A stretch of DNA of 64,000 nt from an uncultured Alphaproteobacteria bacterium (lineage in GTDB: Bacteria; Pseudomonadota; Alphaproteobacteria; RF32; CAG-239): contig CALXUP010000006.1 in NCBI GenBank assembly GCA_944391715.1, positions 1,895 to 65,894 of the forward strand, given 5' to 3'. Below are positions 1-64,000 of this stretch, piece by piece. Numbering within the stretch: the first letter of the stretch is position 1; every line of letters starts with the position of its first letter. The position numbers and the translations under genes are program-made. The notes beneath the pieces are model-generated. The model was given only the letters and a program-made list of their open reading frames with translations, had not been told where the DNA came from and made no database searches.

Positions 1-1301
1 TGAACAAACAAAGCATCAGGCGGCGCACCGGCTCCGGCATCTTTGACATAGGCCTCATAATTGCTCCAGAGTTCGGCGCTGTCTTGTCCGACGCCGACAG
101 CAAGATCGCGATACAAGCCGACTTTCAAACCGGCATCTTTGACCGCCTTGGCGACTTCATCATACTGGCGGGCAGCCTCAAACTGCAGATATTTGAAAAA
201 GCCGACGCGTTTCTCGTGCTCTTTGGCAAATTCTTTAATGGCCAGAGAATTCGGGTTGCGTAATTTTTCATCCCAGGCTTTCCATCCGCCCCAGACCGTT
301 TTGGTCTTTTCTTCGTACAAAGCCTGATATACGGCCAGGCGCTCCAATTCCGTCCCCTGCTCTTTGCAAAAGGTTTTGAACTCCGCCATTCTTGCCGATT
401 TTTTGTCTTTTAACAAACGGTCATACATTTTTTCCAGCAAGCGGATTTTCAAATTATAAACGCCGGGGTAATCTATCAGCTCGGCATTGCGCAGGCCGGC
501 GATTTCACCCTGCAGGACGGCAATATCTTCCGGGTTAAACTCGGGAACCTGCTCAATATCAATGTATATCGGGTTTAAGAACAAACGGCTGATTGCACAA
601 TAGGGGCTGCAATTCTCAGGGTAATCGTGCGATAAAACGTTCAGCGGGTTCAGGCCGATGATGTCTGCACCGGCGCGGGAAGCAATCCAGACCAGATTTT
701 TCAAATCGGTAAAGTCGCCGACGCCCCAGTTGCGCTCGCTCCTGACCGAATACAGCTGAACGGCAAAACCCCAGAGTTTGTTTTTTTCCAAAGCCTCGTT
801 ATGATAACAATGCTGCGGGGCAACGGCCAGGGTTGTTTTGTATTTTTTACCGCCGAGGCTGACTTCGGCATCATAATACCCAACCTCCAAATCGGCTTTT
901 AACAACAATTCCAGACGGCTGTATACCGTTTTGCCGATTTCTCTTTCTTCTCCGGTGATGACAACATCCAGCGGAATGGAAAACTCGCTGTCGGTATTTT
1001 GGTATTTTAAGTTAATCCGGGCATTATCTATGCTTGTCGGAACCGGAACGACAATATCCAGCCTGATGCTGCCCTGCTCGCAGACATATATATTTTCCAG
1101 AGCTTTCTGCCAGCGTTTGCGTCCGATTTTTTCCAAAGAGGCATTGATTTCGGCATCGCTGCCGGCCTTATATCCGAAACTCTCGGCAAAAAAGCGGATG
1201 ACGCTTTCGGGAGGGTAATAGTCTTTTTTGCAAATGCCCGCGTCGCTAAATTTGGTCAGAATCCCCAATTTGTCAGCCAGCTGTTGAAGATTGTCCTGCA
1301 T
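1..1301 (-). CDS. malQ: 4-alpha-glucanotransferase (amylomaltase, GH77), C-terminally truncated by the window edge
   Basis: Minus-strand ORF starting at ATG 1299-1301 (revcomp ...ggagggatcATGcaggac) and running off the window start, so absent from the ORF track. Translation MQDNLQQLADKLGILTKF...WGFAVQLYSVRSERNWGVGDFTDL...GLNPLN matches amylomaltase N-terminal signatures. Lies directly downstream of glgX. Confidence 0.8.
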   Translation of the reverse strand, partial: MQDNLQQLADKLGILTKFSDAGICKKDYYPPESVIRFFAESFGYKAGSDAEINASLEKIGRKRWQKALENIYVCEQGSIRLDIVVPVPTSIDNARINLKYQNTDSEFSIPLDVVITGEEREIGKTVYSRLELLLKADLEVGYYDAEVSLGGKKYKTTLAVAPQHCYHNEALEKNKLWGFAVQLYSVRSERNWGVGDFTDLKNLVWIASRAGADIIGLNPLNVLSHDYPENCSPYCAISRLFLNPIYIDIEQVPEFNPEDIAVLQGEIAGLRNAELIDYPGVYNLKIRLLEKMYDRLLKDKKSARMAEFKTFCKEQGTELERLAVYQALYEEKTKTVWGGWKAWDEKLRNPNSLAIKEFAKEHEKRVGFFKYLQFEAARQYDEVAKAVKDAGLKVGLYRDLAVGVGQDSAELWSNYEAYVKDAGAGAPPDALFV

Positions 1302-1309
1302 GATCCCTC

Positions 1310-3388
1310 CTATTTTTTGATTTCAAAAAGCAATACGCTCCAGGCCGGAACGGTGATGACTTTTTTGGATTTAATGTCTGTCCGGGCGTTAAATTTGTCT
1401 GAGCTGTCGAGCAGAAGCTGCCATTTCAGCTTGTTGTCCAGATTAGGCAGTTTCCATTCTATCTCCGATGAGCCGGCGTTTAAGATACAGAAAATGTAAC
1501 TTGTTCCGTCATAAATGCTGTAAGCCAGAAAACGGCGGTCAGGCATCTGCCAGTCGGCAACCGAAAATTCTTCTCCCTTTTCGGTATACCAGGTCAGGTC
1601 TTTGATTTTGCTGCCGTCTACCGGTTCGCCTTTAAAGAATTTGCGGCGCAGGAAAATACTCAGGCGGCGGCGCAGCTTTATCAGCCGGCGGGTGAATTTG
1701 GCAAGCTCTTTGCCGCGTTTGCTTATCCCCTCCCAGGTTATCCAGGTGATGGCATTGTCCTGGCAATAGGGGTTATTGTTTCCCATCTGAGTATGGGCAA
1801 ATTCATCACCGGCAACCATCATCGGCGTGCCAAAGGACAAAAGCAGTGTTGCCAACATGGCTTTGGCTCTGGCATAGCGGTTTGCCCGAATAGTCTGGTT
1901 GGCGGTTTCGCCCTCCTGCCCGGAATTCCAGCTCCAGTTGGAATCTGTTCCGTCGCGGTTATCTTCGCCGTTGGCCTCATTGTGCTTATGATTATAGCTG
2001 ACCAAGTCGCGCAGGCAAAAACCGTCGTGTGCGGTTATAAAATTGACACTACTCCAGATATCACGGTTATTATGGCCGAAGACATCGCTTGAACCTGCAA
2101 GCCGGCTGGCCAGCTCGCCAATCTGATATTTGTCGCCTTTCCAGAAACGGCGGATGACATCGCGGTATTTGTCATTCCATTCCGCCCAGCCCGGAGGAAA
2201 CGCCCCGACCTGATAACCACCGATACCGACATCCCACGGTTCGGCAATCAATTTGACTTTTTTCAAAACGGGATCCTGCGCGACGGCATATAAAAATCCG
2301 CAATGCGAACTTACCGTCGTTTTATAGCGGCAGAGCGTCGGTGCAAGGTCAAAGCGGAAACCGTCAATATGAAACTCTTCTACCCAATAGCGGAGGGAAT
2401 CCATAACCAGTTTCAACACCTGCGGGTTCTGAATATTAAACGAAGCCCCGCAGCCGGTGCTGTCATAATAGTAACGTTTGTTTTCCTGCTGCAGCGTATA
2501 ATAACTGGCATTATCAATACCGCGATAGCACAAAGTCGGCCCAAGCTGGTTGCCCTCGCCGGTATGATTAAACACCACATCCATCAGGACTTCAATACCG
2601 TTTTGGTGCAGCGTTTTGACCAGCTGCTTAATCTCGTTCAGATTATGAGAGTAAAGATATGTCTGCTCCGGGGCAAAAAAGCTATAGCTCTCGTAGCCCC
2701 AGTAATTGTCTTTGATATAGCCTTTTTTATGCCGGTTGCCAAAGAAAGCGTGCAACGGCAAAAATTCTACCGCCGTAATGCCCAGCCATTTCAGATAGCT
2801 GATGACAACATTCTCGTTCATCCCGGCAAAAGTGCCACGCTTTTTATCCGGGATTTGCGGGTGCAGTTTTGTATAGCCTTTTAAATGCGTTTCATAAATT
2901 ACCGAGGTTTCAAATTTATGGTTCGGCGGAGTATCATCTTCCCAGTCGAAGTCGTCTTGCGTTACTACGGATTTCGGCACATAAGGCGCGCTGTCGAGCG
3001 GGCTGAAAGACAAGTCTTTTTGCGGGCTGTCAACGTCATAACCGAAGATGGCCTTATTCCAGATTAATTTTCCGGTCAGGCGGCGGCCGTAAGGGTCGAT
3101 CAACAATTTGTTCGGATTAAAACGGTGTCCTTCCAATGGTTTGTACGGCCCGTAAACACGGTAGCCGTAAACCTGCCCCGGTTTGACGCCCGGAAGATAA
3201 ATATGCCAGATATTATTGTCATTTTCCAAAATGGCAAAGCGGGCGGTTTCCTCCGTTCCGGCATCATTAAAAAGGCAGAGTTCCACCTTTTCGGCATTGG
3301 CTGAAAACAGGGCAAAATTCACCCCTTCGCCGTCATAATGCGCGCCTAACGGATAGGGGCTGCCGTCGCGGGGATGAATTTTTGCCAT
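1310..3388 (-). CDS. glgX: glycogen debranching enzyme GlgX (GH13)
   Basis: 692 aa. N-terminus ...PLGAHYDGEGVNFALFSANAEKVELCLF...NPNKLLIDPY is typical of GlgX. GH13 catalytic regions (GFRFDLA, EPWD). Position between glgB and malQ. Confidence 0.9.
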   Translation of the reverse strand: MAKIHPRDGSPYPLGAHYDGEGVNFALFSANAEKVELCLFNDAGTEETARFAILENDNNIWHIYLPGVKPGQVYGYRVYGPYKPLEGHRFNPNKLLIDPYGRRLTGKLIWNKAIFGYDVDSPQKDLSFSPLDSAPYVPKSVVTQDDFDWEDDTPPNHKFETSVIYETHLKGYTKLHPQIPDKKRGTFAGMNENVVISYLKWLGITAVEFLPLHAFFGNRHKKGYIKDNYWGYESYSFFAPEQTYLYSHNLNEIKQLVKTLHQNGIEVLMDVVFNHTGEGNQLGPTLCYRGIDNASYYTLQQENKRYYYDSTGCGASFNIQNPQVLKLVMDSLRYWVEEFHIDGFRFDLAPTLCRYKTTVSSHCGFLYAVAQDPVLKKVKLIAEPWDVGIGGYQVGAFPPGWAEWNDKYRDVIRRFWKGDKYQIGELASRLAGSSDVFGHNNRDIWSSVNFITAHDGFCLRDLVSYNHKHNEANGEDNRDGTDSNWSWNSGQEGETANQTIRANRYARAKAMLATLLLSFGTPMMVAGDEFAHTQMGNNNPYCQDNAITWITWEGISKRGKELAKFTRRLIKLRRRLSIFLRRKFFKGEPVDGSKIKDLTWYTEKGEEFSVADWQMPDRRFLAYSIYDGTSYIFCILNAGSSEIEWKLPNLDNKLKWQLLLDSSDKFNARTDIKSKKVITVPAWSVLLFEIKK

Positions 3389-3412
3389 TATGTTTTCTCC
3401 TTTCGGATAAGA

Positions 3413-5605
3413 TTATTCTCTTATCGGTTTGATAACGATTGTCGACAAGGCCGGCAGTACGACTTCAATCGAATATTCTTTGCCGTTGGCCGGAATGTCG
3501 CTCGCCTGCATAAAGCCCTCGTTCTTGACGCCGCTGCCCCAGTAATTGACATCGTCGCTGTTAAAGATTTCCTGATATTTTATCCGCTCATGAACGCCGA
3601 CGCGGAAATCGTGCCGAACAACCGGCGTGAAGTTGCAGATAACAATCATATAGTCGCCGGGCGTCGAGCCTTTGCGCATATAAGAAATTACACTGTCGTC
3701 GGCGTTGCTGTGATCAATCCACTCAAAACCGCGATAGTCAAAATCAACCTCATAAAAGGCCGGATTGCCTTTGTACATATAGTTCAAATCGCGGACGCAG
3801 TTTTGCATTCCCTTATACATCGGGTATTGCAGCAGATGCCACCGCAGGCTCTCTTCCGAGTTCCATTCCCAATCCTGGCCAAACTCGCAGCCCATAAACA
3901 AAAGCTTTTTGCCCGGGTGGGTATACATAAAGCCGTAATATGCCCTCAGGTTGGCAAACTTCTGCCATTCATCACCCGGCATTTTGGACAACATAGAACC
4001 TTTGCCGTGAACAACCTCGTCATGCGAAATCGGCAGAATGAAATTTTCATTAAAGGCATAAAGCAGACCAAATGTCAGCATTCCATGGTGGAACCTTCTA
4101 TATATCGGGTCTTTGCTCATATATTTCAAGGTATCGTTCATCCAGCCCATATTCCACTTGTATCCGAAACCGAGACCGCCCATTGTTGTCGGGCGGGAAA
4201 CCATCGGCCAAGCCGTGGACTCTTCAGCGCAGGTAAACGCCCCTTTGTTCTGACCGTAAACCAGCTCGTTCATCCGGCGCAGGAAAGAGATGGCTTCCAG
4301 GTTCTCGTTGCCGCCGTAAATATTGGGAATCCATTCGCCGTTTTTACGGGAATAATCCAGATACAGCATTGAGGCAACGGCATCAACGCGCAGCCCGTCG
4401 ATATGAAATTCCTTGAGCCAGTACAACGCGCTTGCGCACAAGAAGTTGCAAACTTCTGTCCGGCCGTAGTTATAAATTTTTGTTCCCCAGTCGGAATGTT
4501 CGCCTTTGCGCGGGTCGGCGTGTTCATACAAATGTGTGCCGTCAAACTCGTTTAACCCGTGGCCGTCTTTCGGGAAATGCGCCGGAACCCAGTCCATAAT
4601 TACGGCAATGTTTGCCTCGTGGAATTTATCAATCAAATAACGCAGGTCGTCCGGCGTGCCGAAACGGCTGGTCGGAGAAAACATTCCGACAACCTGATAG
4701 CCCCAGGAAGAATCCAACGGGTGTTCCGTCAGCGGCATAAACTCGACATGAGTAAAGCCCATATTGCTGACATAAGGCACCAGCGTATCCGCCAATTCGC
4801 GGTAGGTCAAAAATTCGTTGCCGTCTTTACGACGCCATGAACCGAGGTGAACCTCGTAAATCGACATCGGCTTGTCAAAACTGTTGTGCTCTTCGCGATA
4901 GTTCATCCAGCCGTCGTCATTCCAATGATACTTCGACTCATAAACAACCGAAGCGGTATTCGGGCGTTTTTCAGACCAGAAAGCTACCGGATCAGATTTG
5001 ACCAGAATATAGTCTTCCTGCGTTTTGACTTCGTATTTATAAAGCTCGCCTTCTTTGAGGCCGGGGATAAAAATATCCCAGACGCCGCAGGTCGGATGTT
5101 TGCGCATAACATGGGCGCGGCCGTCCCAATTGTTAAAGCCGCCGACAACACTGACACGCTTGGCGTTCGGTGCCCAGACGGCGAATCCAACGCCTTTGAT
5201 GCCGTTCATTTCCATAACATGGGCGCCGAGTTTTTTATACATTTCAAGGTGGTTGCCCTCTGCCAGAAGATAGACGTCAATATCGCCTAAGACAGAAGGG
5301 AATCTGTATTCATCTTCTTTGAGGTAAAACTGTCCGAGGTCGTTTTCAATCCGAAAGCGATATGGAAAATTATCAACAGCTCCGACATTGATTTGGAAAA
5401 ATCCGCGATCATCAAGTTTGGTTAAAAATCCGAGCGAGGAATCATCATATTTGAGCAGTTCAACCGACTTGGCATGCGGCTGATATGTGCGGATAAAAAC
5501 CTCTTTGCTGCCCTTGTCTTTGTGGATGCCCAAAACGGCAAAAACATTGCCGTGATTGCCGGTTATAACCGCTTCCATTTCTTCTTTAGATAATAAATTT
5601 TCCAT
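3413..5605 (-). CDS. glgB: 1,4-alpha-glucan branching enzyme GlgB
   Basis: 730 aa. Branching-enzyme signatures (GFTHVEFMPL, IDGLRVDAVASMLY, GGLGFGYKWNMGWMND). Size and domain order are typical. Confidence 0.9.
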   Translation of the reverse strand: MENLLSKEEMEAVITGNHGNVFAVLGIHKDKGSKEVFIRTYQPHAKSVELLKYDDSSLGFLTKLDDRGFFQINVGAVDNFPYRFRIENDLGQFYLKEDEYRFPSVLGDIDVYLLAEGNHLEMYKKLGAHVMEMNGIKGVGFAVWAPNAKRVSVVGGFNNWDGRAHVMRKHPTCGVWDIFIPGLKEGELYKYEVKTQEDYILVKSDPVAFWSEKRPNTASVVYESKYHWNDDGWMNYREEHNSFDKPMSIYEVHLGSWRRKDGNEFLTYRELADTLVPYVSNMGFTHVEFMPLTEHPLDSSWGYQVVGMFSPTSRFGTPDDLRYLIDKFHEANIAVIMDWVPAHFPKDGHGLNEFDGTHLYEHADPRKGEHSDWGTKIYNYGRTEVCNFLCASALYWLKEFHIDGLRVDAVASMLYLDYSRKNGEWIPNIYGGNENLEAISFLRRMNELVYGQNKGAFTCAEESTAWPMVSRPTTMGGLGFGYKWNMGWMNDTLKYMSKDPIYRRFHHGMLTFGLLYAFNENFILPISHDEVVHGKGSMLSKMPGDEWQKFANLRAYYGFMYTHPGKKLLFMGCEFGQDWEWNSEESLRWHLLQYPMYKGMQNCVRDLNYMYKGNPAFYEVDFDYRGFEWIDHSNADDSVISYMRKGSTPGDYMIVICNFTPVVRHDFRVGVHERIKYQEIFNSDDVNYWGSGVKNEGFMQASDIPANGKEYSIEVVLPALSTIVIKPIRE

Positions 5606-5819
5606 AAATATACCTCGTATAAAATACTAAAAAATCAGATTAAAAAACCTTCAGATTTATCTATAAAATTTATTGATGATTTTTGCAACAATTTTAATGC
5701 AGAAATTAAGTTTATTTTGCAAATTTAACAAATTCAAACTTTTAGATATTGACGTATAAAATTTTACGTATATATTAATTGGTGATTGGTAAAAAATTTA
5801 ATTTTTCAGGAGTTATATT

Positions 5820-6062
5820 ATGGCAAATAATTATAATGAAAATGCAATCAGAGAAGCTGCTTACTACATCTGGCAAAATTCCGGATGCCCGTCCGGTATG
5901 GAAAGCCAGCACTGGGCTATGGCTATTGAGCAGTTGTATCATACAAACAGCAAAAGCTCTTGCTCTTCCAGCAAAAAATGCTCTTCTTCGTCTTGCAAAA
6001 AAACTTCTTCCGCAAGCTCGAAAAAAAGCAGCAGCTCTTCTTCTAAAAAGACTTCAAAATAG
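5820..6062 (+). CDS. DUF2934-family small protein with Ser/Lys-rich low-complexity C-terminal tail
   Basis: RBS caggag 8 nt upstream. N-terminus IREAAYYIWQNSGCPSGMESQHWAMAIEQL matches the DUF2934 motif (AYxIWExxGxPxGxxxxxWxxAE). Tail SSKKCSSSSCKKTSSASSKKSSSSSSKK. The overlapping ORF 5779..6072 in another frame is considered spurious. Confidence 0.55.
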   Translation: MANNYNENAIREAAYYIWQNSGCPSGMESQHWAMAIEQLYHTNSKSSCSSSKKCSSSSCKKTSSASSKKSSSSSSKKTSK

Positions 6063-6299
6063 TTTTTCTTAGAGGCAAAATTGTTTGGTAAAAATGTCCG
6101 GTTATATCCCGGGCATTTTTATTTCCTCCGCTCTGAATTCATCCTTTATTTTTTTCTTTCTGTTTTTTTGTTTTGTTTTTTCTTTGAGATATTTCTTTAT
6201 GTTACTTTTTGAGTGCCAAAAAAATTTTTTCTTCCTGTTTTTTATTTATTTTCTTTATGTTACTTTTGTCATGTAACAAAAGTAACCAAAAATACTAGC

Positions 6300-6700
6300 C
6301 CTAAACTCGTTTTCTAAGTCTTCGTGAAAAAGTTCAGGCCGTCTAAGCACAAGGCTAAGACGGCAAGAAAGCACATAGTGCTTTTAATTTCCTCTTTTTC
6401 ACAAAGACTAAGAAGTACTCGTTAAAGGGCGGGTCAACTCCCCCGCCCCTCAGGCTTGAGGGGAGTAGTGCTTCAATTTCGGTTTTTGCTTTCAAACCTA
6501 AGCTATTCGCAAAGGATACCCAGTTGTGCCGGACGAGCGATTGTGCATTAAAGTTTTTGTCATTGCCGGACTTGATCCGGCAATCCACAGGCGACGGCCT
6601 GAGCGGTCAGTTGTTAACATTATGCCTTAGAGACCGCGTTGCTCCATTGTTTTCCACGGTCAAGATTGTACTTTGAAGGTTGGATCCCCGGGGATGGCTG
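6300..6700. repeat. hairpin-rich intergenic repeat island (convergent-terminator region); shares three ordered sequence blocks with the island at 52495-53050
   Basis: Palindromes ggccgtctaagc..gctaagacggc, gggcggg..cccgccc, cccctca..tgagggg. 28 bp gtcattgccggacttgatccggcaatcc (6559-6586) is identical to 52504-52531. Blocks gaccgcgttgctcc (6632-6645) and tggatccccgggg (6681-6693) recur at 52808-52821 and 52857-52869. Confidence 0.55.
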
Positions 6701-6704
6701 AAAA

Positions 6705-8024
6705 TCATATTTTACGGACAGAAATAATCCAGCCGAAGACAGGTTCTCCGTTTTCATAACGCAAAATTTCTTCTTTGACTTTTTCAAGACGGAATCCGTT
6801 TCTTTGCAAAATATGCGTTATATATCCCCAGCTATGAACAAAGCGACCGCTGGCATGCAGAAAATAATCGCGTTCGTTTATCCGGTTTTGCGATATGGAA
6901 AAAATCGCCCGACCGCCTTTTTTCAGTGCCTGGTTCATTTTGGCAAAAAGGGAATCCAAATTGCCGAAATAAATAAAGACATCGGCAGCGGTGATTAAAT
7001 CCAGGCAGGAGATTTTATCATTCAAAAAATGTAAAATATCACCACAAAATAATTTGGAATAAATATTTTTCTGTTGGGCTTTTTTTAACATTCCGGCAGA
7101 CAAATCGACCCCGTAAATATGCCCTTTGCCGACATATCCCGTCAGATATTCCCCGACCAGTCCGGTGCCGCACCCTAAATCTAAAATTTCCAGGTTTCGA
7201 AAGATTTTCCAGCCGTAAAACCGTTTCAAAAAAGCATTAATATATTCCGGGACACGATACTCCAAATTGCGCAGCGACTCTTCAAAAGAATCCGCAAAAT
7301 AATCAAAAACTTTTTGGATATAAGAGGCATCGGAAATTTTAGCCGAGACATCGTTTTTCAGCGCTGCGACGGCGTATTTGACAATCGGATTTTCCGGAAA
7401 AGAATCCAACCACTGTTCGGCATAGGGCATAACCTTTTCCATTCCGGCTGCCGTTCCGATTTCATAAAGTGCATAGGCGTAATTTATATGCTGGGAATCT
7501 TCTCCGCTGCTGGCTTTTACTGCCCGGAATCCATAATCAAGCGCTTTATCATAATCGCCTGTTTTTTCCGAGCATTGTTCCATATAGTTCAAGGCCCAAA
7601 AGACATCCGGATTGAGGTTGAGCACGCGTTCCAGATATCGTTTGGAATCTTCATACCGTCCCTGTTCAAAATAAACGGCTCCCAGAATCAAGAGCGTATC
7701 AATGCTGTCAGGGTTGGTCTTTAATATCTGGTTGGCTTTGGTAATGGCCGCCGCATAGCGTTTGCAGGCGAAATCAACATTCAAAAGGTTGATATTGACC
7801 ATTTCGGAATTCGGAACCAGTGTCCAGGCATTGCGATAATAACTTTCGGCCTTTTCATAATCTCCGAGCATAAAATAAGCACTGCCGCAATCACACAATA
7901 AATCGGCATTGTTCGGCACGGTCTTTAATCCGCTCAGGGCATAGTGAATCGTGCGCGGATAATCGCCGCTATGATAAGCCTCAAGCGCCAGGGTATGATA
8001 ATCTTTTTGTTCCGTATTTTCCAT
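6705..8024 (-). CDS. TPR-repeat protein fused to class I SAM-dependent methyltransferase domain
   Basis: 439 aa. N-terminal TPR-like repeats (AYHSGDY, GDYEKAESYYRNA, GRYEDSKRYLERVLNLNP). C-terminal Rossmann MTase motif I ILDLGCGTGLVGEYL followed by the acidic DVFIYFG motif II region. Confidence 0.75.
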   Translation of the reverse strand: MENTEQKDYHTLALEAYHSGDYPRTIHYALSGLKTVPNNADLLCDCGSAYFMLGDYEKAESYYRNAWTLVPNSEMVNINLLNVDFACKRYAAAITKANQILKTNPDSIDTLLILGAVYFEQGRYEDSKRYLERVLNLNPDVFWALNYMEQCSEKTGDYDKALDYGFRAVKASSGEDSQHINYAYALYEIGTAAGMEKVMPYAEQWLDSFPENPIVKYAVAALKNDVSAKISDASYIQKVFDYFADSFEESLRNLEYRVPEYINAFLKRFYGWKIFRNLEILDLGCGTGLVGEYLTGYVGKGHIYGVDLSAGMLKKAQQKNIYSKLFCGDILHFLNDKISCLDLITAADVFIYFGNLDSLFAKMNQALKKGGRAIFSISQNRINERDYFLHASGRFVHSWGYITHILQRNGFRLEKVKEEILRYENGEPVFGWIISVRKI

Positions 8025-8071
8025 TTTTCCACACTTGTTTTTATTATAATTTCCCTCTGGTTAAAACTTGA

Positions 8072-8302
8072 TTAATTCCGGCACAGGTCAAGCTGCCTCT
8101 TGAGCTTTTCCAACCGGCCGATCCATTCCCAGGTGTTTTTGAACTTCTCATATTCTGCCTGTTCCAACTCTGTCGCCACCTTGCTGCCTGCCAGCGGGAA
8201 CATCGGGCAGAGTTCAGAGTTGTCCGCGGCGCATGAGCTCAAGCAAAGCATCACGCTCAAGATTAGGCGTTGATGCGATTTTGCGATATTGCGACGAAAC
8301 AT
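8072..8302 (-). CDS. o-spanin (Rz1-like outer-membrane lipoprotein), overlapping the i-spanin gene in another frame
   Basis: 76 aa. Signal peptide MFRRNIAKSHQRLILSVMLCLSSC with lipobox LSSC. Its 5' end overlaps the 3' end of ORF 8214..8420 by ~90 nt in a different frame, the classic Rz/Rz1 arrangement. Confidence 0.5.
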   Translation of the reverse strand: MFRRNIAKSHQRLILSVMLCLSSCAADNSELCPMFPLAGSKVATELEQAEYEKFKNTWEWIGRLEKLKRQLDLCRN

Positions 8303-8420
8303 ATTTTACGACCTCGATTTCTTTGGTTACGGTTTGAACGCGGCAATGACTGCGGCCGAGAAAATAACTCAGCACGCAAGCCGCTATTATGCCGAAAAGG
8401 TTAAAAATATTTCTGCTCAC
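8214..8420 (-). CDS. i-spanin (Rz-like) candidate, GTG start coupled to the upstream gene
   Basis: GTG at 8420-8418 overlaps the TGA of the upstream small gene (GTGA). Product MSRNIFNLFGIIAACVLSYFLGRSH... has an N-terminal TM helix then a charged periplasmic segment. It overlaps the embedded lipoprotein gene. Confidence 0.45.
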   Translation of the reverse strand: MSRNIFNLFGIIAACVLSYFLGRSHCRVQTVTKEIEVVKYVSSQYRKIASTPNLERDALLELMRRGQL

Positions 8421-8554
8421 AGTCCGGCTCCCAGCAATAATAAGAATGCCCGGGCAACGTTTTCGGCATATTGCGGACAGAAAAAAGAAACCGCTGCAAG
8501 CGTCAGGAAAGCGCCCCAAATCATTAGTTTTTTGATATTTTTCAGTCTTTTCAT
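8417..8554 (-). CDS. 45-aa single-TM protein (holin or antiholin candidate), translationally coupled on both sides
   Basis: ATGA overlap with the stop of 8551..8796. Product MKRLKNIKKLMIWGAFLTLAAVSFFCPQYAENVARAFLLLLGAGL. Too short for the ORF track. The first ATG in the ORF-track frame 8214..8519 gives an implausible N-terminus, which supports this frame. Confidence 0.35.
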   Translation of the reverse strand: MKRLKNIKKLMIWGAFLTLAAVSFFCPQYAENVARAFLLLLGAGL

Positions 8555-8796
8555 TTTTTGCCTCTCATTTTATTTTCACGAAAAATCAAATCTAATTTGA
8601 CTTCGATTTTGGTCAGGATTTTGTTTTGTTCGTTAATCGACGTGGTTAAATTCTCCAGGCGGATGTCCTGCTTGTCAAAATTTTGCTCAACCTTGTCGAC
8701 TCTGGTTTCAATATTTCCCTGCCAGCGTCCGATACGGATAAAATTGACAACAACGCCGCACAGTGCCGCCAGTCCGGCAACCAATCCCCAATCCAT
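8551..8796 (-). CDS. phage membrane protein with N-terminal TM helix and coiled-coil region (part of lysis cassette)
   Basis: RBS gaggag + ATG (MDWGLVAGLAALCGVVVNFI...) directly after a terminator hairpin. 81 aa; heptad-like VDKVEQNFDKQDIRLENLTTSINEQNKILTKIEV. Confidence 0.45.
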   Translation of the reverse strand: MDWGLVAGLAALCGVVVNFIRIGRWQGNIETRVDKVEQNFDKQDIRLENLTTSINEQNKILTKIEVKLDLIFRENKMRGKK

Positions 8797-8815
8797 GCTT
8801 TTTCTCCTCAAAAAA

Positions 8816-8834
8816 AGCGGGCTATGCGCCCGCT
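8816..8834 (-). terminator. rho-independent terminator (hairpin + T-run on minus strand)
   Basis: agcgggc-tatg-gcccgct stem-loop, followed on the minus strand by TTTTTTT. It overlaps the last codons of 8822..9202. Confidence 0.5.
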
Positions 8835-9202
8835 TCTCCTTCATTGCTTTCGGAAGTTTCTTCCGGTTTCGGATAGTCATCTTTTACCTTTTTTCTGGCC
8901 AGAAAAAAGGTTGACGTTTTTGCCTCTTCACCAAACAATCCGGCATTTATGTCATGATAGAGCTTATCAAGCTGTTCCGTTACGTCGGGATAGGCCTGTC
9001 GGCGTTCTTCCGCATAGTCATAGGGCTTTTCCGGCTCCTCGCCCTTGAAATACATTTTGCCGTTCCAGGCGGTGATGACTTCTCTTTCCGTCGGCTGTAT
9101 CGAATCCAAAACCAGACCGCAGGCAAAAGCCCCGTCCCGTACGGCTTCGGCATCGCTGCCGGAAAGTTTGATTTCATTATTAATTAATCCGATATAAATC
9201 AT
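8822..9202 (-). CDS. hypothetical phage protein (possibly tail-fibre assembly/chaperone)
   Basis: 126 aa, acidic C-terminus. Sits downstream of the tail fibre genes, the usual Tfa position. No diagnostic motif seen. Confidence 0.35.
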   Translation of the reverse strand: MIYIGLINNEIKLSGSDAEAVRDGAFACGLVLDSIQPTEREVITAWNGKMYFKGEEPEKPYDYAEERRQAYPDVTEQLDKLYHDINAGLFGEEAKTSTFFLARKKVKDDYPKPEETSESNEGEAGA

Positions 9203-9603
9203 TCTTTTTCTCCTAAAGCATATCTAAAAGTAACACTGTTGGCCTGTACACCATTATAAACAAAAACCTGGCCCTTGCCGATGTAGAACATTCCCCTGCC
9301 TGTATCTGCACTTGTTTTGGGAATTCCACTGTTGAAAATGGTATTTGTTCTGGCCGTATCATCATACATCAAAGCCTGTCCATAAACATTTGAACCATCT
9401 TGACCGATTTGGATGTAGCCGTTTGCAGGAGCCTGAAAATTTGCCTGAGGCGCTAAAGATACGGATATCGTTCTGTTACTCGGCGCAACGCCGGACAAGA
9501 GTGTGCTCCGTCCTGTTTCACTGAGATTTGCCAAATCAACATCCGCTTTGTTGTTCAGCGCCTCGAGAACCTGTCCCGGTTCATAATCTACCTGTTCCGA
9601 CAT
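9199..9603 (-). CDS. hypothetical phage tail protein
   Basis: 134 aa. Start overlaps the stop of the tail fibre gene. Gly/Asn/Ser-rich, beta-like composition. Confidence 0.4.
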   Translation of the reverse strand: MSEQVDYEPGQVLEALNNKADVDLANLSETGRSTLLSGVAPSNRTISVSLAPQANFQAPANGYIQIGQDGSNVYGQALMYDDTARTNTIFNSGIPKTSADTGRGMFYIGKGQVFVYNGVQANSVTFRYALGEKE

Positions 9604-11231
9604 TAGTTTTCTCCTTCTGCATAGTAAAATCTGAATCTGTTCAACGTTCCGCCACAGTCATAATAAGCCGTAAAAACATCGTCTTTTTTTACGGCGAGAC
9701 TGACAACTGCATTTGTTGATGCTGTCGGGACACAACAACGATAAGCCGTTTTTCCTTCCAAGCTTACAAACTGATTGGCGGCGTTTGACGTTTTGGATAA
9801 TACGACCCAGCCGTTGGCCGGTGCCGTATAAGACGCTCCGCTGGCCTGCAGCGCTAAATCCGTATATTTTTCGGATGCCATCGGTAATGAAGAAAGTAAG
9901 ACTTTTCCGGCTGCCGATAAATTGCCGCAATCAGAATCCACCTTGTCGTTCAGACTTTCCGCAATCTCTCCGACATCAATCAGATTGTCGTTTTTTATCG
10001 TATTACCGACAAAGAAGTAGAGATACATCTCTACCGCCCGCTGCTGAACCGATGCCCCGTCCTGATAGGCAGAAGAACAACGAGAAGCATCAAATTCAAT
10101 ATTCCCTTGCGAGTTGCTAAATACTTGCAACCCCGTTCCTCCTTGGCCGCTATATGCTTTTTGATAAAATCCTCCTGAAATACGATTCAATGCCGTATAA
10201 TTTGTTGAAAAAGCACCCGTGATGTTTGGCAAACTTTCAGGCACATAAGCTCCAACGTTGTTACGACTGCCGACGAAGCCCCATTTTGTCCGGGGAAGCT
10301 TGAAACGTCCGTTTTCCGTATCCAGAATATAATACCACGCCACACCGGTACTTTCATATAATGCGGCGATATTTTCTGCCTGCTCCGGTGCGCAGATTTT
10401 ATAGCCTTTGGGCGTTTTCTTATAAGTAATTGCAATATTGTCGACGGTATCCGTTGTTTCTGCAGATGCCTCATCGGCATATTGGGAAGCCAATTCATTA
10501 TACGCGGCAAAATATACGCCGCCGTCCTGCCAGCTGAACGTATCCGCCCGCAGCCAGCTTGCCGACTCCGGTTTATGATCAAACCAGGCCGGTTGAAAAA
10601 GTTCATAGCCGACATCGGCATTTTCAGCGGCAACTTTGGCTTCTCCCGCCCAATATTCCGAGCTGCCTTCCGGTTGTTCTTCAATCGTACCGACCGCCCA
10701 TTTTCTGGCAGTTTCTACAAGACCGGCAGCCGTCTCCGCCGAATCAGAAGCATTTAACGCGCTGCTTTCTGCCTGTGCGGCAAATGACGAGGCAGAAACT
10801 GACGAATTCTGAGCATTTTCTGCACTGGCAGCAGCATTTCCGGCGGCAGTTTCGGCTTCGGAAACAATTGTTTCAAGCTGAGGCTTTATTGTTTCGTCAG
10901 CGTATTGCTGCAGTGCCGGTTCGGCCGTGTTCTCGACATAAATATTTATTTCCGCTTTTGCCGTTTCTATATCTTCGGCAGTTTTTTCGGAAATCTTTTC
11001 GATGTTTTTACCGGTATGTTCGGAAACCTCCTGTTTTTTTGTTTGGGTATAGTCATCCAACTCCGGCTTGGCATGGTTATTGACATAAGCCTGAATCTCT
11101 TCTTCACCCGACTTGATATAAAAAAGAGGCACGTTGATATCCAACTGTACCTCTTCCTGGAACAAGACTTCAATCTTCTGTCCGGTTCCGTTAAAAACGG
11201 TAATGCCGTTTTCTTCATTTACAAAACTCAT
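9603..11231 (-). CDS. phage tail fibre protein
   Basis: 542 aa. N-terminal helical repeats (ISEKTAEDIETAKAEINIYVENTAEPALQQYADETIKPQLETIVSEAETAAGNAAASAENAQNS) typical of fibre shafts. C-terminal Gly/Ser/Asn-rich beta region with an LPNITG motif shared with the tail-collar protein. Confidence 0.7.
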   Translation of the reverse strand: MSFVNEENGITVFNGTGQKIEVLFQEEVQLDINVPLFYIKSGEEEIQAYVNNHAKPELDDYTQTKKQEVSEHTGKNIEKISEKTAEDIETAKAEINIYVENTAEPALQQYADETIKPQLETIVSEAETAAGNAAASAENAQNSSVSASSFAAQAESSALNASDSAETAAGLVETARKWAVGTIEEQPEGSSEYWAGEAKVAAENADVGYELFQPAWFDHKPESASWLRADTFSWQDGGVYFAAYNELASQYADEASAETTDTVDNIAITYKKTPKGYKICAPEQAENIAALYESTGVAWYYILDTENGRFKLPRTKWGFVGSRNNVGAYVPESLPNITGAFSTNYTALNRISGGFYQKAYSGQGGTGLQVFSNSQGNIEFDASRCSSAYQDGASVQQRAVEMYLYFFVGNTIKNDNLIDVGEIAESLNDKVDSDCGNLSAAGKVLLSSLPMASEKYTDLALQASGASYTAPANGWVVLSKTSNAANQFVSLEGKTAYRCCVPTASTNAVVSLAVKKDDVFTAYYDCGGTLNRFRFYYAEGEN

Positions 11232-11235
11232 TTTT

Positions 11236-11586
11236 TTACTCCGTTACTTCCGGGGTGATACGAAAAACCGCAACCTTGTTTACATCGCCGGGATATACCG
11301 TATGGATATCGCCGGTTTTTAACTTTATCTGGATATCGGTTTTGTAATCACCGGGTGTGATATTGGTATCGGCAGGCAAAAGTTTCAGCCGCACTTTGCC
11401 GCCCGAGACATCAAAAATCTCACCGGACTTGCTAAACAAAACTTTTTCTTCATTATTCCTGACCGTCATTTTAACGGTACAATCCGTCAAATCCCACGGC
11501 TTGTCGTCCGTTCGGAACTGCAGCACGATATCAAAACTGTCGCCTTTGCGAACAATTATCATATTGGGCAAAATCACTCCTGCCAT
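11236..11586 (-). CDS. hypothetical phage tail/baseplate protein
   Basis: 116 aa between the tail-collar and tail-fibre genes. No recognisable motif. Confidence 0.4.
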   Translation of the reverse strand: MAGVILPNMIIVRKGDSFDIVLQFRTDDKPWDLTDCTVKMTVRNNEEKVLFSKSGEIFDVSGGKVRLKLLPADTNITPGDYKTDIQIKLKTGDIHTVYPGDVNKVAVFRITPEVTE

Positions 11587-11587
11587 T

Positions 11588-12382
11588 TTAGTCCTCCTTT
11601 GCTTTAATAAAGTAGTTTACGGCCTGGTTAACCGGCGTAACATGGCCCGATTTGCCGTAAATCGCAGAAGAGCGCGCGGCATCAAAAGACACTGGTACGC
11701 GTCCGGTGCCATCCCAACCACCACCGGCGCTGAACTGGATTTTATTATTGACGCCGGAATCAATCTTCAATGCTCCGGAATAAGCATCCGGTCCACCATC
11801 CCATTTGGCCTGAGCCAGCTGTGCCGAACCGGTAATATTCGGCAGACCTTCTTCCTGCGTGGTATAAACGTCTTCGGCAGAATTACCGCCCAAACCGCGC
11901 AGAAACTTGCCGCGATAATCCGGAATATTAAAAGTCGTCACGCCGTCACCGGCACCGAAATTTGTTCCGACAAGCTCAAACAAGTCGGCATAATCCGTCC
12001 GGCTGACGGCCTGTCCGTCGCATAAAAGCCAGTTTCCGTGATTGGCCGTCTGCAAAGAGGCTTTGATATCGCCTAAGTTCATATTATCGTTCAGGATATC
12101 TTTGATTTCCGTTTTCAGCTCATCGAGCTTGTCCAGCACCTGTTTGCGGTTGACGGCATCATAATCCAGTGCGCCGTTGGCCAGGTTTTTTATTTGAAAA
12201 TTGCCGGCGTCGATATTACCGCGCATTGCAACGCGACCGTCTCGCAAAAAGGTCTGCGACAACCCTTCGGCAAGGTTATTGTCTTCTTCATCATGGTGGT
12301 CGGTTACAATATCAATGTCATTTATCCGGTCGTCTTCCCAACTGTGAATCCGGGTAAAATTTCCTTCACTGTCAAAAGGCAT
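11588..12382 (-). CDS. phage tail-collar-domain protein (short tail fibre-like)
   Basis: 264 aa. Contains the Phage_tail_collar-type motif LLCDGQAVSRTDYADLFELVGTNFGAGDGVTTFNIPDYRGKFLRG. GLPNITG motif. Confidence 0.75.
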   Translation of the reverse strand: MPFDSEGNFTRIHSWEDDRINDIDIVTDHHDEEDNNLAEGLSQTFLRDGRVAMRGNIDAGNFQIKNLANGALDYDAVNRKQVLDKLDELKTEIKDILNDNMNLGDIKASLQTANHGNWLLCDGQAVSRTDYADLFELVGTNFGAGDGVTTFNIPDYRGKFLRGLGGNSAEDVYTTQEEGLPNITGSAQLAQAKWDGGPDAYSGALKIDSGVNNKIQFSAGGGWDGTGRVPVSFDAARSSAIYGKSGHVTPVNQAVNYFIKAKED

Positions 12383-12388
12383 TTTTCC

Positions 12389-12425
12389 TCCTTATATAAA
12401 AAAAGCCGCTCCGGCATCATGCAAG
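12389..12425 (-). terminator. rho-independent terminator downstream of the needle-like gene
   Basis: Minus strand: agccgctcttgcatgatgccggagcggct followed by TTTTTTT. Confidence 0.5.
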
Positions 12426-12450
12426 AGCGGCTGAAGTTACACCAAAAATT

Positions 12451-13323
12451 TTAAGCTGCGGCCAGAGCATAGTTGACGTGCAGCAAGCCATATTCGTCCT
12501 GCATAACGGCTTCCGGGCGGTATTCCGCGACCTCTTGCGCAATCAGCCCGATTTGCGGAATATCTTCACCGATATAGTTGAACAAATATACGGTCAGGCC
12601 GTTATCCAATCTGCCGACCGGAATGATGTTTTCCTTCACTCTGGCATCAGAGAACATTGCCATGGCCGCTCCGCTCAGAAACTGATTACCCAGGGCATAT
12701 TGACCTGCCGAATTTGCAGCTTTGTTCTGAGCAATGCGAGAATCTGCCCCGAACTGGGCTTGATATTTTGCCAGGGCAACATCATCGCCGCTCATTGAAT
12801 TGGATATTAACTGCAAAATTTCGTTTACCGGATACTGCCGGGCGGCATTTGAGAAATTTCCGGCCCGAATAGAATCCGACAAGCTGTTGCTAAAAGCCTG
12901 TTGTCCTTGTAAAACGCTGTTATAAGCAGCCTGGTTCAGAGCATCATTCTGTTGCTGATACATTGAGTTCATGGCATTTTGATAAGCTTCGCTGCCTACG
13001 CTTAAGCCCTGATTTTGCAGACGGGTTTCCAGTTGGCGTTGCTGTTGCTCAAATTGCGGCGTCAACCTGCTGACATATGAATTATATGTTGCATTTTCTG
13101 CCCGCTGCCGGGCCGCATCCGAAGCATCTACCGAATAAACATAATCCGGCCGGCTGCTCAGCGTCTGCGATAAATTGTAGGCGCTTTGGTTCAAATTGTT
13201 GAGTGTATTGTCAACCAAAGACGTGTCTTTATTATTGAGATAATTCAGGTATTCCCGTTCGGAAGCGTACATCGACGTGCTGGCGCCGCCGCCCCCGAGC
13301 AGTTTTCCGATGCTTTTACTCAT
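12451..13323 (-). CDS. coiled-coil tail-needle/fibre-like protein with C-terminal peptidase S74 intramolecular chaperone domain
   Basis: 290 aa. Residues ~20-220 are Q/N/S-rich alpha-helical (coiled-coil-like). The C-terminus SDARVKENIIPVGRLDNGLTVYLFNYIGEDIPQIGLIAQEVAEYRPEAVMQDEYGLLHVNYALA matches the S74 auto-cleaving chaperone domain (SDxRxKxNI...GxIAQEV). The start has an in-frame TAA immediately upstream and a GGAG RBS. Confidence 0.7.
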   Translation of the reverse strand: MSKSIGKLLGGGGASTSMYASEREYLNYLNNKDTSLVDNTLNNLNQSAYNLSQTLSSRPDYVYSVDASDAARQRAENATYNSYVSRLTPQFEQQQRQLETRLQNQGLSVGSEAYQNAMNSMYQQQNDALNQAAYNSVLQGQQAFSNSLSDSIRAGNFSNAARQYPVNEILQLISNSMSGDDVALAKYQAQFGADSRIAQNKAANSAGQYALGNQFLSGAAMAMFSDARVKENIIPVGRLDNGLTVYLFNYIGEDIPQIGLIAQEVAEYRPEAVMQDEYGLLHVNYALAAA

Positions 13324-13385
13324 TTATTTTCTCCTTTTATGATTTATTAAAATTATGGCGCCGGATTGCCGGCATAAAAAAAGAG
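13290..13385. repeat. copy A of a ~95 bp promoter/RBS/5'-coding module (MSKSIGKLLGG)
   Basis: Near-identical (about 3 mismatches) to 15319-15415. Includes the ccggcaatccggcgcc hairpin, RBS ggagaaaataa and the first 11 codons. Confidence 0.6.
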
Positions 13386-13429
13386 GAAAGATAAACATCT
13401 TTCCTCTATGAAATCAAACCTATGTTCTG

Positions 13430-13726
13430 TTATTTTACTTCTTTATCACTGAAAACGGCAAGCGGTTTTAAGATTATTGTCAGCGGGATGACAAACAGAA
13501 ATGCCGTTTCTATACTATACGGAATAAGCAGAAAACGGGGATCGTATATATAGACGATTAAAAACGGCGTCGTTAAAATGGTCAGCGTTTTGTACAGCCT
13601 GGCCGAATCTGAAATAAAATATTGAAAAATCCGCTGCAGCATAAATATCAGCAACGTTGCTTCAAATAAAAAACTAATCAGCAGCCCAAAGCTCCAAAAA
13701 CTTGCTATTTCTTTAATTATCTGCAT
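13430..13726 (-). CDS. small 3-TM membrane protein (holin candidate)
   Basis: ~98 aa from MQIIKEIASFWSFGLLISFLFEATLLIFML...; three hydrophobic segments. AT-rich. Lies between the GH108 muramidase gene and the needle gene. Confidence 0.4.
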   Translation of the reverse strand: MQIIKEIASFWSFGLLISFLFEATLLIFMLQRIFQYFISDSARLYKTLTILTTPFLIVYIYDPRFLLIPYSIETAFLFVIPLTIILKPLAVFSDKEVK

Positions 13727-14104
13727 TTTTATCACTCTTTTTGTTGGCCGTAAAACGGAACATACTCGGAACAACCGCACCAACCACCCCGTACAAAAAA
13801 CCAAAAGAAAAAGTCGGGCTTAGGCAGCCGAAGATTATACCGCAGGTCAGTAATGAAAAAATGTTTGCTCAGACTTCCGGATTTTTTAATTTATACCGTT
13901 TTAAAATGTTCTGAAATATATGTACTAACAGTAATACCCAGATTATCCAGTGAATAATTGATGGCATGATTATCCCCTATTGCACTCATATTATTTCCTT
14001 ATAAAAATTTAATATCCAAACTATTATGACATTTGCATTTAATTAAACTTTTGCTGTTATTACATTAGAATAGTAGATTTTAGCAAGTTAATTTGAGGAT
14101 AAAA

Positions 14105-14554
14105 ATGAACAAAAATATCTTGCGTATTTTAGCGGTGTTACTTCTTCTTAATTGTTGTAACATGCAAGAAGAGAACAAAATTTTAAGTTACGGTGAAAAG
14201 CAAGCCGCTCAGATTAGTTTTCAATGTTGGGAAAAAGCTTTTGAAAACAATCCGACATCTACGACTGGCAATATTTCGGCTGGAATAAAAGCAAATGAGT
14301 GTATGGATCAACAGATATACCAGCTTCTTGATTCCGAATTTACTCAGGAAACGCAAGCAGCCATGACGGCAAGATATAATGCAATTCGTCAGCAGATTCT
14401 TGATTTTTATTGGGATTTAAGAAATGACAACAAATATTGCATTCCGTCTTGTGGCACAATGCAACAAATATTTAATCGCGGTGATTGGTTCAAATTTCAA
14501 GAAAAAATATTAGGTGCCTTGCTTGATTTACAAAAAAACCAAGATGCGTTCTAG
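14105..14554 (+). CDS. secreted/lipoprotein-like Cys-containing helical protein (possible DUF1311/LprI-like lysozyme-inhibitor fold; speculative)
   Basis: RBS gaggat; signal-like N-terminus MNKNILRILAVLLLLNCC. Six Cys. Opposite strand to all neighbouring phage genes. AT-rich. Confidence 0.45.
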   Translation: MNKNILRILAVLLLLNCCNMQEENKILSYGEKQAAQISFQCWEKAFENNPTSTTGNISAGIKANECMDQQIYQLLDSEFTQETQAAMTARYNAIRQQILDFYWDLRNDNKYCIPSCGTMQQIFNRGDWFKFQEKILGALLDLQKNQDAF

Positions 14555-14601
14555 ATAAAAAATTACTTCAAACGCATCTTGTATTAACTTTTTGATAAGC
14601 T

Positions 14602-15351
14602 TTATTCCATTCTTAATCTGTTGATTCTTGGAATTAGGCCTCTATAGTTTGGTCTTTTTTGTTTGGCCTCTTCAATTCTTTTTTCTAGAACATAATTATT
14701 AATCAAAGCAACTGTATTTTCATCAATATAATTTAAACTATTTATTGTTTGACTCCCCAAAATACCGTCTTCACTTACAGTATTATGACTATAAAGATTA
14801 ATCCCTTCTTGAAGCCATTTTGTAATATCCTTCGGACTATGATTGACATAGCTATCAAACATTGTTTCCGCCAACTTTTCATTTTGAATTTCATTTATTC
14901 GATATGCATCGTAGTAATCGTTTTTATAAATGATATCAATATGATGTTGAGTTAAATCTTTTATATCGTTAGGAAATGTCTCTCTATAGTGCGGATGAGC
15001 CCTTAAAAAACGATTTAACGTCGGCTGTATAATTCCAGTATGCGTCCTTTGATCTATTTTCGCTAAGTTATCTTCATATCCTATCCCTTCAACTTCTGGG
15101 CTCTTTAAATTTCTAACAAATTTTTCAAAACGAGAAGGAAAATATTCAGTGTTTCTTCTCTCTTGTGGTATGTATGATATATTTTGTTCTTGATATAATG
15201 ACTGTCCCCAGGCCGGTGTCGGTTCAATGTAAGATTGTTCATTTTTCCCGAATAGTTCAAAATAATTTACCTGCCGATCTTTGTTAAAATTGTTCTCAAT
15301 CGGCATTGGCTCATATTTACCACCAAGCAGTTTTCCGATGCTTTTACTCAT
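14602..15351 (-). CDS. GH108-family muramidase with C-terminal PG_binding_3-like domain (endolysin or virion-associated lysin) carrying a 70-aa N-terminal extension
   Basis: 249 aa. Residues ~75-235 follow the GH108/PG_binding_3 pattern: EVEGIGYEDN...THTGIIQPTL (cf. EGGYxxDPxDPGGxTxxGIT), IIYKNDYYDAYRINEI (cf. IYxxxYWD), MFDSYVNHSPKDITKWLQ (cf. FDxAVNxGxxxAxKxLQ), DGILGSQTINSLNYI (cf. DGxxGxxTxxAL). The first 11 aa are identical to the needle-like protein. Confidence 0.6.
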   Translation of the reverse strand: MSKSIGKLLGGKYEPMPIENNFNKDRQVNYFELFGKNEQSYIEPTPAWGQSLYQEQNISYIPQERRNTEYFPSRFEKFVRNLKSPEVEGIGYEDNLAKIDQRTHTGIIQPTLNRFLRAHPHYRETFPNDIKDLTQHHIDIIYKNDYYDAYRINEIQNEKLAETMFDSYVNHSPKDITKWLQEGINLYSHNTVSEDGILGSQTINSLNYIDENTVALINNYVLEKRIEEAKQKRPNYRGLIPRINRLRME

Positions 15352-15415
15352 TTATTTTCTCCTTTTATGATTTGTTAAAATTATGGCGCCGGATTACCAG
15401 CATAAAAAAAGAGGA
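15319..15415. repeat. copy B of the ~95 bp promoter/RBS/5'-coding module (MSKSIGKLLGG)
   Basis: See copy A (13290-13385). Confidence 0.6.
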
Positions 15416-15447
15416 AGGCTCTCACCCTCCTCCCGTTTATGGTGCCG

Positions 15448-15867
15448 TTACAAATAACGGCATTCCCTTTTTAACATACCGAAAAGAATGCAATCCCCGC
15501 CGTTTTCTCGATAAGCCCGCAATCTTCCTTCTTCGCGAAAGCCAAGCTTTCTGACAAAATTCAGGCAAGGCAGGTTATCGTCCGCGACCATCAGGCTTAT
15601 TCTTTGGCAATGCAAATCTTTAAAAGCGACGCCGAAAATGTATTTCAGCACCCTTTTGGTACACCAGCGTTTATCCGTGCTGAAGATTGTCCACCAGACA
15701 TCTGTATTTTTGCGGTAGTCATGAAAAATCAGTCCGCCGATCATTTTGCCGTTCCGGGAAAAACCGCAGGTATAATTTTCTCCGCACCATTGGGTATCTT
15801 CTCCCAAACCAAAGCAAACCCAGTCTTTAATGACGCCGCATTCATCGTGGATGATTTCCGTTTCCAT
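15448..15867 (-). CDS. GNAT-family N-acetyltransferase (RimJ/RimL-like)
   Basis: RBS aaggag + ATG (METEIIHDECG...). C-terminal acetyl-CoA-binding region KRVLKYIFGVAFKDLHCQRISLMVADDNLPCLNFVRKLGFREEGRLRAY is typical of GNAT. Confidence 0.7.
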   Translation of the reverse strand: METEIIHDECGVIKDWVCFGLGEDTQWCGENYTCGFSRNGKMIGGLIFHDYRKNTDVWWTIFSTDKRWCTKRVLKYIFGVAFKDLHCQRISLMVADDNLPCLNFVRKLGFREEGRLRAYRENGGDCILFGMLKRECRYL

Positions 15868-15880
15868 GGATTTTCTCCTT

Positions 15881-17440
15881 TTACAAGATACCGCTGCCGG
15901 ACTCGTAACGAAAACCGGTATCATACCATTCAATCAGGTTTCCCCTGGTTTTGGTCTGAAAAACAAGGCTGATTTTGAAGCCGGTTGCCGAACAGCCAAT
16001 CCACTGGCTGCGGATTTTTCCTTTCAGCGTTGCCCATTTGGTGCCGATCGGATTGTCCAGGCTGCTCCAGGCCGCAGTGTTCCATTTGGTCACACCGGAA
16101 TAACCGATATTTTCGGCATAGGCCTTATCTTTGTCATCAAAATCCACATTGGCATAAACAACCAACGCATATTTGGTGCTTGACTTTGTACGCGGATTAA
16201 TCATTTGAATTTTCTTCAAATTTCCATTACCGAGATTTGTATAGGCCTGAGCTATTTTGCCAAAGATATGGACTTTATTGTCCGAATAGCCTTCGTCAAA
16301 CAGATAGACGCCGTCTTCCCCGCCGAAATACAGGCGCCCCTGAAACAGCCCCCAGCACAAGGCGCGGATATTGGTAAAACGGCACCAGGCGCCGGTATTG
16401 GTATTGATAACGTGCTGTTCAAACTGCTGGTTGACCGGAACGTTAAACAAAGCATATCCGCCGCGGCCGTAGATAATCCCCTGCCAGCCCTCTTTTCCCT
16501 TGTTGTTTCTGGTTCTGTCCAGCACCAAGCCCCTGATTTTATCGGAAAAGGCAATCTGAGACGCATTGGCCTGTTCCAGCGGAAGCGCCTTTGACAGCGG
16601 AATATAACCGTCTTCCGAAATAATGACAACATCTCCCTGATAAGGCAAAAGGCAGCGATAGCCTATCGGACGGCTCATCCGAAAAACGCCTTTCAACTCC
16701 CAATCGCCGGCATCTCCGGGATCCGAACCGCGATAAACGGCCGCTTCGCCTTCCGACGTGATAAAAACCGTCAGATCGTCAATTCCCTGCCCGCCGTCCT
16801 GTGTCCAGGAGGCGATTGCCATAAGTTCTCCGCCGTCGCGAAAAATTGTTGAAAGGTCAAATTTGACCAAGGTTCCCTGCACTTCTCCCACACCCTCGGA
16901 ATACCAGGCATTGAGCGTGCCTTTCTCGACAAAGAAAAGCCGCTGGTGCGACGTACAAACGTTAATCAGCCGCTGCGGCAGCAAATTGGTGCCGGAAAAA
17001 GAGGCGTCTTCAAAATGTTCGTCGCCGTTGTCATCAACATAAAACGTCTGCGGCTTGTCATATCCGTTGACCAGCAGCAGACGATTTTTGAACTGGCAAT
17101 ACTGCCAGCGCCCTTCGCCGAAATCTTTTTTATAATCCTTTATGGCAGCCTTGGAAGAAATATTATAAACCGTGGAACCGGCAAAAGCCAAAAAGCGGTT
17201 TTCATCGGGCAATTTGTATTCCGCCAGCGTCCGGACTTTTCCATCCAGCGCCGCATAACGGACATAACCGCGGCGCAAAGCAACTTTGGTATCCAGCGGG
17301 AGATAATTGTCCATGACGACGGCATCGGTTTCTGACATCAAATCCAGGCTGTCGCGGGCGTTTAATCCGCCAATCGGGCTGGGCAGCGTGTAGTTGACCG
17401 ATTTGGCGCTGCGGTTAATTGTTCTTTGCTGCATTGACAT
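15881..17440 (-). CDS. large phage virion/tail protein (P22 gp10-like position)
   Basis: ~519 aa from MSMQQRTINRSAKSVNYTLPSPIGGLNARD with an aggag RBS. The longer ORF-track N-terminus lacks an RBS and overlaps the upstream gene. Assigned by position after the 237-aa protein. Confidence 0.5.
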   Translation of the reverse strand: MSMQQRTINRSAKSVNYTLPSPIGGLNARDSLDLMSETDAVVMDNYLPLDTKVALRRGYVRYAALDGKVRTLAEYKLPDENRFLAFAGSTVYNISSKAAIKDYKKDFGEGRWQYCQFKNRLLLVNGYDKPQTFYVDDNGDEHFEDASFSGTNLLPQRLINVCTSHQRLFFVEKGTLNAWYSEGVGEVQGTLVKFDLSTIFRDGGELMAIASWTQDGGQGIDDLTVFITSEGEAAVYRGSDPGDAGDWELKGVFRMSRPIGYRCLLPYQGDVVIISEDGYIPLSKALPLEQANASQIAFSDKIRGLVLDRTRNNKGKEGWQGIIYGRGGYALFNVPVNQQFEQHVINTNTGAWCRFTNIRALCWGLFQGRLYFGGEDGVYLFDEGYSDNKVHIFGKIAQAYTNLGNGNLKKIQMINPRTKSSTKYALVVYANVDFDDKDKAYAENIGYSGVTKWNTAAWSSLDNPIGTKWATLKGKIRSQWIGCSATGFKISLVFQTKTRGNLIEWYDTGFRYESGSGIL

Positions 17441-18128
17441 ATACTCCTTCTGCCGCCGGATTAAAAACCATACCGGCAAGGTTAATATCGCGGGAGGCCA
17501 GGCCGCTGCCGAATTTGGCTTTGACTTCGCGCTCGTATTCGTTAAATTCTTCTTCATACGGCATACCGTTGCGCCGGTTCCAGCGCCAGACAATGCCTTT
17601 TTTGACCAGAAATTCATCAAAAACAGGAACATCGGTATTTTTAGTCAGTTCGGATTTTTCCTCGTAGCCGTTTGCCGCATCAAACACAATGTTTGACGAG
17701 CGATACTGAAAAACAATCTTAATCCCGTCGGGCGGCGGCGTCAGAAATTTTATCATTCCGTTTTGGATTTTGAACTTCAGACCGGCATCGGGGCAGTTGA
17801 AATATTTTTCACGCATCCAATCCTGCGGGGTGATGGCGCCGATAACTTTTTCCGCGCTGTCTTTGATATAGACCGTATTATTCAATATAGAATAAAAATC
17901 GGGGCAAAACTGTTTGATAAGATAAGAACTACGGCCGCCGGAAGTGCGCAAAACGCCCTCCTTGGTCAGTTCCTGCCAATCGCCATAGCGCAACAGGCTG
18001 TCCAAAGTATCTTTGGCAACACTTAAAAATACAGCCTCCTGTTGAGAATCTTCATTAAACAAGTCTTCCGGCTTTTGAGCCGCAACAAGGCTTGCCGCCT
18101 CACGGCAGATTTCAAGCATATTCTTCAT
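17415..18128 (-). CDS. hypothetical phage virion protein
   Basis: 237 aa, GC-normal, within the morphogenesis operon. No motif recognised. Confidence 0.45.
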   Translation of the reverse strand: MKNMLEICREAASLVAAQKPEDLFNEDSQQEAVFLSVAKDTLDSLLRYGDWQELTKEGVLRTSGGRSSYLIKQFCPDFYSILNNTVYIKDSAEKVIGAITPQDWMREKYFNCPDAGLKFKIQNGMIKFLTPPPDGIKIVFQYRSSNIVFDAANGYEEKSELTKNTDVPVFDEFLVKKGIVWRWNRRNGMPYEEEFNEYEREVKAKFGSGLASRDINLAGMVFNPAAEGVYVNAAKNN

Positions 18129-18424
18129 GTTTTCTCCTTATTGGTTGTTATTTAATAAAAAAAGAACACCTGTTCAGGCTTGAACAGATGCTCGTTATAC
18201 AAAAAAACGCCGATATTACGGCGTAAGCTATTTTCTTTAGTTAAATTTTACTGATAATTTGTTTTTTATAAAAATTTAACTGCTACTTTCAAAAAAGACT
18301 TACAGTAAAAATAATTGTCCAATATAACATATAAAAAAATAGACTTAATGAAAATATATATCCAATGATTATTAATGTAAAATTTAAATAAACTAAAAAC
18401 TTATTCAAAGATCATTTCCTTTTA

Positions 18425-18640
18425 TTATAATTCTGACTTTATAACGGTGCAAAAAGTTATACAATAAATATAACCAAATAGAAGAATGCTTAATAGCAAT
18501 ATTCTAATAATGTATTTCCAATGACGAAAATAATTTATTGCTTTTATTTTATCAAAAAATTTAATAAGTAAACCTGAAGAATCTGTATCTTTAATACTAG
18601 ATTCTTCAAGTCGTTTTTGTTCTTTTTTTGTTTTTCTCAT
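18425..18640 (-). CDS. small tail-anchored membrane protein, KTKKEQ family (member 1)
   Basis: MRKTKKEQKRLEESS...AINYFRHWKYIIRILLLSILLFGYIYCITF. Basic N-terminus, C-terminal TM. AT-rich. Confidence 0.45.
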   Translation of the reverse strand: MRKTKKEQKRLEESSIKDTDSSGLLIKFFDKIKAINYFRHWKYIIRILLLSILLFGYIYCITFCTVIKSEL

Positions 18641-18644
18641 ATTA

Positions 18645-18920
18645 TCAAATATCCTTAACTGTATCAGCAAAAAGAAATACTAATATTAAAAGTTCAATGT
18701 ATGTCAGAAATAATGCAATTTCTACATTTTCTTGTTTTAAGAGCGACAATTTTTTCCCGAACAAAATGCATAAAAAACACCCTGACAGAAAAAATAATAA
18801 AGCTATACAAAGCCAATCCAAAAATAAATTTTCTTTTTGAACACCGATTATTCCCATAAAAAAGACAGGAACCGTCATTGTTAACAACATTGCCAACTGA
18901 TGAAAAAATTGTTTTATCAT
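18645..18920 (-). CDS. small multi-TM membrane protein (family 3, member 1)
   Basis: 91 aa. The C-terminus LLKQENVEIALFLTYIELLILVFLF is similar to that of 20704..20961. Confidence 0.45.
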   Translation of the reverse strand: MIKQFFHQLAMLLTMTVPVFFMGIIGVQKENLFLDWLCIALLFFLSGCFLCILFGKKLSLLKQENVEIALFLTYIELLILVFLFADTVKDI

Positions 18921-18921
18921 T

Positions 18922-19212
18922 TTACATCCCTCTCATAAGCGATGCGATTATTGGCAATCCAATAACCAAGGCAATAAAAAACAAAATCCAATCTATATAC
19001 AGAGCATATTGTATTATCTTGCGGTAAGGAATACCTAACGTGATATTAAAGAAGGCCAGAAATGCTAAGACAAATAAAATAATCTGTAATGCTATAAAAA
19101 CATATGGGGCATAATAACCTGAAAAACCTAACATTTCGCCTACTATAGACAAGGGCGCAATTGCAACCCATGCTGCGTAAACCCTGATAAAATTTTGTAT
19201 CCGTTCTTTCAT
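18922..19212 (-). CDS. small multi-TM membrane protein, MKERIQNFIRV family (member 1)
   Basis: 96 aa. The N-terminus MKERIQNFIRVYAAW is nearly identical to that of 20992..21270. Confidence 0.5.
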   Translation of the reverse strand: MKERIQNFIRVYAAWVAIAPLSIVGEMLGFSGYYAPYVFIALQIILFVLAFLAFFNITLGIPYRKIIQYALYIDWILFFIALVIGLPIIASLMRGM

Positions 19213-19223
19213 TCTCTTTTCCT

Positions 19224-19352
19224 TAAGAAATCATTTTGAGCAATAAACCAAACCATATTCCTCCTAAAACAAACATAGAGATAAGAAACGTCGGCACTAT
19301 TGCTGCATATAAAACAACTAAAATAACAAACTGAAAATACTTATGTTTCATC
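19224..19352 (-). CDS. 42-aa hydrophobic peptide, translationally coupled (TGATG) to the upstream gene
   Basis: MKHKYFQFVILVVLYAAIVPTFLISMFVLGGIWFGLLLKMIS. Start overlaps the stop of 19352..19500. Confidence 0.3.
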
Positions 19353-19500
19353 AGATTAGCCCCAAAATGATATTACCCCAAAGCAGAAGACTGAATAAAA
19401 ACATCCACAAAAGCCAAATAAAGTGCTTTTTATAATCAATATTATCTACCAAGTTATTAACTTCAGATAGTTTATCTTTCAATTTTTGATTTTTCTTCAT
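19352..19500 (-). CDS. small tail-anchored membrane protein, IDYKKH family (short member)
   Basis: MKKNQKLKDKLSEVNNLVDNIDYKKHFIWLLWMFLFSLLLWGNIILGLI. ATGA overlap with the upstream gene. Shares the NIDYKKHF motif with 20045..20233 and 20428..20640. Confidence 0.4.
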
Positions 19501-19664
19501 AACAGAAACTCCATTACCTGCATTTCTATTTTAGTTAAAATAACGAAGCCTATAATAAAGATAGAACTCGTCATAAAAAACACAGCCAGAGGAGCAAGAA
19601 ATAAGTATCCTGCCCCAATCATAATTAATTGTATAAAAGAAGACACTGTTTTTAATTTTGACAT
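19497..19664 (-). CDS. 55-aa 2-TM membrane peptide, translationally coupled
   Basis: MSKLKTVSSFIQLIMIGAGYLFLAPLAVFFMTSSIFIIGFVILTKIEMQVMEFLL. Stop overlaps the ATG of the next gene (ATGA). Confidence 0.3.
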   Translation of the reverse strand: MSKLKTVSSFIQLIMIGAGYLFLAPLAVFFMTSSIFIIGFVILTKIEMQVMEFLL

Positions 19665-19673
19665 TTTCGAACC

Positions 19674-19889
19674 TTACCAATCTAATGAAGAAAAAAAGAA
19701 ACACACTGCAAATATAAATACAAAGAACAATAAGATGTCTAATAAAAATAATTTCCAGAGTCTTTCACCTTGCTTTTTGTAATCAAGCTTATTAACTTTT
19801 TCTATCAGCTTAGACCAGCAGTTAGAAGAAGTTAAAAATTTTTCATTAACTTCTTCCGGACACATTTGTTCTTTTTTTGTTTTCCTCAT
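19674..19889 (-). CDS. small tail-anchored membrane protein, KTKKEQ family (member 2)
   Basis: RBS aagga + ATG giving MRKTKKEQMCPEEVNEKF...KLDYKKQGERLWKLFLLDILLFFVFIFAVCFFF. The longer ORF-track N-terminus is hydrophobic and lacks an RBS. Confidence 0.45.
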   Translation of the reverse strand: MRKTKKEQMCPEEVNEKFLTSSNCWSKLIEKVNKLDYKKQGERLWKLFLLDILLFFVFIFAVCFFFSSLDW

Positions 19890-20044
19890 ATTAAATCCTT
19901 CCCGTCCAATCATTCTTACATATTTAATATTCCGTTTGTTACCATTGAGGCCATAGCTGCAAAATACATAAAAAATATAATTGAAGAGATATAACCAATT
20001 AACAATAAAATAAATTTTATAATCACACTCATAATCATCACTTT

Positions 20045-20233
20045 TCAAAGTATATATAAAAAGGTACCAATTGAATAAATAGCCAAAATTATTCCAAGGA
20101 TAAAAATTACTTTAATAATTTTCCAATGTTTTTTATAATCGATACTATTAATGAAATTATAAAAGCGGGAGAAAGCTGTTGTTTGCACGACAACTTCTCC
20201 CTCTTTCTTTTGTTCTTTTTTTGTTTTCACCAT
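20045..20233 (-). CDS. small tail-anchored membrane protein, KTKKEQ family (member 3)
   Basis: MVKTKKEQKKEGEVVVQTTAFSRFYNFINSIDYKKHWK + TM. About 80 bp of DNA (20150-20230) is identical to 20555-20640. Confidence 0.5.
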   Translation of the reverse strand: MVKTKKEQKKEGEVVVQTTAFSRFYNFINSIDYKKHWKIIKVIFILGIILAIYSIGTFLYIL

Positions 20234-20427
20234 ATTATCAAATATCCTTTATTTTTCAAATTTTATTCTTTTTTTTATTTTCAAAAGATACAATCATACA
20301 ATAAAACAGTTAATGACACTAACAAAAAAAGAGTTAAAGGAAATAATATGATATAAGAAAACGACAACAAAAAGAAGCGCATGAGCAAGAAGTATGTTTT
20401 TGAATTTTTCATATATATTCCTTTTTG

Positions 20428-20640
20428 TTAACTTAACCCATCAAAAGCATTTCCTGTCATAACAACAAAAGTTATTGTTAGAACGATGAAAAGAGTTATG
20501 TCTGCCAAAATCAACCAGCAAACATATTTAAAGTGTTTTTTATAATCGATGTTATTAATAAAATTATAAAAGCGGGAGAAAGCTGTTGTTTGCACGACAA
20601 CTTCTCCCTCTTTCTTTTGTTCTTTTTTTGTTTTCATCAT
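20428..20640 (-). CDS. small tail-anchored membrane protein, KTKKEQ family (member 4)
   Basis: MMKTKKEQKKEGEVVVQTTAFSRFYNFINNIDYKKHFKY + TM. Its first 35 aa are nearly identical to member 3. Confidence 0.5.
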   Translation of the reverse strand: MMKTKKEQKKEGEVVVQTTAFSRFYNFINNIDYKKHFKYVCWLILADITLFIVLTITFVVMTGNAFDGLS

Positions 20641-20703
20641 ATCATCAAATATCCTTTATTTTTCAGATACTTTGACAATATTAGATTTTTTTATATTTGT
20701 CTA

Positions 20704-20961
20704 CTAAAAAGGTACAAGGGCACCTAAAATAAATATTTCAGGAAACAAGAGGAAAAGTGCTAACTCTGTGTATTCTTGTTTGACATACGGAAGAGAAACC
20801 CCCACCAGCACTAAGAAAATGCTTATTGCCCATATCCAGCCTAAAATGACGGCCAAAAACATTATCGTTCCTATTCCCCCAAAAAGACCAATGAATAACA
20901 AAAAAAATAACGAGGGAAACATACCACACAAAAACATTAAATTCCAAAAACGTTCTTTCAT
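20704..20961 (-). CDS. small multi-TM membrane protein (family 3, member 2; MKER-like start)
   Basis: 85 aa. MKERFWNLMF... C-terminus YVKQEYTELALFLLFPEIFIL resembles that of 18645..18920. Confidence 0.45.
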   Translation of the reverse strand: MKERFWNLMFLCGMFPSLFFLLFIGLFGGIGTIMFLAVILGWIWAISIFLVLVGVSLPYVKQEYTELALFLLFPEIFILGALVPF

Positions 20962-20991
20962 TATCTTTTCTCTTTCTATTTTGCCTGAATA

Positions 20992-21270
20992 TCATTTCAA
21001 CATCATATTGTTCAACATTTCGATCCCAAATATTATAGTATCAACAACTATCCCCCAACGCACAATTTGAGCATAAGGAATTTTGAATGTTATTTTGAAG
21101 AATGCGAAAATTGCTAACACTAAAGCTATGGGAATGGATAAAAAAGGTGCTCCCCAAACTATTACAGCCCACTCATATTCTATTACCCACCGAAGCATAA
21201 AAAATAGAAAAATATCTACAACCATAAAGGCTGCAAATACTCTGATGAAATTTTGTATCCGTTCTTTCAT
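20992..21270 (-). CDS. small multi-TM membrane protein, MKERIQNFIRV family (member 2)
   Basis: 92 aa. MKERIQNFIRVFAAFMVVD... is a paralogue of 18922..19212. Confidence 0.5.
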   Translation of the reverse strand: MKERIQNFIRVFAAFMVVDIFLFFMLRWVIEYEWAVIVWGAPFLSIPIALVLAIFAFFKITFKIPYAQIVRWGIVVDTIIFGIEMLNNMMLK

Positions 21271-21334
21271 TTATAAGCTATCCTTTCATATTTTGAAAGG
21301 ATAGCTTATATTTTTTATTTTTTCAACTTAAATT

Positions 21335-22159
21335 TTATCTTTTTTTAAGAATACGACTACAATCATATCCATTTCTCCCTAAATCTCTACCAATTTCATT
21401 GTTAGTTAAATCTTTCCAGCTGTCAGCCAACACACCGAATGTTCCTCCATATTGATTTTTTAGCTTCTTGTTTGTAATCTTTTTATATATATCATCTCCT
21501 TCTTTTGCATATCCTAGACCTGTTACAGTAATTGGCATACCATTAGACGCACCAAAACATGAAACATATTGATGTTTTTTATCATCACCAAGGTTCATTA
21601 CCCCTACTCTTTTAGCCTCTTTAGCCAAATTCGTAACATTTTGTATATAGGTCTGATTAGGTGAAATAACATTAGGAACATCTGTATAAGGATCATAGGT
21701 GCGATAATCTACCACTCCTTCTCCTATTTTTTCTCCTATTTCTTCTCCTGTTTTATACAAAGTTTCTCCTATGTTATATACCGTCTGAGCACCGCCATAT
21801 ACCGGATAAAACGCAGTATTTCCAATATTAGGCATGGCCTGAGTAACAGCATTTTTCAGGGGAAAGCCGGATTTTTGTTTAGACGCAAAGCCTTTTTGAA
21901 AAGCGGCGTTGGCAATTTCAGGACTTAAGACCGAAGTCTGTGCCGACACTTGTTGAGGCTGTTGCGGTGCATCAGGCTGAGCCGCAAACGACTGTGCCTG
22001 CGGCTGATATGGCGTCTGTTGCCAGTTTGGAGCAGATGTGTTGTACGGGGTTTGGTTTTGGGCCTGATATTGGGGCGAATATGATATTTCTTCTTGTTGT
22101 CTGCGCCAGTTTTTGGCCCAGTTATTCAACTTGTCTTCAAGAAGTTTATTGGTTGGCAT
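21335..22159 (-). CDS. phage virion protein with Q/P-rich N-terminal region and Cys-containing C-terminal globular domain (internal/ejection protein or lysin candidate)
   Basis: 274 aa. N-terminus QYQAQNQTPYNTSAPNWQQTPYQPQAQSFAAQPDAPQQPQQ. C-terminus ...HQYVSCFGASNGMPITVTGLGYAKEGDD...DLGRNGYDCSRIL. Function not recognised. Confidence 0.45.
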   Translation of the reverse strand: MPTNKLLEDKLNNWAKNWRRQQEEISYSPQYQAQNQTPYNTSAPNWQQTPYQPQAQSFAAQPDAPQQPQQVSAQTSVLSPEIANAAFQKGFASKQKSGFPLKNAVTQAMPNIGNTAFYPVYGGAQTVYNIGETLYKTGEEIGEKIGEGVVDYRTYDPYTDVPNVISPNQTYIQNVTNLAKEAKRVGVMNLGDDKKHQYVSCFGASNGMPITVTGLGYAKEGDDIYKKITNKKLKNQYGGTFGVLADSWKDLTNNEIGRDLGRNGYDCSRILKKR

Positions 22160-22160
22160 T

Positions 22161-22730
22161 TTATTTCTCCTTTGTTTTAGCGGTTTCGGTTGATTTTTTC
22201 AACTGTGCCTGCAGTTGTTCGACTTTGTTTTGCAGCTGTGCTATTGTCTGCCGGTATTTTTCTTCCTGTTTTTGCCAGGAAGAAATTTCGGAGTTATGAG
22301 CAGAAGCGGCCAGAAACTTCTGTGCCAATTCCCGCTCCCTTCCGATTTCCAGCTGAACGGCCTTTTCTTCATCCAGCTCAGCCAGCGCTTCGACGGTGAA
22401 GATTCCGCGGATTTTCAAACTCTCTATTTCTCCGGCCGTCAAAAAGGCAAACTGCTCAAGCGGCGTTCCCTCTTTTATCTGCTTTTTCATCAGCTGATAG
22501 CGGGCGTAGGCCGCCGGGAAACGCTCGATTTTCTCTTTGGTTGCCGGCTGGTCATAAACCTCCGACGGATTATCCTTAATCCGGATTTCGACAAAACAGA
22601 CATTTTTAAAGACCGGAAAACCATCTTTGGTCACTTCTTCCGTTTTAACCGAACGGTCATAAAAACGGGCGACAATACCGTCTTCCGGATTGGTGTTTTG
22701 AGCGATTTTATCAAATAATCCAAAATCCAT
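22161..22730 (-). CDS. hypothetical phage head-completion/virion protein
   Basis: ~189 aa from MDFGLFDKIAQ, with RBS ggaaagga; the upstream ORF-track Met lacks an RBS. Coiled-coil C-terminus. Lies immediately after the capsid gene. Confidence 0.45.
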   Translation of the reverse strand: MDFGLFDKIAQNTNPEDGIVARFYDRSVKTEEVTKDGFPVFKNVCFVEIRIKDNPSEVYDQPATKEKIERFPAAYARYQLMKKQIKEGTPLEQFAFLTAGEIESLKIRGIFTVEALAELDEEKAVQLEIGRERELAQKFLAASAHNSEISSWQKQEEKYRQTIAQLQNKVEQLQAQLKKSTETAKTKEK

Positions 22731-22805
22731 TTGTATTCCTTTCCGTTGGTGCAAAAATGAAGGAGGAGCCATAACAGCCCCTCCCGTTGTGTTTTTGTTT
22801 TTATA

Positions 22806-23801
22806 TTATTCACCGTCACTATCCGTTGAGGCAGAGGTTTTGTTAAGCAAAACACCCTGCAAAGACGCATTGGACATGGTCATATTACCGGCCCAGCCGA
22901 TAATTTTATAAACGGCATCCTGGTTGATGGCCGCACGCTCTCCGCCGATGACCTTCATATTGCGGTCTTTATGCGGACGCAGATACAGATAATCGGTATT
23001 GAGGAAGTACATCCGGTCTTCCGGACAATGGCCGCCCTGTCCGCCGTCGCAAATTACGTCGGCGCCCTTGAAACGCAGGGTGGCAAAACCGGCATCGGCC
23101 ATTTTCGGGTCGGTATAGCGCTGCAGTGAAGCCATAGATTCTTCAAGCAGGCTGTACAAAGACGTTCCGGTAACAATCAAGTCCGGTTTGTCGGTGCCGC
23201 GGCACAAAGACATATACAATTTGTCCATGGTCGGACGGATAGTATCTACCGTCAGCGCCTCGGAAGCCGTTAAAGACTGGTTGCGCCAGAACTCGTTGCC
23301 GGCCGTTGCGCGGTTGATGCCGCCGACCGTACCGGTAGACGGATTATCCGCGACCAGCAGTTTGAGCCCGCCGATGGCCTTACCGGAAGATTCCGTACCG
23401 TCGCCGTAAATTGCTGCGGACATTTTGTTGCACATGGTTTTAACGGCATTGTCAACGCGTTTGACCATCAGTTCCATGATTTGGGCATCACCGGAGTTGC
23501 GCAGCTGGTCTTCCCCGGAGATTGCAACCGGAACGGCACAGAGTTTGAGGGCATATTCGGCCGCGGTAAACAACTGCTTGGGCGTGAAATTGATTGTATC
23601 ATAGCCGGAATACCAAACCATATCGCCTTCGCCGTATTCCAGTTCTTCCAGAATGCGGCTGCCGCCGGTAATTTCCTTGATATTGTCTTTTTCCTTCAGC
23701 CTTTTCAGCAACGCGTTGTTTTTGGATATGTTATCCGACAAAGTGCCGGTGCGGCATTCCAAGGTGAAAGCCATTACATCATCAACAGGTAAAGCTGTCA
23801 T
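22806..23801 (-). CDS. major capsid protein
   Basis: 331 aa. Lies directly downstream of the scaffold gene. Composition and length fit an HK97-fold major capsid protein of a podovirus-like phage. No diagnostic motif, so called on position and size. Confidence 0.65.
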   Translation of the reverse strand: MTALPVDDVMAFTLECRTGTLSDNISKNNALLKRLKEKDNIKEITGGSRILEELEYGEGDMVWYSGYDTINFTPKQLFTAAEYALKLCAVPVAISGEDQLRNSGDAQIMELMVKRVDNAVKTMCNKMSAAIYGDGTESSGKAIGGLKLLVADNPSTGTVGGINRATAGNEFWRNQSLTASEALTVDTIRPTMDKLYMSLCRGTDKPDLIVTGTSLYSLLEESMASLQRYTDPKMADAGFATLRFKGADVICDGGQGGHCPEDRMYFLNTDYLYLRPHKDRNMKVIGGERAAINQDAVYKIIGWAGNMTMSNASLQGVLLNKTSASTDSDGE

Positions 23802-23831
23802 TTTTATTTTCCTTTTCTAAAAAATTTAAGT

Positions 23832-24785
23832 TTAAAGTTGGTTGTTTCGATATTGTGCGACAATTGATTCCACGATTTCACGCGTCGTCATTTTGGAATA
23901 ATCCGGTTTTGACTTCTGGTGTCCTTTCGGGGAGAATGACGCTTCTTTGGCCTTGACGGCCTCTTCGGCTTTTGATTTGATTGAAGCATCCGTATTGTCG
24001 GCAATCAGGCGGGCCCGGATGTCGGCATTCGCCCAAACCGCCATTTCGTATGCTTCTTCCAAATCCGCGGCCGCACCGGTCAGCAACAGGCGGTAGACGA
24101 CCGGTTTGACGCTGGCAAAGAACTCATGTTTGGCCCGGCCTTTTTCATCCCGGGCTTCCATAAATTCTTTGAACAGGCGTTCTGCATCGCGCTGACGGGC
24201 AGCGGCGAAATCTTCATTGACTTTTTGAAAGCGGCGTTCCAATTCGGTCAGTTTGCCGGCAATACCGGAAACCTGCCGGACGTATTCGCCCAGCTGCGCC
24301 TTGTTTTCGACCGGAGCCGCCGCAAACAGCTGTCCGGCAACGCCATAATGTCCGGCCAGCTGGCGGAGTGTTTCTTCCGGGCTGGCTTCCAGCGCATCAT
24401 CCAACGCCGCCATATATGCAAAATACTGCTGCGGCGAAAGAAAGCCGAAATTGCGGCGCAGACGCTCCTGCCTTTCGCCGTAAACTTCTTTCATCCAGCG
24501 GCAATCTTCGATTTCTTGTCCGAGTTCCTTAAACGCGTGCGTAACATTGGCCTCGCGTTCATGCAGAAATTTTCGGAATTCAAAAGGAAGATTGCGAAAT
24601 ATGCCGGCAAATTCCGGCGGATAAAATCCCGGAGCTTCAGCGTAGGGATCTTCTGCGGCAGAAAGCTCCTGCGCCTCATTTCCGGAATAGCCGTTTGAAA
24701 CCGTCTCCTGTGCCGCGGCGGCCTTTTGCCCCTCGCGGTACCGTCTGACGACTTCTTCCACAATTTTTTGGGTTTCACTACTCAT
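23832..24785 (-). CDS. scaffolding protein
   Basis: 317 aa, highly charged alpha-helical (EEAYEMAVWANADIRARLIADNTDASIKSKAEEAVKAKEA). Sits between the portal-side genes and the capsid gene. Confidence 0.55.
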   Translation of the reverse strand: MSSETQKIVEEVVRRYREGQKAAAAQETVSNGYSGNEAQELSAAEDPYAEAPGFYPPEFAGIFRNLPFEFRKFLHEREANVTHAFKELGQEIEDCRWMKEVYGERQERLRRNFGFLSPQQYFAYMAALDDALEASPEETLRQLAGHYGVAGQLFAAAPVENKAQLGEYVRQVSGIAGKLTELERRFQKVNEDFAAARQRDAERLFKEFMEARDEKGRAKHEFFASVKPVVYRLLLTGAAADLEEAYEMAVWANADIRARLIADNTDASIKSKAEEAVKAKEASFSPKGHQKSKPDYSKMTTREIVESIVAQYRNNQL

Positions 24786-24996
24786 TCCATATTTTCCTTT
24801 TATAGTTATGTAAAAAGGCGGCCATCGTTTCCCGATGTTCCGCCCGTTGTTGTTGCAGACGCACCTTCTTGCGAAAGTCGTCCGAATAATCGCCGGCCCA
24901 GGCCAGATTATTGGCTTTCAGCCAGCGGTTAATTTCTTCAAAAGAAGCCACGACCGTGCCATCCGGCAGCGTGACTTCGTCTTTTAACCGGCTCAT
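24778..24996 (-). CDS. hypothetical protein
   Basis: 72 aa; overlaps the scaffold start. Plausible codon usage. Confidence 0.35.
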   Translation of the reverse strand: MSRLKDEVTLPDGTVVASFEEINRWLKANNLAWAGDYSDDFRKKVRLQQQRAEHRETMAAFLHNYKRKIWNE

Positions 24997-25095
24997 GAAA
25001 AATTCTCCTTGTTTTCAGGCATAAAAAAAGCCGCAGCAATTGTGCGGCAGATGATGAAAAAGGGCTCCGCCAAGAGAGCCCGGGATTAAAAAAAC

Positions 25096-25977
25096 TTATG
25101 GTTCCGCCCGTATTGACCGGCGTTTTTCCCGCCAATACATCAGCGGAAGCGGCAGCAGCATAGCCAGCAGGTTAAACAACGGGGCATAAGGGGCTATTAT
25201 CAGCAGCCAATGTCCGGAAGGAATGCCGTGAGGATAGACAGACAATTCGTAAATCAGGACAAAAGGCACCAGGAGCCAGAAATATGCCAACCATCCGAAC
25301 GAGGCCAGATAACGGCTGAGCAACGGCAGCTGCTGCCGGAATTTAATCAGGAAATCCGGTGTTTTAATAAATATCAGCCAAAACAGCTCCAAAGCAAAAA
25401 TTGTTCGCCAGATGTTTCCCGTCGTTTCCAGCTCCCGGCTGTTAAAACGCAATGCGCCTGCCGTGAGCGGCAAAAAGACAATCCAATAAAGTCCGCCGGA
25501 CAGCAACAAATTGAATATAAAACCTTTGGCATCGTCTGCCGGGTTATCTTTATCGCCCTCGATGATTTCCAGAGGGTCATCCGACCGCCGAAGCAGAAGC
25601 GTTATGCGGGCAAGCAGCAGGACTATCAGCGTTGAACCCCAGCAAACCCCGTATAAATTGTTTTGCAAGATATGCCTTATTTCTTCAGACAGCCGGGGAA
25701 ACCACGGCGTGAACGAAACGGCCAGAACCATGGCAAAAATCAGCGGCAGGCAGCCTTGAAACGCCAGATAACAGGCCAGGCGCGGCCGACGTTGGCGCAG
25801 TTTGTCGAAAGTTTCAGTTTTTAAGCGGAAAATTCGGACGAACCACAGCAGCAAAAGCAAATAAAGCATAATTTCGGAATATATCAGCCAGGCCTGAGTA
25901 CCCAACAGGCCGAAAATCAACCCCAACAACCAGTATATACCGAAGAAAATCAGCGTATTTTTTGAAAAAATATGCAT
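25096..25977 (-). CDS. polytopic inner-membrane protein (moron or superinfection-exclusion candidate)
   Basis: 293 aa with 8 or more hydrophobic segments. Normal GC. Inserted between the portal and scaffold genes. Confidence 0.55.
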   Translation of the reverse strand: MHIFSKNTLIFFGIYWLLGLIFGLLGTQAWLIYSEIMLYLLLLLWFVRIFRLKTETFDKLRQRRPRLACYLAFQGCLPLIFAMVLAVSFTPWFPRLSEEIRHILQNNLYGVCWGSTLIVLLLARITLLLRRSDDPLEIIEGDKDNPADDAKGFIFNLLLSGGLYWIVFLPLTAGALRFNSRELETTGNIWRTIFALELFWLIFIKTPDFLIKFRQQLPLLSRYLASFGWLAYFWLLVPFVLIYELSVYPHGIPSGHWLLIIAPYAPLFNLLAMLLPLPLMYWREKRRSIRAEP

Positions 25978-26160
25978 ATTGCCGCTCCCTTGTTTTTGAA
26001 TATGCGATAGAGATAATCAAAATCCGGGCAAAGGCAAGGTGGCGGAACAAAATAAAAGCAGGAACTTAATTATTCCCGCTTTGTTTTTTTAATCGCCTAT
26101 CCCCCAAATTGTAATCATAAATTCTTACAACAATATTTCCTTGACTCTTCTCCTTTTATC

Positions 26161-26350
26161 ATTATATTGTTCTTAGATTGTTCTGAGAGACCAGAAAGTG
26201 GTTGGTCACATATAAGAGTAATTTTATATTAGAGGATAATGGAACACGCGCCCATCCAGAGCAATTTAGAAAAGCCTGAATATGACGATATTCTTGTTTT
26301 TCCAGAGCCGGGATATGACGATATCCCGGCTCTGTTTTTTATTCCGTCTC
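26161..26350. repeat. direct repeat R1 flanking the secreted-protein moron (contains terminator-like palindromes)
   Basis: Shares with 27090-27250 the blocks ttgttct(t/c)agattgttctgag, gcgcg..ccatccag.gcaatttagaaaagcc and the perfect palindrome gagccgggatatgacgatatcccggctc. Confidence 0.55.
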
Positions 26351-26995
26351 TATCCAAAAATTTTCAGAAGTGACCGGCGTAAACTCTTTTTTATCCAAAA
26401 AGAAAGTTCTATTATACACTTTCCAATCAGCTCTCATATCATCACCGTCCCAATTATAATGGATATCAAGCAACGGATTTGACAGATGAGTTAAATCAAA
26501 TTGTACGGAAGTTATCATTCTGCCATTATTGAGGCTTACTGCTTCCAGCGCATCAATAATGACTTTGTTATTCATTTTAACGGTCAGGTAAAATTGCTGA
26601 TAAATACCAGCGCTCCCTTCACCGGAAAGAAATTGATATTTATCTCCTATTTTATAATTTTTTTTCGGATTAAGCGCGTTTATCTGTACCTCAAATATCC
26701 TATTATCAATTTTGCAGGAAGCATTATAGCTCTTTTGCCACAATATTTTGTCATTATTATCAAGCTTATAAAGCGCCTGTAAATTATATAATCCGTATTT
26801 TTGAATATAATCCGCAGATTGTGTCAGTAATTTTTCCTGCAGGTCTTCACTGGTACGTGGATGTTCTACCGTCATATACAGGCTTTTTAGTTCCGGCCGG
26901 CACTGAATGCGCAAAAAATCATTCCAGAAATCTGCCTTGGCAGAATTGCAGCATAATATTCCAACAAGTCCTATTAAGACAACATATTTTTTCAT
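26339..26995 (-). CDS. secreted protein (signal peptide), AT-rich moron
   Basis: RBS aaggagag + ATG. MKKYVVLIGLVGILCCNSAKA then a hydrophilic N/K/Y-rich domain of ~195 aa. Confidence 0.55.
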   Translation of the reverse strand: MKKYVVLIGLVGILCCNSAKADFWNDFLRIQCRPELKSLYMTVEHPRTSEDLQEKLLTQSADYIQKYGLYNLQALYKLDNNDKILWQKSYNASCKIDNRIFEVQINALNPKKNYKIGDKYQFLSGEGSAGIYQQFYLTVKMNNKVIIDALEAVSLNNGRMITSVQFDLTHLSNPLLDIHYNWDGDDMRADWKVYNRTFFLDKKEFTPVTSENFWIETE

Positions 26996-27089
26996 GCTCT
27001 CTCCTTTGATAATAATAGTAATTATAATAATTGAACACAATAATTTTACAAGCAATAATTTAATCTTTCGTGCTTGACTTTCTTAAGAC

Positions 27090-27250
27090 AAATGCTACAT
27101 TGTTCTCAGATTGTTCTGAGGGCCAGAAAATCACGCAGTGGTGTCCACTGGTTTGTTAGTGTAGATATATGATGGAGAAGCGCGTGTCCATCCAGTGCAA
27201 TTTAGAAAAGCCGGGATATGACGATATCCCGGCTCTGTTTTCAGAATACA
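27090..27250. repeat. direct repeat R2 (partner of 26161-26350)
   Basis: See R1. Includes the hairpin ctcagattgttctgag and the palindrome gagccgggatatgacgatatcccggctc + TTTT. Confidence 0.55.
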
Positions 27251-27301
27251 AAAAAGCAGGCGGAGATATCTCTGCCTGCGGTTAAAACAAAAAAATTCCG
27301 T

Positions 27302-29221
27302 TCAGAATTCTTTTACAAATCCGGAAGAGATATTTCCGGGGTTGTCAGAGAAAGGCGCCAAAGCGGCATTTTTCTCCGGCATTTTTTCAAGCTGGGCGGT
27401 TTTCAACCTTGCCTGCATTTCCATTTCTTTATTGGTCATATAGAGTTTGTTTTGCTCAACCCACTCTTTTAACTGCAATTCGCGGGCTTTTAAGTTGTTT
27501 TTCTCCCGTTCCAGCTGATATTGCGCCGCGGCTTTTTCCCGCTCCAGAGTCAGAGCCTCGTTCGGCTTTTGCGGCAGAGTTTCGTCCGGCTTATTCAGCT
27601 CCCGTTCAATATCGTTAAAAACTTTTTCAACCGTTGCCGTAAACTGGCGGGATTTCGGCATTGTTACCACAACAGACATTATCATCTGGCGGTACAACGG
27701 CAACAGCAGCGGCTGGCTTGATACGGTTTGAAAAGCTTTTGCAATCAGCTCATTTATGGTGTTTATGCCTTCCAGCGTTTTTGCGGCTTCCTGCGCCTGC
27801 TGAAAAGCAACGTCGGTTTCCACACCCAGCACCATACCGCGCAAGTTGTCGGTTTTTAACAGCCGGACGGCATCTTTGGCCAGCGCCGTATTTTGCCGTT
27901 CTTCCGGCGGCAAAAATCCCAGCAGCGTTTCTTCCGAAAAACAACGGCAGATAATTTCCGCCTTAATCCTGAACACATCCCCGATAAAGCGCTGCATATC
28001 ATTTTGGCGATCCTGATTGCGCAAAGTGCCGAAATTGGTCTTTTCACGGACGGCCGTTGCCGTATCGCCGGGATTGGAGCTACCGCGCATAATATCCGAT
28101 ACGCCGGTTACATCAAAAATCTTGGCAATAATATCCTGTCTTCTGGCCGCCAGTTGTTCCAGAGCCGTTACATACTGCTCAACCGGAACAAAGTCTATAA
28201 TCCCGCGAATGCCGCCATTGTCTTTGAGTTTTTGAAAATCATTGAGCGATACAAGCGTTATGTCCTTATTCAGGATGCTCTTTAACTCGGGAAAAGAATT
28301 GTCATAACAGCCGGAGACTTTCAGCGCTTTCATCGTCAAGCGCATCCGGTTGTTGATGCCGTCCAGCTCAGAAAGCATTTCTTTAATCATCGAATAGTCC
28401 GGCGTCGGGATAATGCTGTTATTGGTCATGGTGGCAAAAACCGGTTTCGGACACGGGAAAAAGCCTTTCAGCCCGAAAGGATCGTTTGCGACTTTTAAAA
28501 ATCCGTTTTTATATTCTTTACAGAGCCAATAGACTTTTCGCGCCGTCTTGTCCCAGACTTCATAAATACAAACGTCTTTTTTGGCATAGTCTTTTTCATC
28601 GGGGCGGATTATAAACGGCGCCAGATGTTCGCCGAACAATTCAACCGCTTCCGTCTTGCCCATATGAATCCTTTTGGCAATCCAGGCTGCGTCTTCCCAA
28701 ATGCCGACTCTATCACAATCGGCAATAAAATCGGCCGGATCGACATAAACGGTTTCTACCCTTTCTCCGACTTTGACCTCAATTTCTTTTTCGGGATTTT
28801 CGCTGTCCGGCAAGCTCCGGAACTCCGGAATATACTGCTCCCAGACAAGCCCCATGCCTGATATCAGAAAATCGTTGCGGGCATATTTTAATACGCTGTC
28901 AAAATCAAATTGTTCCATATTCCAGGCCAGTGCCTTTTCCAAAATCCGGCAAGCCAGTGTTTCTGCCGGATCGGCGTTTTTGTTGCGGCGTTCAATGTAG
29001 GGCTTGGGCTGCTTGAAATATAAAAAGGGTTTTAACGTTTCGACCGTCGACCAAAAGATATTGTAACGGCCGGCACGGGCTATGTCAGAAGTTTGGTCTT
29101 TATAATAATTTCTGGTTTCGGCCACCAGGCGGTGGTATTTTTCATAATGCCGTTCCGCCGCGGACAGCCGCTCTATCCAGGTTTCGACTTCGTTTTTATA
29201 TACGGGGATTATATTATTCAT
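27302..29221 (-). CDS. portal protein
   Basis: 639 aa. Sits immediately after the terminase/GroES-like genes and before the scaffold and capsid genes. Size and acidic-helical C-terminus are typical of podovirus portals. Confidence 0.65.
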   Translation of the reverse strand: MNNIIPVYKNEVETWIERLSAAERHYEKYHRLVAETRNYYKDQTSDIARAGRYNIFWSTVETLKPFLYFKQPKPYIERRNKNADPAETLACRILEKALAWNMEQFDFDSVLKYARNDFLISGMGLVWEQYIPEFRSLPDSENPEKEIEVKVGERVETVYVDPADFIADCDRVGIWEDAAWIAKRIHMGKTEAVELFGEHLAPFIIRPDEKDYAKKDVCIYEVWDKTARKVYWLCKEYKNGFLKVANDPFGLKGFFPCPKPVFATMTNNSIIPTPDYSMIKEMLSELDGINNRMRLTMKALKVSGCYDNSFPELKSILNKDITLVSLNDFQKLKDNGGIRGIIDFVPVEQYVTALEQLAARRQDIIAKIFDVTGVSDIMRGSSNPGDTATAVREKTNFGTLRNQDRQNDMQRFIGDVFRIKAEIICRCFSEETLLGFLPPEERQNTALAKDAVRLLKTDNLRGMVLGVETDVAFQQAQEAAKTLEGINTINELIAKAFQTVSSQPLLLPLYRQMIMSVVVTMPKSRQFTATVEKVFNDIERELNKPDETLPQKPNEALTLEREKAAAQYQLEREKNNLKARELQLKEWVEQNKLYMTNKEMEMQARLKTAQLEKMPEKNAALAPFSDNPGNISSGFVKEF

Positions 29222-29474
29222 CTGTTATTACTCCTAAAATGCTGTTTTCCCGAACGACAACGACATCAGAATCATATGTCGGCAATTCATCAAAAACATG
29301 AAACAAAACTTTGTCTCCCGGTTTGACGCCGGAAACCTGCGGCCCGACGCTTTCGACCGTTCCAATCGTCCGCCGGTGCTCAAAATCGTCGGTCAGGATT
29401 ATTCCGCCGGTTGTTTGTTTTTCGACCGGTTTCAGGCGGATAAAAACCCGGTCCATGACGGCATGTGCAATCAT
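29214..29474 (-). CDS. phage-encoded GroES/Cpn10-like co-chaperonin
   Basis: 86 aa from MIAHAVMDRVFIRLKPVEKQTTGGIILTDDFEHRRTIGTVESVGPQVSGVKPGDKVLFHVFDELPTYDSDVVVVRENSILGVITDE. This aligns with the GroES pattern (DRVLVKR..EEKTAGGIVLP...GxVVAVGPG...VKVGDKVLF......ILxxDIL.VI). RBS ggagaaac. Confidence 0.6.
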   Translation of the reverse strand: MIAHAVMDRVFIRLKPVEKQTTGGIILTDDFEHRRTIGTVESVGPQVSGVKPGDKVLFHVFDELPTYDSDVVVVRENSILGVITDE

Positions 29475-29480
29475 GAAGTT

Positions 29481-29575
29481 TCTCCTTATCTTGTTTGGGG
29501 TTATAAAAAAATCCCGCCGGGAAAATTGCACAGCGGGATAAGCAAAAGTATTGAAGCTATTTTTCGGGAGCTTTA
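29481..29575. repeat. direct repeat D1 (copy of the terminase-downstream terminator+RBS region)
   Basis: ~95 bp nearly identical to 30906-30999: tctccttatcttgtttggggttataaaaaaatcccgccgggaaaattgcacagcgggataagcaaaagtattgaagctattttt. Confidence 0.6.
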
Positions 29576-29599
29576 CATAAACGGCGGACAATAAGCTGT

Positions 29600-30094
29600 T
29601 TAATGCTCATTTTCTGCCAAAATAATCATTATTATAAAGGCCAGCAAAGGCAGGCTTAGTACCAGACTTCCCATTCCGGCATTATATAATATGTTCCAAG
29701 TAACAGAAATTTGATTACTGATTGTTTTCATCATCAAAATGGCATAATAAGCAATCAGCCAAAGCAGATATTCAACGACCATAAAACGGCCGGTTTTTGA
29801 GATTTTCCAGAGTTTCGTTCCGATCTCCCGCAACAGCCAATATAACGGTATTGCCAAAAGGTAAATTCCGAAAACGGCACCGGCCGTTAGGCGGCAAGGC
29901 ACTCCGAGCCAATACCAATTGAACCAGCTTTGAAAGTTTATTTTTCCGACTATATCATCTTGCTGCCATAGGTATATGTCACATTGTGCTCCTTGCGTAT
30001 TATGGTTGATTACAACAGCGCCAATGCAAAAGATCAGACTTAAACAGACCATACTGGCAAAGATATATAAAAATTTTGGCCAAACACGAAACAT
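29600..30094 (-). CDS. 4-TM membrane protein, AT-rich moron
   Basis: 164 aa, very hydrophobic, AT-rich codon usage unlike the surrounding phage genes. Confidence 0.5.
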   Translation of the reverse strand: MFRVWPKFLYIFASMVCLSLIFCIGAVVINHNTQGAQCDIYLWQQDDIVGKINFQSWFNWYWLGVPCRLTAGAVFGIYLLAIPLYWLLREIGTKLWKISKTGRFMVVEYLLWLIAYYAILMMKTISNQISVTWNILYNAGMGSLVLSLPLLAFIIMIILAENEH

Positions 30095-30282
30095 TATTTT
30101 TGCTTTTTGTTATAAATATTATGACTTTCCTTAGAACTTTCTTTTCCTTTATTTACCATTATAATATTTTCCATATTTATTAAAATATTGTAACTTTATA
30201 AAAGGATGGTTGCTTTTATTATTTGACACTAAATTTAAAGTTTTTTATTATTAAGTACAAGATATAAAAGACGGGTTCTTCC

Positions 30283-30867
30283 ATGTTAAGTGTATTAAAA
30301 GACGCTATTGTTTTATTTCTGAGAAAAATAGACATTTTTATTGTATTTATTACACCGGTATTTTTAATAAATATTTTTCTCTTGCCCTCATCGATAAAAA
30401 TCCTGCTTAATGCCTTTGCTTATTGTATAACGTCTTTAAGTATATATCTTTATCTTTTGCATAACGATCTTTGTTTACGCTTTTTCTCTTTTCGGTTGTT
30501 TTTCTCTTATTTTTTGGCAGATTCTGCCATTGCCGCCGGTTATTTTATTTTGGTTTTTATTATTCAATTAATACCAATTTCCACAATCTGGCAGGTTTTA
30601 TGCGTCTATCTGCTAGGCTTATATTTTCTATGTCGCTTAAGTTTAATTCCGGCCTTGATTGCCGCTCAAAAAACGATATCGATACAAGATATTTTATTCA
30701 AAAACAAAAACAGTTATTTTCAATGGATGTCAGCGGCCACGGTTCTCTATCTTCCGTTTTTTCTGAGCAGGGTATTTATTCCTGAGGGAATTTCTCTTGC
30801 TTTTATAACATCATTACAAACTCCACTTTTATGTTGTTTTTATGTTTGTTATCTTAAAAAGCATTAA
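30283..30867 (+). CDS. polytopic membrane protein, AT-rich moron (divergent from 29600..30094)
   Basis: 194 aa, 5-6 TM, on the strand opposite the phage operon. Shares a 190 bp AT-rich intergenic region with its divergent partner. Confidence 0.5.
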   Translation: MLSVLKDAIVLFLRKIDIFIVFITPVFLINIFLLPSSIKILLNAFAYCITSLSIYLYLLHNDLCLRFFSFRLFFSYFLADSAIAAGYFILVFIIQLIPISTIWQVLCVYLLGLYFLCRLSLIPALIAAQKTISIQDILFKNKNSYFQWMSAATVLYLPFFLSRVFIPEGISLAFITSLQTPLLCCFYVCYLKKH

Positions 30868-30905
30868 TTAATTCCATATACTGTTTCATTTTGTGCATTT
30901 CCTTT

Positions 30906-30999
30906 CTCCTTATCTTGTTTGGGGTTATAAAAAAAATCCCGCCGGGAAATTGCACAGCGGGATAAGCAAAAGTATTGAAGCTATTTTTTGAGGGTTTTA
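30906..30999. repeat. direct repeat D2 (native terminator + RBS region immediately 3' of terL)
   Basis: Contains the hairpin atcccgctg..cggcgggat + T-run and RBS aaggagaaagg. See D1. Confidence 0.6.
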
Positions 31000-32346
31000 C
31001 CAGCCGGAATTATCTTTTTCACCAGCGGCGAGGGCAAACATTTCTTCTATTGAGACCTTGCCGTTGCCGTATAATTTCGGTTCACCGCAATCATAAACCG
31101 GTTCGGCAAAGGTTAATGCCAAAGCATCTCCTTTGTCCGGAGAGCGTCCAAGACGCTTTTTGACCTCATCTTTTTCTTCCATTTGCAACCTTCCTTTCCG
31201 GTCATATTTCTTATTGACCGCAGTTAAATCGTTAAACAGTTCTTCATCTTCGGGAAGCTGGACTGGCGGCTGAGATTTGAGCCACTGATTGACGCTGTCC
31301 CACATTTCGGCGCGCCGGTTGAAATAACGCTCTTCGTTAATTGCTTTTTCGCCAAAATAAATCCCGCGGATAATCTCCCCAAAACCGCGGTCTTTTAAAA
31401 TGTCATATACGCCGGCGCCCTGCCCACCGATATCCATAAAAATCCGGTACGGGCGGCATTCTTTGATAAAACGGGTTGCCAGATTGGCCACACCGACGTT
31501 GTCTTGTTTATAATAACTCTCAAAGCGGTAACACCACCGGCCTTTGCGAAAGCAAAAAGAAGTTGCGTCATCGCCGAATCTGGCAATATCCAATCCGATA
31601 ATCAGCGGCGAGGTACTCCCGTTCATTTTGGCTTCAAAAGCCCGGCGGACGTCGGTTCCGGAAATCAGCCTGGTATTGCTCTGCACGATCGGGGCGCCGA
31701 GCCAGATATGCGCATAGTCATCGGGTGAGTTTTTCCGGCATTTTTCGGCCTGATATTTGATTTCTTCCGGACAAAACGGGTTATCGTAATAATTGACGCA
31801 GCGGACAAGCGTTCTTTCATCGGGATTGGCGGCAACGGCCATCCACAAAGGATCGTTTTCTTCTTCACGGTTCATGGAAATCCAGATTTCGGAACCGTCT
31901 TTGCGAATCGTCGGCTCCAAAATCTCCCAGCTTTTTTTGCTGATGGTTTGCGCCTCTTCAATCCAGGCAATGTCCACACCTTCCAGGGATTTTATTTTCT
32001 GGCTGTCCTGATCGCGCAGGCCTTTGAAGATAAACTTTGTGCCGGTGATTGTGTTTTCTATTTTGGTTTCATAAATTTTATAATCGCCCAGAGAATAAAA
32101 AGAAATCCGGTCGCACAGAAGTTTGTGGACCGAATCTTTGATTGATTCCTGAATCTCCCTCAGGCAGGCGATAAAAAGCTTTTTCTGCCGCCCCAAAAAC
32201 AGCAGGCTGTCGGCAAAAGCATAAGATTTTCCGCCGGCACGTCCGCCGTAATAAAACTTAATCCGCTTTTTCTCGGTCATCAGCGGCGCAAACACCCGGG
32301 CCATCTCGGCACATTTGGTCTTGGGTTTGGCGTTTGTTTTTCTCAT
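30997..32346 (-). CDS. terL: terminase large subunit (PBSX/Terminase_3-like)
   Basis: 449 aa. Walker A-like YYGGRAGGKSYAFA, then GVDIAWIEEAQ (Walker B/coupling) and a nuclease C-terminus. The true start may be an internal Met (32304 or 32280) overlapping terS. Confidence 0.85.
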   Translation of the reverse strand: MRKTNAKPKTKCAEMARVFAPLMTEKKRIKFYYGGRAGGKSYAFADSLLFLGRQKKLFIACLREIQESIKDSVHKLLCDRISFYSLGDYKIYETKIENTITGTKFIFKGLRDQDSQKIKSLEGVDIAWIEEAQTISKKSWEILEPTIRKDGSEIWISMNREEENDPLWMAVAANPDERTLVRCVNYYDNPFCPEEIKYQAEKCRKNSPDDYAHIWLGAPIVQSNTRLISGTDVRRAFEAKMNGSTSPLIIGLDIARFGDDATSFCFRKGRWCYRFESYYKQDNVGVANLATRFIKECRPYRIFMDIGGQGAGVYDILKDRGFGEIIRGIYFGEKAINEERYFNRRAEMWDSVNQWLKSQPPVQLPEDEELFNDLTAVNKKYDRKGRLQMEEKDEVKKRLGRSPDKGDALALTFAEPVYDCGEPKLYGNGKVSIEEMFALAAGEKDNSGW

Positions 32347-32563
32347 ATCTTTCCTCTAAATTATCTACAAATTTTACCAATATCCGGGCAATGTCCGGTT
32401 CTTCTTCCGTTTTTTTGTTTTCGGCATAGAGGCCGGCAAGCTTGCCTTTTAACTCTATGGCCTTGAGCATGGAAGTCAGCTGTCCGGCTTCGCGCGCCAG
32501 AAAGATTACCTCGTCGAGTTCGGCAAAACTGTCTTCCCGGGCATAAGTTTTTCTTTTGGGCAT
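32258..32563 (-). CDS. terS: terminase small subunit candidate
   Basis: ~101 aa from MPKRKTYAREDSF.... Overlaps the terL start. Helical, basic N-terminus. Confidence 0.45.
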   Translation of the reverse strand: MPKRKTYAREDSFAELDEVIFLAREAGQLTSMLKAIELKGKLAGLYAENKKTEEEPDIARILVKFVDNLEERYEKNKRQTQDQMCRDGPGVCAADDREKAD

Positions 32564-32769
32564 GACTTTCTCCAAAAGCAAAGCTCCCCGCGGATACGGA
32601 GAGCTTTGGCTTGTTATAACAAGAAAAGAAACAATGGATTATGATAACAAAACGGTGGTGAGCGCCTGCCTCTGCCTACACTTCACCACCATAACAAAAT
32701 TTCTATCACGCGGTGTCACCGATGTCAATTAAGCCCTCTAAAGTTATCAACAACTTATTTCATATTTGG

Positions 32770-33063
32770 TTATTTTATCCAGATATCCCGGGAGAGCAAA
32801 TCGGTGTGCAGGCGGGTCAGATTTTCTTTGAGCCGGTTGTTGTCATTTGCCTGCAACAGCTCGAGAGTCAGTAATGTCTCCCGACTGACGCTCAGGCAGC
32901 GGGTTAAAAGTTTTTCGGTCAGGCATAAGGTGATATAAGCTTTTTGAGCCTGAGGCAGATGTCGGGCGGCATTTTTCATATCGTTAATCAGTTCTTGCAG
33001 GCCACGGCGGATTTCTTCGGGTTTTCTGCCCGAGTGTTTTTCTTTAACAGCAGTCTTCGTCAT
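32770..33063 (-). CDS. hypothetical phage protein
   Basis: 97 aa, helical. No motif. Confidence 0.35.
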   Translation of the reverse strand: MTKTAVKEKHSGRKPEEIRRGLQELINDMKNAARHLPQAQKAYITLCLTEKLLTRCLSVSRETLLTLELLQANDNNRLKENLTRLHTDLLSRDIWIK

Positions 33064-33162
33064 TTGTCAGTCCTTATTATGAATTGTTTGACATGATATT
33101 AATTTCATATCAAACAAAAGAGAAGACGCTATTTTTATATAATGCACGACCATTATATATTT

Positions 33163-33181
33163 TGGGGAGGGGCTCCCTCCC
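33163..33181. terminator. bidirectional terminator-like hairpin
   Basis: ggggaggg-gctc-cctcccc perfect stem. Confidence 0.4.
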
Positions 33182-33189
33182 CTGAGATA

Positions 33190-33870
33190 TTATTTAAGTT
33201 TCTTTTTAATTGTCAGTGCATCTTCATTTATTTTATATCTAATTTTTTCTAATGCTTGTTTTATATTGTCTGCAGCAACTTTTCTCCATATATTTGTTTC
33301 ATTATACCCCCAATACATTGCAATAAAGTCGGAATTTACAACATTTTCTGTATATTTAGCAATTAACTCCTTTTTATTGTTCCATATTTCTACCTGTACT
33401 TCTAGGGATTGTGTTATTTCATTTACCGGAAAGCCTAAAATGTTAATTGTAAATAAGGAGAGCATAGAGGGTAATATATAAAAAATTGAGGTATCATTTC
33501 CCCGATACCCTAATTTCAGTGCAACATATCCCTTTTTCTCTCCATAAGGTGAAGAAATATTCTCTTTTACTTCTTTTTCAAAAATGTTTATAACATCGTT
33601 GACTCGTGCATCTTTATAAGACGTTCCATTTACTACGGTTGTTTGTGCCCATCCGGCCCAAGGATTTGCTCCGTATCCTGTACCATAATTATTAGCAATA
33701 CCTTGATAGCCCCCTGATGAATATACAGATTCTAAATTATTCATATCTACAACAGTGATTAACGCTGGCAATAAATTACTATTTGGTTTAATTTCTGGAT
33801 TAACATCATTATAACTTATTGATTTGCAAGCAGTTAGCATTATAAAAGATATTAGTAAAAACTTTTTCAT
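33190..33870 (-). CDS. lipoprotein, AT-rich moron
   Basis: RBS caggagaat + ATG. MKKFLLISFIMLTACKS with lipobox LTAC. ~226 aa, N/Y/G-rich. Confidence 0.6.
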   Translation of the reverse strand: MKKFLLISFIMLTACKSISYNDVNPEIKPNSNLLPALITVVDMNNLESVYSSGGYQGIANNYGTGYGANPWAGWAQTTVVNGTSYKDARVNDVINIFEKEVKENISSPYGEKKGYVALKLGYRGNDTSIFYILPSMLSLFTINILGFPVNEITQSLEVQVEIWNNKKELIAKYTENVVNSDFIAMYWGYNETNIWRKVAADNIKQALEKIRYKINEDALTIKKKLK

Positions 33871-34146
33871 AATATTCTCCTGACAAATTAACAAAAAACC
33901 ACCTTGATGAGAGGTGGCAGGAAGTTGAAAGCTATTTTCAGGAAATAGTGTAGTATATTTGTTAGATATAACGTATTTTACTACCTTCCTGCCATAAGGC
34001 AAAAAGGTAGTTTTTACATCTGCTCATGCAGAAAACCTGAAAAGGGGCTTTCAAACCCCGCATTGGTAATCAACCAATGCAAAAACTAAGCTATGCGAAA
34101 TGCCCCCGGAAGTCAAATAAAAAATGTTTTATAAAAATAGATATAA

Positions 34147-34767
34147 TTAAACTGCTTTGTTTTTTTCTTTTTTGCGGCGAAGGTAGTGTTCTATCAGGCG
34201 GTCGAGGCCGCGGCACAGGTCAACCTTGGCGGCATAAGTCCGATAGGCCTGCTGGCGTTTGCTTTCGCCGTTATCATTATCAAAAAGCTCTTTATCCTCA
34301 ATGCACACGCGTCTGACGCTGGGCCAAAATTCGTGCGGGATACTCATCATGGCCTGCTGATAACGGGTGCGCGCGTCCAATACATTGTCCAGCAAAGTGA
34401 AATCGCCGCAAATTTCCGGCGTTATTTTTCCCAGCTCAACGGCCTTGCAATCCGAAAACTGAGAAAGACGAAAATCCCGATGCAGCCGTTCCGCCACCCG
34501 AATCCGGTCTTCCGCCGTATACCGCTTGTCGCCCATATCAAGCCAGCCGGCATCCGCATAACGATATAAAACGCCGCCGCGGCCGGAAACCGGCTGTCGA
34601 CAGACGACATCACCGGCCTGAGGTTCCGATATTTGGAGTTTGGCTGCTCGTAGTTTTTTTCCAAGGCCTTTTTTCGACACTGAAACGGTTATGGCGTAAT
34701 TATGCGCCGGATTTTCTGACGGAAAATTATCATTATCAGCGGAACGCCATCCTAAAATCTTTGGCAT
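34147..34767 (-). CDS. hypothetical early-region protein, divergent from the repressor gene
   Basis: 206 aa, normal GC. No recombinase or Cro-like motif. Confidence 0.45.
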   Translation of the reverse strand: MPKILGWRSADNDNFPSENPAHNYAITVSVSKKGLGKKLRAAKLQISEPQAGDVVCRQPVSGRGGVLYRYADAGWLDMGDKRYTAEDRIRVAERLHRDFRLSQFSDCKAVELGKITPEICGDFTLLDNVLDARTRYQQAMMSIPHEFWPSVRRVCIEDKELFDNDNGESKRQQAYRTYAAKVDLCRGLDRLIEHYLRRKKEKNKAV

Positions 34768-34782
34768 TGTGCCCTCCTTGTT

Positions 34783-34809
34783 TAATAGAATAATATTCTT
34801 TAATAGAAT
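34783..34809. promoter_or_regulatory. putative repressor operator sites in the divergent promoter region
   Basis: aatagaataatattctttaatagaatt contains the palindrome agaataatattct (34786-34798) and a repeated TAATAGAAT half-site. A further tcaagaataataaa lies downstream. Confidence 0.45.
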
Positions 34810-34900
34810 TGAAAGTCAAGAATAATAAAATCTTATCCAGAATATTTTTTACTCTTGAAATTTATTCTTTTATTGAATATACTGTCAGCAGGAGAAAAAA

Positions 34901-35536
34901 ATGAACAATATTAAAAATCTGCGCAAAATGCATCATAAAACCGTTACACAGCTTGCCGAGGCCGTTGGCGTTACCCAATCGACCATGACCAAAATCGAGA
35001 ACGGCAATATTTCCCTCAAAAGCGAAATGGCACAAAAAATTGCCGATTTGTTCGGTACAACGCTTGATAATGTCGTAAAATCCGAATTCGGACAGGTTTC
35101 GCCCTATGCATTCAGTCCGGCGGGCGTTTCGATGATTGAAATTATTGACGCGCGGGAATCCGTTGCCGAAAACAGTAATATCCTGACGCCGAAAGTTATC
35201 GGGCATCAGCTAGCAAATATTAATCTTTTTCCTCAACTTAAAAACATATCCCCCGATAAAATAAAGATTTTATCAATTTACGGAGACAGTATGCAGCCGA
35301 CAATCAATGACCAGGACGTTATCTGGGTGGATATCTCGGTTACCTCTCCGGAAAGCGACGGGCTTTATCTTTTCTGCATCCGGCAAGAGCTGCTGGTTAA
35401 GCGCATTCGCTTTGATATTTTTAACAATTCCGCGCTGATTTCTTCCGATAATCCGCTTTATCCGCCGCTGTCAGTCAATAATCCGGATCAGATAAAGGTG
35501 TGTGGAAAAGTAATTGCAGTTACGAAATTTATGTAA
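34901..35536 (+). CDS. cI: CI-like phage repressor (HTH_XRE N-terminus + S24 LexA-type peptidase C-terminus)
   Basis: 211 aa. The HTH region MNNIKNLRKMHHKTVTQLAEAVGVTQSTMTKIENGNISLKSEMAQKIADLFG is HTH_XRE-like. C-terminal S24 domain with a Ser in GDSMQPTI and a Lys in LVKRI. Confidence 0.8.
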   Translation: MNNIKNLRKMHHKTVTQLAEAVGVTQSTMTKIENGNISLKSEMAQKIADLFGTTLDNVVKSEFGQVSPYAFSPAGVSMIEIIDARESVAENSNILTPKVIGHQLANINLFPQLKNISPDKIKILSIYGDSMQPTINDQDVIWVDISVTSPESDGLYLFCIRQELLVKRIRFDIFNNSALISSDNPLYPPLSVNNPDQIKVCGKVIAVTKFM

Positions 35537-35551
35537 TGCATTAATTTAATA

Positions 35552-35797
35552 TTATATCTTTTTGTTATTAGATAAATTTCTTTTAGTGCAGAGATAAGTG
35601 CGGTGTTCATTGATCAAGCCGTCGCGCTCGTAGAAATGCACATATTCTTCCAACACGCCCAAAGACAGCAATCGCTTGATATAACACATAAAATTTCCCT
35701 GCCCGCGGAAACGGCTGCGGCGATAGGCTTGCTCAAAAGTGCGTTTTTGCCGGAAAAGGCGGCAGACTTCCTGTTCGGTTTTAGTCAGCGTTATCAT
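35552..35797 (-). CDS. hypothetical small early protein
   Basis: ~81 aa from MITLTKTEQEVCRLF... An upstream 48-aa ORF (35790-35935) overlaps it. Confidence 0.3.
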   Translation of the reverse strand: MITLTKTEQEVCRLFRQKRTFEQAYRRSRFRGQGNFMCYIKRLLSLGVLEEYVHFYERDGLINEHRTYLCTKRNLSNNKKI

Positions 35798-35913
35798 CGT
35801 TTTTCTCCGGTTTGGGCGGGTTATTGTCGTTATCGGCCCGAAGCACTGAACGGCGCGGCAGGAGATGCGGTCCGAAAATGCGCTCAAAGCTTTGCAGCTG
35901 CAATTTCAACAAA

Positions 35914-36162
35914 TCAAGTTCTTTCATTTTGCAAATCCTCTTCTATCCGGCTGGTGTAATATTGAATGGTCTGAAGCGATAAAAAGGGTTTGATGTCGAT
36001 TTCGTTATAAAAAACGTGGCGGATATATACTTCCCTGCTGCCGGAGAATTTCAGGAAATCAATTTCAACAGGAATTTCCGACGTCGTCTCAGAAGAAATT
36101 TTCAGGCGGCTCAGCAATTCTTTGTCCTGTTTATTGAACTGATATATATTCCAAATTTTCAT
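35914..36162 (-). CDS. hypothetical small early protein
   Basis: 82 aa; stop overlaps the next small ORF (ATGA). Confidence 0.3.
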   Translation of the reverse strand: MKIWNIYQFNKQDKELLSRLKISSETTSEIPVEIDFLKFSGSREVYIRHVFYNEIDIKPFLSLQTIQYYTSRIEEDLQNERT

Positions 36163-36516
36163 TTTCCCCTCTGGCTTTCTCTGGAATAAATCTATTCTTT
36201 AAAAGAATAATAGTCAAATACTTTACAAAAGATATAAACAGCTTTTCCGGCGCTTTCTGAGTGATAATTTTTGATAATAAAATGTAAGAAAAGCCGTCAA
36301 AGCGATACGGCAAAGGAGAGGACGCAGGGAAAGCGGGAGATGCCAAGCAACAGGGAAACAGGACTTATTATCTTTTGCCGAAAGCAGATTGCAGCGCCCA
36401 AAGCCAGAGTTTTTACGACCGGTGATTTTAGTGCAGGAAAGAAAAGCGGTTATTGCGTTCGGGGAAAGATGTTTAAAAACAAAAAAGCCTTGATTAACAT
36501 CAAGGTCTTTCAAAAG

Positions 36517-36602
36517 TGGTAGGGGTAGTCAGACTCGAACTGACACGGCCTGAGGCCACAAGATTTTGAGTCTAGCGCGTCTACCAGTTCCGCCATACCC
36601 CC
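36517..36602 (-). tRNA. tRNA-Leu (anticodon CAA)
   Basis: RNA: GGGGGUA-UG-GCGGAACUGGUAGACGC-G-CUAGA-CUCAAAA-UCUAG-long variable arm UGGGCCUCAGGCCGUG-UCAGUUCGAGUCUGAC-UACCCCU-A-CCA. The cloverleaf folds by eye with a 3-bp D stem and a long variable arm (class II). Anticodon loop CU-CAA-AA. Confidence 0.85.
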
Positions 36603-36719
36603 ATCAACTGGATGAATTAATAATATGTTTATTTCTGTTAGTCAACACTTTTTTTCATTTATTTTATCTGTTATTGTTTTTCTGACTTTATTTAACCTTT
36701 ATGCTTGAGGAAGTTGTTT

Positions 36720-37694
36720 ATGAAAATTCTGGTCATCGGCGGCGCCGGATATATCGGCAGCCATGTTGTTAAATCCCTGCTGTCTGCCCGGCACGAGGTT
36801 TGCGTTTATGATAATCTTTCGACCGGCTGCGCGCAGAATCTTTTTTCGGACGCCGGGTTTGTTCAGGGCGATATTCTGGATTATCCCGCCCTGCTCCGAG
36901 CGATGAAACAAAATATTGATGCCGTCGTTTTTCTGGCGGCAAAGAAAGCTGTCGGAGAATCGATGGAAAATCCGGGCAAATATGCCAACAACAATCTTAT
37001 CGGCGCCATTAATACCCTTAATGCCATGACCGAAACCGGCGTCGGAAAGATCATCTTTTCTTCCTCCGCAGCGGTTTACGGCCTGCCGGAATATCTGCCG
37101 GTTGACGAGCTGCACCCGACCGCGCCGATAAATTTTTATGGTTTTACCAAGCTTGATATGGAAAATTATATGAATTGGTATGACCGGCTGAAAGGTATTA
37201 AATTTATTTCGCTGCGCTATTTTAACGCCGTCGGTTATGATGAGGAAGGCGCCGTTAAGGGACTTGAAAAAAATCCGCAGAACCTTTTGCCGATTATTAT
37301 GGAAGCGGCTTGCGGCATTCGGAAAAAGGTGATGATTTTCGGCAATGATTATAATACCCGCGACGGAACCTGCATCCGCGATTATATTCACGTATCCGAT
37401 CTGGCCGGAGCTCATTTGAAGGCTTTGGAATATTTGCAGAAAAGCAATCAGAGCCAGATTTTTAACCTGGGGACGGAAAACGGCGTCAGCGTTCTGGAGA
37501 TGATTTTGAAAGCGCGCGAGATTACCGGGAAAGAGATTCCCTATGAATTTGCCGGACGACGCGCCGGGGATCCGGCCGTTTTGCTCGCCTCGGCCCAAAA
37601 GGCGCAAAAGCTCCTCGGCTGGTCAGCCGTTCACAGCGATTTGGAAAATATTATCGACTCCACCTGGAAGCTTTACAAACCTTCCGCGATATAA
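36720..37694 (+). CDS. galE: UDP-glucose 4-epimerase
   Basis: MKILVIGGAGYIGSH (NAD-binding GxxGxxG), then the YxxxK region in ...YGFTKLDMEN.... 324 aa. Confidence 0.85.
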   Translation: MKILVIGGAGYIGSHVVKSLLSARHEVCVYDNLSTGCAQNLFSDAGFVQGDILDYPALLRAMKQNIDAVVFLAAKKAVGESMENPGKYANNNLIGAINTLNAMTETGVGKIIFSSSAAVYGLPEYLPVDELHPTAPINFYGFTKLDMENYMNWYDRLKGIKFISLRYFNAVGYDEEGAVKGLEKNPQNLLPIIMEAACGIRKKVMIFGNDYNTRDGTCIRDYIHVSDLAGAHLKALEYLQKSNQSQIFNLGTENGVSVLEMILKAREITGKEIPYEFAGRRAGDPAVLLASAQKAQKLLGWSAVHSDLENIIDSTWKLYKPSAI

Positions 37695-37777
37695 TAATTT
37701 TATCTATGTGGACTTTTTTGTTAATATTTGGTTAATATATTAATGATGTTACTTAACCCTTTTGAAGGAGGAGAAGT

Positions 37778-37969
37778 ATGCAGAGAATAAATATAGCCAA
37801 TTATTTAATCGGGGAAATGTCTAACGGGCTGACAACATCTCCCAATATCCGGCACCGCCAGATTATTGACACGCTGGTCGACAACTGGGAGAAAAACCGT
37901 TATCCGGTTCCCGGGCATTCTTCTGCCGAGAGCAAAATTATTTTTAACAAATTCAAACATATCGGATAA
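37778..37969 (+). CDS. hypothetical small protein
   Basis: RBS ggaggag 6 nt upstream. 63 aa. Confidence 0.4.
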   Translation: MQRINIANYLIGEMSNGLTTSPNIRHRQIIDTLVDNWEKNRYPVPGHSSAESKIIFNKFKHIG

Positions 37970-37982
37970 GGACTGACATCTC

Positions 37983-38672
37983 ATGACAAAAATTCTGAAC
38001 CGCGGCGGCGTTGACATTACTTTTCTCGGCCACAGCGGTTTTATCTTTGAAAAAGACGGACACAAAATCGCCGTTGATCCTTTTTTGACCAATGCGCCAA
38101 TGGCTACCCGAAAAGCCGAAGACATCAGCGTTGACGATATTCTGGTAACGCACGGGCATGCCGACCATATCGGTGATTCCATAAGCATTGCCCAAAAGAA
38201 CGACATTACGATTACCACAACTTTTGAAGTCGCGCGTTATTGCCAGAGCCAGGGAGCAAAAGCCTTCGGCGTTCCGGTCGGCGTTGAACAGCTTTTTTCC
38301 TGGGGAAAGGCAATTTTCCGCCCGGCCGTGCATTGCGGGCTGCTGCCGGACAATACGCCTTTTAACATTGCAACCGGCATCATCTTTGATTTTGGCAGCA
38401 TTAAAATCTATCATATGGGCGATACGGCCATTAACCTTGATTTTAAGCTGGTTAAAGAAATTTACAAGCCGGATATGGCACTCATTCCCATCGGCGGCCG
38501 CGTCAATATGGATATTGAACAAGCAGCTCTGGCAGCAGAATGGCTGGGCGTTAAAACCGTTGTACCCATTCATTATGACCTGTTCACGCAAGGCCCCGTT
38601 AATCCGCAGGATTTTCAAAAACGGCTTGCCGAAAAGAACAGCGGTATTGAGTGTGTTATTATGGAGCCGTAA
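37983..38672 (+). CDS. metal-dependent hydrolase, MBL fold (UPF0173 family)
   Basis: HGHADHIGD motif (HxHxDH), 229 aa. Typical UPF0173 layout. Confidence 0.8.
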   Translation: MTKILNRGGVDITFLGHSGFIFEKDGHKIAVDPFLTNAPMATRKAEDISVDDILVTHGHADHIGDSISIAQKNDITITTTFEVARYCQSQGAKAFGVPVGVEQLFSWGKAIFRPAVHCGLLPDNTPFNIATGIIFDFGSIKIYHMGDTAINLDFKLVKEIYKPDMALIPIGGRVNMDIEQAALAAEWLGVKTVVPIHYDLFTQGPVNPQDFQKRLAEKNSGIECVIMEP

Positions 38673-38892
38673 GTTCCGAATCGGATTGAAAGACTTTTTA
38701 AGAAGGATATTTTTTTGCGAAAGTTTGCTATATATATGAAATAATTAAAAAATTTCAAGTTTGTCAGTGCACCTATTTTTCGTTTACGGGTATCGAATTT
38801 TACCTACTACCCAGATAAAAAATTTGCTGCTAACATTCTTGTCGAGGACTGAATATTAGTTATCCACAAAAAAAATTAATTTGGAGGCAATA

Positions 38893-39114
38893 ATGAGACA
38901 TCTTAACGAAGAGACTGCAGCGACTTATGACCTGATTAACAACAATGCCGTTTTAATCAGCAAAATACATCAAAGTTTTGAAGCGCTTGAAGAGGCTTTG
39001 GGAATGTTAAAACTGGAAGAGCCGCTGTTTCTGACATATATTGCCAAAAAGTCTTTTGCAAAAGCCGTTTGCAACAATATCCAAAACACTACCGAGGAAT
39101 ACAAAATAAATTAA
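38893..39114 (+). CDS. hypothetical small protein
   Basis: RBS ggagg + ATG (MRHLNEE...). 73 aa. Followed by a terminator. Confidence 0.4.
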   Translation: MRHLNEETAATYDLINNNAVLISKIHQSFEALEEALGMLKLEEPLFLTYIAKKSFAKAVCNNIQNTTEEYKIN

Positions 39115-39127
39115 AGCTCCGAGACAA

Positions 39128-39150
39128 AAGCCCCTGTTTTCAGGGGCTTT
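39128..39150 (+). terminator. rho-independent terminator-like hairpin
   Basis: aaagcccctg-tttt-caggggcttt. Confidence 0.5.
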
Positions 39151-39476
39151 CATTTATACCCAAGACAGGAAACAAACATTGAAGAACAAAAGATTTGACC
39201 GTTTGAGGGCAAAAAGCTCCCTTCACCCGGATGTTATTTTTTATAAACAGCCGCCCCGGCTTTTACATCAGGACGTTTTTCCTTTTTCTCCCTTTCTTCC
39301 CGATACGCCGCCTTCTCCGCCTTTTCCCGATACCCGAATTTTTTACAAGCCCCGATACAGAAAATCTCTGCGCAAAGTTTACAAAGTCTGTCTGATACTG
39401 TCTTGGCTTTGTTTCTAAAAAACAAAATGCCGGCAAACGCGGCATTTTGTATTAAAGAAATTTCGTATTCTTAAAC

Positions 39477-40865
39477 TCAGGCAATTTTCCAAGTCGTGCC
39501 GGAGGGGCCGTCTTCCAGCAGAATGCCCTGCTCCTTCAAGTCATTGCGGATTTTATCCGCCAGAGCATAGTCTTTGTTCTTTTTGGCGGCAAGGCGTTCG
39601 GCGATTTTGGCCTCGATGGCTTTTTCATCCAAAGCCGATGCGTTCTCCCCTCCTTTGAACCAAACTTCCGGCTGCTGCCACAACAGGCCCAGCAGATCAG
39701 CGCCCGCCAACAATTGCGACTTATATTTTTGCTTATCTTCTGTTGTTTCAGCCTTGTTCAGGTTGTTGACAATCTCGTGCAGATAGGAAATTGCCAGCGG
39801 CGTGTTCAGGTCATCGGCCAGCGCTTCCAGTACCCGGGCATCCGGCTCAACACTTTTATCAACTTCAACAGCGGCATTTTTCAGCAGCGCATTATAGAAT
39901 TTATCCAAAGTCGCTTTGGCCTGGTTTAAGCCCTCAAAAGTAAAATTGAACGGCTGGTGATAATGTCCGCTCAAAAACAGCAGACGCAATGCCTCGGCCG
40001 GGTATTTGGCCAAAATCTCGTCAACGATATAAAAATTGCCCAGCGATTTTGACATTTTAACGCCGTCCACCATCAACATACCGGCATGGATCCAGTAATG
40101 GGCAAATTTTGAGCCCTCAAAAGCGCAGCAAGACTGAGCGCATTCGTTTTCATGATGCGGGAAGATCAGATCTGAACCACCGCCGTGAATATCAAAATCG
40201 TTGCCCAGCAGTTTGGAGCTCATTGCCGAGCATTCCAAGTGCCATCCCGGCCGTCCGTAGCCCCAGGGGCTGTCCCAACCCGGCTGGTCGGCATCGGAAG
40301 GTTTCCACAAAACAAAATCCGCCGGGTTCTTTTTATAATCGGCAACATCAATCCGGGCTCCGGCGAGCATTTCCTTCATGGAACGGCCGGATAAAAATCC
40401 GTAATTTGGCATGGAATCAACACTAAAAAGCACATGGCCGGCGGCTTCATAAGCATGTCCATTGGCAAGCAGGCGTTTGACCAGTTCTATCATCTCGCCG
40501 ATATATTCCGTTGCCCGGGGACGAAAGTTCGGATCCAGAACGTTCAGCCTTTTCATATCATCCAGATACCACTGATAGGTTTGTTCGGTAATTTCGCGTA
40601 TCGGCTTGCCGGTTTCTTTATGTTTGTTTAAAATCTTGTCATCAACATCCGTAATATTGGAAACATAGGTAACGTGTTCTGCTCCGTAAACGGCACGCAG
40701 CAGGCGGTACCAAACGTCAAAGACAACGGAGGTTTTGGCGTTTCCGAGGTGGGCTTTATCATAAACCGTCGGTCCACAGACATACATCCGCACGTTATTG
40801 GCATCAATGGGAACAAACTCCTCCTTGCGGCGGCTAACGGTATTGTGCAGATATATTTTAGTCAT
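39477..40865 (-). CDS. cysS: cysteine--tRNA ligase
   Basis: HLGNAKT (HIGH motif) near the N-terminus, KMSKS motif (VKMSKSLGN), Zn-binding cysteines. 462 aa. Confidence 0.9.
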   Translation of the reverse strand: MTKIYLHNTVSRRKEEFVPIDANNVRMYVCGPTVYDKAHLGNAKTSVVFDVWYRLLRAVYGAEHVTYVSNITDVDDKILNKHKETGKPIREITEQTYQWYLDDMKRLNVLDPNFRPRATEYIGEMIELVKRLLANGHAYEAAGHVLFSVDSMPNYGFLSGRSMKEMLAGARIDVADYKKNPADFVLWKPSDADQPGWDSPWGYGRPGWHLECSAMSSKLLGNDFDIHGGGSDLIFPHHENECAQSCCAFEGSKFAHYWIHAGMLMVDGVKMSKSLGNFYIVDEILAKYPAEALRLLFLSGHYHQPFNFTFEGLNQAKATLDKFYNALLKNAAVEVDKSVEPDARVLEALADDLNTPLAISYLHEIVNNLNKAETTEDKQKYKSQLLAGADLLGLLWQQPEVWFKGGENASALDEKAIEAKIAERLAAKKNKDYALADKIRNDLKEQGILLEDGPSGTTWKIA

Positions 40866-40939
40866 AATTATCCTCCTCTTTAAAACATGAAAGAGATAAT
40901 AATCTTATATCTGAGGAAATTCAACAGCTTTTTTTGACT

Positions 40940-41641
40940 TTACCCGGGCAAAGCGACCGGCAGGACATTTCCGGCAGACGGAGGTTCTGCATTTTCCAGC
41001 TGTAACTGGTTATTTTTTTCATTTGATTTGGTGATGGTTTCCAAATCTTCCAAAAACCATTCGGGATCGGAATCCGCCTCTTGCATCATTTGATAAAAAC
41101 GGCTGCGATAGGACAATATCAGACTGCTCTCGCCCAATGTGATATCAATAATTTTTATCTCTTTTTCTTTCTGCTGCAGACGAAAAGCAACGGTTACGGT
41201 TGTCTCGACATCGCCTTTTTCTTTTGGGGCCAGAGTGATGGTCGTCCAGACATCAGTATAATTCTCACGGCCGTCAACGCTGTTTACCTTAAAAGAAAGA
41301 CGGTTATCAAAGTTTAACGGAAAGCCTTTATATAGCGACAAGGCGTATCTTTTAAACAACGGCATATAACGCTTTTGCTGTGATTCATCCAGCGTTTTCC
41401 AATATTTTCCCAGCACAAATTTGCCGACGTAATCCAAGTCGACGTATTCTAAAAACAACGTATCCAGTTGCCGATATTTGGCAGCGAGGTCTTTTTCATT
41501 AAACGTATTGAGCAAAATTCCGCCTTTTTCCCGCACCCAGCCGGTGGCCGTTTTATCATCTATCGGTGCAGCACAAAGCGGTGCAGAAATCAGTATTGCA
41601 AAACAGAGGATAATAAGTTGCAAAAAATGGTTACGTTTCAT
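40940..41641 (-). CDS. mlaC: phospholipid-binding periplasmic protein MlaC/Ttg2D family
   Basis: Signal peptide MKRNHFLQLIILCFAILISAPLCAA. Body ...FLEYVDLDYVGKFVLGKYWKTL...YMPLFKRYALSLY is typical of the Tol_Tol_Ttg2 family. Confidence 0.65.
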   Translation of the reverse strand: MKRNHFLQLIILCFAILISAPLCAAPIDDKTATGWVREKGGILLNTFNEKDLAAKYRQLDTLFLEYVDLDYVGKFVLGKYWKTLDESQQKRYMPLFKRYALSLYKGFPLNFDNRLSFKVNSVDGRENYTDVWTTITLAPKEKGDVETTVTVAFRLQQKEKEIKIIDITLGESSLILSYRSRFYQMMQEADSDPEWFLEDLETITKSNEKNNQLQLENAEPPSAGNVLPVALPG

Positions 41642-41700
41642 AAAAAAATGCCTTATAGTTATTTTGCCTGATATTATAATATAGCACATTGGTTAACAAA

Positions 41701-42714
41701 ATGAAACTGAAATACGCACTTTTAATTTTGACACTGTTATTTTCCGCGCAGACTTCTTATGCGGAAGATGCCGGGCTGCGCTATATTAAATCGCACGGCG
41801 CCGTACGCTGCGGTACAACGCTGTACAGCAGGGCTTTTGCTTATCGCGACGATGAAAAACAATGGCAAGGCTTTGACGCCGAACTTTGCAAAATCTTTGC
41901 ATCCACAATTTTTGGCAATGAAAAATATTTTGAACTGGTCAACGTGCCGCAATCTGAGGCAGCATCCGCGCTGCAAAGCGGAAAAGTCGACGTTATGCTC
42001 GGCAATACGCCCTATTCCGCCTCTCTGGACATTTCCCGCAGAATCGTTCCGGCCGGGCTTTTGTATTTTGACCGACAGATGTTTGCGGCAAGAGACCCCG
42101 GCGATGCAACCTCCATGCTCGATTTTAAAGGGAAAACCGTTTGTTCCGTTAACAACTCCGAAGAATTATACAATCTTGAACTCTACAACAAACAATACAA
42201 TCTTAAGCTCAAGGTTATCAAATTTCCCAGCCAGCAAAAAGCCAAAGAAGCTTTTATGCTGAACCGCTGCGTCTTACTGACCGGCAATGAAGCTTTTTTG
42301 AGGTCCGCCGTTTATGACCAGAAGAAAACAAAACTTGCCGTCCTGCCGGAAATTATTACCGCAAAACCGGTATATGCTTATGTCAGCCGCGAAAACACCC
42401 GGCTGCAGAGCATTATCAGCTGGATTATCAACAACTTGTATCTGGCCGAGGAATATGGTATTACCTCAAACAACGTAGAAATTCTTGACAATGCGCAGGA
42501 CAAGTCAATCCGTAATATGCTCGGGCTTGACCCGAAACTTTGGCGGGCTTTTGAAATGTCCCCTAAAGGTTTTCGGAATGCCCTGAAGCGATACGGCAAT
42601 TATGCGGATATTTATAAACGAACTCTGGGAGAAGATTCCGGGCTGAATATCCAACGGGTTACCGGCAGTCTGAGTTCGGACGGCGGCGTGGTTATCCCCT
42701 ATCCTTTTCTCTGA
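41701..42714 (+). CDS. amino-acid ABC transporter substrate-binding protein (family 3 SBP, AapJ-like)
   Basis: Signal peptide MKLKYALLILTLLFSAQTSYA. GFDAELCK and KVDVMLGN motifs of polar amino-acid SBPs. Confidence 0.7.
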   Translation: MKLKYALLILTLLFSAQTSYAEDAGLRYIKSHGAVRCGTTLYSRAFAYRDDEKQWQGFDAELCKIFASTIFGNEKYFELVNVPQSEAASALQSGKVDVMLGNTPYSASLDISRRIVPAGLLYFDRQMFAARDPGDATSMLDFKGKTVCSVNNSEELYNLELYNKQYNLKLKVIKFPSQQKAKEAFMLNRCVLLTGNEAFLRSAVYDQKKTKLAVLPEIITAKPVYAYVSRENTRLQSIISWIINNLYLAEEYGITSNNVEILDNAQDKSIRNMLGLDPKLWRAFEMSPKGFRNALKRYGNYADIYKRTLGEDSGLNIQRVTGSLSSDGGVVIPYPFL

Positions 42715-42721
42715 CAGATAT

Positions 42722-43426
42722 TCAGACTGCCTTTTGTTTTACGCCGCGGCGCATAATATACCGCAAGGCCTGTTCCAGCCCGTCTTCCGTCACCATATGG
42801 CGCCCATCTTCCACAACATAAGTCGAAACGCTGCAGCCCATTTGCTCCAAAAGACTGCGTGTAAAACCCAACGCTTCAAAACGCACCAGATTGTCGGCGT
42901 TGCCGTGAATGAGAAGGACATCCGGCGTGCTTTTATGATGTTTCAGCAAATAGGTATGCGGCGTTAAAATACCGCTGAAACTGATGCAGCCGCCGATTGT
43001 TTCTTCGTGCTGCAAAGCGTAATACAAAGCCAGCATTGCCCCTTGCGAAAAACCGCAAAGATAAAGGTCTTTTGCCTCCAGGCCATACATATTAAGCCGT
43101 TCTTCAATATATTCGTTCAGATAAGAGTAAGCTTCTGCCAGTCCTTGTCCCATACGGTCATAAATGGCAACACATTCTTCCATTGTCGGCACAAATTTGC
43201 GGGCATCGTCAGGGTCAAAACGATGCATGGAATACCATTGGCGTTTATTTTCGTGAACTTCACAAATGACCGGAGCCTGCGGAATATGAACCGCGGCATT
43301 GTCCAACCCGTCGACAAGAAGGTTTATTTTTCGATCAAGCGCAGGAGCACTGTCTATATAACCGTGCAGAAAGACAACCAGCTTTTGAGGCTGGCCTTTG
43401 ATATGGACAATCTCTTCAGTTATCAT
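42722..43426 (-). CDS. phospholipase/carboxylesterase-family alpha/beta hydrolase
   Basis: Nucleophile elbow GFSQGAM, LVVFLHGY start, conserved Asp/His region (IHGNADNLV). 234 aa. Confidence 0.7.
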   Translation of the reverse strand: MITEEIVHIKGQPQKLVVFLHGYIDSAPALDRKINLLVDGLDNAAVHIPQAPVICEVHENKRQWYSMHRFDPDDARKFVPTMEECVAIYDRMGQGLAEAYSYLNEYIEERLNMYGLEAKDLYLCGFSQGAMLALYYALQHEETIGGCISFSGILTPHTYLLKHHKSTPDVLLIHGNADNLVRFEALGFTRSLLEQMGCSVSTYVVEDGRHMVTEDGLEQALRYIMRRGVKQKAV

Positions 43427-43647
43427 TATTCTTCACCTTTTTTATTGGGCCTTACGGCATTTATTTTTTTTGAAAGCCTGTCTAATTTAGCCGTTATCAC
43501 GACGACTTCCAGACTTACTTTCGTTTATAACCGTTAGTTTTTGAGCTTTCTGCCCACAAAGGCATATCGTCCCTTCTTTTTTCGCGCATATTATAATCGG
43601 GATTTCTTAAGAATGTTTTAATTGTTCGGAGCGTTTTGTTTTTGCGT

Positions 43648-44136
43648 TCAGAGCGGATATCTTTTCTGTTTGGCTGCTTTTTCTACTTCATTCAGCGCAC
43701 TTTCCACATTGCCGGAAAAATCCATTTCCGTTCCGTCATCCAAACGGCAGCGGCTGTCAAACGAATCGTAAAGGCAATAAGGCGTTGAAAACCACTTTTT
43801 GTAAATCACACTGTCGTCAATATGAATATCAATGTCGTGTTCCTTACAATACCGGGCTTTGGCACTGTCCCATAATTTGTCTTCCACATGGAACTTATTA
43901 TCCGATATATGCTGTACTTTATTCAATGCCTCGTAAAAATCGAGTATGGCAAAAATCGTGGTATAGGCAATTTTCCAATCATCCAGCATTTTGCAGACCA
44001 CATCAGCCGGGCCGCCCGTTATCACATGAATTTCCCAGCCACGTTTTACGGCCTCTTGACTAAACGCGCTGAAAAAATGAGGATTGGCTGTAATTACGCC
44101 GTGAAAATCAATCCCGATTTTCAGCCTATTTGGCAT
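43648..44136 (-). CDS. hypothetical protein (possible nucleotidase/HAD-like fold, uncertain)
   Basis: ~162 aa from MPNRLKIGIDFHGVIT.... Start overlaps the asmA stop. Confidence 0.4.
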   Translation of the reverse strand: MPNRLKIGIDFHGVITANPHFFSAFSQEAVKRGWEIHVITGGPADVVCKMLDDWKIAYTTIFAILDFYEALNKVQHISDNKFHVEDKLWDSAKARYCKEHDIDIHIDDSVIYKKWFSTPYCLYDSFDSRCRLDDGTEMDFSGNVESALNEVEKAAKQKRYPL

Positions 44137-47100
44137 TGCTTTCTCCAAAAACGGAAGACAACATATCTTTTAATGAACTCGGACTCAGAGCCGAAAGAGG
44201 ATTCAGGCTGATTTGAGGATCTTCAATATTTCCTTTAATCTGATAATTGGCGGCAAAAACCGTTCCGTCTTTGCCGGAAAGCAGGCTGCCGACCAACGGA
44301 ATTTTACCAATCAGGCTGTTTAGGCTGTAAGCCGGAGCAACAACGCCTTTGATATCAATATCATCATAGTATAAATCATAGCTGCCGTTAGCAGTAATGC
44401 CTAAAACATTGCCGAAAGTTTTGGCTTCTTTAACAGATAATATCTGATCCGCATAGGTAAACGGCGCATCAAAATGCGAGAATTTTATGCCTTCACCGGT
44501 CAACAAATTTACCATTCCTGAAAAAGAGGCAACCGTCAGCAATTTTGCCAAAACCGGCGTATTATGTACACTGAAATCCCGAATTTTGGCATGACCGATA
44601 AAATCTTTATTTTTATCACGCCGGGCACTAATGGTTAACCGTCCTCCTTGCATATTATCATAAAAGCGCAGAAATTTCAGCGTATTTCCGGCATCATTGC
44701 TGTCAATATCCAGCATAAATTCTTTATTGGCATGCGGCACATAATTCAAACGCAGATAAGAATGGGGTGAAGACGTAAAGTTTCCGACCAGATGCATTTC
44801 TTTGATACCGGTTCCTTTGACCAGTTTGGCCGAACCAGCAAAATTTTTAATCATAGATTTCTCACTGGTCCAGAGATTGTTAACTGCAATGTTGATATCC
44901 GTATCGGTAACATCTTTCCATTTATCTTCATTTCTGGGGCGGGAAATGTTCTTGTTGCCTTTTATTTTCTTTGGCGTTTGAATGTCTTTTTCTTTGGGAA
45001 TAAAGAATGCTGAGAGGTCATAACTGGTGCCGGAAATATTGACCTTGATTTTTTCTTTCGGCTTATAGGCAAATTCGACTTTGGCTTTGGCCGCAGTTTT
45101 GGGCGCATGAATCCCGGAAATATCAACAGATGTTATTTTCTGATCTTTATTCAGTGCAATTTTTCCCTGAAGATTAAAATCAAACTTATCAAAGCTCAGA
45201 GACGGAATTGATGTTATTTTACCGTTGTTCACATCAATTTCGGCTTTTAACAGCGCTTTTTCTCCGAGTTTCTTATTTAACCCCAAAAATGAAAAATCCA
45301 ATTTGGCATTCGTTAATTCGGCATTTAAGTTTACCTTCATTTTATCTTGCGGATAAGAGGTGATTTCGGCCAAAACGTCTGCCGTTCCGTCAATATAAGG
45401 AGGATTCAAAATTTCATAATCTATTCCCCATTTTTCTTTAAAAGCTTTGTCATATAAGAAAGTCAGCTGATAGCGGCTATTATATTCTTTTTCTTTGTCA
45501 AAATTTTCGCTCCATATCAGTTTGAAGGGAGAATCATCCAGCGTAACATCACCCTCAATCAACATTCCTGCGTTGGTTACATCCATTTTTAACGCGTTGG
45601 CTTTTACGCTCTTGCCAGCAACAATATCTGGTATCACCACGTCTTTGAGTTCGGATTTTACTTTGACGTTCACATCGTCCGTCTCCAAGTCGTTGCGCAG
45701 CTCAAATTTAAGCTCCAAATCCGTTACTGCGTTTCCGTCAATCTCTTCCGGCTTTAATCCCATTTCGGAAGCAAAGCCGAGCGGTGGATTGTCAATCAGT
45801 TTTAAGGCATCGGTAATAGAACTTTCCGCAATAATTTTAATGTCAGCAAAGTTGTCTTCTTTATCCAGATCATATAGCAAAACCGAACCTCCGGTCATAA
45901 TAACGCCATTGGAAACACCCTTATCGACAACAACTTTTAACTCTTGGGAATCTATGCTAAACGTACCGTAAATGTCTTTAATATCCGGCATTCCGCGCAG
46001 ATAATTCAAGTTTACGCCGGCAGCATCTGCACGGCCTTTGAAATCTTTAAATGCGATTGACTTTTGTTCTTTATCGTAGGCAAAATCAACATTGAAACGG
46101 GCATTTTTTGCCATACCGCCGTACAGGCTGTCTTCACACCAAAGCCAGGCGTCTTCCGCCAGCGCACGCGGCCAAAGGTGATACAGATCATCAAATTTTA
46201 GTTCCGGGATATCCGCCTGAAAAGCAATTTTCAAATCTTCCGGCGATTGTTCAAGAAAATATTTTTTCAATCCGGTCAATTCAAGATTTAATATTGTTTT
46301 CTGGTTATCCAGATCAAATTTGGCATTTTTTATGCTGACCTTATCCAATCCGGCAGAAATATCGCCGTTCAAAATTACGGACGCAATATTGTATTTATAA
46401 TCTTCCCCTTCAGAGAATTGGATGCTGCCGTTGCCGCCTTCAAGCGAAAAAGTCATTTTTTCCAGCGCATCATCCAAACTTTTGGCCACATCATTTTTGT
46501 TTTTTAAGACATTGTGAAAATCAATCAGGGCATCTATTTTTCCGCTCAACGGCAAATTAACCTTGGCCAGCTGGGCAGCCAGTTCTTTATCCGGTAGGGA
46601 GGCGGCAAACTGCGACGGTACAATATCGGCAAAATAAAATTCCAACGCCACTTTTTCGCCCAATAGCTTATATTCCAAATCTAACCCGACGGAAGCCTGT
46701 TTGTCATCAAACTTCATCAGAGCGCTGATATCGGATTCAATAGAGGTAAAGTTGCGGGAAAAACGGTAGTTTAAATCGGAAAAAATCCATTTGCGCCCAA
46801 GGTCTACTTCGTGAAATTCCACCTCGGCATTGTTGATTTCTATGCCGTTTACATAGCTTTCCGTATAGGTCTCATCATCAGAATTGAACCGTTCGAGAAA
46901 ATCTTCAAAATAATCAAAATAAAAAGCAAGTTTTTTCTGGTTGGCGATATTTTTCTGTTCTTTTTTTACCCCGTAATCGGTAAAAATATAAATCCGAGGA
47001 TCGCTGACCTCAATATTGCTCGGCGCAATGACGCCGTGCAAAAGCGCCCTAATGCTGAATGAGACCGAGGTTTTCGGCGCATTGACGCTGAAACTTCCGT

Positions 47101-47365
47101 CATTTTTGCGATAGGTTACGTTATTGGCAATAATCTTAATCGGCTTAATCGAACGCACCAGCTCAAGATTCACCGAATCCAACGTTACCTGGTATTCGGC
47201 ATCATCGTGATTCAGAGCTTTGATGATATACGGTTTCAAAAACGGAATGGCTATCGGGCCGCTGTACAATTGCCACAAAAACAGCAAGATTAATCCGAGG
47301 ATTGCTACGCCGACGTAATCCATCGTTTTATGAAAAATATATGCCCGATTACTGATTATCTTCAT
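44126..47365 (-). CDS. asmA: AsmA-family outer-membrane biogenesis protein
   Basis: 1079 aa. N-terminal TM anchor then a long beta-rich body. C-terminal region ...TPVLAKLLTVASFSGMVNLLTGEGIKFSHFDAPFTY is typical of the AsmA_2 domain. Confidence 0.75.
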   Translation of the reverse strand: MKIISNRAYIFHKTMDYVGVAILGLILLFLWQLYSGPIAIPFLKPYIIKALNHDDAEYQVTLDSVNLELVRSIKPIKIIANNVTYRKNDGSFSVNAPKTSVSFSIRALLHGVIAPSNIEVSDPRIYIFTDYGVKKEQKNIANQKKLAFYFDYFEDFLERFNSDDETYTESYVNGIEINNAEVEFHEVDLGRKWIFSDLNYRFSRNFTSIESDISALMKFDDKQASVGLDLEYKLLGEKVALEFYFADIVPSQFAASLPDKELAAQLAKVNLPLSGKIDALIDFHNVLKNKNDVAKSLDDALEKMTFSLEGGNGSIQFSEGEDYKYNIASVILNGDISAGLDKVSIKNAKFDLDNQKTILNLELTGLKKYFLEQSPEDLKIAFQADIPELKFDDLYHLWPRALAEDAWLWCEDSLYGGMAKNARFNVDFAYDKEQKSIAFKDFKGRADAAGVNLNYLRGMPDIKDIYGTFSIDSQELKVVVDKGVSNGVIMTGGSVLLYDLDKEDNFADIKIIAESSITDALKLIDNPPLGFASEMGLKPEEIDGNAVTDLELKFELRNDLETDDVNVKVKSELKDVVIPDIVAGKSVKANALKMDVTNAGMLIEGDVTLDDSPFKLIWSENFDKEKEYNSRYQLTFLYDKAFKEKWGIDYEILNPPYIDGTADVLAEITSYPQDKMKVNLNAELTNAKLDFSFLGLNKKLGEKALLKAEIDVNNGKITSIPSLSFDKFDFNLQGKIALNKDQKITSVDISGIHAPKTAAKAKVEFAYKPKEKIKVNISGTSYDLSAFFIPKEKDIQTPKKIKGNKNISRPRNEDKWKDVTDTDINIAVNNLWTSEKSMIKNFAGSAKLVKGTGIKEMHLVGNFTSSPHSYLRLNYVPHANKEFMLDIDSNDAGNTLKFLRFYDNMQGGRLTISARRDKNKDFIGHAKIRDFSVHNTPVLAKLLTVASFSGMVNLLTGEGIKFSHFDAPFTYADQILSVKEAKTFGNVLGITANGSYDLYYDDIDIKGVVAPAYSLNSLIGKIPLVGSLLSGKDGTVFAANYQIKGNIEDPQISLNPLSALSPSSLKDMLSSVFGESNAK

Positions 47366-47368
47366 CTT

Positions 47369-48214
47369 TTACTTTCTTACCATTTCATCCAGCCAGAAAA
47401 GGACATCGCGATAATTGCGCAGTTCGTACAAACCGCTGTGCGTCCCGCCCTGATATATAATCATTTTTTTCGGTTCTTTAGCAAATGTATATAAATTTTT
47501 TGCCAATTCAAGCGGCACAACCGTATCTTCCGTTCCGGCCATGACCAAAACAGGCGCTTTTACCTGCGACAACATTTCTTCATTATGATATTTGTCACGA
47601 ACAATATATTTTAACGGCAACGGCAGCCAAACGGCTTTCCGGGCGGCGTTTTCTATATTGTCAAACGGCACTTCCAAAATAAGTCCGGCAAAATTTCCGC
47701 CGTCCTGCAAGCGGTGTATATTATTAACGGCCAGATGCGAACCGAGCGACATTCCGTACATGACCAGCTGCGAATTATTATATCCCATCCGGCGCAGCTC
47801 TTTAACCGCGGCCAGAGCATCGGTCTCCAGACCGGTCTGGGTTATTCTGCCCGGGATTCCGCCAAAGCCGCGATATTCCGGCATAAAAACGCCGTATCCG
47901 GCTTCTGCCAGCGGAAGCAGCTTTGGATAAAAATGTTCAATATTATAAGCATTGCCGTGAAGATAGACAATTACTGGAAAACTATTGTCGCGCGGGGGAA
48001 TATACCAGCCGAACAGGGGCGTGCCGTCAGCGGACTTAAAATCTACACGTTCCGCAGCAAAACCGTTCGCCACGGCGTTTTGCAGGTTTGGTTCCTCGGA
48101 TGACGGATGATAAAAAAACAGTTCCGGAAAAGACCAGGCGATTGCACAAAAGGCGAGATAAGCGGAAATCATTCCCACTATCCCGAACTTCAGCCATTTT
48201 CCGATTGTCTTCAT
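47369..48214 (-). CDS. alpha/beta hydrolase (membrane-anchored)
   Basis: N-terminal TM (MKTIGKWLKFGIVGMISAYLAFCAIAW), nucleophile elbow GMSLGS, distal Asp/His (GTEDTVV, GGTHSG). Confidence 0.75.
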   Translation of the reverse strand: MKTIGKWLKFGIVGMISAYLAFCAIAWSFPELFFYHPSSEEPNLQNAVANGFAAERVDFKSADGTPLFGWYIPPRDNSFPVIVYLHGNAYNIEHFYPKLLPLAEAGYGVFMPEYRGFGGIPGRITQTGLETDALAAVKELRRMGYNNSQLVMYGMSLGSHLAVNNIHRLQDGGNFAGLILEVPFDNIENAARKAVWLPLPLKYIVRDKYHNEEMLSQVKAPVLVMAGTEDTVVPLELAKNLYTFAKEPKKMIIYQGGTHSGLYELRNYRDVLFWLDEMVRK

Positions 48215-48224
48215 TTTCTCTCCG

Positions 48225-49320
48225 CTATAATTTTTGGGCCAGCGCCGCACTTAAAAACATATCAATATCACCGTCCAACACGGCCTTGGTATCAGAGGTT
48301 TCAACCTCCGTCCGCAGGTCTTTTACCATTTTATAAGGCTGCAAAACATATGAGCGTATCTGATGTCCCCAACCGATGTCGCTTTGGTTGTCCCGCATTG
48401 TCTGTTCGGCTTCTTCGCGTTTTTTCAGCTCCAATTCATAGAGGCGGGCTTTTAACATTTTCCAGGCAGCCTCCCGGTTCTGAAACTGAGAACGCTGGTT
48501 TTGGCATTGAACGACTATTCCGGTCGGGATATGCGTAATCCGTACGGCAGAATCGGTTTTGTTAATATGCTGGCCGCCGGCGCCGCTGGCCCGATAAGTA
48601 TCAACCCGGCAATCGGCCTCGTTAACCTCAATTTCTATATCATCATCCAAGACGGGATAAACCCCGACGGACGCAAAGCTTGTATGACGGCGGGCCGCAC
48701 TGTCAAACGGAGAAATCCGCACCAGTCGGTGAACTCCGGTTTCCGACTTGAGCCAACCATAAGCATTATGGCCGCAAATTTTTAACGTAACCGATTTAAT
48801 ACCGGCGACATCGCCTTCGGTTTCCTCGACATATTCAACTTTGAACTTGCGGCTTTCCGCCCAGCGGCTATACATCCGAACAAGCATCTCAGCCCAATCC
48901 TGCGCTTCCGTACCGCCGCTGCCGGCGTGAACTTCCAAAAAGGCGTCATTGGCATCGACTTCTCCGGAGAGCAAAGCTTCCAGTTCGCCGCGTTTGGCAT
49001 CTTCCTTCAACTGCTGCAATTCATGATAAGCTTCGGTGATTATGACCTCGTCATTTTCGGTTTCAGCCATTTCAACCAGATCAATGATATCGTCCAAAGC
49101 TTTGCTCATTGCCTCATAACGGTGGAGATTATCTTCCAGCCGTGTTTTTTCGCTCATCAGCTTTTTGGCTTTTTCGGCATCGCTCCAAAGATTGGCATCT
49201 TCGCTCAATGCATTGAGTTCACTCAGCCGCAATACGGCATTGTCATAGTCAAAGAGACCTCCTCAGCAGTTCTAAAGACTGCCTGATTTCGTCAACGATT
49301 TCCGTGATTTCCGCACGCAT
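48225..49320 (-). CDS. prfB: peptide chain release factor 2, with programmed +1 ribosomal frameshift
   Basis: ORF0 [23 protein letters not shown] ends at the in-frame TGA within AGGAGGUCUCUUUGACUAUGAC (shift site CUU UGA C at plus 49247-49253, internal SD AGGAGG). The +1 frame continues [14 protein letters not shown]... into a 335-aa body with the SPF and GGQ regions of RF2. Confidence 0.85.
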
Positions 49321-49332
49321 TTTTCTTTCTCC

Positions 49333-51795
49333 TTAATATTGTCCGCCAAGCTGAAAATCCCCGCCCTCGTCCGAAGAATAGCCGGAGGCCGGCGTTTCCG
49401 TTTCGGAAGTTGCCGCCGAATCGTCGCCGATAACGCGCTGTCCCTGCTTATCAAAATCAAAATCCGGTTTCAGCGCTTCGACAATCACGGCCTTATCCAT
49501 CGGCGTTGCCGGTTTGCCGGTATTGTGGTTTACCCGGACAAGTTTGATGCCGTTCGGAATACGGAACGGTATATCCGGCTGGTCTTTCAAGGCCTGCTGC
49601 ATAAAGTCATAAAATATCGGCAAGGCCGCCGTTGCGCCGGTCTCGCGTTTGCCAAGCGTCCGGGGCTCGTCAAACCCGATATAAATACCAACAACCAAAT
49701 CCGGCGAAAAACCGATAAACCAAGAATCTTTATTGTCGTTTGTCGTGCCGGTCTTGCCTGCCAAATGACGGTGCAGGCTGCGCAGACGGGCTGCCGTTCC
49801 GCGGACGGCCACACCTTCCAGAATGCTGGTCATCTGATAAGCGCTGAGCGGATCGACAATCTGTTCGCGATTATCCGGCAGTTTCGGCGTTTCCTGATTT
49901 TCATAAAAATCAACATTGCAGCCGGTACATTCCCGTTTGTCATGTTTCAAAATCGTATTTCCCCGGCGGTCCTGAACCTGCTCAATAAAATAAGGTTCAA
50001 TTTTTTTGCCGCCGTTGACAATCATTCCATATCCTGCCACCATATTAATCAATCTGGTATCCGACGCGCCCAAAGACATGGAAAGAAACTTCGGGAGATT
50101 GTCATTAATTCCGAAACGGCGGACATATTCCGAAACTTTATCCATACCGATATCCTGTGCCAGGCGGACGGTCATCAGATTGCGGGATTTTTCTATACCC
50201 TGGCGCAGCGTCGTCAGGCCGTAAAAATTGACCGAATAGTTTTTCGGCTTCCATTTCGGCAGCCCTTCGCCCTGATCCAAAACAAAAGGCGCATCCAAAA
50301 TCAGATCGGTCGGAGAATAGCCGTTATCCAAAGCCGTGATATAAACAAAAGGCTTGAATGAAGAGCCGGTCTGGCGTTTGGCCTGGGTTGCCCGGTTAAA
50401 CTGCGACTGAGAAAAATCGTATCCGCCGACGGCTGCCAAAACCTTGCCGGTGTGGGGATCCATGGCGACCAAAGCCCCCTGAACATTCGGCACCTGACGC
50501 AGGTGATAGCTGTCTGCCGCAAGCTTTTTGGAGGCAATTTCTTTTTCCGTGGCCTTTTCGGCATAAACGACATCGCCTTTTTTCAGAAACTTGGCGGCAC
50601 TGTCAATCGGACCGGTAATTCCCTGATTTTTCAAGGCCTTTCCGGCTTTGGGCATCAGCGACAGAGGAATTACTCCGCGCTCACCGTCAGCGGTTTCAAT
50701 TACAGCCTTGTCTTTGCTCACTTCAAGAACAACGACTTTTTGCCAGCCCTCATCCGCTCCCTTTGGCATTTCTACCTTGGCCAGAGTTTCTTTATAGTCG
50801 CCGTCCAGATTAATATTGGTTACCGCACCGCGCCAGCCATGACGGTCATCATAAGCCTTGATTCCTTTTCTGAAGACTTCGGTCGCGATTTCCTGAAGTT
50901 TCGGATCAACCGTTGTTCTGACCAGCAGCCCGCCTTCATATAAGGCATCATCCCCGAATTTGTCCGTAATCCGGCGGCGGACTTCCTCACTGAAATATTG
51001 GGCGTCTTTAACAAACTCATTGTTGCGTTCTATGGTTACCAACGGCTTTTCTTTGGCGGCAACCGCCTCTTCTTCGCTGATATAGCCGTCCTCGCGCATC
51101 CGGTCAATCACCCAGTTACGGCGGGCAATGGCAGCCTCTTTTTTGGTCTTCGGGTTATAATTGTTCGGCCCTTTCGGCAAAGCTGCCAGATAAGCCGCCT
51201 CTTCCAAGCTCAATTCATCCAGCGATTTGCCAAAATAATTCAGCGCTGCAGCCCCGACGCCGTAAGACCGGTTGCCGAGATAAATTTCGTTCAAATAAAG
51301 TTCCAGAATATGGTCTTTGCTGAAAGCCTGTTCAATCCGGGTTGCCAGAATGGCTTCCTTGATTTTCCGGCTGTACGAAAGCTCGGAAGAAAGCAAAAAG
51401 TTTTTGGCAACCTGCTGCGTAATCGTCGAAGCGCCGGCCGGACGTGCGCCGGTTCCGATTTTTTTGATATTTCCCAAAACGGCACGGACAATACCGACAT
51501 AATCAATTCCGGAATGGGAATAAAACTTTTTGTCTTCTGCCGCAATAAAGGCATTCTTCACTTTTTCCGGAATCTTATCAATCGGCACAAAAAAACGCTT
51601 TTCCGTGGCGTATTCCATCAACAGGCGTCCGTCGCCGGCATAAAGGCGGGTGGTTACCGCAGGCTCGTATTTGGCCAGTTGGCGATAATCGGGAAGTTTG
51701 CTGGAATAATCCCAGATTGTGCTGATGATGACAACAAAAGCAATGACCGCAAAAAAGAAAAATGTGCTTAATAATGAAGACAGCGTTTTTAACAT
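49333..51795 (-). CDS. mrcA: penicillin-binding protein 1A (bifunctional transglycosylase/transpeptidase)
   Basis: N-terminal TM, GT51 motifs (EDKKFYSHSGID, RxxxTITQQ), transpeptidase SxxK (GSSFKP), SxN, KTGT. 820 aa. Confidence 0.9.
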   Translation of the reverse strand: MLKTLSSLLSTFFFFAVIAFVVIISTIWDYSSKLPDYRQLAKYEPAVTTRLYAGDGRLLMEYATEKRFFVPIDKIPEKVKNAFIAAEDKKFYSHSGIDYVGIVRAVLGNIKKIGTGARPAGASTITQQVAKNFLLSSELSYSRKIKEAILATRIEQAFSKDHILELYLNEIYLGNRSYGVGAAALNYFGKSLDELSLEEAAYLAALPKGPNNYNPKTKKEAAIARRNWVIDRMREDGYISEEEAVAAKEKPLVTIERNNEFVKDAQYFSEEVRRRITDKFGDDALYEGGLLVRTTVDPKLQEIATEVFRKGIKAYDDRHGWRGAVTNINLDGDYKETLAKVEMPKGADEGWQKVVVLEVSKDKAVIETADGERGVIPLSLMPKAGKALKNQGITGPIDSAAKFLKKGDVVYAEKATEKEIASKKLAADSYHLRQVPNVQGALVAMDPHTGKVLAAVGGYDFSQSQFNRATQAKRQTGSSFKPFVYITALDNGYSPTDLILDAPFVLDQGEGLPKWKPKNYSVNFYGLTTLRQGIEKSRNLMTVRLAQDIGMDKVSEYVRRFGINDNLPKFLSMSLGASDTRLINMVAGYGMIVNGGKKIEPYFIEQVQDRRGNTILKHDKRECTGCNVDFYENQETPKLPDNREQIVDPLSAYQMTSILEGVAVRGTAARLRSLHRHLAGKTGTTNDNKDSWFIGFSPDLVVGIYIGFDEPRTLGKRETGATAALPIFYDFMQQALKDQPDIPFRIPNGIKLVRVNHNTGKPATPMDKAVIVEALKPDFDFDKQGQRVIGDDSAATSETETPASGYSSDEGGDFQLGGQY

Positions 51796-51966
51796 CTACA
51801 AATCCGTTATTTTAGGGTATTTTAATCTATTTGTTCAGAATCTTGTGCTTAATCTATTACAATTTAAGAAAAATGCAAAGAAATTTTTTATTTTTCCCCT
51901 TTAGCTTTCCACTTCTGAACCAATCTGTCTTCTAGCCAAAATACCCATTATACTTTTCATTATGTG

Positions 51967-51995
51967 TTGACTATTCACTTGAGCTGTGATATAAT
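51967..51995 (+). promoter_or_regulatory. near-consensus sigma70 promoter
   Basis: TTGACT (51967-51972), a 17 bp spacer, then TATAAT (51990-51995). About 30 bp upstream of the gggagag RBS of the Cys-rich gene. Confidence 0.55.
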
Positions 51996-52026
51996 TTCCC
52001 TATGTGTTTGTTTTGACGGGAGAGAA

Positions 52027-52491
52027 ATGATGAAACAATATATTTTGGGGAGCGTCTTATGCTGCACCGCTCTTACTTCCGGTTATGCCTTAGCGGCCTG
52101 CACCCAAACGCCGGATTGTGAGACGATGGGATACATATATACTGCCGACGAATGTCCGAACGGCGGCGTTAAATGTCCGTTTGATATCAGCAAATATTTT
52201 TGTTTCGATCCAAGCGAAAATGCCCCCTCTGTTCCGACGAGCGGATATTGTTGTGGATACACTAATTACTGCGGATACAGTGGCGGAACGTCAAGCTCTA
52301 ATGACTCTACTTGTCAAAATTATTATGGCAGAAGTTGTTATGAACAATGTAAAAGCTATGGTTTTACAGATTGTAATGATTTGCAGGATAGTTGTCGAAC
52401 CTCCGGCGGTACTCCGGTCTTCCAAGGTTGTAACGGTACCGGTGATAACGACCTTTACTATGCCCACGGCGTCACCTTCGCGTGCCAGTAG
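52027..52491 (+). CDS. secreted cysteine-rich small protein (19 Cys in ~132-aa mature part)
   Basis: RBS gggagag + ATGATG. Signal peptide MMKQYILGSVLCCTALTSGYALA. Mature region rich in C/G/Y/T/S/N/D (CTQTPDCETMGY...GYCCGYTNYCGYSGG...CQNYYGRSCYEQCKSYGFTDCNDLQDSC...). No family recognised. Confidence 0.6.
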   Translation: MMKQYILGSVLCCTALTSGYALAACTQTPDCETMGYIYTADECPNGGVKCPFDISKYFCFDPSENAPSVPTSGYCCGYTNYCGYSGGTSSSNDSTCQNYYGRSCYEQCKSYGFTDCNDLQDSCRTSGGTPVFQGCNGTGDNDLYYAHGVTFACQ

Positions 52492-52494
52492 TCG

Positions 52495-53050
52495 TCTCTG
52501 CCTGTCATTGCCGGACTTGATCCGGCAATCCCGATAGACAAAGAAGCCATATAATTGACCTGGATCTCCGGGTGTAAATTCCCGCAAGCGGGCCCCTTGG
52601 CACTTCGCCAGCTCAGCGATTTTATCCGGCAGTCCCAGTGCCTGCGGCACGCGACGCCGAATGCAATTGCGTCCCGTAGGGTTCGAACTTCGTACAAATC
52701 TAAGCTAAAGCTAAGGATTTGCACTCGTTCTCACCAACTATCGACTTCAAGCCCGGGGATGACCTGCTCGGCAGGCGCGCGGCGAACTGAAAGCACTGTG
52801 TTCCAGGGACCGCGTTGCTCCGGCGGAGGTTGTGAATGACTTTGTGCTTTGAAGTATGGATCCCCGGGTCGCAGCCCGGGGATGACAAAAAACAAAAACA
52901 GCCCGGGGATGACGAAAGAAAAAAGAGTCCGGGGATGACAAATAAGAAAAAGAGCCTTGGGGATGACAAATAAGAAAAAGAACCCGGAAATGACCTGCAC
53001 GGCAGGTGTGCGGCGAACTTTACTTGCATTAACAGCTATATTTTCAGATA
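52495..53050. repeat. repeat island: 28 bp palindrome-containing block, two copies of a ~45 bp element flanking four 27 bp tandem repeats
   Basis: gtcattgccggacttgatccggcaatcc (52504-52531) is identical to 6559-6586. cccggggatgacctgctcggcaggcgcgcggcgaact (52746-52790) is similar to cccggaaatgacctgcacggcaggtgtgcggcgaact (52984-53022). Tandem units cccggggatgac[a/g]aa..aaaaa.ag about 4 times across 52872-52983. Confidence 0.6.
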
Positions 53051-53068
53051 ATTCAAAATATTTTTCAG

Positions 53069-54334
53069 TTAAAACAGCGAGGCGTGGTGCATATTCTCAA
53101 AATATTTATCTATGGCCGAGGCTGCCGATTTTGCCAGTTTCTTACGATATGACGGCTGACGCAGAAGTTTTTCTTCCGAGCGGTTTGACAAATATCCCAT
53201 TTCCAGCAGGACGGAAGGAATATCCGGCGCTTTTAAGACGGCGAATCCGGCAAAGCGGTGTGTGTTGTCGAGAAGTTTGCAGCTTTTGCGCATTTCCGAT
53301 ACCATAAAGGTTGCAAATTCCGATGAACGGTTCAGAGTTTCGCGTTGTGCCAGGTTAATCAAAATATCGGAAACTTCTTTGGAATGTTCGGCAAAGTTCA
53401 GTCCGGCAATCACATCGGCTTTATTTTCACGTTCGGCCAGAGCCGCGGCCTCTTTGTCGGAAGCCTTTTCAGACAAAGTATAAACCGACAGGCCTTTGGC
53501 ATTGCGGTTTAAGGCACTGTCCGCATGGATGGACAGGAACAAGTCTGCCTTGTATTTGCGGGCTATACGGACGCGTTCGCGCAATGGAATAAAGACATCG
53601 CGGTTGCGGGTCAGATAGACTTTATACTCGCCTTTGGCATCAAGTATTTTTTTCAGCTCCCTTGCCGCAGCCAGCGTGATGTTTTTTTCATACACGCCAG
53701 ACACGCCGATGGCGCCCGGATCTTGTCCGCCGTGGCCGGGATCTAGCACGATGATTTTTTTGGCATTGCGGCGTTTGTTTTCCGCTGCGTCCGATTTCGT
53801 GCTTTTGGCATTTTTGGCGCTTTGGGTGGACGAACCGCCGTCATCCGATACGGCATAAGCAGCGCCGACATGTTTGGAAAAGTCGTTTTCCGAAGTGATT
53901 TCCAAATCAATAACAAAACGCCAGCCGAAATTAATCTGCGGCGGCAGCATAAAGGCTTTTTTGATTATGGCCGGCTGTTTGAGGTCAAAAGCCAGCCGGG
54001 AGGCACCGGTATCAACATTGCGGCCGATGCGCGGATTTTCCAGAACATTATTGGCCGTCAGGCTCTTTTCGACCTTTGAACTCAGCGTAACGCTGTCAAA
54101 GTCAACAACCAGACGGCGCGGCCCGCTTAACAAAAAGACATTGTAGCCGAACTTGGCATTTGTATCAAAAACAATGCGAATACCGCCGGAATTCTGTCCG
54201 ATACGCAAAGACTGAATTGTGGCCGTTGCGGCTTCTGCCTGCCCGCATATCAGCAGATACGACAAAGCAAGCATTGCCGGTACGGCAAGCTTTTTGAAAA
54301 AAACAGAGATATTTTTTTTCAGTTTTTGCAACAT
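53069..54334 (-). CDS. amiC: N-acetylmuramoyl-L-alanine amidase (AMIN domain + Amidase_3)
   Basis: Signal peptide, then an AMIN-like beta domain (ATIQSLRIGQNSGGIRIVFD). Amidase_3 region IVLDPGHGGQDPGAIG...LSIHADS. Confidence 0.85.
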   Translation of the reverse strand: MLQKLKKNISVFFKKLAVPAMLALSYLLICGQAEAATATIQSLRIGQNSGGIRIVFDTNAKFGYNVFLLSGPRRLVVDFDSVTLSSKVEKSLTANNVLENPRIGRNVDTGASRLAFDLKQPAIIKKAFMLPPQINFGWRFVIDLEITSENDFSKHVGAAYAVSDDGGSSTQSAKNAKSTKSDAAENKRRNAKKIIVLDPGHGGQDPGAIGVSGVYEKNITLAAARELKKILDAKGEYKVYLTRNRDVFIPLRERVRIARKYKADLFLSIHADSALNRNAKGLSVYTLSEKASDKEAAALAERENKADVIAGLNFAEHSKEVSDILINLAQRETLNRSSEFATFMVSEMRKSCKLLDNTHRFAGFAVLKAPDIPSVLLEMGYLSNRSEEKLLRQPSYRKKLAKSAASAIDKYFENMHHASLF

Positions 54335-54845
54335 AATATATTCAGTCTGAATCCTTTTATTTTATTAAGCATAACTGATATTCATTACCAAGTCGTTAAA
54401 CCCTGAAACAAAAATTTTACACCCGATATGATTTTATTATTGAGTTTTAAAACAATTCGTATATTCTAACGTTGGGTTAGATGAATTTTTTGCATCAGGA
54501 CGTGGTTTTAATATTTACACTGAAGAAGACTGATTTTGCAAGACCAAATTTTTGATGCCGCCGCCTTATCATTGATATTCCGGCCTCATATAACCCGGGG
54601 AAAAAGTTTTTGCCGGACGTTGTCTGCCGTATTTACAATATGTTGCGAGCAATTAGATAAGACTTAATGCATATTGCAAATATGAGAAAGTTTTTATATG
54701 GCCGTAATCTGATTTATGGCGCAGAAAATACAGGTTTCTGAATTGACGGACTTAAATTGCATTAAGGGAATCCGTTTAAAATCGACAAACTCCGGCATAT
54801 TAAAATTCGGTTGCCCTGTGCAGCCAAGAAGTGGAGTTATTATTT
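54335..54845 (+). promoter_or_regulatory. long 5' leader/promoter region of rne (probable autoregulatory UTR)
   Basis: About 500 bp of non-coding sequence upstream of rne. rne 5' UTRs are long and structured in proteobacteria. Confidence 0.3.
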
Positions 54846-57416
54846 ATGATTAAAAGAATGTTGATTGATGACACCAATCCCGAAGAAACACGGGTGGTGG
54901 TTATTAACGGAAACAAACTGGAAGACGTTGAATGCGAAACAGCCTACCGCCGTCAGATTAAAGGAAATATTTATCTTGCCAAAGTTATGAGGGTCGAGCC
55001 CTCCTTGCAGGCCGCCTTTGTTGATTATGGCGGGAACAAACACGGTTTTCTGGCTTTTGGCGAAATTCATCCCGATTATTATAACGTTTCCGAAGAAGAA
55101 CTCGCTGAGGTTGACAAAGAAGTCGACGAGATTATTGAGGCTAAAAAAGCCGCCATTAAAGAACGTGAAGCAGAAAGAGAAAGAATCCGCGCCGAAAAAC
55201 AACAGGCCCGTTTGGAAGCCGAACGTCTGAAAGCCGAACAGGAAGCCGCTGCTCAAGCCGCCGAGGCAGAAAGCAGCCCGGCAGATGCCGAGCCGGCTGC
55301 CGGTGAACAAGCAGACGAGCCGCAAAACGAATCTGTTGCAACGGCTGAAGAAACTGCGGTTCAAGAAGAAAACAGCGAAGTTAAATCAGAAGAAGAAAAA
55401 ACGGCAGAAGAAAATTCCGAATCGGAAATTGCCGCGGCTGACGAAAATAAAGAAGAAAAAGGCCGGAAACAACGTTATCGGAGACGTCCGCGCCGCAGCA
55501 AAAAACACGCGGAAGACAGCGAAAACAAAGAAGAGCTCAAAGTTATGAGCGAAGACAGCGGCACCGAGGAAGAAAGCATCAGCGAAGACGTATCCGCCCC
55601 TGCCCCGGCCGACGATGATGACGACGACGATGTTTGCGCCAATGAAAATTTTGACGAAGACGACGATGATGACGATGAAGAGCAGGAATATGACTTTGAC
55701 CTGCAGCGGAAACTTTTGAAATCGCGCAAACTGTATCATCGTCACAGTATTCAGGAAGTCATCAAAGAAGGCCAGATTTTGATGGTTCAGATTGTTAAAG
55801 AAGAGCGCGGCAACAAAGGCGCGGCTCTGACAACTTATTTGTCTTTGGCCGGAAGATATTGCGTTTTGATGCCCAACCGGATTAAAAGCGGCGGCGTCTC
55901 CCGCAAGATTACCAATGTGGCTGACCGCAAACGTCTGAAAGGCATTGTCCGCGAATTGCCGCTCACCAGCGATATGTCGATTATCGTCCGGACGGCCGGA
56001 GAAGAAAAGACCAAAGCTGACATTGTCCGCGATTATAACTACCTCATCAGAAGTTGGAATCAAATCCGTCTGGCATCGCTCAGCGGCAAAGCTCCGGCGA
56101 TGATTCACGAGGAAGGAAATCTCATCAAACGGGCGCTGCGTGACATTTATACCAAAGAGATTTCAGAAATTCTGGTTGCCGGCGACAATGCTTATAAAAT
56201 GGCAAAAGACTTTTTCAGAATTTTATCGCCGCACAGCCTTAAAAAGATTAAAAGCTATCGCAACACGGATATGCCGCTGTTCCAGCGTTTTCAGGTTGAA
56301 GGGCAGCTTGACAAACTGCATGACACCAATGCGCAATTGGAATCGGGCGGGTATCTGGTTATTAATCCGACGGAGGCTTTGGTTTCCATTGACGTTAACT
56401 CCGGACGGGCTACCAAAGAAAAAGATCTGGAAGAAACTGCGCTCAAAACCAATCTGGAGGCCTGCGACGAAATTGCCCGCCAGCTCAGAATGCGCAATCT
56501 GGCCGGTCTGGTCGTCATTGACTTTATTGATATGGACGAGCCGGCAAATAATCACGCCGTTGAACGCCGGATGAAAGAGGCGCTGAAAAAAGACCGTTCC
56601 CGCGTTCAGGTCGGCAAAATGAGCTGTTTCGGCCTGCTGGAACTCTCTCGTCAGAGAATGCATTCGTCTTTCTTTGAGAGCAATTATACCGTTTGTCCTT
56701 ATTGCGGCGGGAAAGGCCTGGTTCGGACGACGGATTCCGCAGCCGTTCTTATTCTGCGCGGCATTGAGGAAGAAGGAATCCGCAACCGTTCCGCTCAGGT
56801 TAATGTGTTTGTGCCGGGAGATCTGGCCGTCTATCTGCTGAACCATAAGCGTGAAAAACTTATGGAGCTGGAAAAACACTACGGAATGAATATTATTATC
56901 AGCGCCGACAACAGTATTAAAAACGTGTCCGATTACCGGATTGAGCGTATCAAGAGCGCAAAATCCGAAGAAGAGGACAAAAAGCCGGCAGAAAAAGAAA
57001 AACGCGAAGACAAACGCTCTGACCGTAAAGAAGAAAAAAGAAACTTCCGCACGGCAAAGCAAGAAGAACAAGCAGAAGAGATTTCTTCGGAGCAAGATGT
57101 TTCCGCAATAAATGACGAATCGGAAAAGACATCAGACGAAGCTCAGAAAGAAAACAATGATCGCAAAGGCCGTCGGGAAAGAGGACGGAGAGGACGGCGC
57201 GATCGCGGTAACGGCAGAGAGAGAAAAGACCGCCCGGCTCGCGAGGCCTCTGAAAAACCGGCACCGAAAGAAAAACAAGAGGCAATCATCTTGTATAACA
57301 GCCGCGGAAATACTACATCTCAGGCAGAAGTAAAAACGGCGGCGAACACGGATACGGCCGGATCAGATGATGCAAAGGAAAAAACAACTTGGTGGAAAAA
57401 GCTTATCAAGGGATAA
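54846..57416 (+). CDS. rne: ribonuclease E
   Basis: N-terminus MIKRMLIDDTNPEETRVVVINGNKLEDVECE (cf. [30 protein letters not shown]). S1/DNase I-like catalytic half. Zn-link CPxCxGxG region (CPYCGGKGLV). Acidic/Arg-rich low-complexity scaffold half. Confidence 0.85.
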   Translation: MIKRMLIDDTNPEETRVVVINGNKLEDVECETAYRRQIKGNIYLAKVMRVEPSLQAAFVDYGGNKHGFLAFGEIHPDYYNVSEEELAEVDKEVDEIIEAKKAAIKEREAERERIRAEKQQARLEAERLKAEQEAAAQAAEAESSPADAEPAAGEQADEPQNESVATAEETAVQEENSEVKSEEEKTAEENSESEIAAADENKEEKGRKQRYRRRPRRSKKHAEDSENKEELKVMSEDSGTEEESISEDVSAPAPADDDDDDDVCANENFDEDDDDDDEEQEYDFDLQRKLLKSRKLYHRHSIQEVIKEGQILMVQIVKEERGNKGAALTTYLSLAGRYCVLMPNRIKSGGVSRKITNVADRKRLKGIVRELPLTSDMSIIVRTAGEEKTKADIVRDYNYLIRSWNQIRLASLSGKAPAMIHEEGNLIKRALRDIYTKEISEILVAGDNAYKMAKDFFRILSPHSLKKIKSYRNTDMPLFQRFQVEGQLDKLHDTNAQLESGGYLVINPTEALVSIDVNSGRATKEKDLEETALKTNLEACDEIARQLRMRNLAGLVVIDFIDMDEPANNHAVERRMKEALKKDRSRVQVGKMSCFGLLELSRQRMHSSFFESNYTVCPYCGGKGLVRTTDSAAVLILRGIEEEGIRNRSAQVNVFVPGDLAVYLLNHKREKLMELEKHYGMNIIISADNSIKNVSDYRIERIKSAKSEEEDKKPAEKEKREDKRSDRKEEKRNFRTAKQEEQAEEISSEQDVSAINDESEKTSDEAQKENNDRKGRRERGRRGRRDRGNGRERKDRPAREASEKPAPKEKQEAIILYNSRGNTTSQAEVKTAANTDTAGSDDAKEKTTWWKKLIKG

Positions 57417-58765
57417 AATTTCTAAAAGCCTGTTTGAAAAGGCTCAACGGCGGATTTCTTCCGCTGTTGGCCTTTTTGGCTTTTTGGCCCGGAAAAGCCG
57501 ATGCCATCATTATCATCTCGGATGAAGAAACCGAGCGTTTTCTGGCTGATACGGCCAGACCTTTTTTTGATTCCGCCGGGATTCCGTTCAAACGCAACAA
57601 GCTGTATATTGTGCAAGATAACAGCCTGAATGCCTTTGTCGGCGACGGTAACAATTTGTTTATCCATACGGGAACAATCACCTCTTCAGACAATCGTAAT
57701 GAGCTGGAAGGCGTGATTGCTCACGAAATCGGGCATATTGAAGGCGGGCATATTTTACGCGGCAAAATCCAAGCACAGTCTTTGCAGCAAATCGGGTTGG
57801 CTTCGGCTGTTCTGGCCGGGGCTGCTGCCGTTATCAGCGGGCGCGGGGATATGGCAATGGCCATGGCGGTCGGCGGGCAAGGCGCAACGCTCAACCAGTT
57901 TTTGAATTATCGCACCAGCGAGGAAAGAAGTGCCGATGAGGCCGCCGTCAAACTGTTAAAGGCTAACAATAAATCTCCGGAAGGAATGCTTGATTTTATG
58001 AAAAAAATCGAGCAGCGCAATATTTTGAGCGGCAGGGAAGAAATGCCCTATTTTCGGACTCACCCGATGACTAAAGAGCGGATTTCTTTTTTGGAAAAAG
58101 CCGTAAAAGAAACCGGTGTACAGACAACACCCGAGAAAGACGAGGAATTTGACCGGGTTAAGGCCAAACTGACCGGTTTTTTGGAAAACCCGGCGCAGAC
58201 TTTGAGAAAATATCCGCTCTCGGACAAATCGACGTCGGCGGTTTATGCCCGGACAATCGCTTATTTTAAACAGATGAAACTGCAGCAGGCCTTGCGCAGT
58301 GCGGACGAATTGATTGCGCGCGAGCCCGATAATCCGTATTTTCACGAACTTAAAGGGCAGATTTATATTGAAAACGGAAAGGTTCGGCAGGCGGAAGCCG
58401 AATATGAAAAAGCGCTTGAACTGTTGCCGAATTCGGCATTGTTCAAAGTTAACTGGGCTCAAGCGGCATTGGAAAATTCGCCGGGGCGGAACAAGCTGCA
58501 AAAGATTGTCAATCTGCTCAATCAGGCGGCGCTGCAACGTCCCGGAAGCTTTGTCTATATGCTTTTGTCACGCGCTTATGAGGGGCTGGGGCAGCGGGCT
58601 TATGCCGAATATGCCGCCGCAGAATTCAGCCTGAGCATCGGAGAGCTTAAAGCTGCCAGACGTCAGGCCGAAAATGCTCTGAAACAAGCCGCCGATAACC
58701 GGCAGTTGCGTTTGAAATTAAACGATTTGCTGACCAGAATTGACGATTATGAAAAAAATCAGTAA
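57389..58765 (+). CDS. M48-family metallopeptidase with C-terminal TPR domain (BepA/YfgC-like)
   Basis: HEIGHIEGGH (HExxH) followed by TPR-like repeats. Signal-like N-terminus. The exact start is uncertain (overlaps the rne end). Confidence 0.75.
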   Translation: MVEKAYQGIKFLKACLKRLNGGFLPLLAFLAFWPGKADAIIIISDEETERFLADTARPFFDSAGIPFKRNKLYIVQDNSLNAFVGDGNNLFIHTGTITSSDNRNELEGVIAHEIGHIEGGHILRGKIQAQSLQQIGLASAVLAGAAAVISGRGDMAMAMAVGGQGATLNQFLNYRTSEERSADEAAVKLLKANNKSPEGMLDFMKKIEQRNILSGREEMPYFRTHPMTKERISFLEKAVKETGVQTTPEKDEEFDRVKAKLTGFLENPAQTLRKYPLSDKSTSAVYARTIAYFKQMKLQQALRSADELIAREPDNPYFHELKGQIYIENGKVRQAEAEYEKALELLPNSALFKVNWAQAALENSPGRNKLQKIVNLLNQAALQRPGSFVYMLLSRAYEGLGQRAYAEYAAAEFSLSIGELKAARRQAENALKQAADNRQLRLKLNDLLTRIDDYEKNQ

Positions 58766-58856
58766 ATCTTCTTGACTTAAAATTGGCGGCTTGCTAATCT
58801 TCTGACTTCTTCATTTATTAGTATTTCTATTATTCCAAGAATATATTCTTGGTGTT

Positions 58857-59153
58857 TTGTTGTTCAATTTAAAATGTACCGATATGAAAACAAGAAAAGA
58901 AATTCACCAGGAAATTAATGCTCTCGGAGGTTTGTCCAGATTGGGAAGCCTTTCGCTGGAAGAGCTGAAAAAACTCTATTCCCTTTATCGTGAAGACTTA
59001 GATTGGATTCAGGAAAATGCCCCATTGCAACAGTATAATGCAATGTATGATGCCAATTATAACGCCCGAAAGGAAGTAAATAAGGCTTTTTGTAAAAAAA
59101 TCGGAAGCACGCATATTTCTTTGGACAAGGAGTTTTCAGACGAAAGGCAATAG
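58857..59153 (+). CDS. hypothetical protein
   Basis: 98 aa (the start may be the internal MKTRKEI). AT-rich. Convergent with the radical SAM gene. Confidence 0.35.
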   Translation: MLFNLKCTDMKTRKEIHQEINALGGLSRLGSLSLEELKKLYSLYREDLDWIQENAPLQQYNAMYDANYNARKEVNKAFCKKIGSTHISLDKEFSDERQ

Positions 59154-59185
59154 ATGTAGGCAAACGCTTTTACGGCGTGTAAAAG

Positions 59186-59210
59186 AAAAGGGGGACTTTG
59201 TCTCCCTTTT
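59186..59210 (-). terminator. terminator-like hairpin (probable original secA terminator)
   Basis: Minus strand: gggagacaaagtccccc followed by TTTTC. It directly follows the duplicated secA-end remnant. Confidence 0.45.
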
Positions 59211-59243
59211 TTATACTCTGCAGTGGCAATGTTTGAACTTGTT
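59211..59243. repeat. remnant duplicate of the secA 3' end (last ~10 codons + stop)
   Basis: Minus strand reads aac aag ttc aaa cat tgc cac tgc aga gta taa (NKFKHCHCRV*). Compare the genuine secA end aaa aaa ttc aaa cat tgc cac ggc aga gta taa ([10 protein letters not shown]) at 60387-60419. Confidence 0.6.
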
Positions 59244-59245
59244 TA

Positions 59246-60202
59246 CTATTCTTCCACCCATTCTTGAATTTTGCGTGAAGATACTTCCCACGGAATATTG
59301 GTTGCGTGGTTCATATCACAATATTGGCAAAAAGGCTGCGCATTAGACATAAACTTCATTACCTCTTCTTTGCTTGATGTTTTATATAAATCGACATAAT
59401 CTAAAGATGATAATTGAAATCTTCCGCTCATAGCTTCTTTTTTCATACATTCGTTGAATAATTGATAGAATACGGGAATTGGACAATGGAATAGTTTTCC
59501 ATCTCTTAATGTTGCACAATCTGTATATGCACAACGTATATATGATTTCCAAGCATTATTAACTCCGCTTGCTTTAAGAGGAACGCGACGAAAATATTTA
59601 ATTGGATCTTTACCGCCTGCGGAAAAGACATATACTCCAAATCCTTTTACATACTCTACCATTTTATTATAATCCAAATTAATCGGATATTGGGTATATT
59701 TTAATGCAACATTATACTCAGCCATTGTTTCCCAGAGAGACTGTTTCATTTTGAAAACTAATATACCATTAGTTGTTACATCTATTCTGGCCTGTGAAAA
59801 TATTTTTCTTGCACTTCGTATAAAATCTTCTAACCGGGGATGAAGAAGGGGTTCTCCTCCTAAAAGATGGATTTGACTTACACTGTCTCCAATTAAGTCG
59901 TGTAATTTTTTTAAATCTTTTTCAAAACTTTTCACATCTGCATAATGCTCTTTTGCTATTGGCGCATAAGTACTGCAGCATTTACAATTTAAATTACAGT
60001 GATCTACAAGATGAAAATCCAAATGTTCAATAAAATGTCTAGGAAGAATTTTTGATAACTCATCTGTAACAGCCGGAATAGAATTTTTGATATCTTTTAA
60101 TAAGTTATAATTATGAGCTTGTTGTTCTGTTATATTATTCGATACAGTTTCCTTTTTATGCTTTTTAGGTTGTATTTTTATTATATCACATAATTTTCCC
60201 AT
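59246..60202 (-). CDS. radical SAM protein with SPASM/twitch-like C-terminal Cys cluster (peptide- or protein-maturase-like)
   Basis: 318 aa. CNLNCKCC (CX3CX2C) at about residue 68. GGEPLLHPRL motif. C-terminal CAYTDCATLRDGKLFHC...FCQYCDM. Strongly AT-rich relative to the neighbours. Confidence 0.75.
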   Translation of the reverse strand: MGKLCDIIKIQPKKHKKETVSNNITEQQAHNYNLLKDIKNSIPAVTDELSKILPRHFIEHLDFHLVDHCNLNCKCCSTYAPIAKEHYADVKSFEKDLKKLHDLIGDSVSQIHLLGGEPLLHPRLEDFIRSARKIFSQARIDVTTNGILVFKMKQSLWETMAEYNVALKYTQYPINLDYNKMVEYVKGFGVYVFSAGGKDPIKYFRRVPLKASGVNNAWKSYIRCAYTDCATLRDGKLFHCPIPVFYQLFNECMKKEAMSGRFQLSSLDYVDLYKTSSKEEVMKFMSNAQPFCQYCDMNHATNIPWEVSSRKIQEWVEE

Positions 60203-60386
60203 TAGATTTTAATATCCTCTACATTGATTATCCCAAAAAATGCCACACCTTCTTTTATAATATTAAATTAATATTGTAATTATTTATACTTATTGTCAAT
60301 GTTAAAACTGATTTCTTACCAATAAAAATAATCCGCTAAATACACGTTATTTAGCGGATTATTGGATTAAGACTAATTTGAAACCA

Positions 60387-63116
60387 TTATACTCTGCCGT
60401 GGCAATGTTTGAATTTTTTGCCGCTGCCGCAGGGGCATGGGTCGTTGCGGGAAATGCGTCCCCAGGTTTCCGGGCGGCTGGGATCAAAAGGCTCATTGCT
60501 ATAGCGGAACGGCGACGGTTTTTCCGCTGTCGGCGTTTCTTCCCGGGGTTTGCCGCCAATCAGCGCTTCCGGCTGTTCGTGAATCTCCTGAACATTCCGG
60601 GCTTTTTGCTCCTGAGCGCGCAAAGCATCTATCGCATCATTTTGAATTTGAGCCCGGCAAAGCAGGAAGGTTGTTTTTTCGCGCAGCTGGTCAAGCATTT
60701 GCGAAAACATTTTGAATGCCTCTTTTTTATATTCATTCAGCGGATCTTTCTGGCCGTATGCGCGCAAAACAATCGTATGACGCATCAGATCCAGCGCGGC
60801 AATGTGCTCTTTCCACAGCTGGTCAAGCACTTGCAGCAAAATGCTCTTTTCTACCAAATGCATCAGCTCGGCCGGAACAAAACGGTTCTTTTCTTCCAGG
60901 CCTTTGCGGACGGCATCCTGAATCCGGTCTTCAATCTGTCCGGCCTCGACTTCCGGTTCCGCCGACCATTCGGGAATTGGCAAAACAAAACCGGTAATGC
61001 GGAAGATTTCCTGTTTTAACTCTTCCGGACGCCATTCGCTCGGAGAAACACCATACGGAATATAATTACGGATAACATCAGAGAGATAATCTTCTCGCAT
61101 TTCGGTAACGGTTTCGGAGACGTCCTGAGCTTCCATCAGCTCGCGGCGTTGTTCATAAATCACCTTACGCTGATCGTTCATAACGTTATCATATTTCAGC
61201 AGGTTTTTACGAATGTCAAAGTTGCGTTCTTCAACTTTTTGCTGGGCTTTTTCCAGAGCTTTGTTAATCCACGGGTGAATCAGCGCCTCGCCTTCCGGAA
61301 GTCCGAGTTTTTGCAGCATATTGCTCATTCTTTCCGAGCCGAAAATGCGCATCAGGTCATCTTCCAAAGACAGAAAGAATTTAGACGTACCCGGGTCGCC
61401 CTGACGACCGGAACGACCGCGCAACTGGTTATCGATACGGCGGCTTTCATGGCGCTCCGTTCCCAAAACATACAAACCGCCGGCGGCCATTGCTTTTTCT
61501 TTGTCAGCGGCAATCTGCTTTTTCAGCTTTTCTTTGATTTCGGCAATTTGTTCTTCGGTTTCATCGCCTTTCAAGATCTCTTTCAGGCGCATTTCCAAGT
61601 TACCGCCGAGTTGGATATCGGTACCGCGGCCGGCCATATTGGTTGCAATGGTCACGGCTCCCGGAACGCCGGCCTGGGCAACAATCGCTGCTTCACGCTC
61701 GTGGTGACGGGCATTTAAGACCTCAAATTTAATCTTGGATCTGGCTTTGAGCATATCTGCCAAAAGCTCTGATTTTTCGATAGAAGTCGTACCAACCAGA
61801 ATCGGCTGGCCGCGTTTTTGACAATCGAGAATCGTATTGATAATTGCATTATATTTTTCACGGGCCGTGCGGTAAATTTCATCATGTTCGTCTTTGCGGG
61901 CAACCGGACGATTGGTCGGAATCTCAACACAGGAGAGATTATAAATCTCACCGAACTCGGCCTCTTCCGTCATTGCCGTACCGGTCATACCGGCCAACTT
62001 CGGATAAAGGCGGAAGTAGTTCTGGAACGTGATGGATGCCAAGGTCTGGTTTTCGGACTGAATTTTTACGCCCTCTTTGGCCTCAATCGCCTGATGCAGA
62101 CCGTCGCTGTAACGGCGTCCTTCCATCATACGGCCGGTAAACTCGTCAATAATCACAACCTTGCCGTCTTTGACGATATAATCGACATCGCGAATGTGCA
62201 TTTTATGCGCGCGCAAAGCCTGATTAACGTGATGTACCAGCGTTACGTTGCCGATGTCATACAATCCGCCTTCTTTTATCAGTCCGACTTTTTTGAGCAA
62301 TTGTTCAACGTGTTCCATACCGCTTTCGGTCAGGGTTACGGTCTTGGCTTTTTCATCTTTTTCATAATCGCTGTCAACCAGTTCCGGAATAATCTTATTT
62401 ACCAAAATATATTTTTCCGAGCTGTCTTCCGCCGCGCCGGAAATAATCAGCGGGGTTCTGGCTTCATCAATCAAAATGGAGTCAACCTCATCGACGATGG
62501 CATAATTGAACGGGCGCTGAACCAGTTCATCGAGGCTGAACTTCATATTATCGCGCAGATAGTCAAAACCAAGCTCGTTGTTGGTGGCATAAATAATATC
62601 GCAGTTGTAGGCGATTTTACGCTGCATATCATTTTTTTCGTGAATAATGTAGTCAACCGTCAGCCCGAGGAAACGATATACCTGCCCCATCCATTCGGCA
62701 TCGCGTTTGGCCAGGTAGTCGTTGACCGTAACAATATGGACGCCTTTGCCTTCCAGAGCGTTCAGATAGGCGGCCAGCGTAGCAACCAGGGTTTTGCCTT
62801 CACCGGTTTTCATCTCGGCAATCATACCCTTATGCAGGACAATACCGCCAATCAGCTGGACGTCATAATGCCTTTGACCCAAAGTCCGTTTGGCAGCCTC
62901 GCGGACAACGGCGAAAGCCTCCGGCAACAGGTCATCAAGCGTTTCGCCCTCTTTCAGGCGCTTTTTAAATTCAAGCGTTTTATTTTTCAGCTCTTCATCG
63001 CTTAATTTGGAGATTTCCGGTTCATAAGAATTGATTTTCTGGACGATTTTATATTGTTTTTTTACAAAGCGGTCGTTGGCGCTGCCAAAGACTTTGCGGG
63101 CGATACTTCCTAACAT
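60387..63116 (-). CDS. secA: preprotein translocase ATPase SecA
   Basis: 909 aa. N-terminus [16 protein letters not shown].... DEAD-like motor motifs ([27 protein letters not shown]). C-terminal Zn finger [14 protein letters not shown]. Confidence 0.9.
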
Positions 63117-63295
63117 TATTTTTTATACCTTATTTTTTTAAACATAACTTTAGTCTACAAATAGTGTTTATTGGCCCGAATGTCAACTTGTCTTTCAAAA
63201 GTTATGAACGTTCGTGAAAAAAAAGCTTGGAAATAGTTCCGGTTGTATTATATTTAATCCAGTTCTAATATTCTATTTTGGAGGAATTTACAAGA

Positions 63296-64000
63296 TGCAA
63301 AAGAAATATCTGGCTCTGGCAGCCGTTTCCATTCTTCTGATGAATCCGCTCAACGCCGCCGCCGAAGGGAAAAACGGCGTGGCTGCCGTTGTCAACGGAC
63401 AGAAGATTACGGTTTCAGAAATTAGAGAGGCATATAATGCTAATCCCGAACTGAAAAAGAAAGTTCCGTTTGACGAGTTTTATCCGAAAGCGGTTGAAGT
63501 TTACGTTAACGGCGCAATCCTCTACCAGGCTGCCGAAAAAGACAAGATAACCTCCTCCGCCGATTATAAACAGCAGCTGAAGCTGGCTCAGGAAGAACTG
63601 GCTCGCAAGCTTTATCTTGAAAAGAAGGTAGAAAAGAAAGTTACGCCGAAAGCGGTTGAAAAATTCTACAAAGGTTATAAAGATAATTTTAAACCGGAAA
63701 AAGAAATCAAAGCTTCTCATATTCTGGTTAAAGACGAAAGCACAGCTAAAAACATTATTGCCAAGCTTAATAAAGGCGAAGATTTTAACGCTCTGGCCGA
63801 CAAATATTCTTTGGACAAACAGGCCGAGCTCGGCTACTTTAACAAAGGCGTTATGGTTGAAGAATTCTGGGATGCCGCCGATGCCATGAAGAAAGGCACA
63901 TACTCCAAAAAACCGGTTAAAACCCAGTTTGGCTACCATATCATTAAGGTTGAAGATATCCGCGATACCAAGCCACTGCCGCTCAGCAAAATTGAGCCGC
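63296..64000 (+). CDS. parvulin-type peptidyl-prolyl cis-trans isomerase (SurA/PpiD/PrsA-like), runs off the window end
   Basis: RBS ggagga, then MQKKYLALAAVSILLMNPLNAAA (signal peptide). Parvulin domain ...ASHILVKDESTAKNIIAKLNKGEDFNALADKYS...GVMVEEFWDAADAMKKGTYSKKPVKTQFGYHIIKV. Not in the ORF track because it has no stop within the window. Confidence 0.7.

Follow-up and report, generated by a model that had tools for sequence, protein, structure and literature searches.

The 64,000-nt window analysed here, i.e. the whole stretch of DNA, carries an AT-rich segment directly behind the essential gene secA. On balance, this segment is probably a non-autonomous, horizontally acquired single-gene cassette that was integrated by a single crossover at a mimic of the secA terminus. 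In the direction of secA transcription it would consist of a terminator for secA, a promoter of its own, the gene of a carbohydrate-type twitch radical SAM enzyme and a copy of the secA terminus.

Anatomy of the insert behind secA

The target gene secA (60387..63116, minus strand, 909 aa) was assigned by its open reading frame (ORF) and by the Pfam SecA domains recorded on the identical gene in the related locus L085; the protein P0255 is 100% identical to the SecA of the window. The last ten secA codons and the stop codon form the proximal, attL-like copy of a 33-nt direct repeat (R1, 60387..60419, minus strand). The distal, attR-like copy (R2, 59211..59243, minus strand) reads NKFKHCHCRV followed by a stop, agrees with R1 in 30 of 33 positions and lies at a start-to-start spacing of 1176 nt. 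An earlier, sequence-only reading had located the secA end, the near-copy and its peptide at these positions, which was found to be correct, and had considered that the copy might be too degenerate for a true duplication. With a chance expectation of ~5e-9 in 2.2 kb the match is real, and its 15-mer core occurs in the 64-kb window at R1 and R2 only.

The enclosed 1,143 nt (59244-60386) exhibit a GC content of 30.6%, compared to 46-50% in the flanks, and hold one long ORF, the 318-aa cargo gene (59246..60202, minus strand) for a radical SAM (rSAM) enzyme of predicted twitch type. It is the sole ORF of at least 60 aa within the insert, which contains no recombinase or transposase ORF; neither does a recombinase adjoin the cassette, which has secA, a small ORF and an M48 peptidase gene as its neighbours. 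This is in accordance with the initial description of an AT-rich single-gene insert of ~1.15 kb that travels without recombinase. Terminal inverted repeats are absent at the insert ends; together with the lack of a transposase ORF and the duplication length of 33 nt this ruled out an insertion sequence or transposon, including Tn7-like elements. R2 is 88% conserved compared to 75% for other non-coding cassette DNA, a difference that is not significant and thus gives no sign of selection on R2 as a site.

Directly past the secA stop codon, beginning ~25 nt past R1, the insert carries an intrinsic terminator (T_E, 60327..60363, minus strand) with a 16-bp perfect stem and a T-run. It folds with -19.1 kcal/mol (z = -7.0) and is kept in the related loci L001 and L095 with a compensatory G:C to A:U change. 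T_E had been absent from the sequence-only reading. A promoter-like site follows (60270..60299, minus strand; 10/12 matches in a consensus scan) with a -35 element TTGACA at 60294-60299, and leads over a leader of ~70-90 nt to the Shine-Dalgarno-like AGAGGA. TTGACA is found at the equivalent position in L001 and L095 as well as in the contig L084 (see below), and we infer that the site is the cassette's own promoter. On the far side, R2 is followed by the host-side terminator hairpin T_W (59186..59210, with a plus-strand match at 59190-59205). Since T-runs are present on both strands, T_W can act in both directions, and the former secA end has it in common with the small ORF, which is convergent. 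Its fold on the minus strand (-10.5 kcal/mol, z = -2.0) makes it a much weaker hairpin than T_E.

The small ORF itself (58884..59153, plus strand) encodes 89 aa, or 98 aa if counted from an upstream TTG, and had been noted before, in its longer form, as unlike a typical RiPP precursor. In L095, L103 and L097, homologues of 77-85 aa with 60-72% identity stand beside the M48 peptidase gene. As all relatives keep it, cassette-bearing and cassette-free ones alike, it lies outside the insert and has to be regarded as a conserved host gene. The low-GC stretch runs on past the insert to about 58750 and covers this ORF, an extension that the first reading did not contain. A TnsD match of the small ORF was discarded as noise (15.5 bits, cut-off 32.4).

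Filled and empty sites in related genomes

The site was compared in related gut alphaproteobacterial assemblies and is filled in two lineages and empty in three others. The window-type architecture was seen at all ten loci listed, from 18 contigs encoding an identical rSAM protein; across these 18 contigs read, the window's species is fixed for the cassette. The rSAM protein of the sister filled lineage (L095, GCA_034116525.1; L096; L001) is 91% identical to that of the window at the amino acid level. A search for empty sites had been suggested from the sequence alone, and such sites are present in L103-L105 and L107, where the secA end ctatag passes directly into aaagca..., in L097-L102 and in L189. 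In these three lineages as well as in more distant genomes the rSAM gene is absent 3' of secA, and each empty site holds one repeat block (R) with a terminator behind it. L189 has, immediately past the stop codon, the terminator CCCGCTTC...GAAGCGGG, which is of the same type as those past R2 in L095 and past R in L084 (local alignment of the L084 and L095 terminators, z = 5.9; 0 of 200 shuffles reach the score). As the L189 stop codon directly precedes this terminator type, the comparison supports R2 and T_W being the displaced original end and terminator of secA, and the earlier assignment of the hairpin at 59186-59210 as the former secA terminator can be retained.

By sequence identity the empty lineage of L103 is almost conspecific with the filled L095 (secA 94.9% at the nucleotide and 99.0% at the amino acid level, M48 gene 93.9% at the nucleotide level). 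In comparison, the window is only 85-86% identical to either of them at the nucleotide level. Empty sites in such close relatives show that the segment was truly inserted, precisely at the secA 3' end, and that this end was rebuilt; as originally proposed, the ten terminal codons and the stop were duplicated. L103 and L095 differ over the whole interval from secA to the small ORF, including the last two secA codons and a Cys-rich gene with 53% identity, so that presence and absence may reflect allelic replacement by flanking homologous recombination instead of excision. No close copy of the cassette was found in viral, phage or plasmid collections.

From secA through R2 (window 60498 to 59208) the window and L095 are homologous with 83% identity, which then falls to 45%. 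In the two filled lineages homology stops exactly at the end of R2, and the downstream flanks are unrelated. The two repeat copies agree in 30/33 positions in the window and in L095, and in 33/33 in L001. R2 of L001 equals its own R1, whereas R2 of L095 has three mismatches to R1 although the cargo is 99.7% identical; R2 of L001 has been converted to R1. Over the final ~115 nt of the gene L084 matches the window at 100%, as it does in R2 with the exception of one base; this base is T in the window's R2, but G in both L084 and the secA end of the window. This shared patch of ~150 nt lies inside cassettes that are otherwise 79% identical (rSAM protein 80% at the amino acid level).

Between the filled lineages the cargo exhibits a dS of 0.67, compared to 0.78, 0.95 and 1.42 in flanking host genes, and a dN/dS of 0.076; the gene is intact and under purifying selection. 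Its GC3 of 0.21 differs from about 0.5 in host genes. Third-position changes in the cargo (AT>GC 35, GC>AT 12) show an excess that fits amelioration, with the parsimony polarisation being biased towards AT>GC in AT-rich sequence. Because the cassette is fixed in the 18 contigs read and the cargo dS amounts to about 0.67, the insertion is not recent. The cargo dS, being of the same order as that of the host, may also reflect long vertical residence after one old insertion.

Modes of insertion and comparable elements

For the cassette favoured here, a circular form with one secA-terminus block would recombine at the secA 3' end through one Campbell-type crossover. The arriving block would rebuild the last ten codons and bring a new terminator; the essential gene would remain whole and insulated, while its former end and terminator would be pushed downstream. 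The crossover could depend on homologous recombination over the shared 33 nt or on a recombinase whose gene lies elsewhere. Site-specific integration with regeneration of the secA end had been proposed before. Regeneration of the gene end is borne out, whereas site specificity is not, since a homology-driven single crossover fits equally well.

A candidate for the circular form is L084, a 1,318-bp contig with the cassette, one R and no secA. Its ends share an exact 30-nt prefix and suffix, giving a unit of 1,288 bp. Logan assemblies presumably use k=31, and identical ends of 30 nt would then equal k-1. On this basis L084 is quite likely a circle or a tandem array and may be a circle of 1,288 bp. 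An exact 30-nt flanking chromosomal repeat would yield the same contig, hence the circle remains a candidate. The break point falls in the terminator beside R. That terminator is of the host type and not the T_E hairpin expected from simple R x R excision of a window-type cassette.

A different origin, which we consider rather unlikely, is the decay of a larger integrase-bearing island at the secA 3' end, i.e. an element with a tyrosine or serine recombinase whose attP carried the terminal 33 nt. Internal deletions would have spared only the rSAM transcription unit, and the remnant would be immobile or, similar to CIMEs, mobilisable only in trans. In both cassette types the duplicated block spans from a fixed coding point to the exact stop codon, which is the pattern of element-borne copies restoring the 3' end of a target gene. 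The element-supplied terminator immediately after the block and the single block copy at empty sites also agree with such a relic. In contrast, neither a larger version nor a recombinase occurs beside secA in ~30 related loci. With the rSAM stop codon 2-23 nt from R2 and T_E ~25 nt past R1 there is almost no room for arm-type sites, and three other AT-rich inserts with 97-176-nt duplications at unrelated sites argue against a secA-specific integrase.

Equally doubtful is a one-off illegitimate insertion, in which a staggered break or template switching led to a single capture of foreign DNA and to the duplication of the 33 nt. From then on the segment would only have passed down vertically, or moved between lineages along with its flanks through ordinary homologous recombination in the secA, M48 and small-ORF genes, without a circular intermediate or dedicated mobility. 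The proximity of cargo and host dS, the fixation in the window's species among the contigs read and the absence of close copies from viral, phage and plasmid collections are compatible with such an event. So is the secA-M48 interval as a hypervariable hot spot in which whole alleles differ between near-conspecific genomes. Against it stands the end of homology at R2 between the filled lineages, as a later deletion or replacement would have to coincide with the repeat boundary. Further, L084 continues through R without secA and has k-1 identical ends, it shares a near-identical patch with the window in otherwise diverged cassettes, and R2 of L001 was converted to R1.

The cassette reading can be placed beside several known systems. 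CIMEs of Streptococcus and ccr-less pseudo-SCC elements at the 3' end of rlmH/orfX are flanked by att-like direct repeats and lack a recombinase. Similar to these, the secA insert lies at the 3' end of a conserved gene whose end is regenerated, and is bracketed by direct repeats, of which empty sites hold just one; as no integrase is present inside, mobility could only be provided in trans. The insert has the att-like repeats and empty sites of an integrated element without a recombinase of its own. In contrast to the several kb of CIMEs and pseudo-SCC it comprises one gene in 1.15 kb, its 33-nt repeat is made up of coding sequence and closes precisely with the stop codon, and homologous recombination may suffice for integration. 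We know of no recombinase-bearing parent element at secA.

Phage morons are transcription units with a promoter, a gene and a terminator of their own that sit between two genes and deviate in base composition. The secA cassette is likewise a self-contained transcription unit with a putative promoter and terminators, strongly AT-shifted and set precisely between two undisturbed genes, and comparable AT-rich inserts occur in the prophage of the same window. Unlike morons it is chromosomal, lies behind an essential gene about 23 kb from the prophage and is flanked by a target duplication, which to our knowledge is not part of the moron description. In the PeSL cassettes of T4-type phages, repeated promoter/stem-loop units flank small ORFs, recombine and release gene-carrying mini-circles. 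Here, too, a small gene is combined with one copy of a short repeat, possibly in a circle of ~1.3 kb (L084), recombination between short direct repeats is the proposed way in and out of the site, and a dedicated recombinase is absent from the unit. In contrast to PeSL cassettes the repeat copies the local target and not a family of shared regulatory motifs, and the circle is a candidate only.

With integron cassettes the unit shares the single, mobile gene without own recombinase and the proposed circular intermediate with one site. Integron cassettes are promoterless ORFs with attC sites of imperfect inverted repeats, whereas the secA unit has its own promoter-like site and terminators, a repeat without dyad symmetry and strong hairpins that are all terminators. 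There is also no intI/attI platform, the target being the end of a protein gene. An integron gene cassette was ruled out by the TTGACA promoter-like site, the lack of an attC-type dyad and the lack of intI/attI.

Within the prophage of the window three AT-rich inserts with flanking duplications of 97-176 nt were observed (13389-15319, 26339-27095 and 29577-30902). At the latter two slots, which lie behind the terminase and the portal gene, prophages from other samples that are otherwise identical differ in their cargo. These three inserts hint at a general process. There is a slim chance that bacterium and prophage host a general class of recombinase-free AT-rich cassettes that use a 33-176-nt copy of a gene boundary as address, circulate as circles of ~1-2 kb and insert there by single crossover. 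If so, the target gene's end, start or regulatory signals would be regenerated on insertion, with the secA cassette as chromosomal example and the three prophage inserts as others.

The radical SAM enzyme

The motifs noted at first sight in the 318-aa protein are present, namely C69-x3-C73-x2-C76, GGEPLL at 115-120 and the C-terminal C224, C240, C292 and C295. Both the C69-x3-C73-x2-C76 core, which places the protein in the radical SAM superfamily, and the four C-terminal cysteines are invariant in 46 homologues, and PF04055 is matched with 50 bits (cut-off 29.5). Starting from an AlphaFold model with a pLDDT of 92, the best structural match was SpeY (PDB 7WZV; Foldseek E = 2.5e-15, TM 0.67-0.71 over 277 columns); BtrN (PDB 4M7T) was matched as well. 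A profile HMM comparison with SpeY gave E = 1e-21, with a DG-LYRCP motif in common. Thus, the cargo is predicted to be a twitch-type radical SAM enzyme similar to SpeY and BtrN.

Both reference enzymes are twitch radical SAM dehydrogenases of aminoglycoside/aminocyclitol pathways. The cargo shares with them the CX3CX2C core and a predicted C-terminal auxiliary-cluster domain. Its spacing C224-x15-C240-x51-C292-x2-C295 we take to be of the BtrN type, following the BtrN ligand numbering. However, identity is only 21%, and the cargo is part of a distinct family, so far uncharacterised, whose genes stand in surface-polysaccharide clusters and not in antibiotic pathways. Homologues with 26-60% identity to the cargo have GT2 glycosyltransferases as neighbours at 24 of 76 loci; epimerase/dehydratase, DegT, hexapeptide acyltransferase, ABC exporter ATPase, FkbM, WbsX and TupA genes recur as well. 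The cargo gene of the window has no glycan gene neighbours in this genome. Fold and homologue neighbourhoods suggest that the enzyme may oxidise or epimerise a nucleotide-sugar or a glycan unit and could thereby alter a surface polysaccharide.

The protein had previously been described as maturase-like, which is not sustained by this closest similarity. That it modifies a small Cys- or Gly-rich peptide or a Cys-rich secreted protein encoded nearby is very improbable, even though a 33-Cys ORF lies directly 3' of the cassette in L095, the window encodes a 17-Cys paralogue at 52027-52491 and SPASM maturases of NCBIfam are weakly matched. The SPASM scores of 24-35 bits are far below the cut-offs of 225-650 and cover only the radical SAM core (residues ~60-170), by which a SPASM/RiPP maturase was rejected. 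Prokaryotic viperin (NF038283, 46 bits, cut-off 180; PADLOC pVip models match residues 62-150 only) and MoaA (TIGR02666, 51 bits, cut-off 284) were rejected likewise. No precursor-like ORF is conserved beside the rSAM gene in the window and the related filled loci, the recurrent neighbours of the homologues being glycan-biosynthesis genes. Cys-rich genes also occupy the same locus in the cassette-free L103, L097 and L189, and the Cys-rich gene of the secA locus is missing from the window. Since the cargo is closest to carbohydrate-acting enzymes with homologues in polysaccharide clusters, a search for Cys-rich or RiPP substrates is probably misdirected.

An ordinary housekeeping gene that normally stands 3' of secA, combined with a 33-nt match that is due to chance, had also been named as an alternative and can practically be dismissed: all contigs read from the window's species do contain the gene, but no NCBIfam housekeeping family is matched, and the chance expectation of the repeat, the GC3 of the cargo compared to host genes and the empty sites in three related lineages and more distant genomes contradict it.

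Anatomy of the insert behind secA

The secA gene (60387..63116, minus strand, 909 aa) ends in a 33-nt block, R1 (60387-60419), of which a second copy on the same strand, R2 (59211-59243), forms a direct repeat matching at 30/33 positions, the starts of the two lying 1176 nt apart. A match of this kind is expected by chance at about 5e-9 in a 2.2-kb stretch, and the 15-nt core TTCAAACATTGCCAC occurs only in R1 and R2 across the 64-kb window. The 1,143 nt between the copies have a GC content of 30.6%, compared to 46-50% in the flanks, and hold the minus-strand ORF of a radical SAM (rSAM) protein of 318 aa (59246..60202), whose stop codon lies 2 nt ahead of R2. Directly after the secA stop codon, also on the minus strand, the cassette carries a perfect 16-bp hairpin with a T-run (T_E, 60327-60363; -19.1 kcal/mol, z = -7), followed by a predicted promoter-like site matching the consensus TTGACA (60294-60299, minus strand). 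The leader of approximately 70-90 nt preceding the ORF gave only sub-threshold matches when a riboswitch or other known RNA was sought in Rfam. Beyond R2 lie a host-side hairpin (59186-59210), which is weaker than T_E and has a T-run at either side, then a convergent small ORF and the gene of an M48 peptidase.

The layout described in the sequence-only reading was correct, since secA, the two repeats, the GC contrast, the ORF and the hairpin behind R2 were all found as described. It overlooked only T_E, the terminator that the insert supplies for secA. A longer duplication including the terminator was ruled out, as the stretches following R1 and R2 are dissimilar (z ≤ 2.3). Neither the cassette nor its immediate neighbour genes encode a recombinase. 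The repeat pattern AARTTCAAACATTGCCACKGYARAGTRTAA had no match in JGI metagenome contigs or in IMG/VR, and a cassette-specific rSAM pattern had none in IMG/VR.

Eighteen contigs read from assemblies of gut-type metagenomes encode an identical rSAM protein, and the architecture of the window was present in 10/10 places shown from them. A sister lineage (L095, GCA_034116525.1; L096; L001) contains the same cassette with an enzyme of 319 aa, 91% identical to that of the window in amino acids and 87% in nucleotides. Its T_E and promoter region are homologous to those of the window (75% identity), and a spacer of 21 nt stands ahead of R2. Between the two T_E hairpins a compensatory G:C to A:U change is found, which argues for a functional hairpin.

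Empty sites, the displaced secA end and possible mobility

The host is an uncultured alphaproteobacterium. Its nearest species representatives, mouse-gut and yak MAGs, are of no use as empty sites, because they are only 60% identical in the secA C-terminus and carry other downstream genes. The C-terminal 240 aa of SecA as protein query returned only fragments with at most 65% identity. With full-length secA as query close relatives were found, and the contigs fetched from these revealed three lineages without the cassette, the empty sites proposed earlier as a check. In the first (L103-L105, L107), secA ends with ...GGTAAACTATAG, followed by a hairpin and a convergent gene for a Cys-rich protein of 376 aa. 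In the second (L097-L102; secA 88% identical in amino acids) the end ...TTGTGA is followed by a terminator and a 360-aa Cys-rich gene. In the third (L189, 87%) the end ...AAAGTTTAA is directly followed by a strong terminator, AAATCCCCGCTTCT...AGAAGCGGGGATTT, which is of the same type as that behind R2 in L095. The terminator following R in L084, a contig with a single repeat copy, is similar to that of L095 as well (local-alignment z = 5.9, reached by 0/200 shuffles). This likeness among L189, L095 and L084 indicates that R2 and its terminator represent the displaced original secA end, as had been guessed from the window.

The convergent small ORF had been considered as a possible substrate of the enzyme. 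Homologues with 60-72% identity are found in filled and empty genomes alike, so this ORF is a host gene present irrespective of the cassette; an exact look-up of its 89-aa product gave no record.

L095 (filled) and L103 (empty) are near-conspecific, with secA identities of 94.9% (nucleotides) and 99.0% (amino acids) and 93.9% nucleotide identity in the M48 gene, and the window shares 85-86% nucleotide identity with both. Hence the cassette is distributed as ((filled, empty), filled), empty. Since L103 and L095 diverge throughout the interval from secA to the small ORF, even in the two final codons of secA, the cassette may be missing from L103 through an allele swap instead of an excision. The window and L095 are homologous in secA and across the cassette up to the final base of R2, after which identity drops to 45%. 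Past this point the sequences are unrelated: the window continues with a short terminator and the small ORF, L095 with a terminator, a Cys-rich gene and repeats. The synonymous divergence of the cargo (0.67) is lower than in each of the three host genes that flank it (0.78, 0.95 and 1.42).

L084 represents a third cassette type, its rSAM protein being 80% identical to that of the window. The two are 100% identical in the final ~115 nt of this gene but only 79% elsewhere, and this identical patch points towards a recent recombination between cassette variants. The R of L084 differs from the R2 of the window in one base, having G, as in the secA end of the window, instead of T. Within L001 R1 and R2 match fully, whereas in L095, with a cargo 99.7% identical to that of L001, R2 shows three differences from R1; the two repeat copies therefore interact.

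L084 is a Logan contig of 1,318 bp with one R and no secA, the first and last 30 nt of which are identical. Logan contigs were presumably assembled with k=31, and the shared ends would then correspond to k-1. A circle of 1,288 bp or a tandem array would give such a contig. The break falls in the terminator beside R, which is of the host type and not T_E, and an exact 30-nt flanking repeat would yield an identical contig. We regard the circle as favoured, short of proof.

For the observed anatomy, boundaries, empty sites and patchy distribution, we somewhat favour the entry of a non-autonomous cassette through one crossover at the last 33 nt of secA. In this process the secA end would recombine with a copy of the block on a circular incoming molecule, either by a recombinase acting in trans or by homologous recombination. 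The crossover would regenerate the ten terminal codons of secA; the incoming DNA would provide a new terminator, and the old end with its terminator would be displaced downstream. Such a unit can be likened to both CIME-like and moron-like islets. It is rather improbable that the cassette is instead a decayed integrase island, and an integrase specific to secA is disfavoured by three duplication-flanked AT-rich inserts in the prophage of the window (see below). An illegitimate insertion that happened once and was afterwards passed on only along with its flanks seems just as doubtful, because the homology of window and L095 ends exactly at the end of R2 and a single ancient insertion would require a later rearrangement stopping precisely at this repeat boundary.

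Two further ideas were abandoned. That R2 is selected as a site was withdrawn, since its identity of 88% compared to 75% for the non-coding DNA of the cassette itself is not significant. A joint transfer of the cassette and the secA 3' end was ruled out, as the two filled lineages share no excess similarity there. Viral, phage and plasmid collections contained no copy of the cassette, only rSAM homologues with 24-28% identity (phage, plasmid), and the top-ranked literature matches held no mention of secA as attachment site.

Taken as single-crossover entry, the locus offers a clean natural case of a single foreign gene placed directly behind an essential gene that stays undamaged, as the incoming DNA carries replacements for both its last codons and its terminator. 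For comparison there are both filled and empty sites as well as a candidate circular form, with no recombinase attached. If a short 'address' copy directs the integration, genes would be gained here by a simple, homology-addressed route. Searches for mobile elements based on integrases or transposases would then overlook such cassettes, and the same route may also account for the entry of moron-like units into phage and host genomes. The insertion noticed initially is real, and its support now exceeds what could be read from the window alone.

The cargo enzyme

Against Pfam the rSAM protein matched only the generic Radical_SAM model. No NCBIfam cut-off was reached, and the matches to MoaA, viperin and SPASM maturases span the core only. 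A viperin or defence-system function was ruled out, the NCBIfam and PADLOC viperin matches being confined to this core. The 46 homologues aligned have the CX3CX2C and GGEPLL motifs and the invariant C-terminal residues C224, C240, C292 and C295 in common. An AlphaFold model computed from this alignment (pLDDT 92, pTM 0.85) resembles in its predicted fold SpeY (7WZV), a twitch radical SAM dehydrogenase, as the best structural match (E = 2.5e-15, TM 0.67-0.71, 21% identity), with BtrN next. The family profile retrieves SpeY at E = 1e-21, and a DG-LYRCP motif is shared. On the basis of the model the cargo can be counted among the twitch radical SAM enzymes as a new member.

Homologues with 26-60% identity are common in anaerobe metagenomes, where surface-polysaccharide genes are the recurrent neighbours. 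GT2 glycosyltransferases occurred in 24/76 loci; further neighbours encode NAD-dependent epimerase/dehydratase, DegT aminotransferase, hexapeptide acyltransferase, an ABC exporter ATPase, FkbM methyltransferase, WbsX and TupA. From fold and context, the enzyme most likely oxidises or epimerises a sugar for a surface glycan. The earlier lean towards a RiPP maturase is not supported in view of the core-only maturase matches, the closest folds (SpeY, BtrN) and the glycan genes next to the homologues, and 'sugar-modifying twitch radical SAM enzyme' is the better label. The cargo also draws attention to an uncharacterised family that is widespread in the surface-polysaccharide loci of anaerobes from gut and sediment; its members could provide new sugar chemistry and make the cell surface vary between strains.

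Purifying selection acts on the gene (dN/dS 0.076). Its GC3 is 0.21, compared to about 0.5 in the host, and 35 AT>GC changes were counted versus 12 GC>AT, a count prone to parsimony bias. Repeats flanking distant rSAM homologues were found at 1/157 loci, so that the flanking duplication is specific to the secA cassette clade. At this single locus (IMG/VR contig L225, 4139-6597) the homologue is flanked by a ~700-nt duplication of a neighbouring gene, which itself contains internal 69-nt repeats.

Inserts in the prophage and variable genes

The prophage of the window, with Terminase_3 (30997..32346), Cpn10 and portal (27302..29221) genes, holds three AT-rich inserts (33-34% GC), each between direct duplications of the local gene boundary. 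The first (29577-30902, within 29479-31000; 1.3 kb, GC 0.33) separates the terminase and Cpn10 genes and contains two small membrane-protein ORFs. Its 98-nt direct repeats, 90% identical, cover the terminase stop codon, the terminator and the ribosome-binding site of the next gene. The second (26339-27095, within 26163-27241) lies downstream of the portal gene between 146/176-nt duplications of an intergenic region with a terminator hairpin, including a perfect 33-nt hairpin repeat (26306-26338 and 27209-27241); it carries a single AT-rich gene (26339..27055, minus strand) for 238 aa with a signal-peptide-like N-terminus. The third (13389-15319, within 13292-15416; 1.9 kb, GC 0.33) is flanked by 97-nt repeats (95% identical) of an intergenic region and the first 11 codons of a gene. 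As these codons are duplicated, MSKSIGKLLGG opens both the 249-aa gene that was inserted and the 290-aa gene that was displaced.

In prophages with identical terminase from other samples the cargo enclosed by the two repeat copies of the first insert varies, as does the region following the portal gene; in more distant phages the insert is absent there. The three inserts and this variation suggest that duplication-flanked AT-rich cassettes are a recurrent route of gene gain in this organism. Among the prophages with identical terminase, L207-L212 (about 7350-9700) differ in whether Phage_Mu_F is present, and a 126-aa ORF takes the place of a 164-aa one, making the region between the terminase-side copies a hypervariable cassette slot. 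In L212 a 168-aa ORF is inserted within the second repeat copy and no duplication accompanies it. Elsewhere in the prophage, an AT-rich array (18200-21300; GC 0.28-0.30) of small membrane-protein genes shows two recurring 5' modules, MKERIQNFIRV... in three copies and M.KTKKEQK... in four (repeat families D1, D2, D6 and D8).

The genes directly downstream of secA in the relatives belong to a Cys-rich, probably secreted family (33-49 Cys) without Pfam match (L095 5057-5923; L103 7825-8955; L097 7793-8875). The family is hypervariable, with 53% amino acid identity where flanking genes are 95-99% identical. The window lacks the copy at secA and has a shorter 17-Cys paralogue (52027-52491); between this and an amidase gene, four tandem units of ~27 nt, AGCCCGGGGATGAC followed by an A-rich stretch, occupy 52873-53006. 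A tandem coding-like repeat that separates the Cys-rich gene from the small ORF in L095 (6310-6850) reads PLLPSPSLSF on one strand and EGEGRRGKER on the other and is absent from the window. In L098 (9078-12444), one assembly of the 88% secA lineage, genes for DnaJ/TerB, a B12-binding radical SAM protein and an amidase follow the Cys-rich ORF in place of the small ORF and the M48 peptidase, either by rearrangement or by misassembly at the same hot spot.
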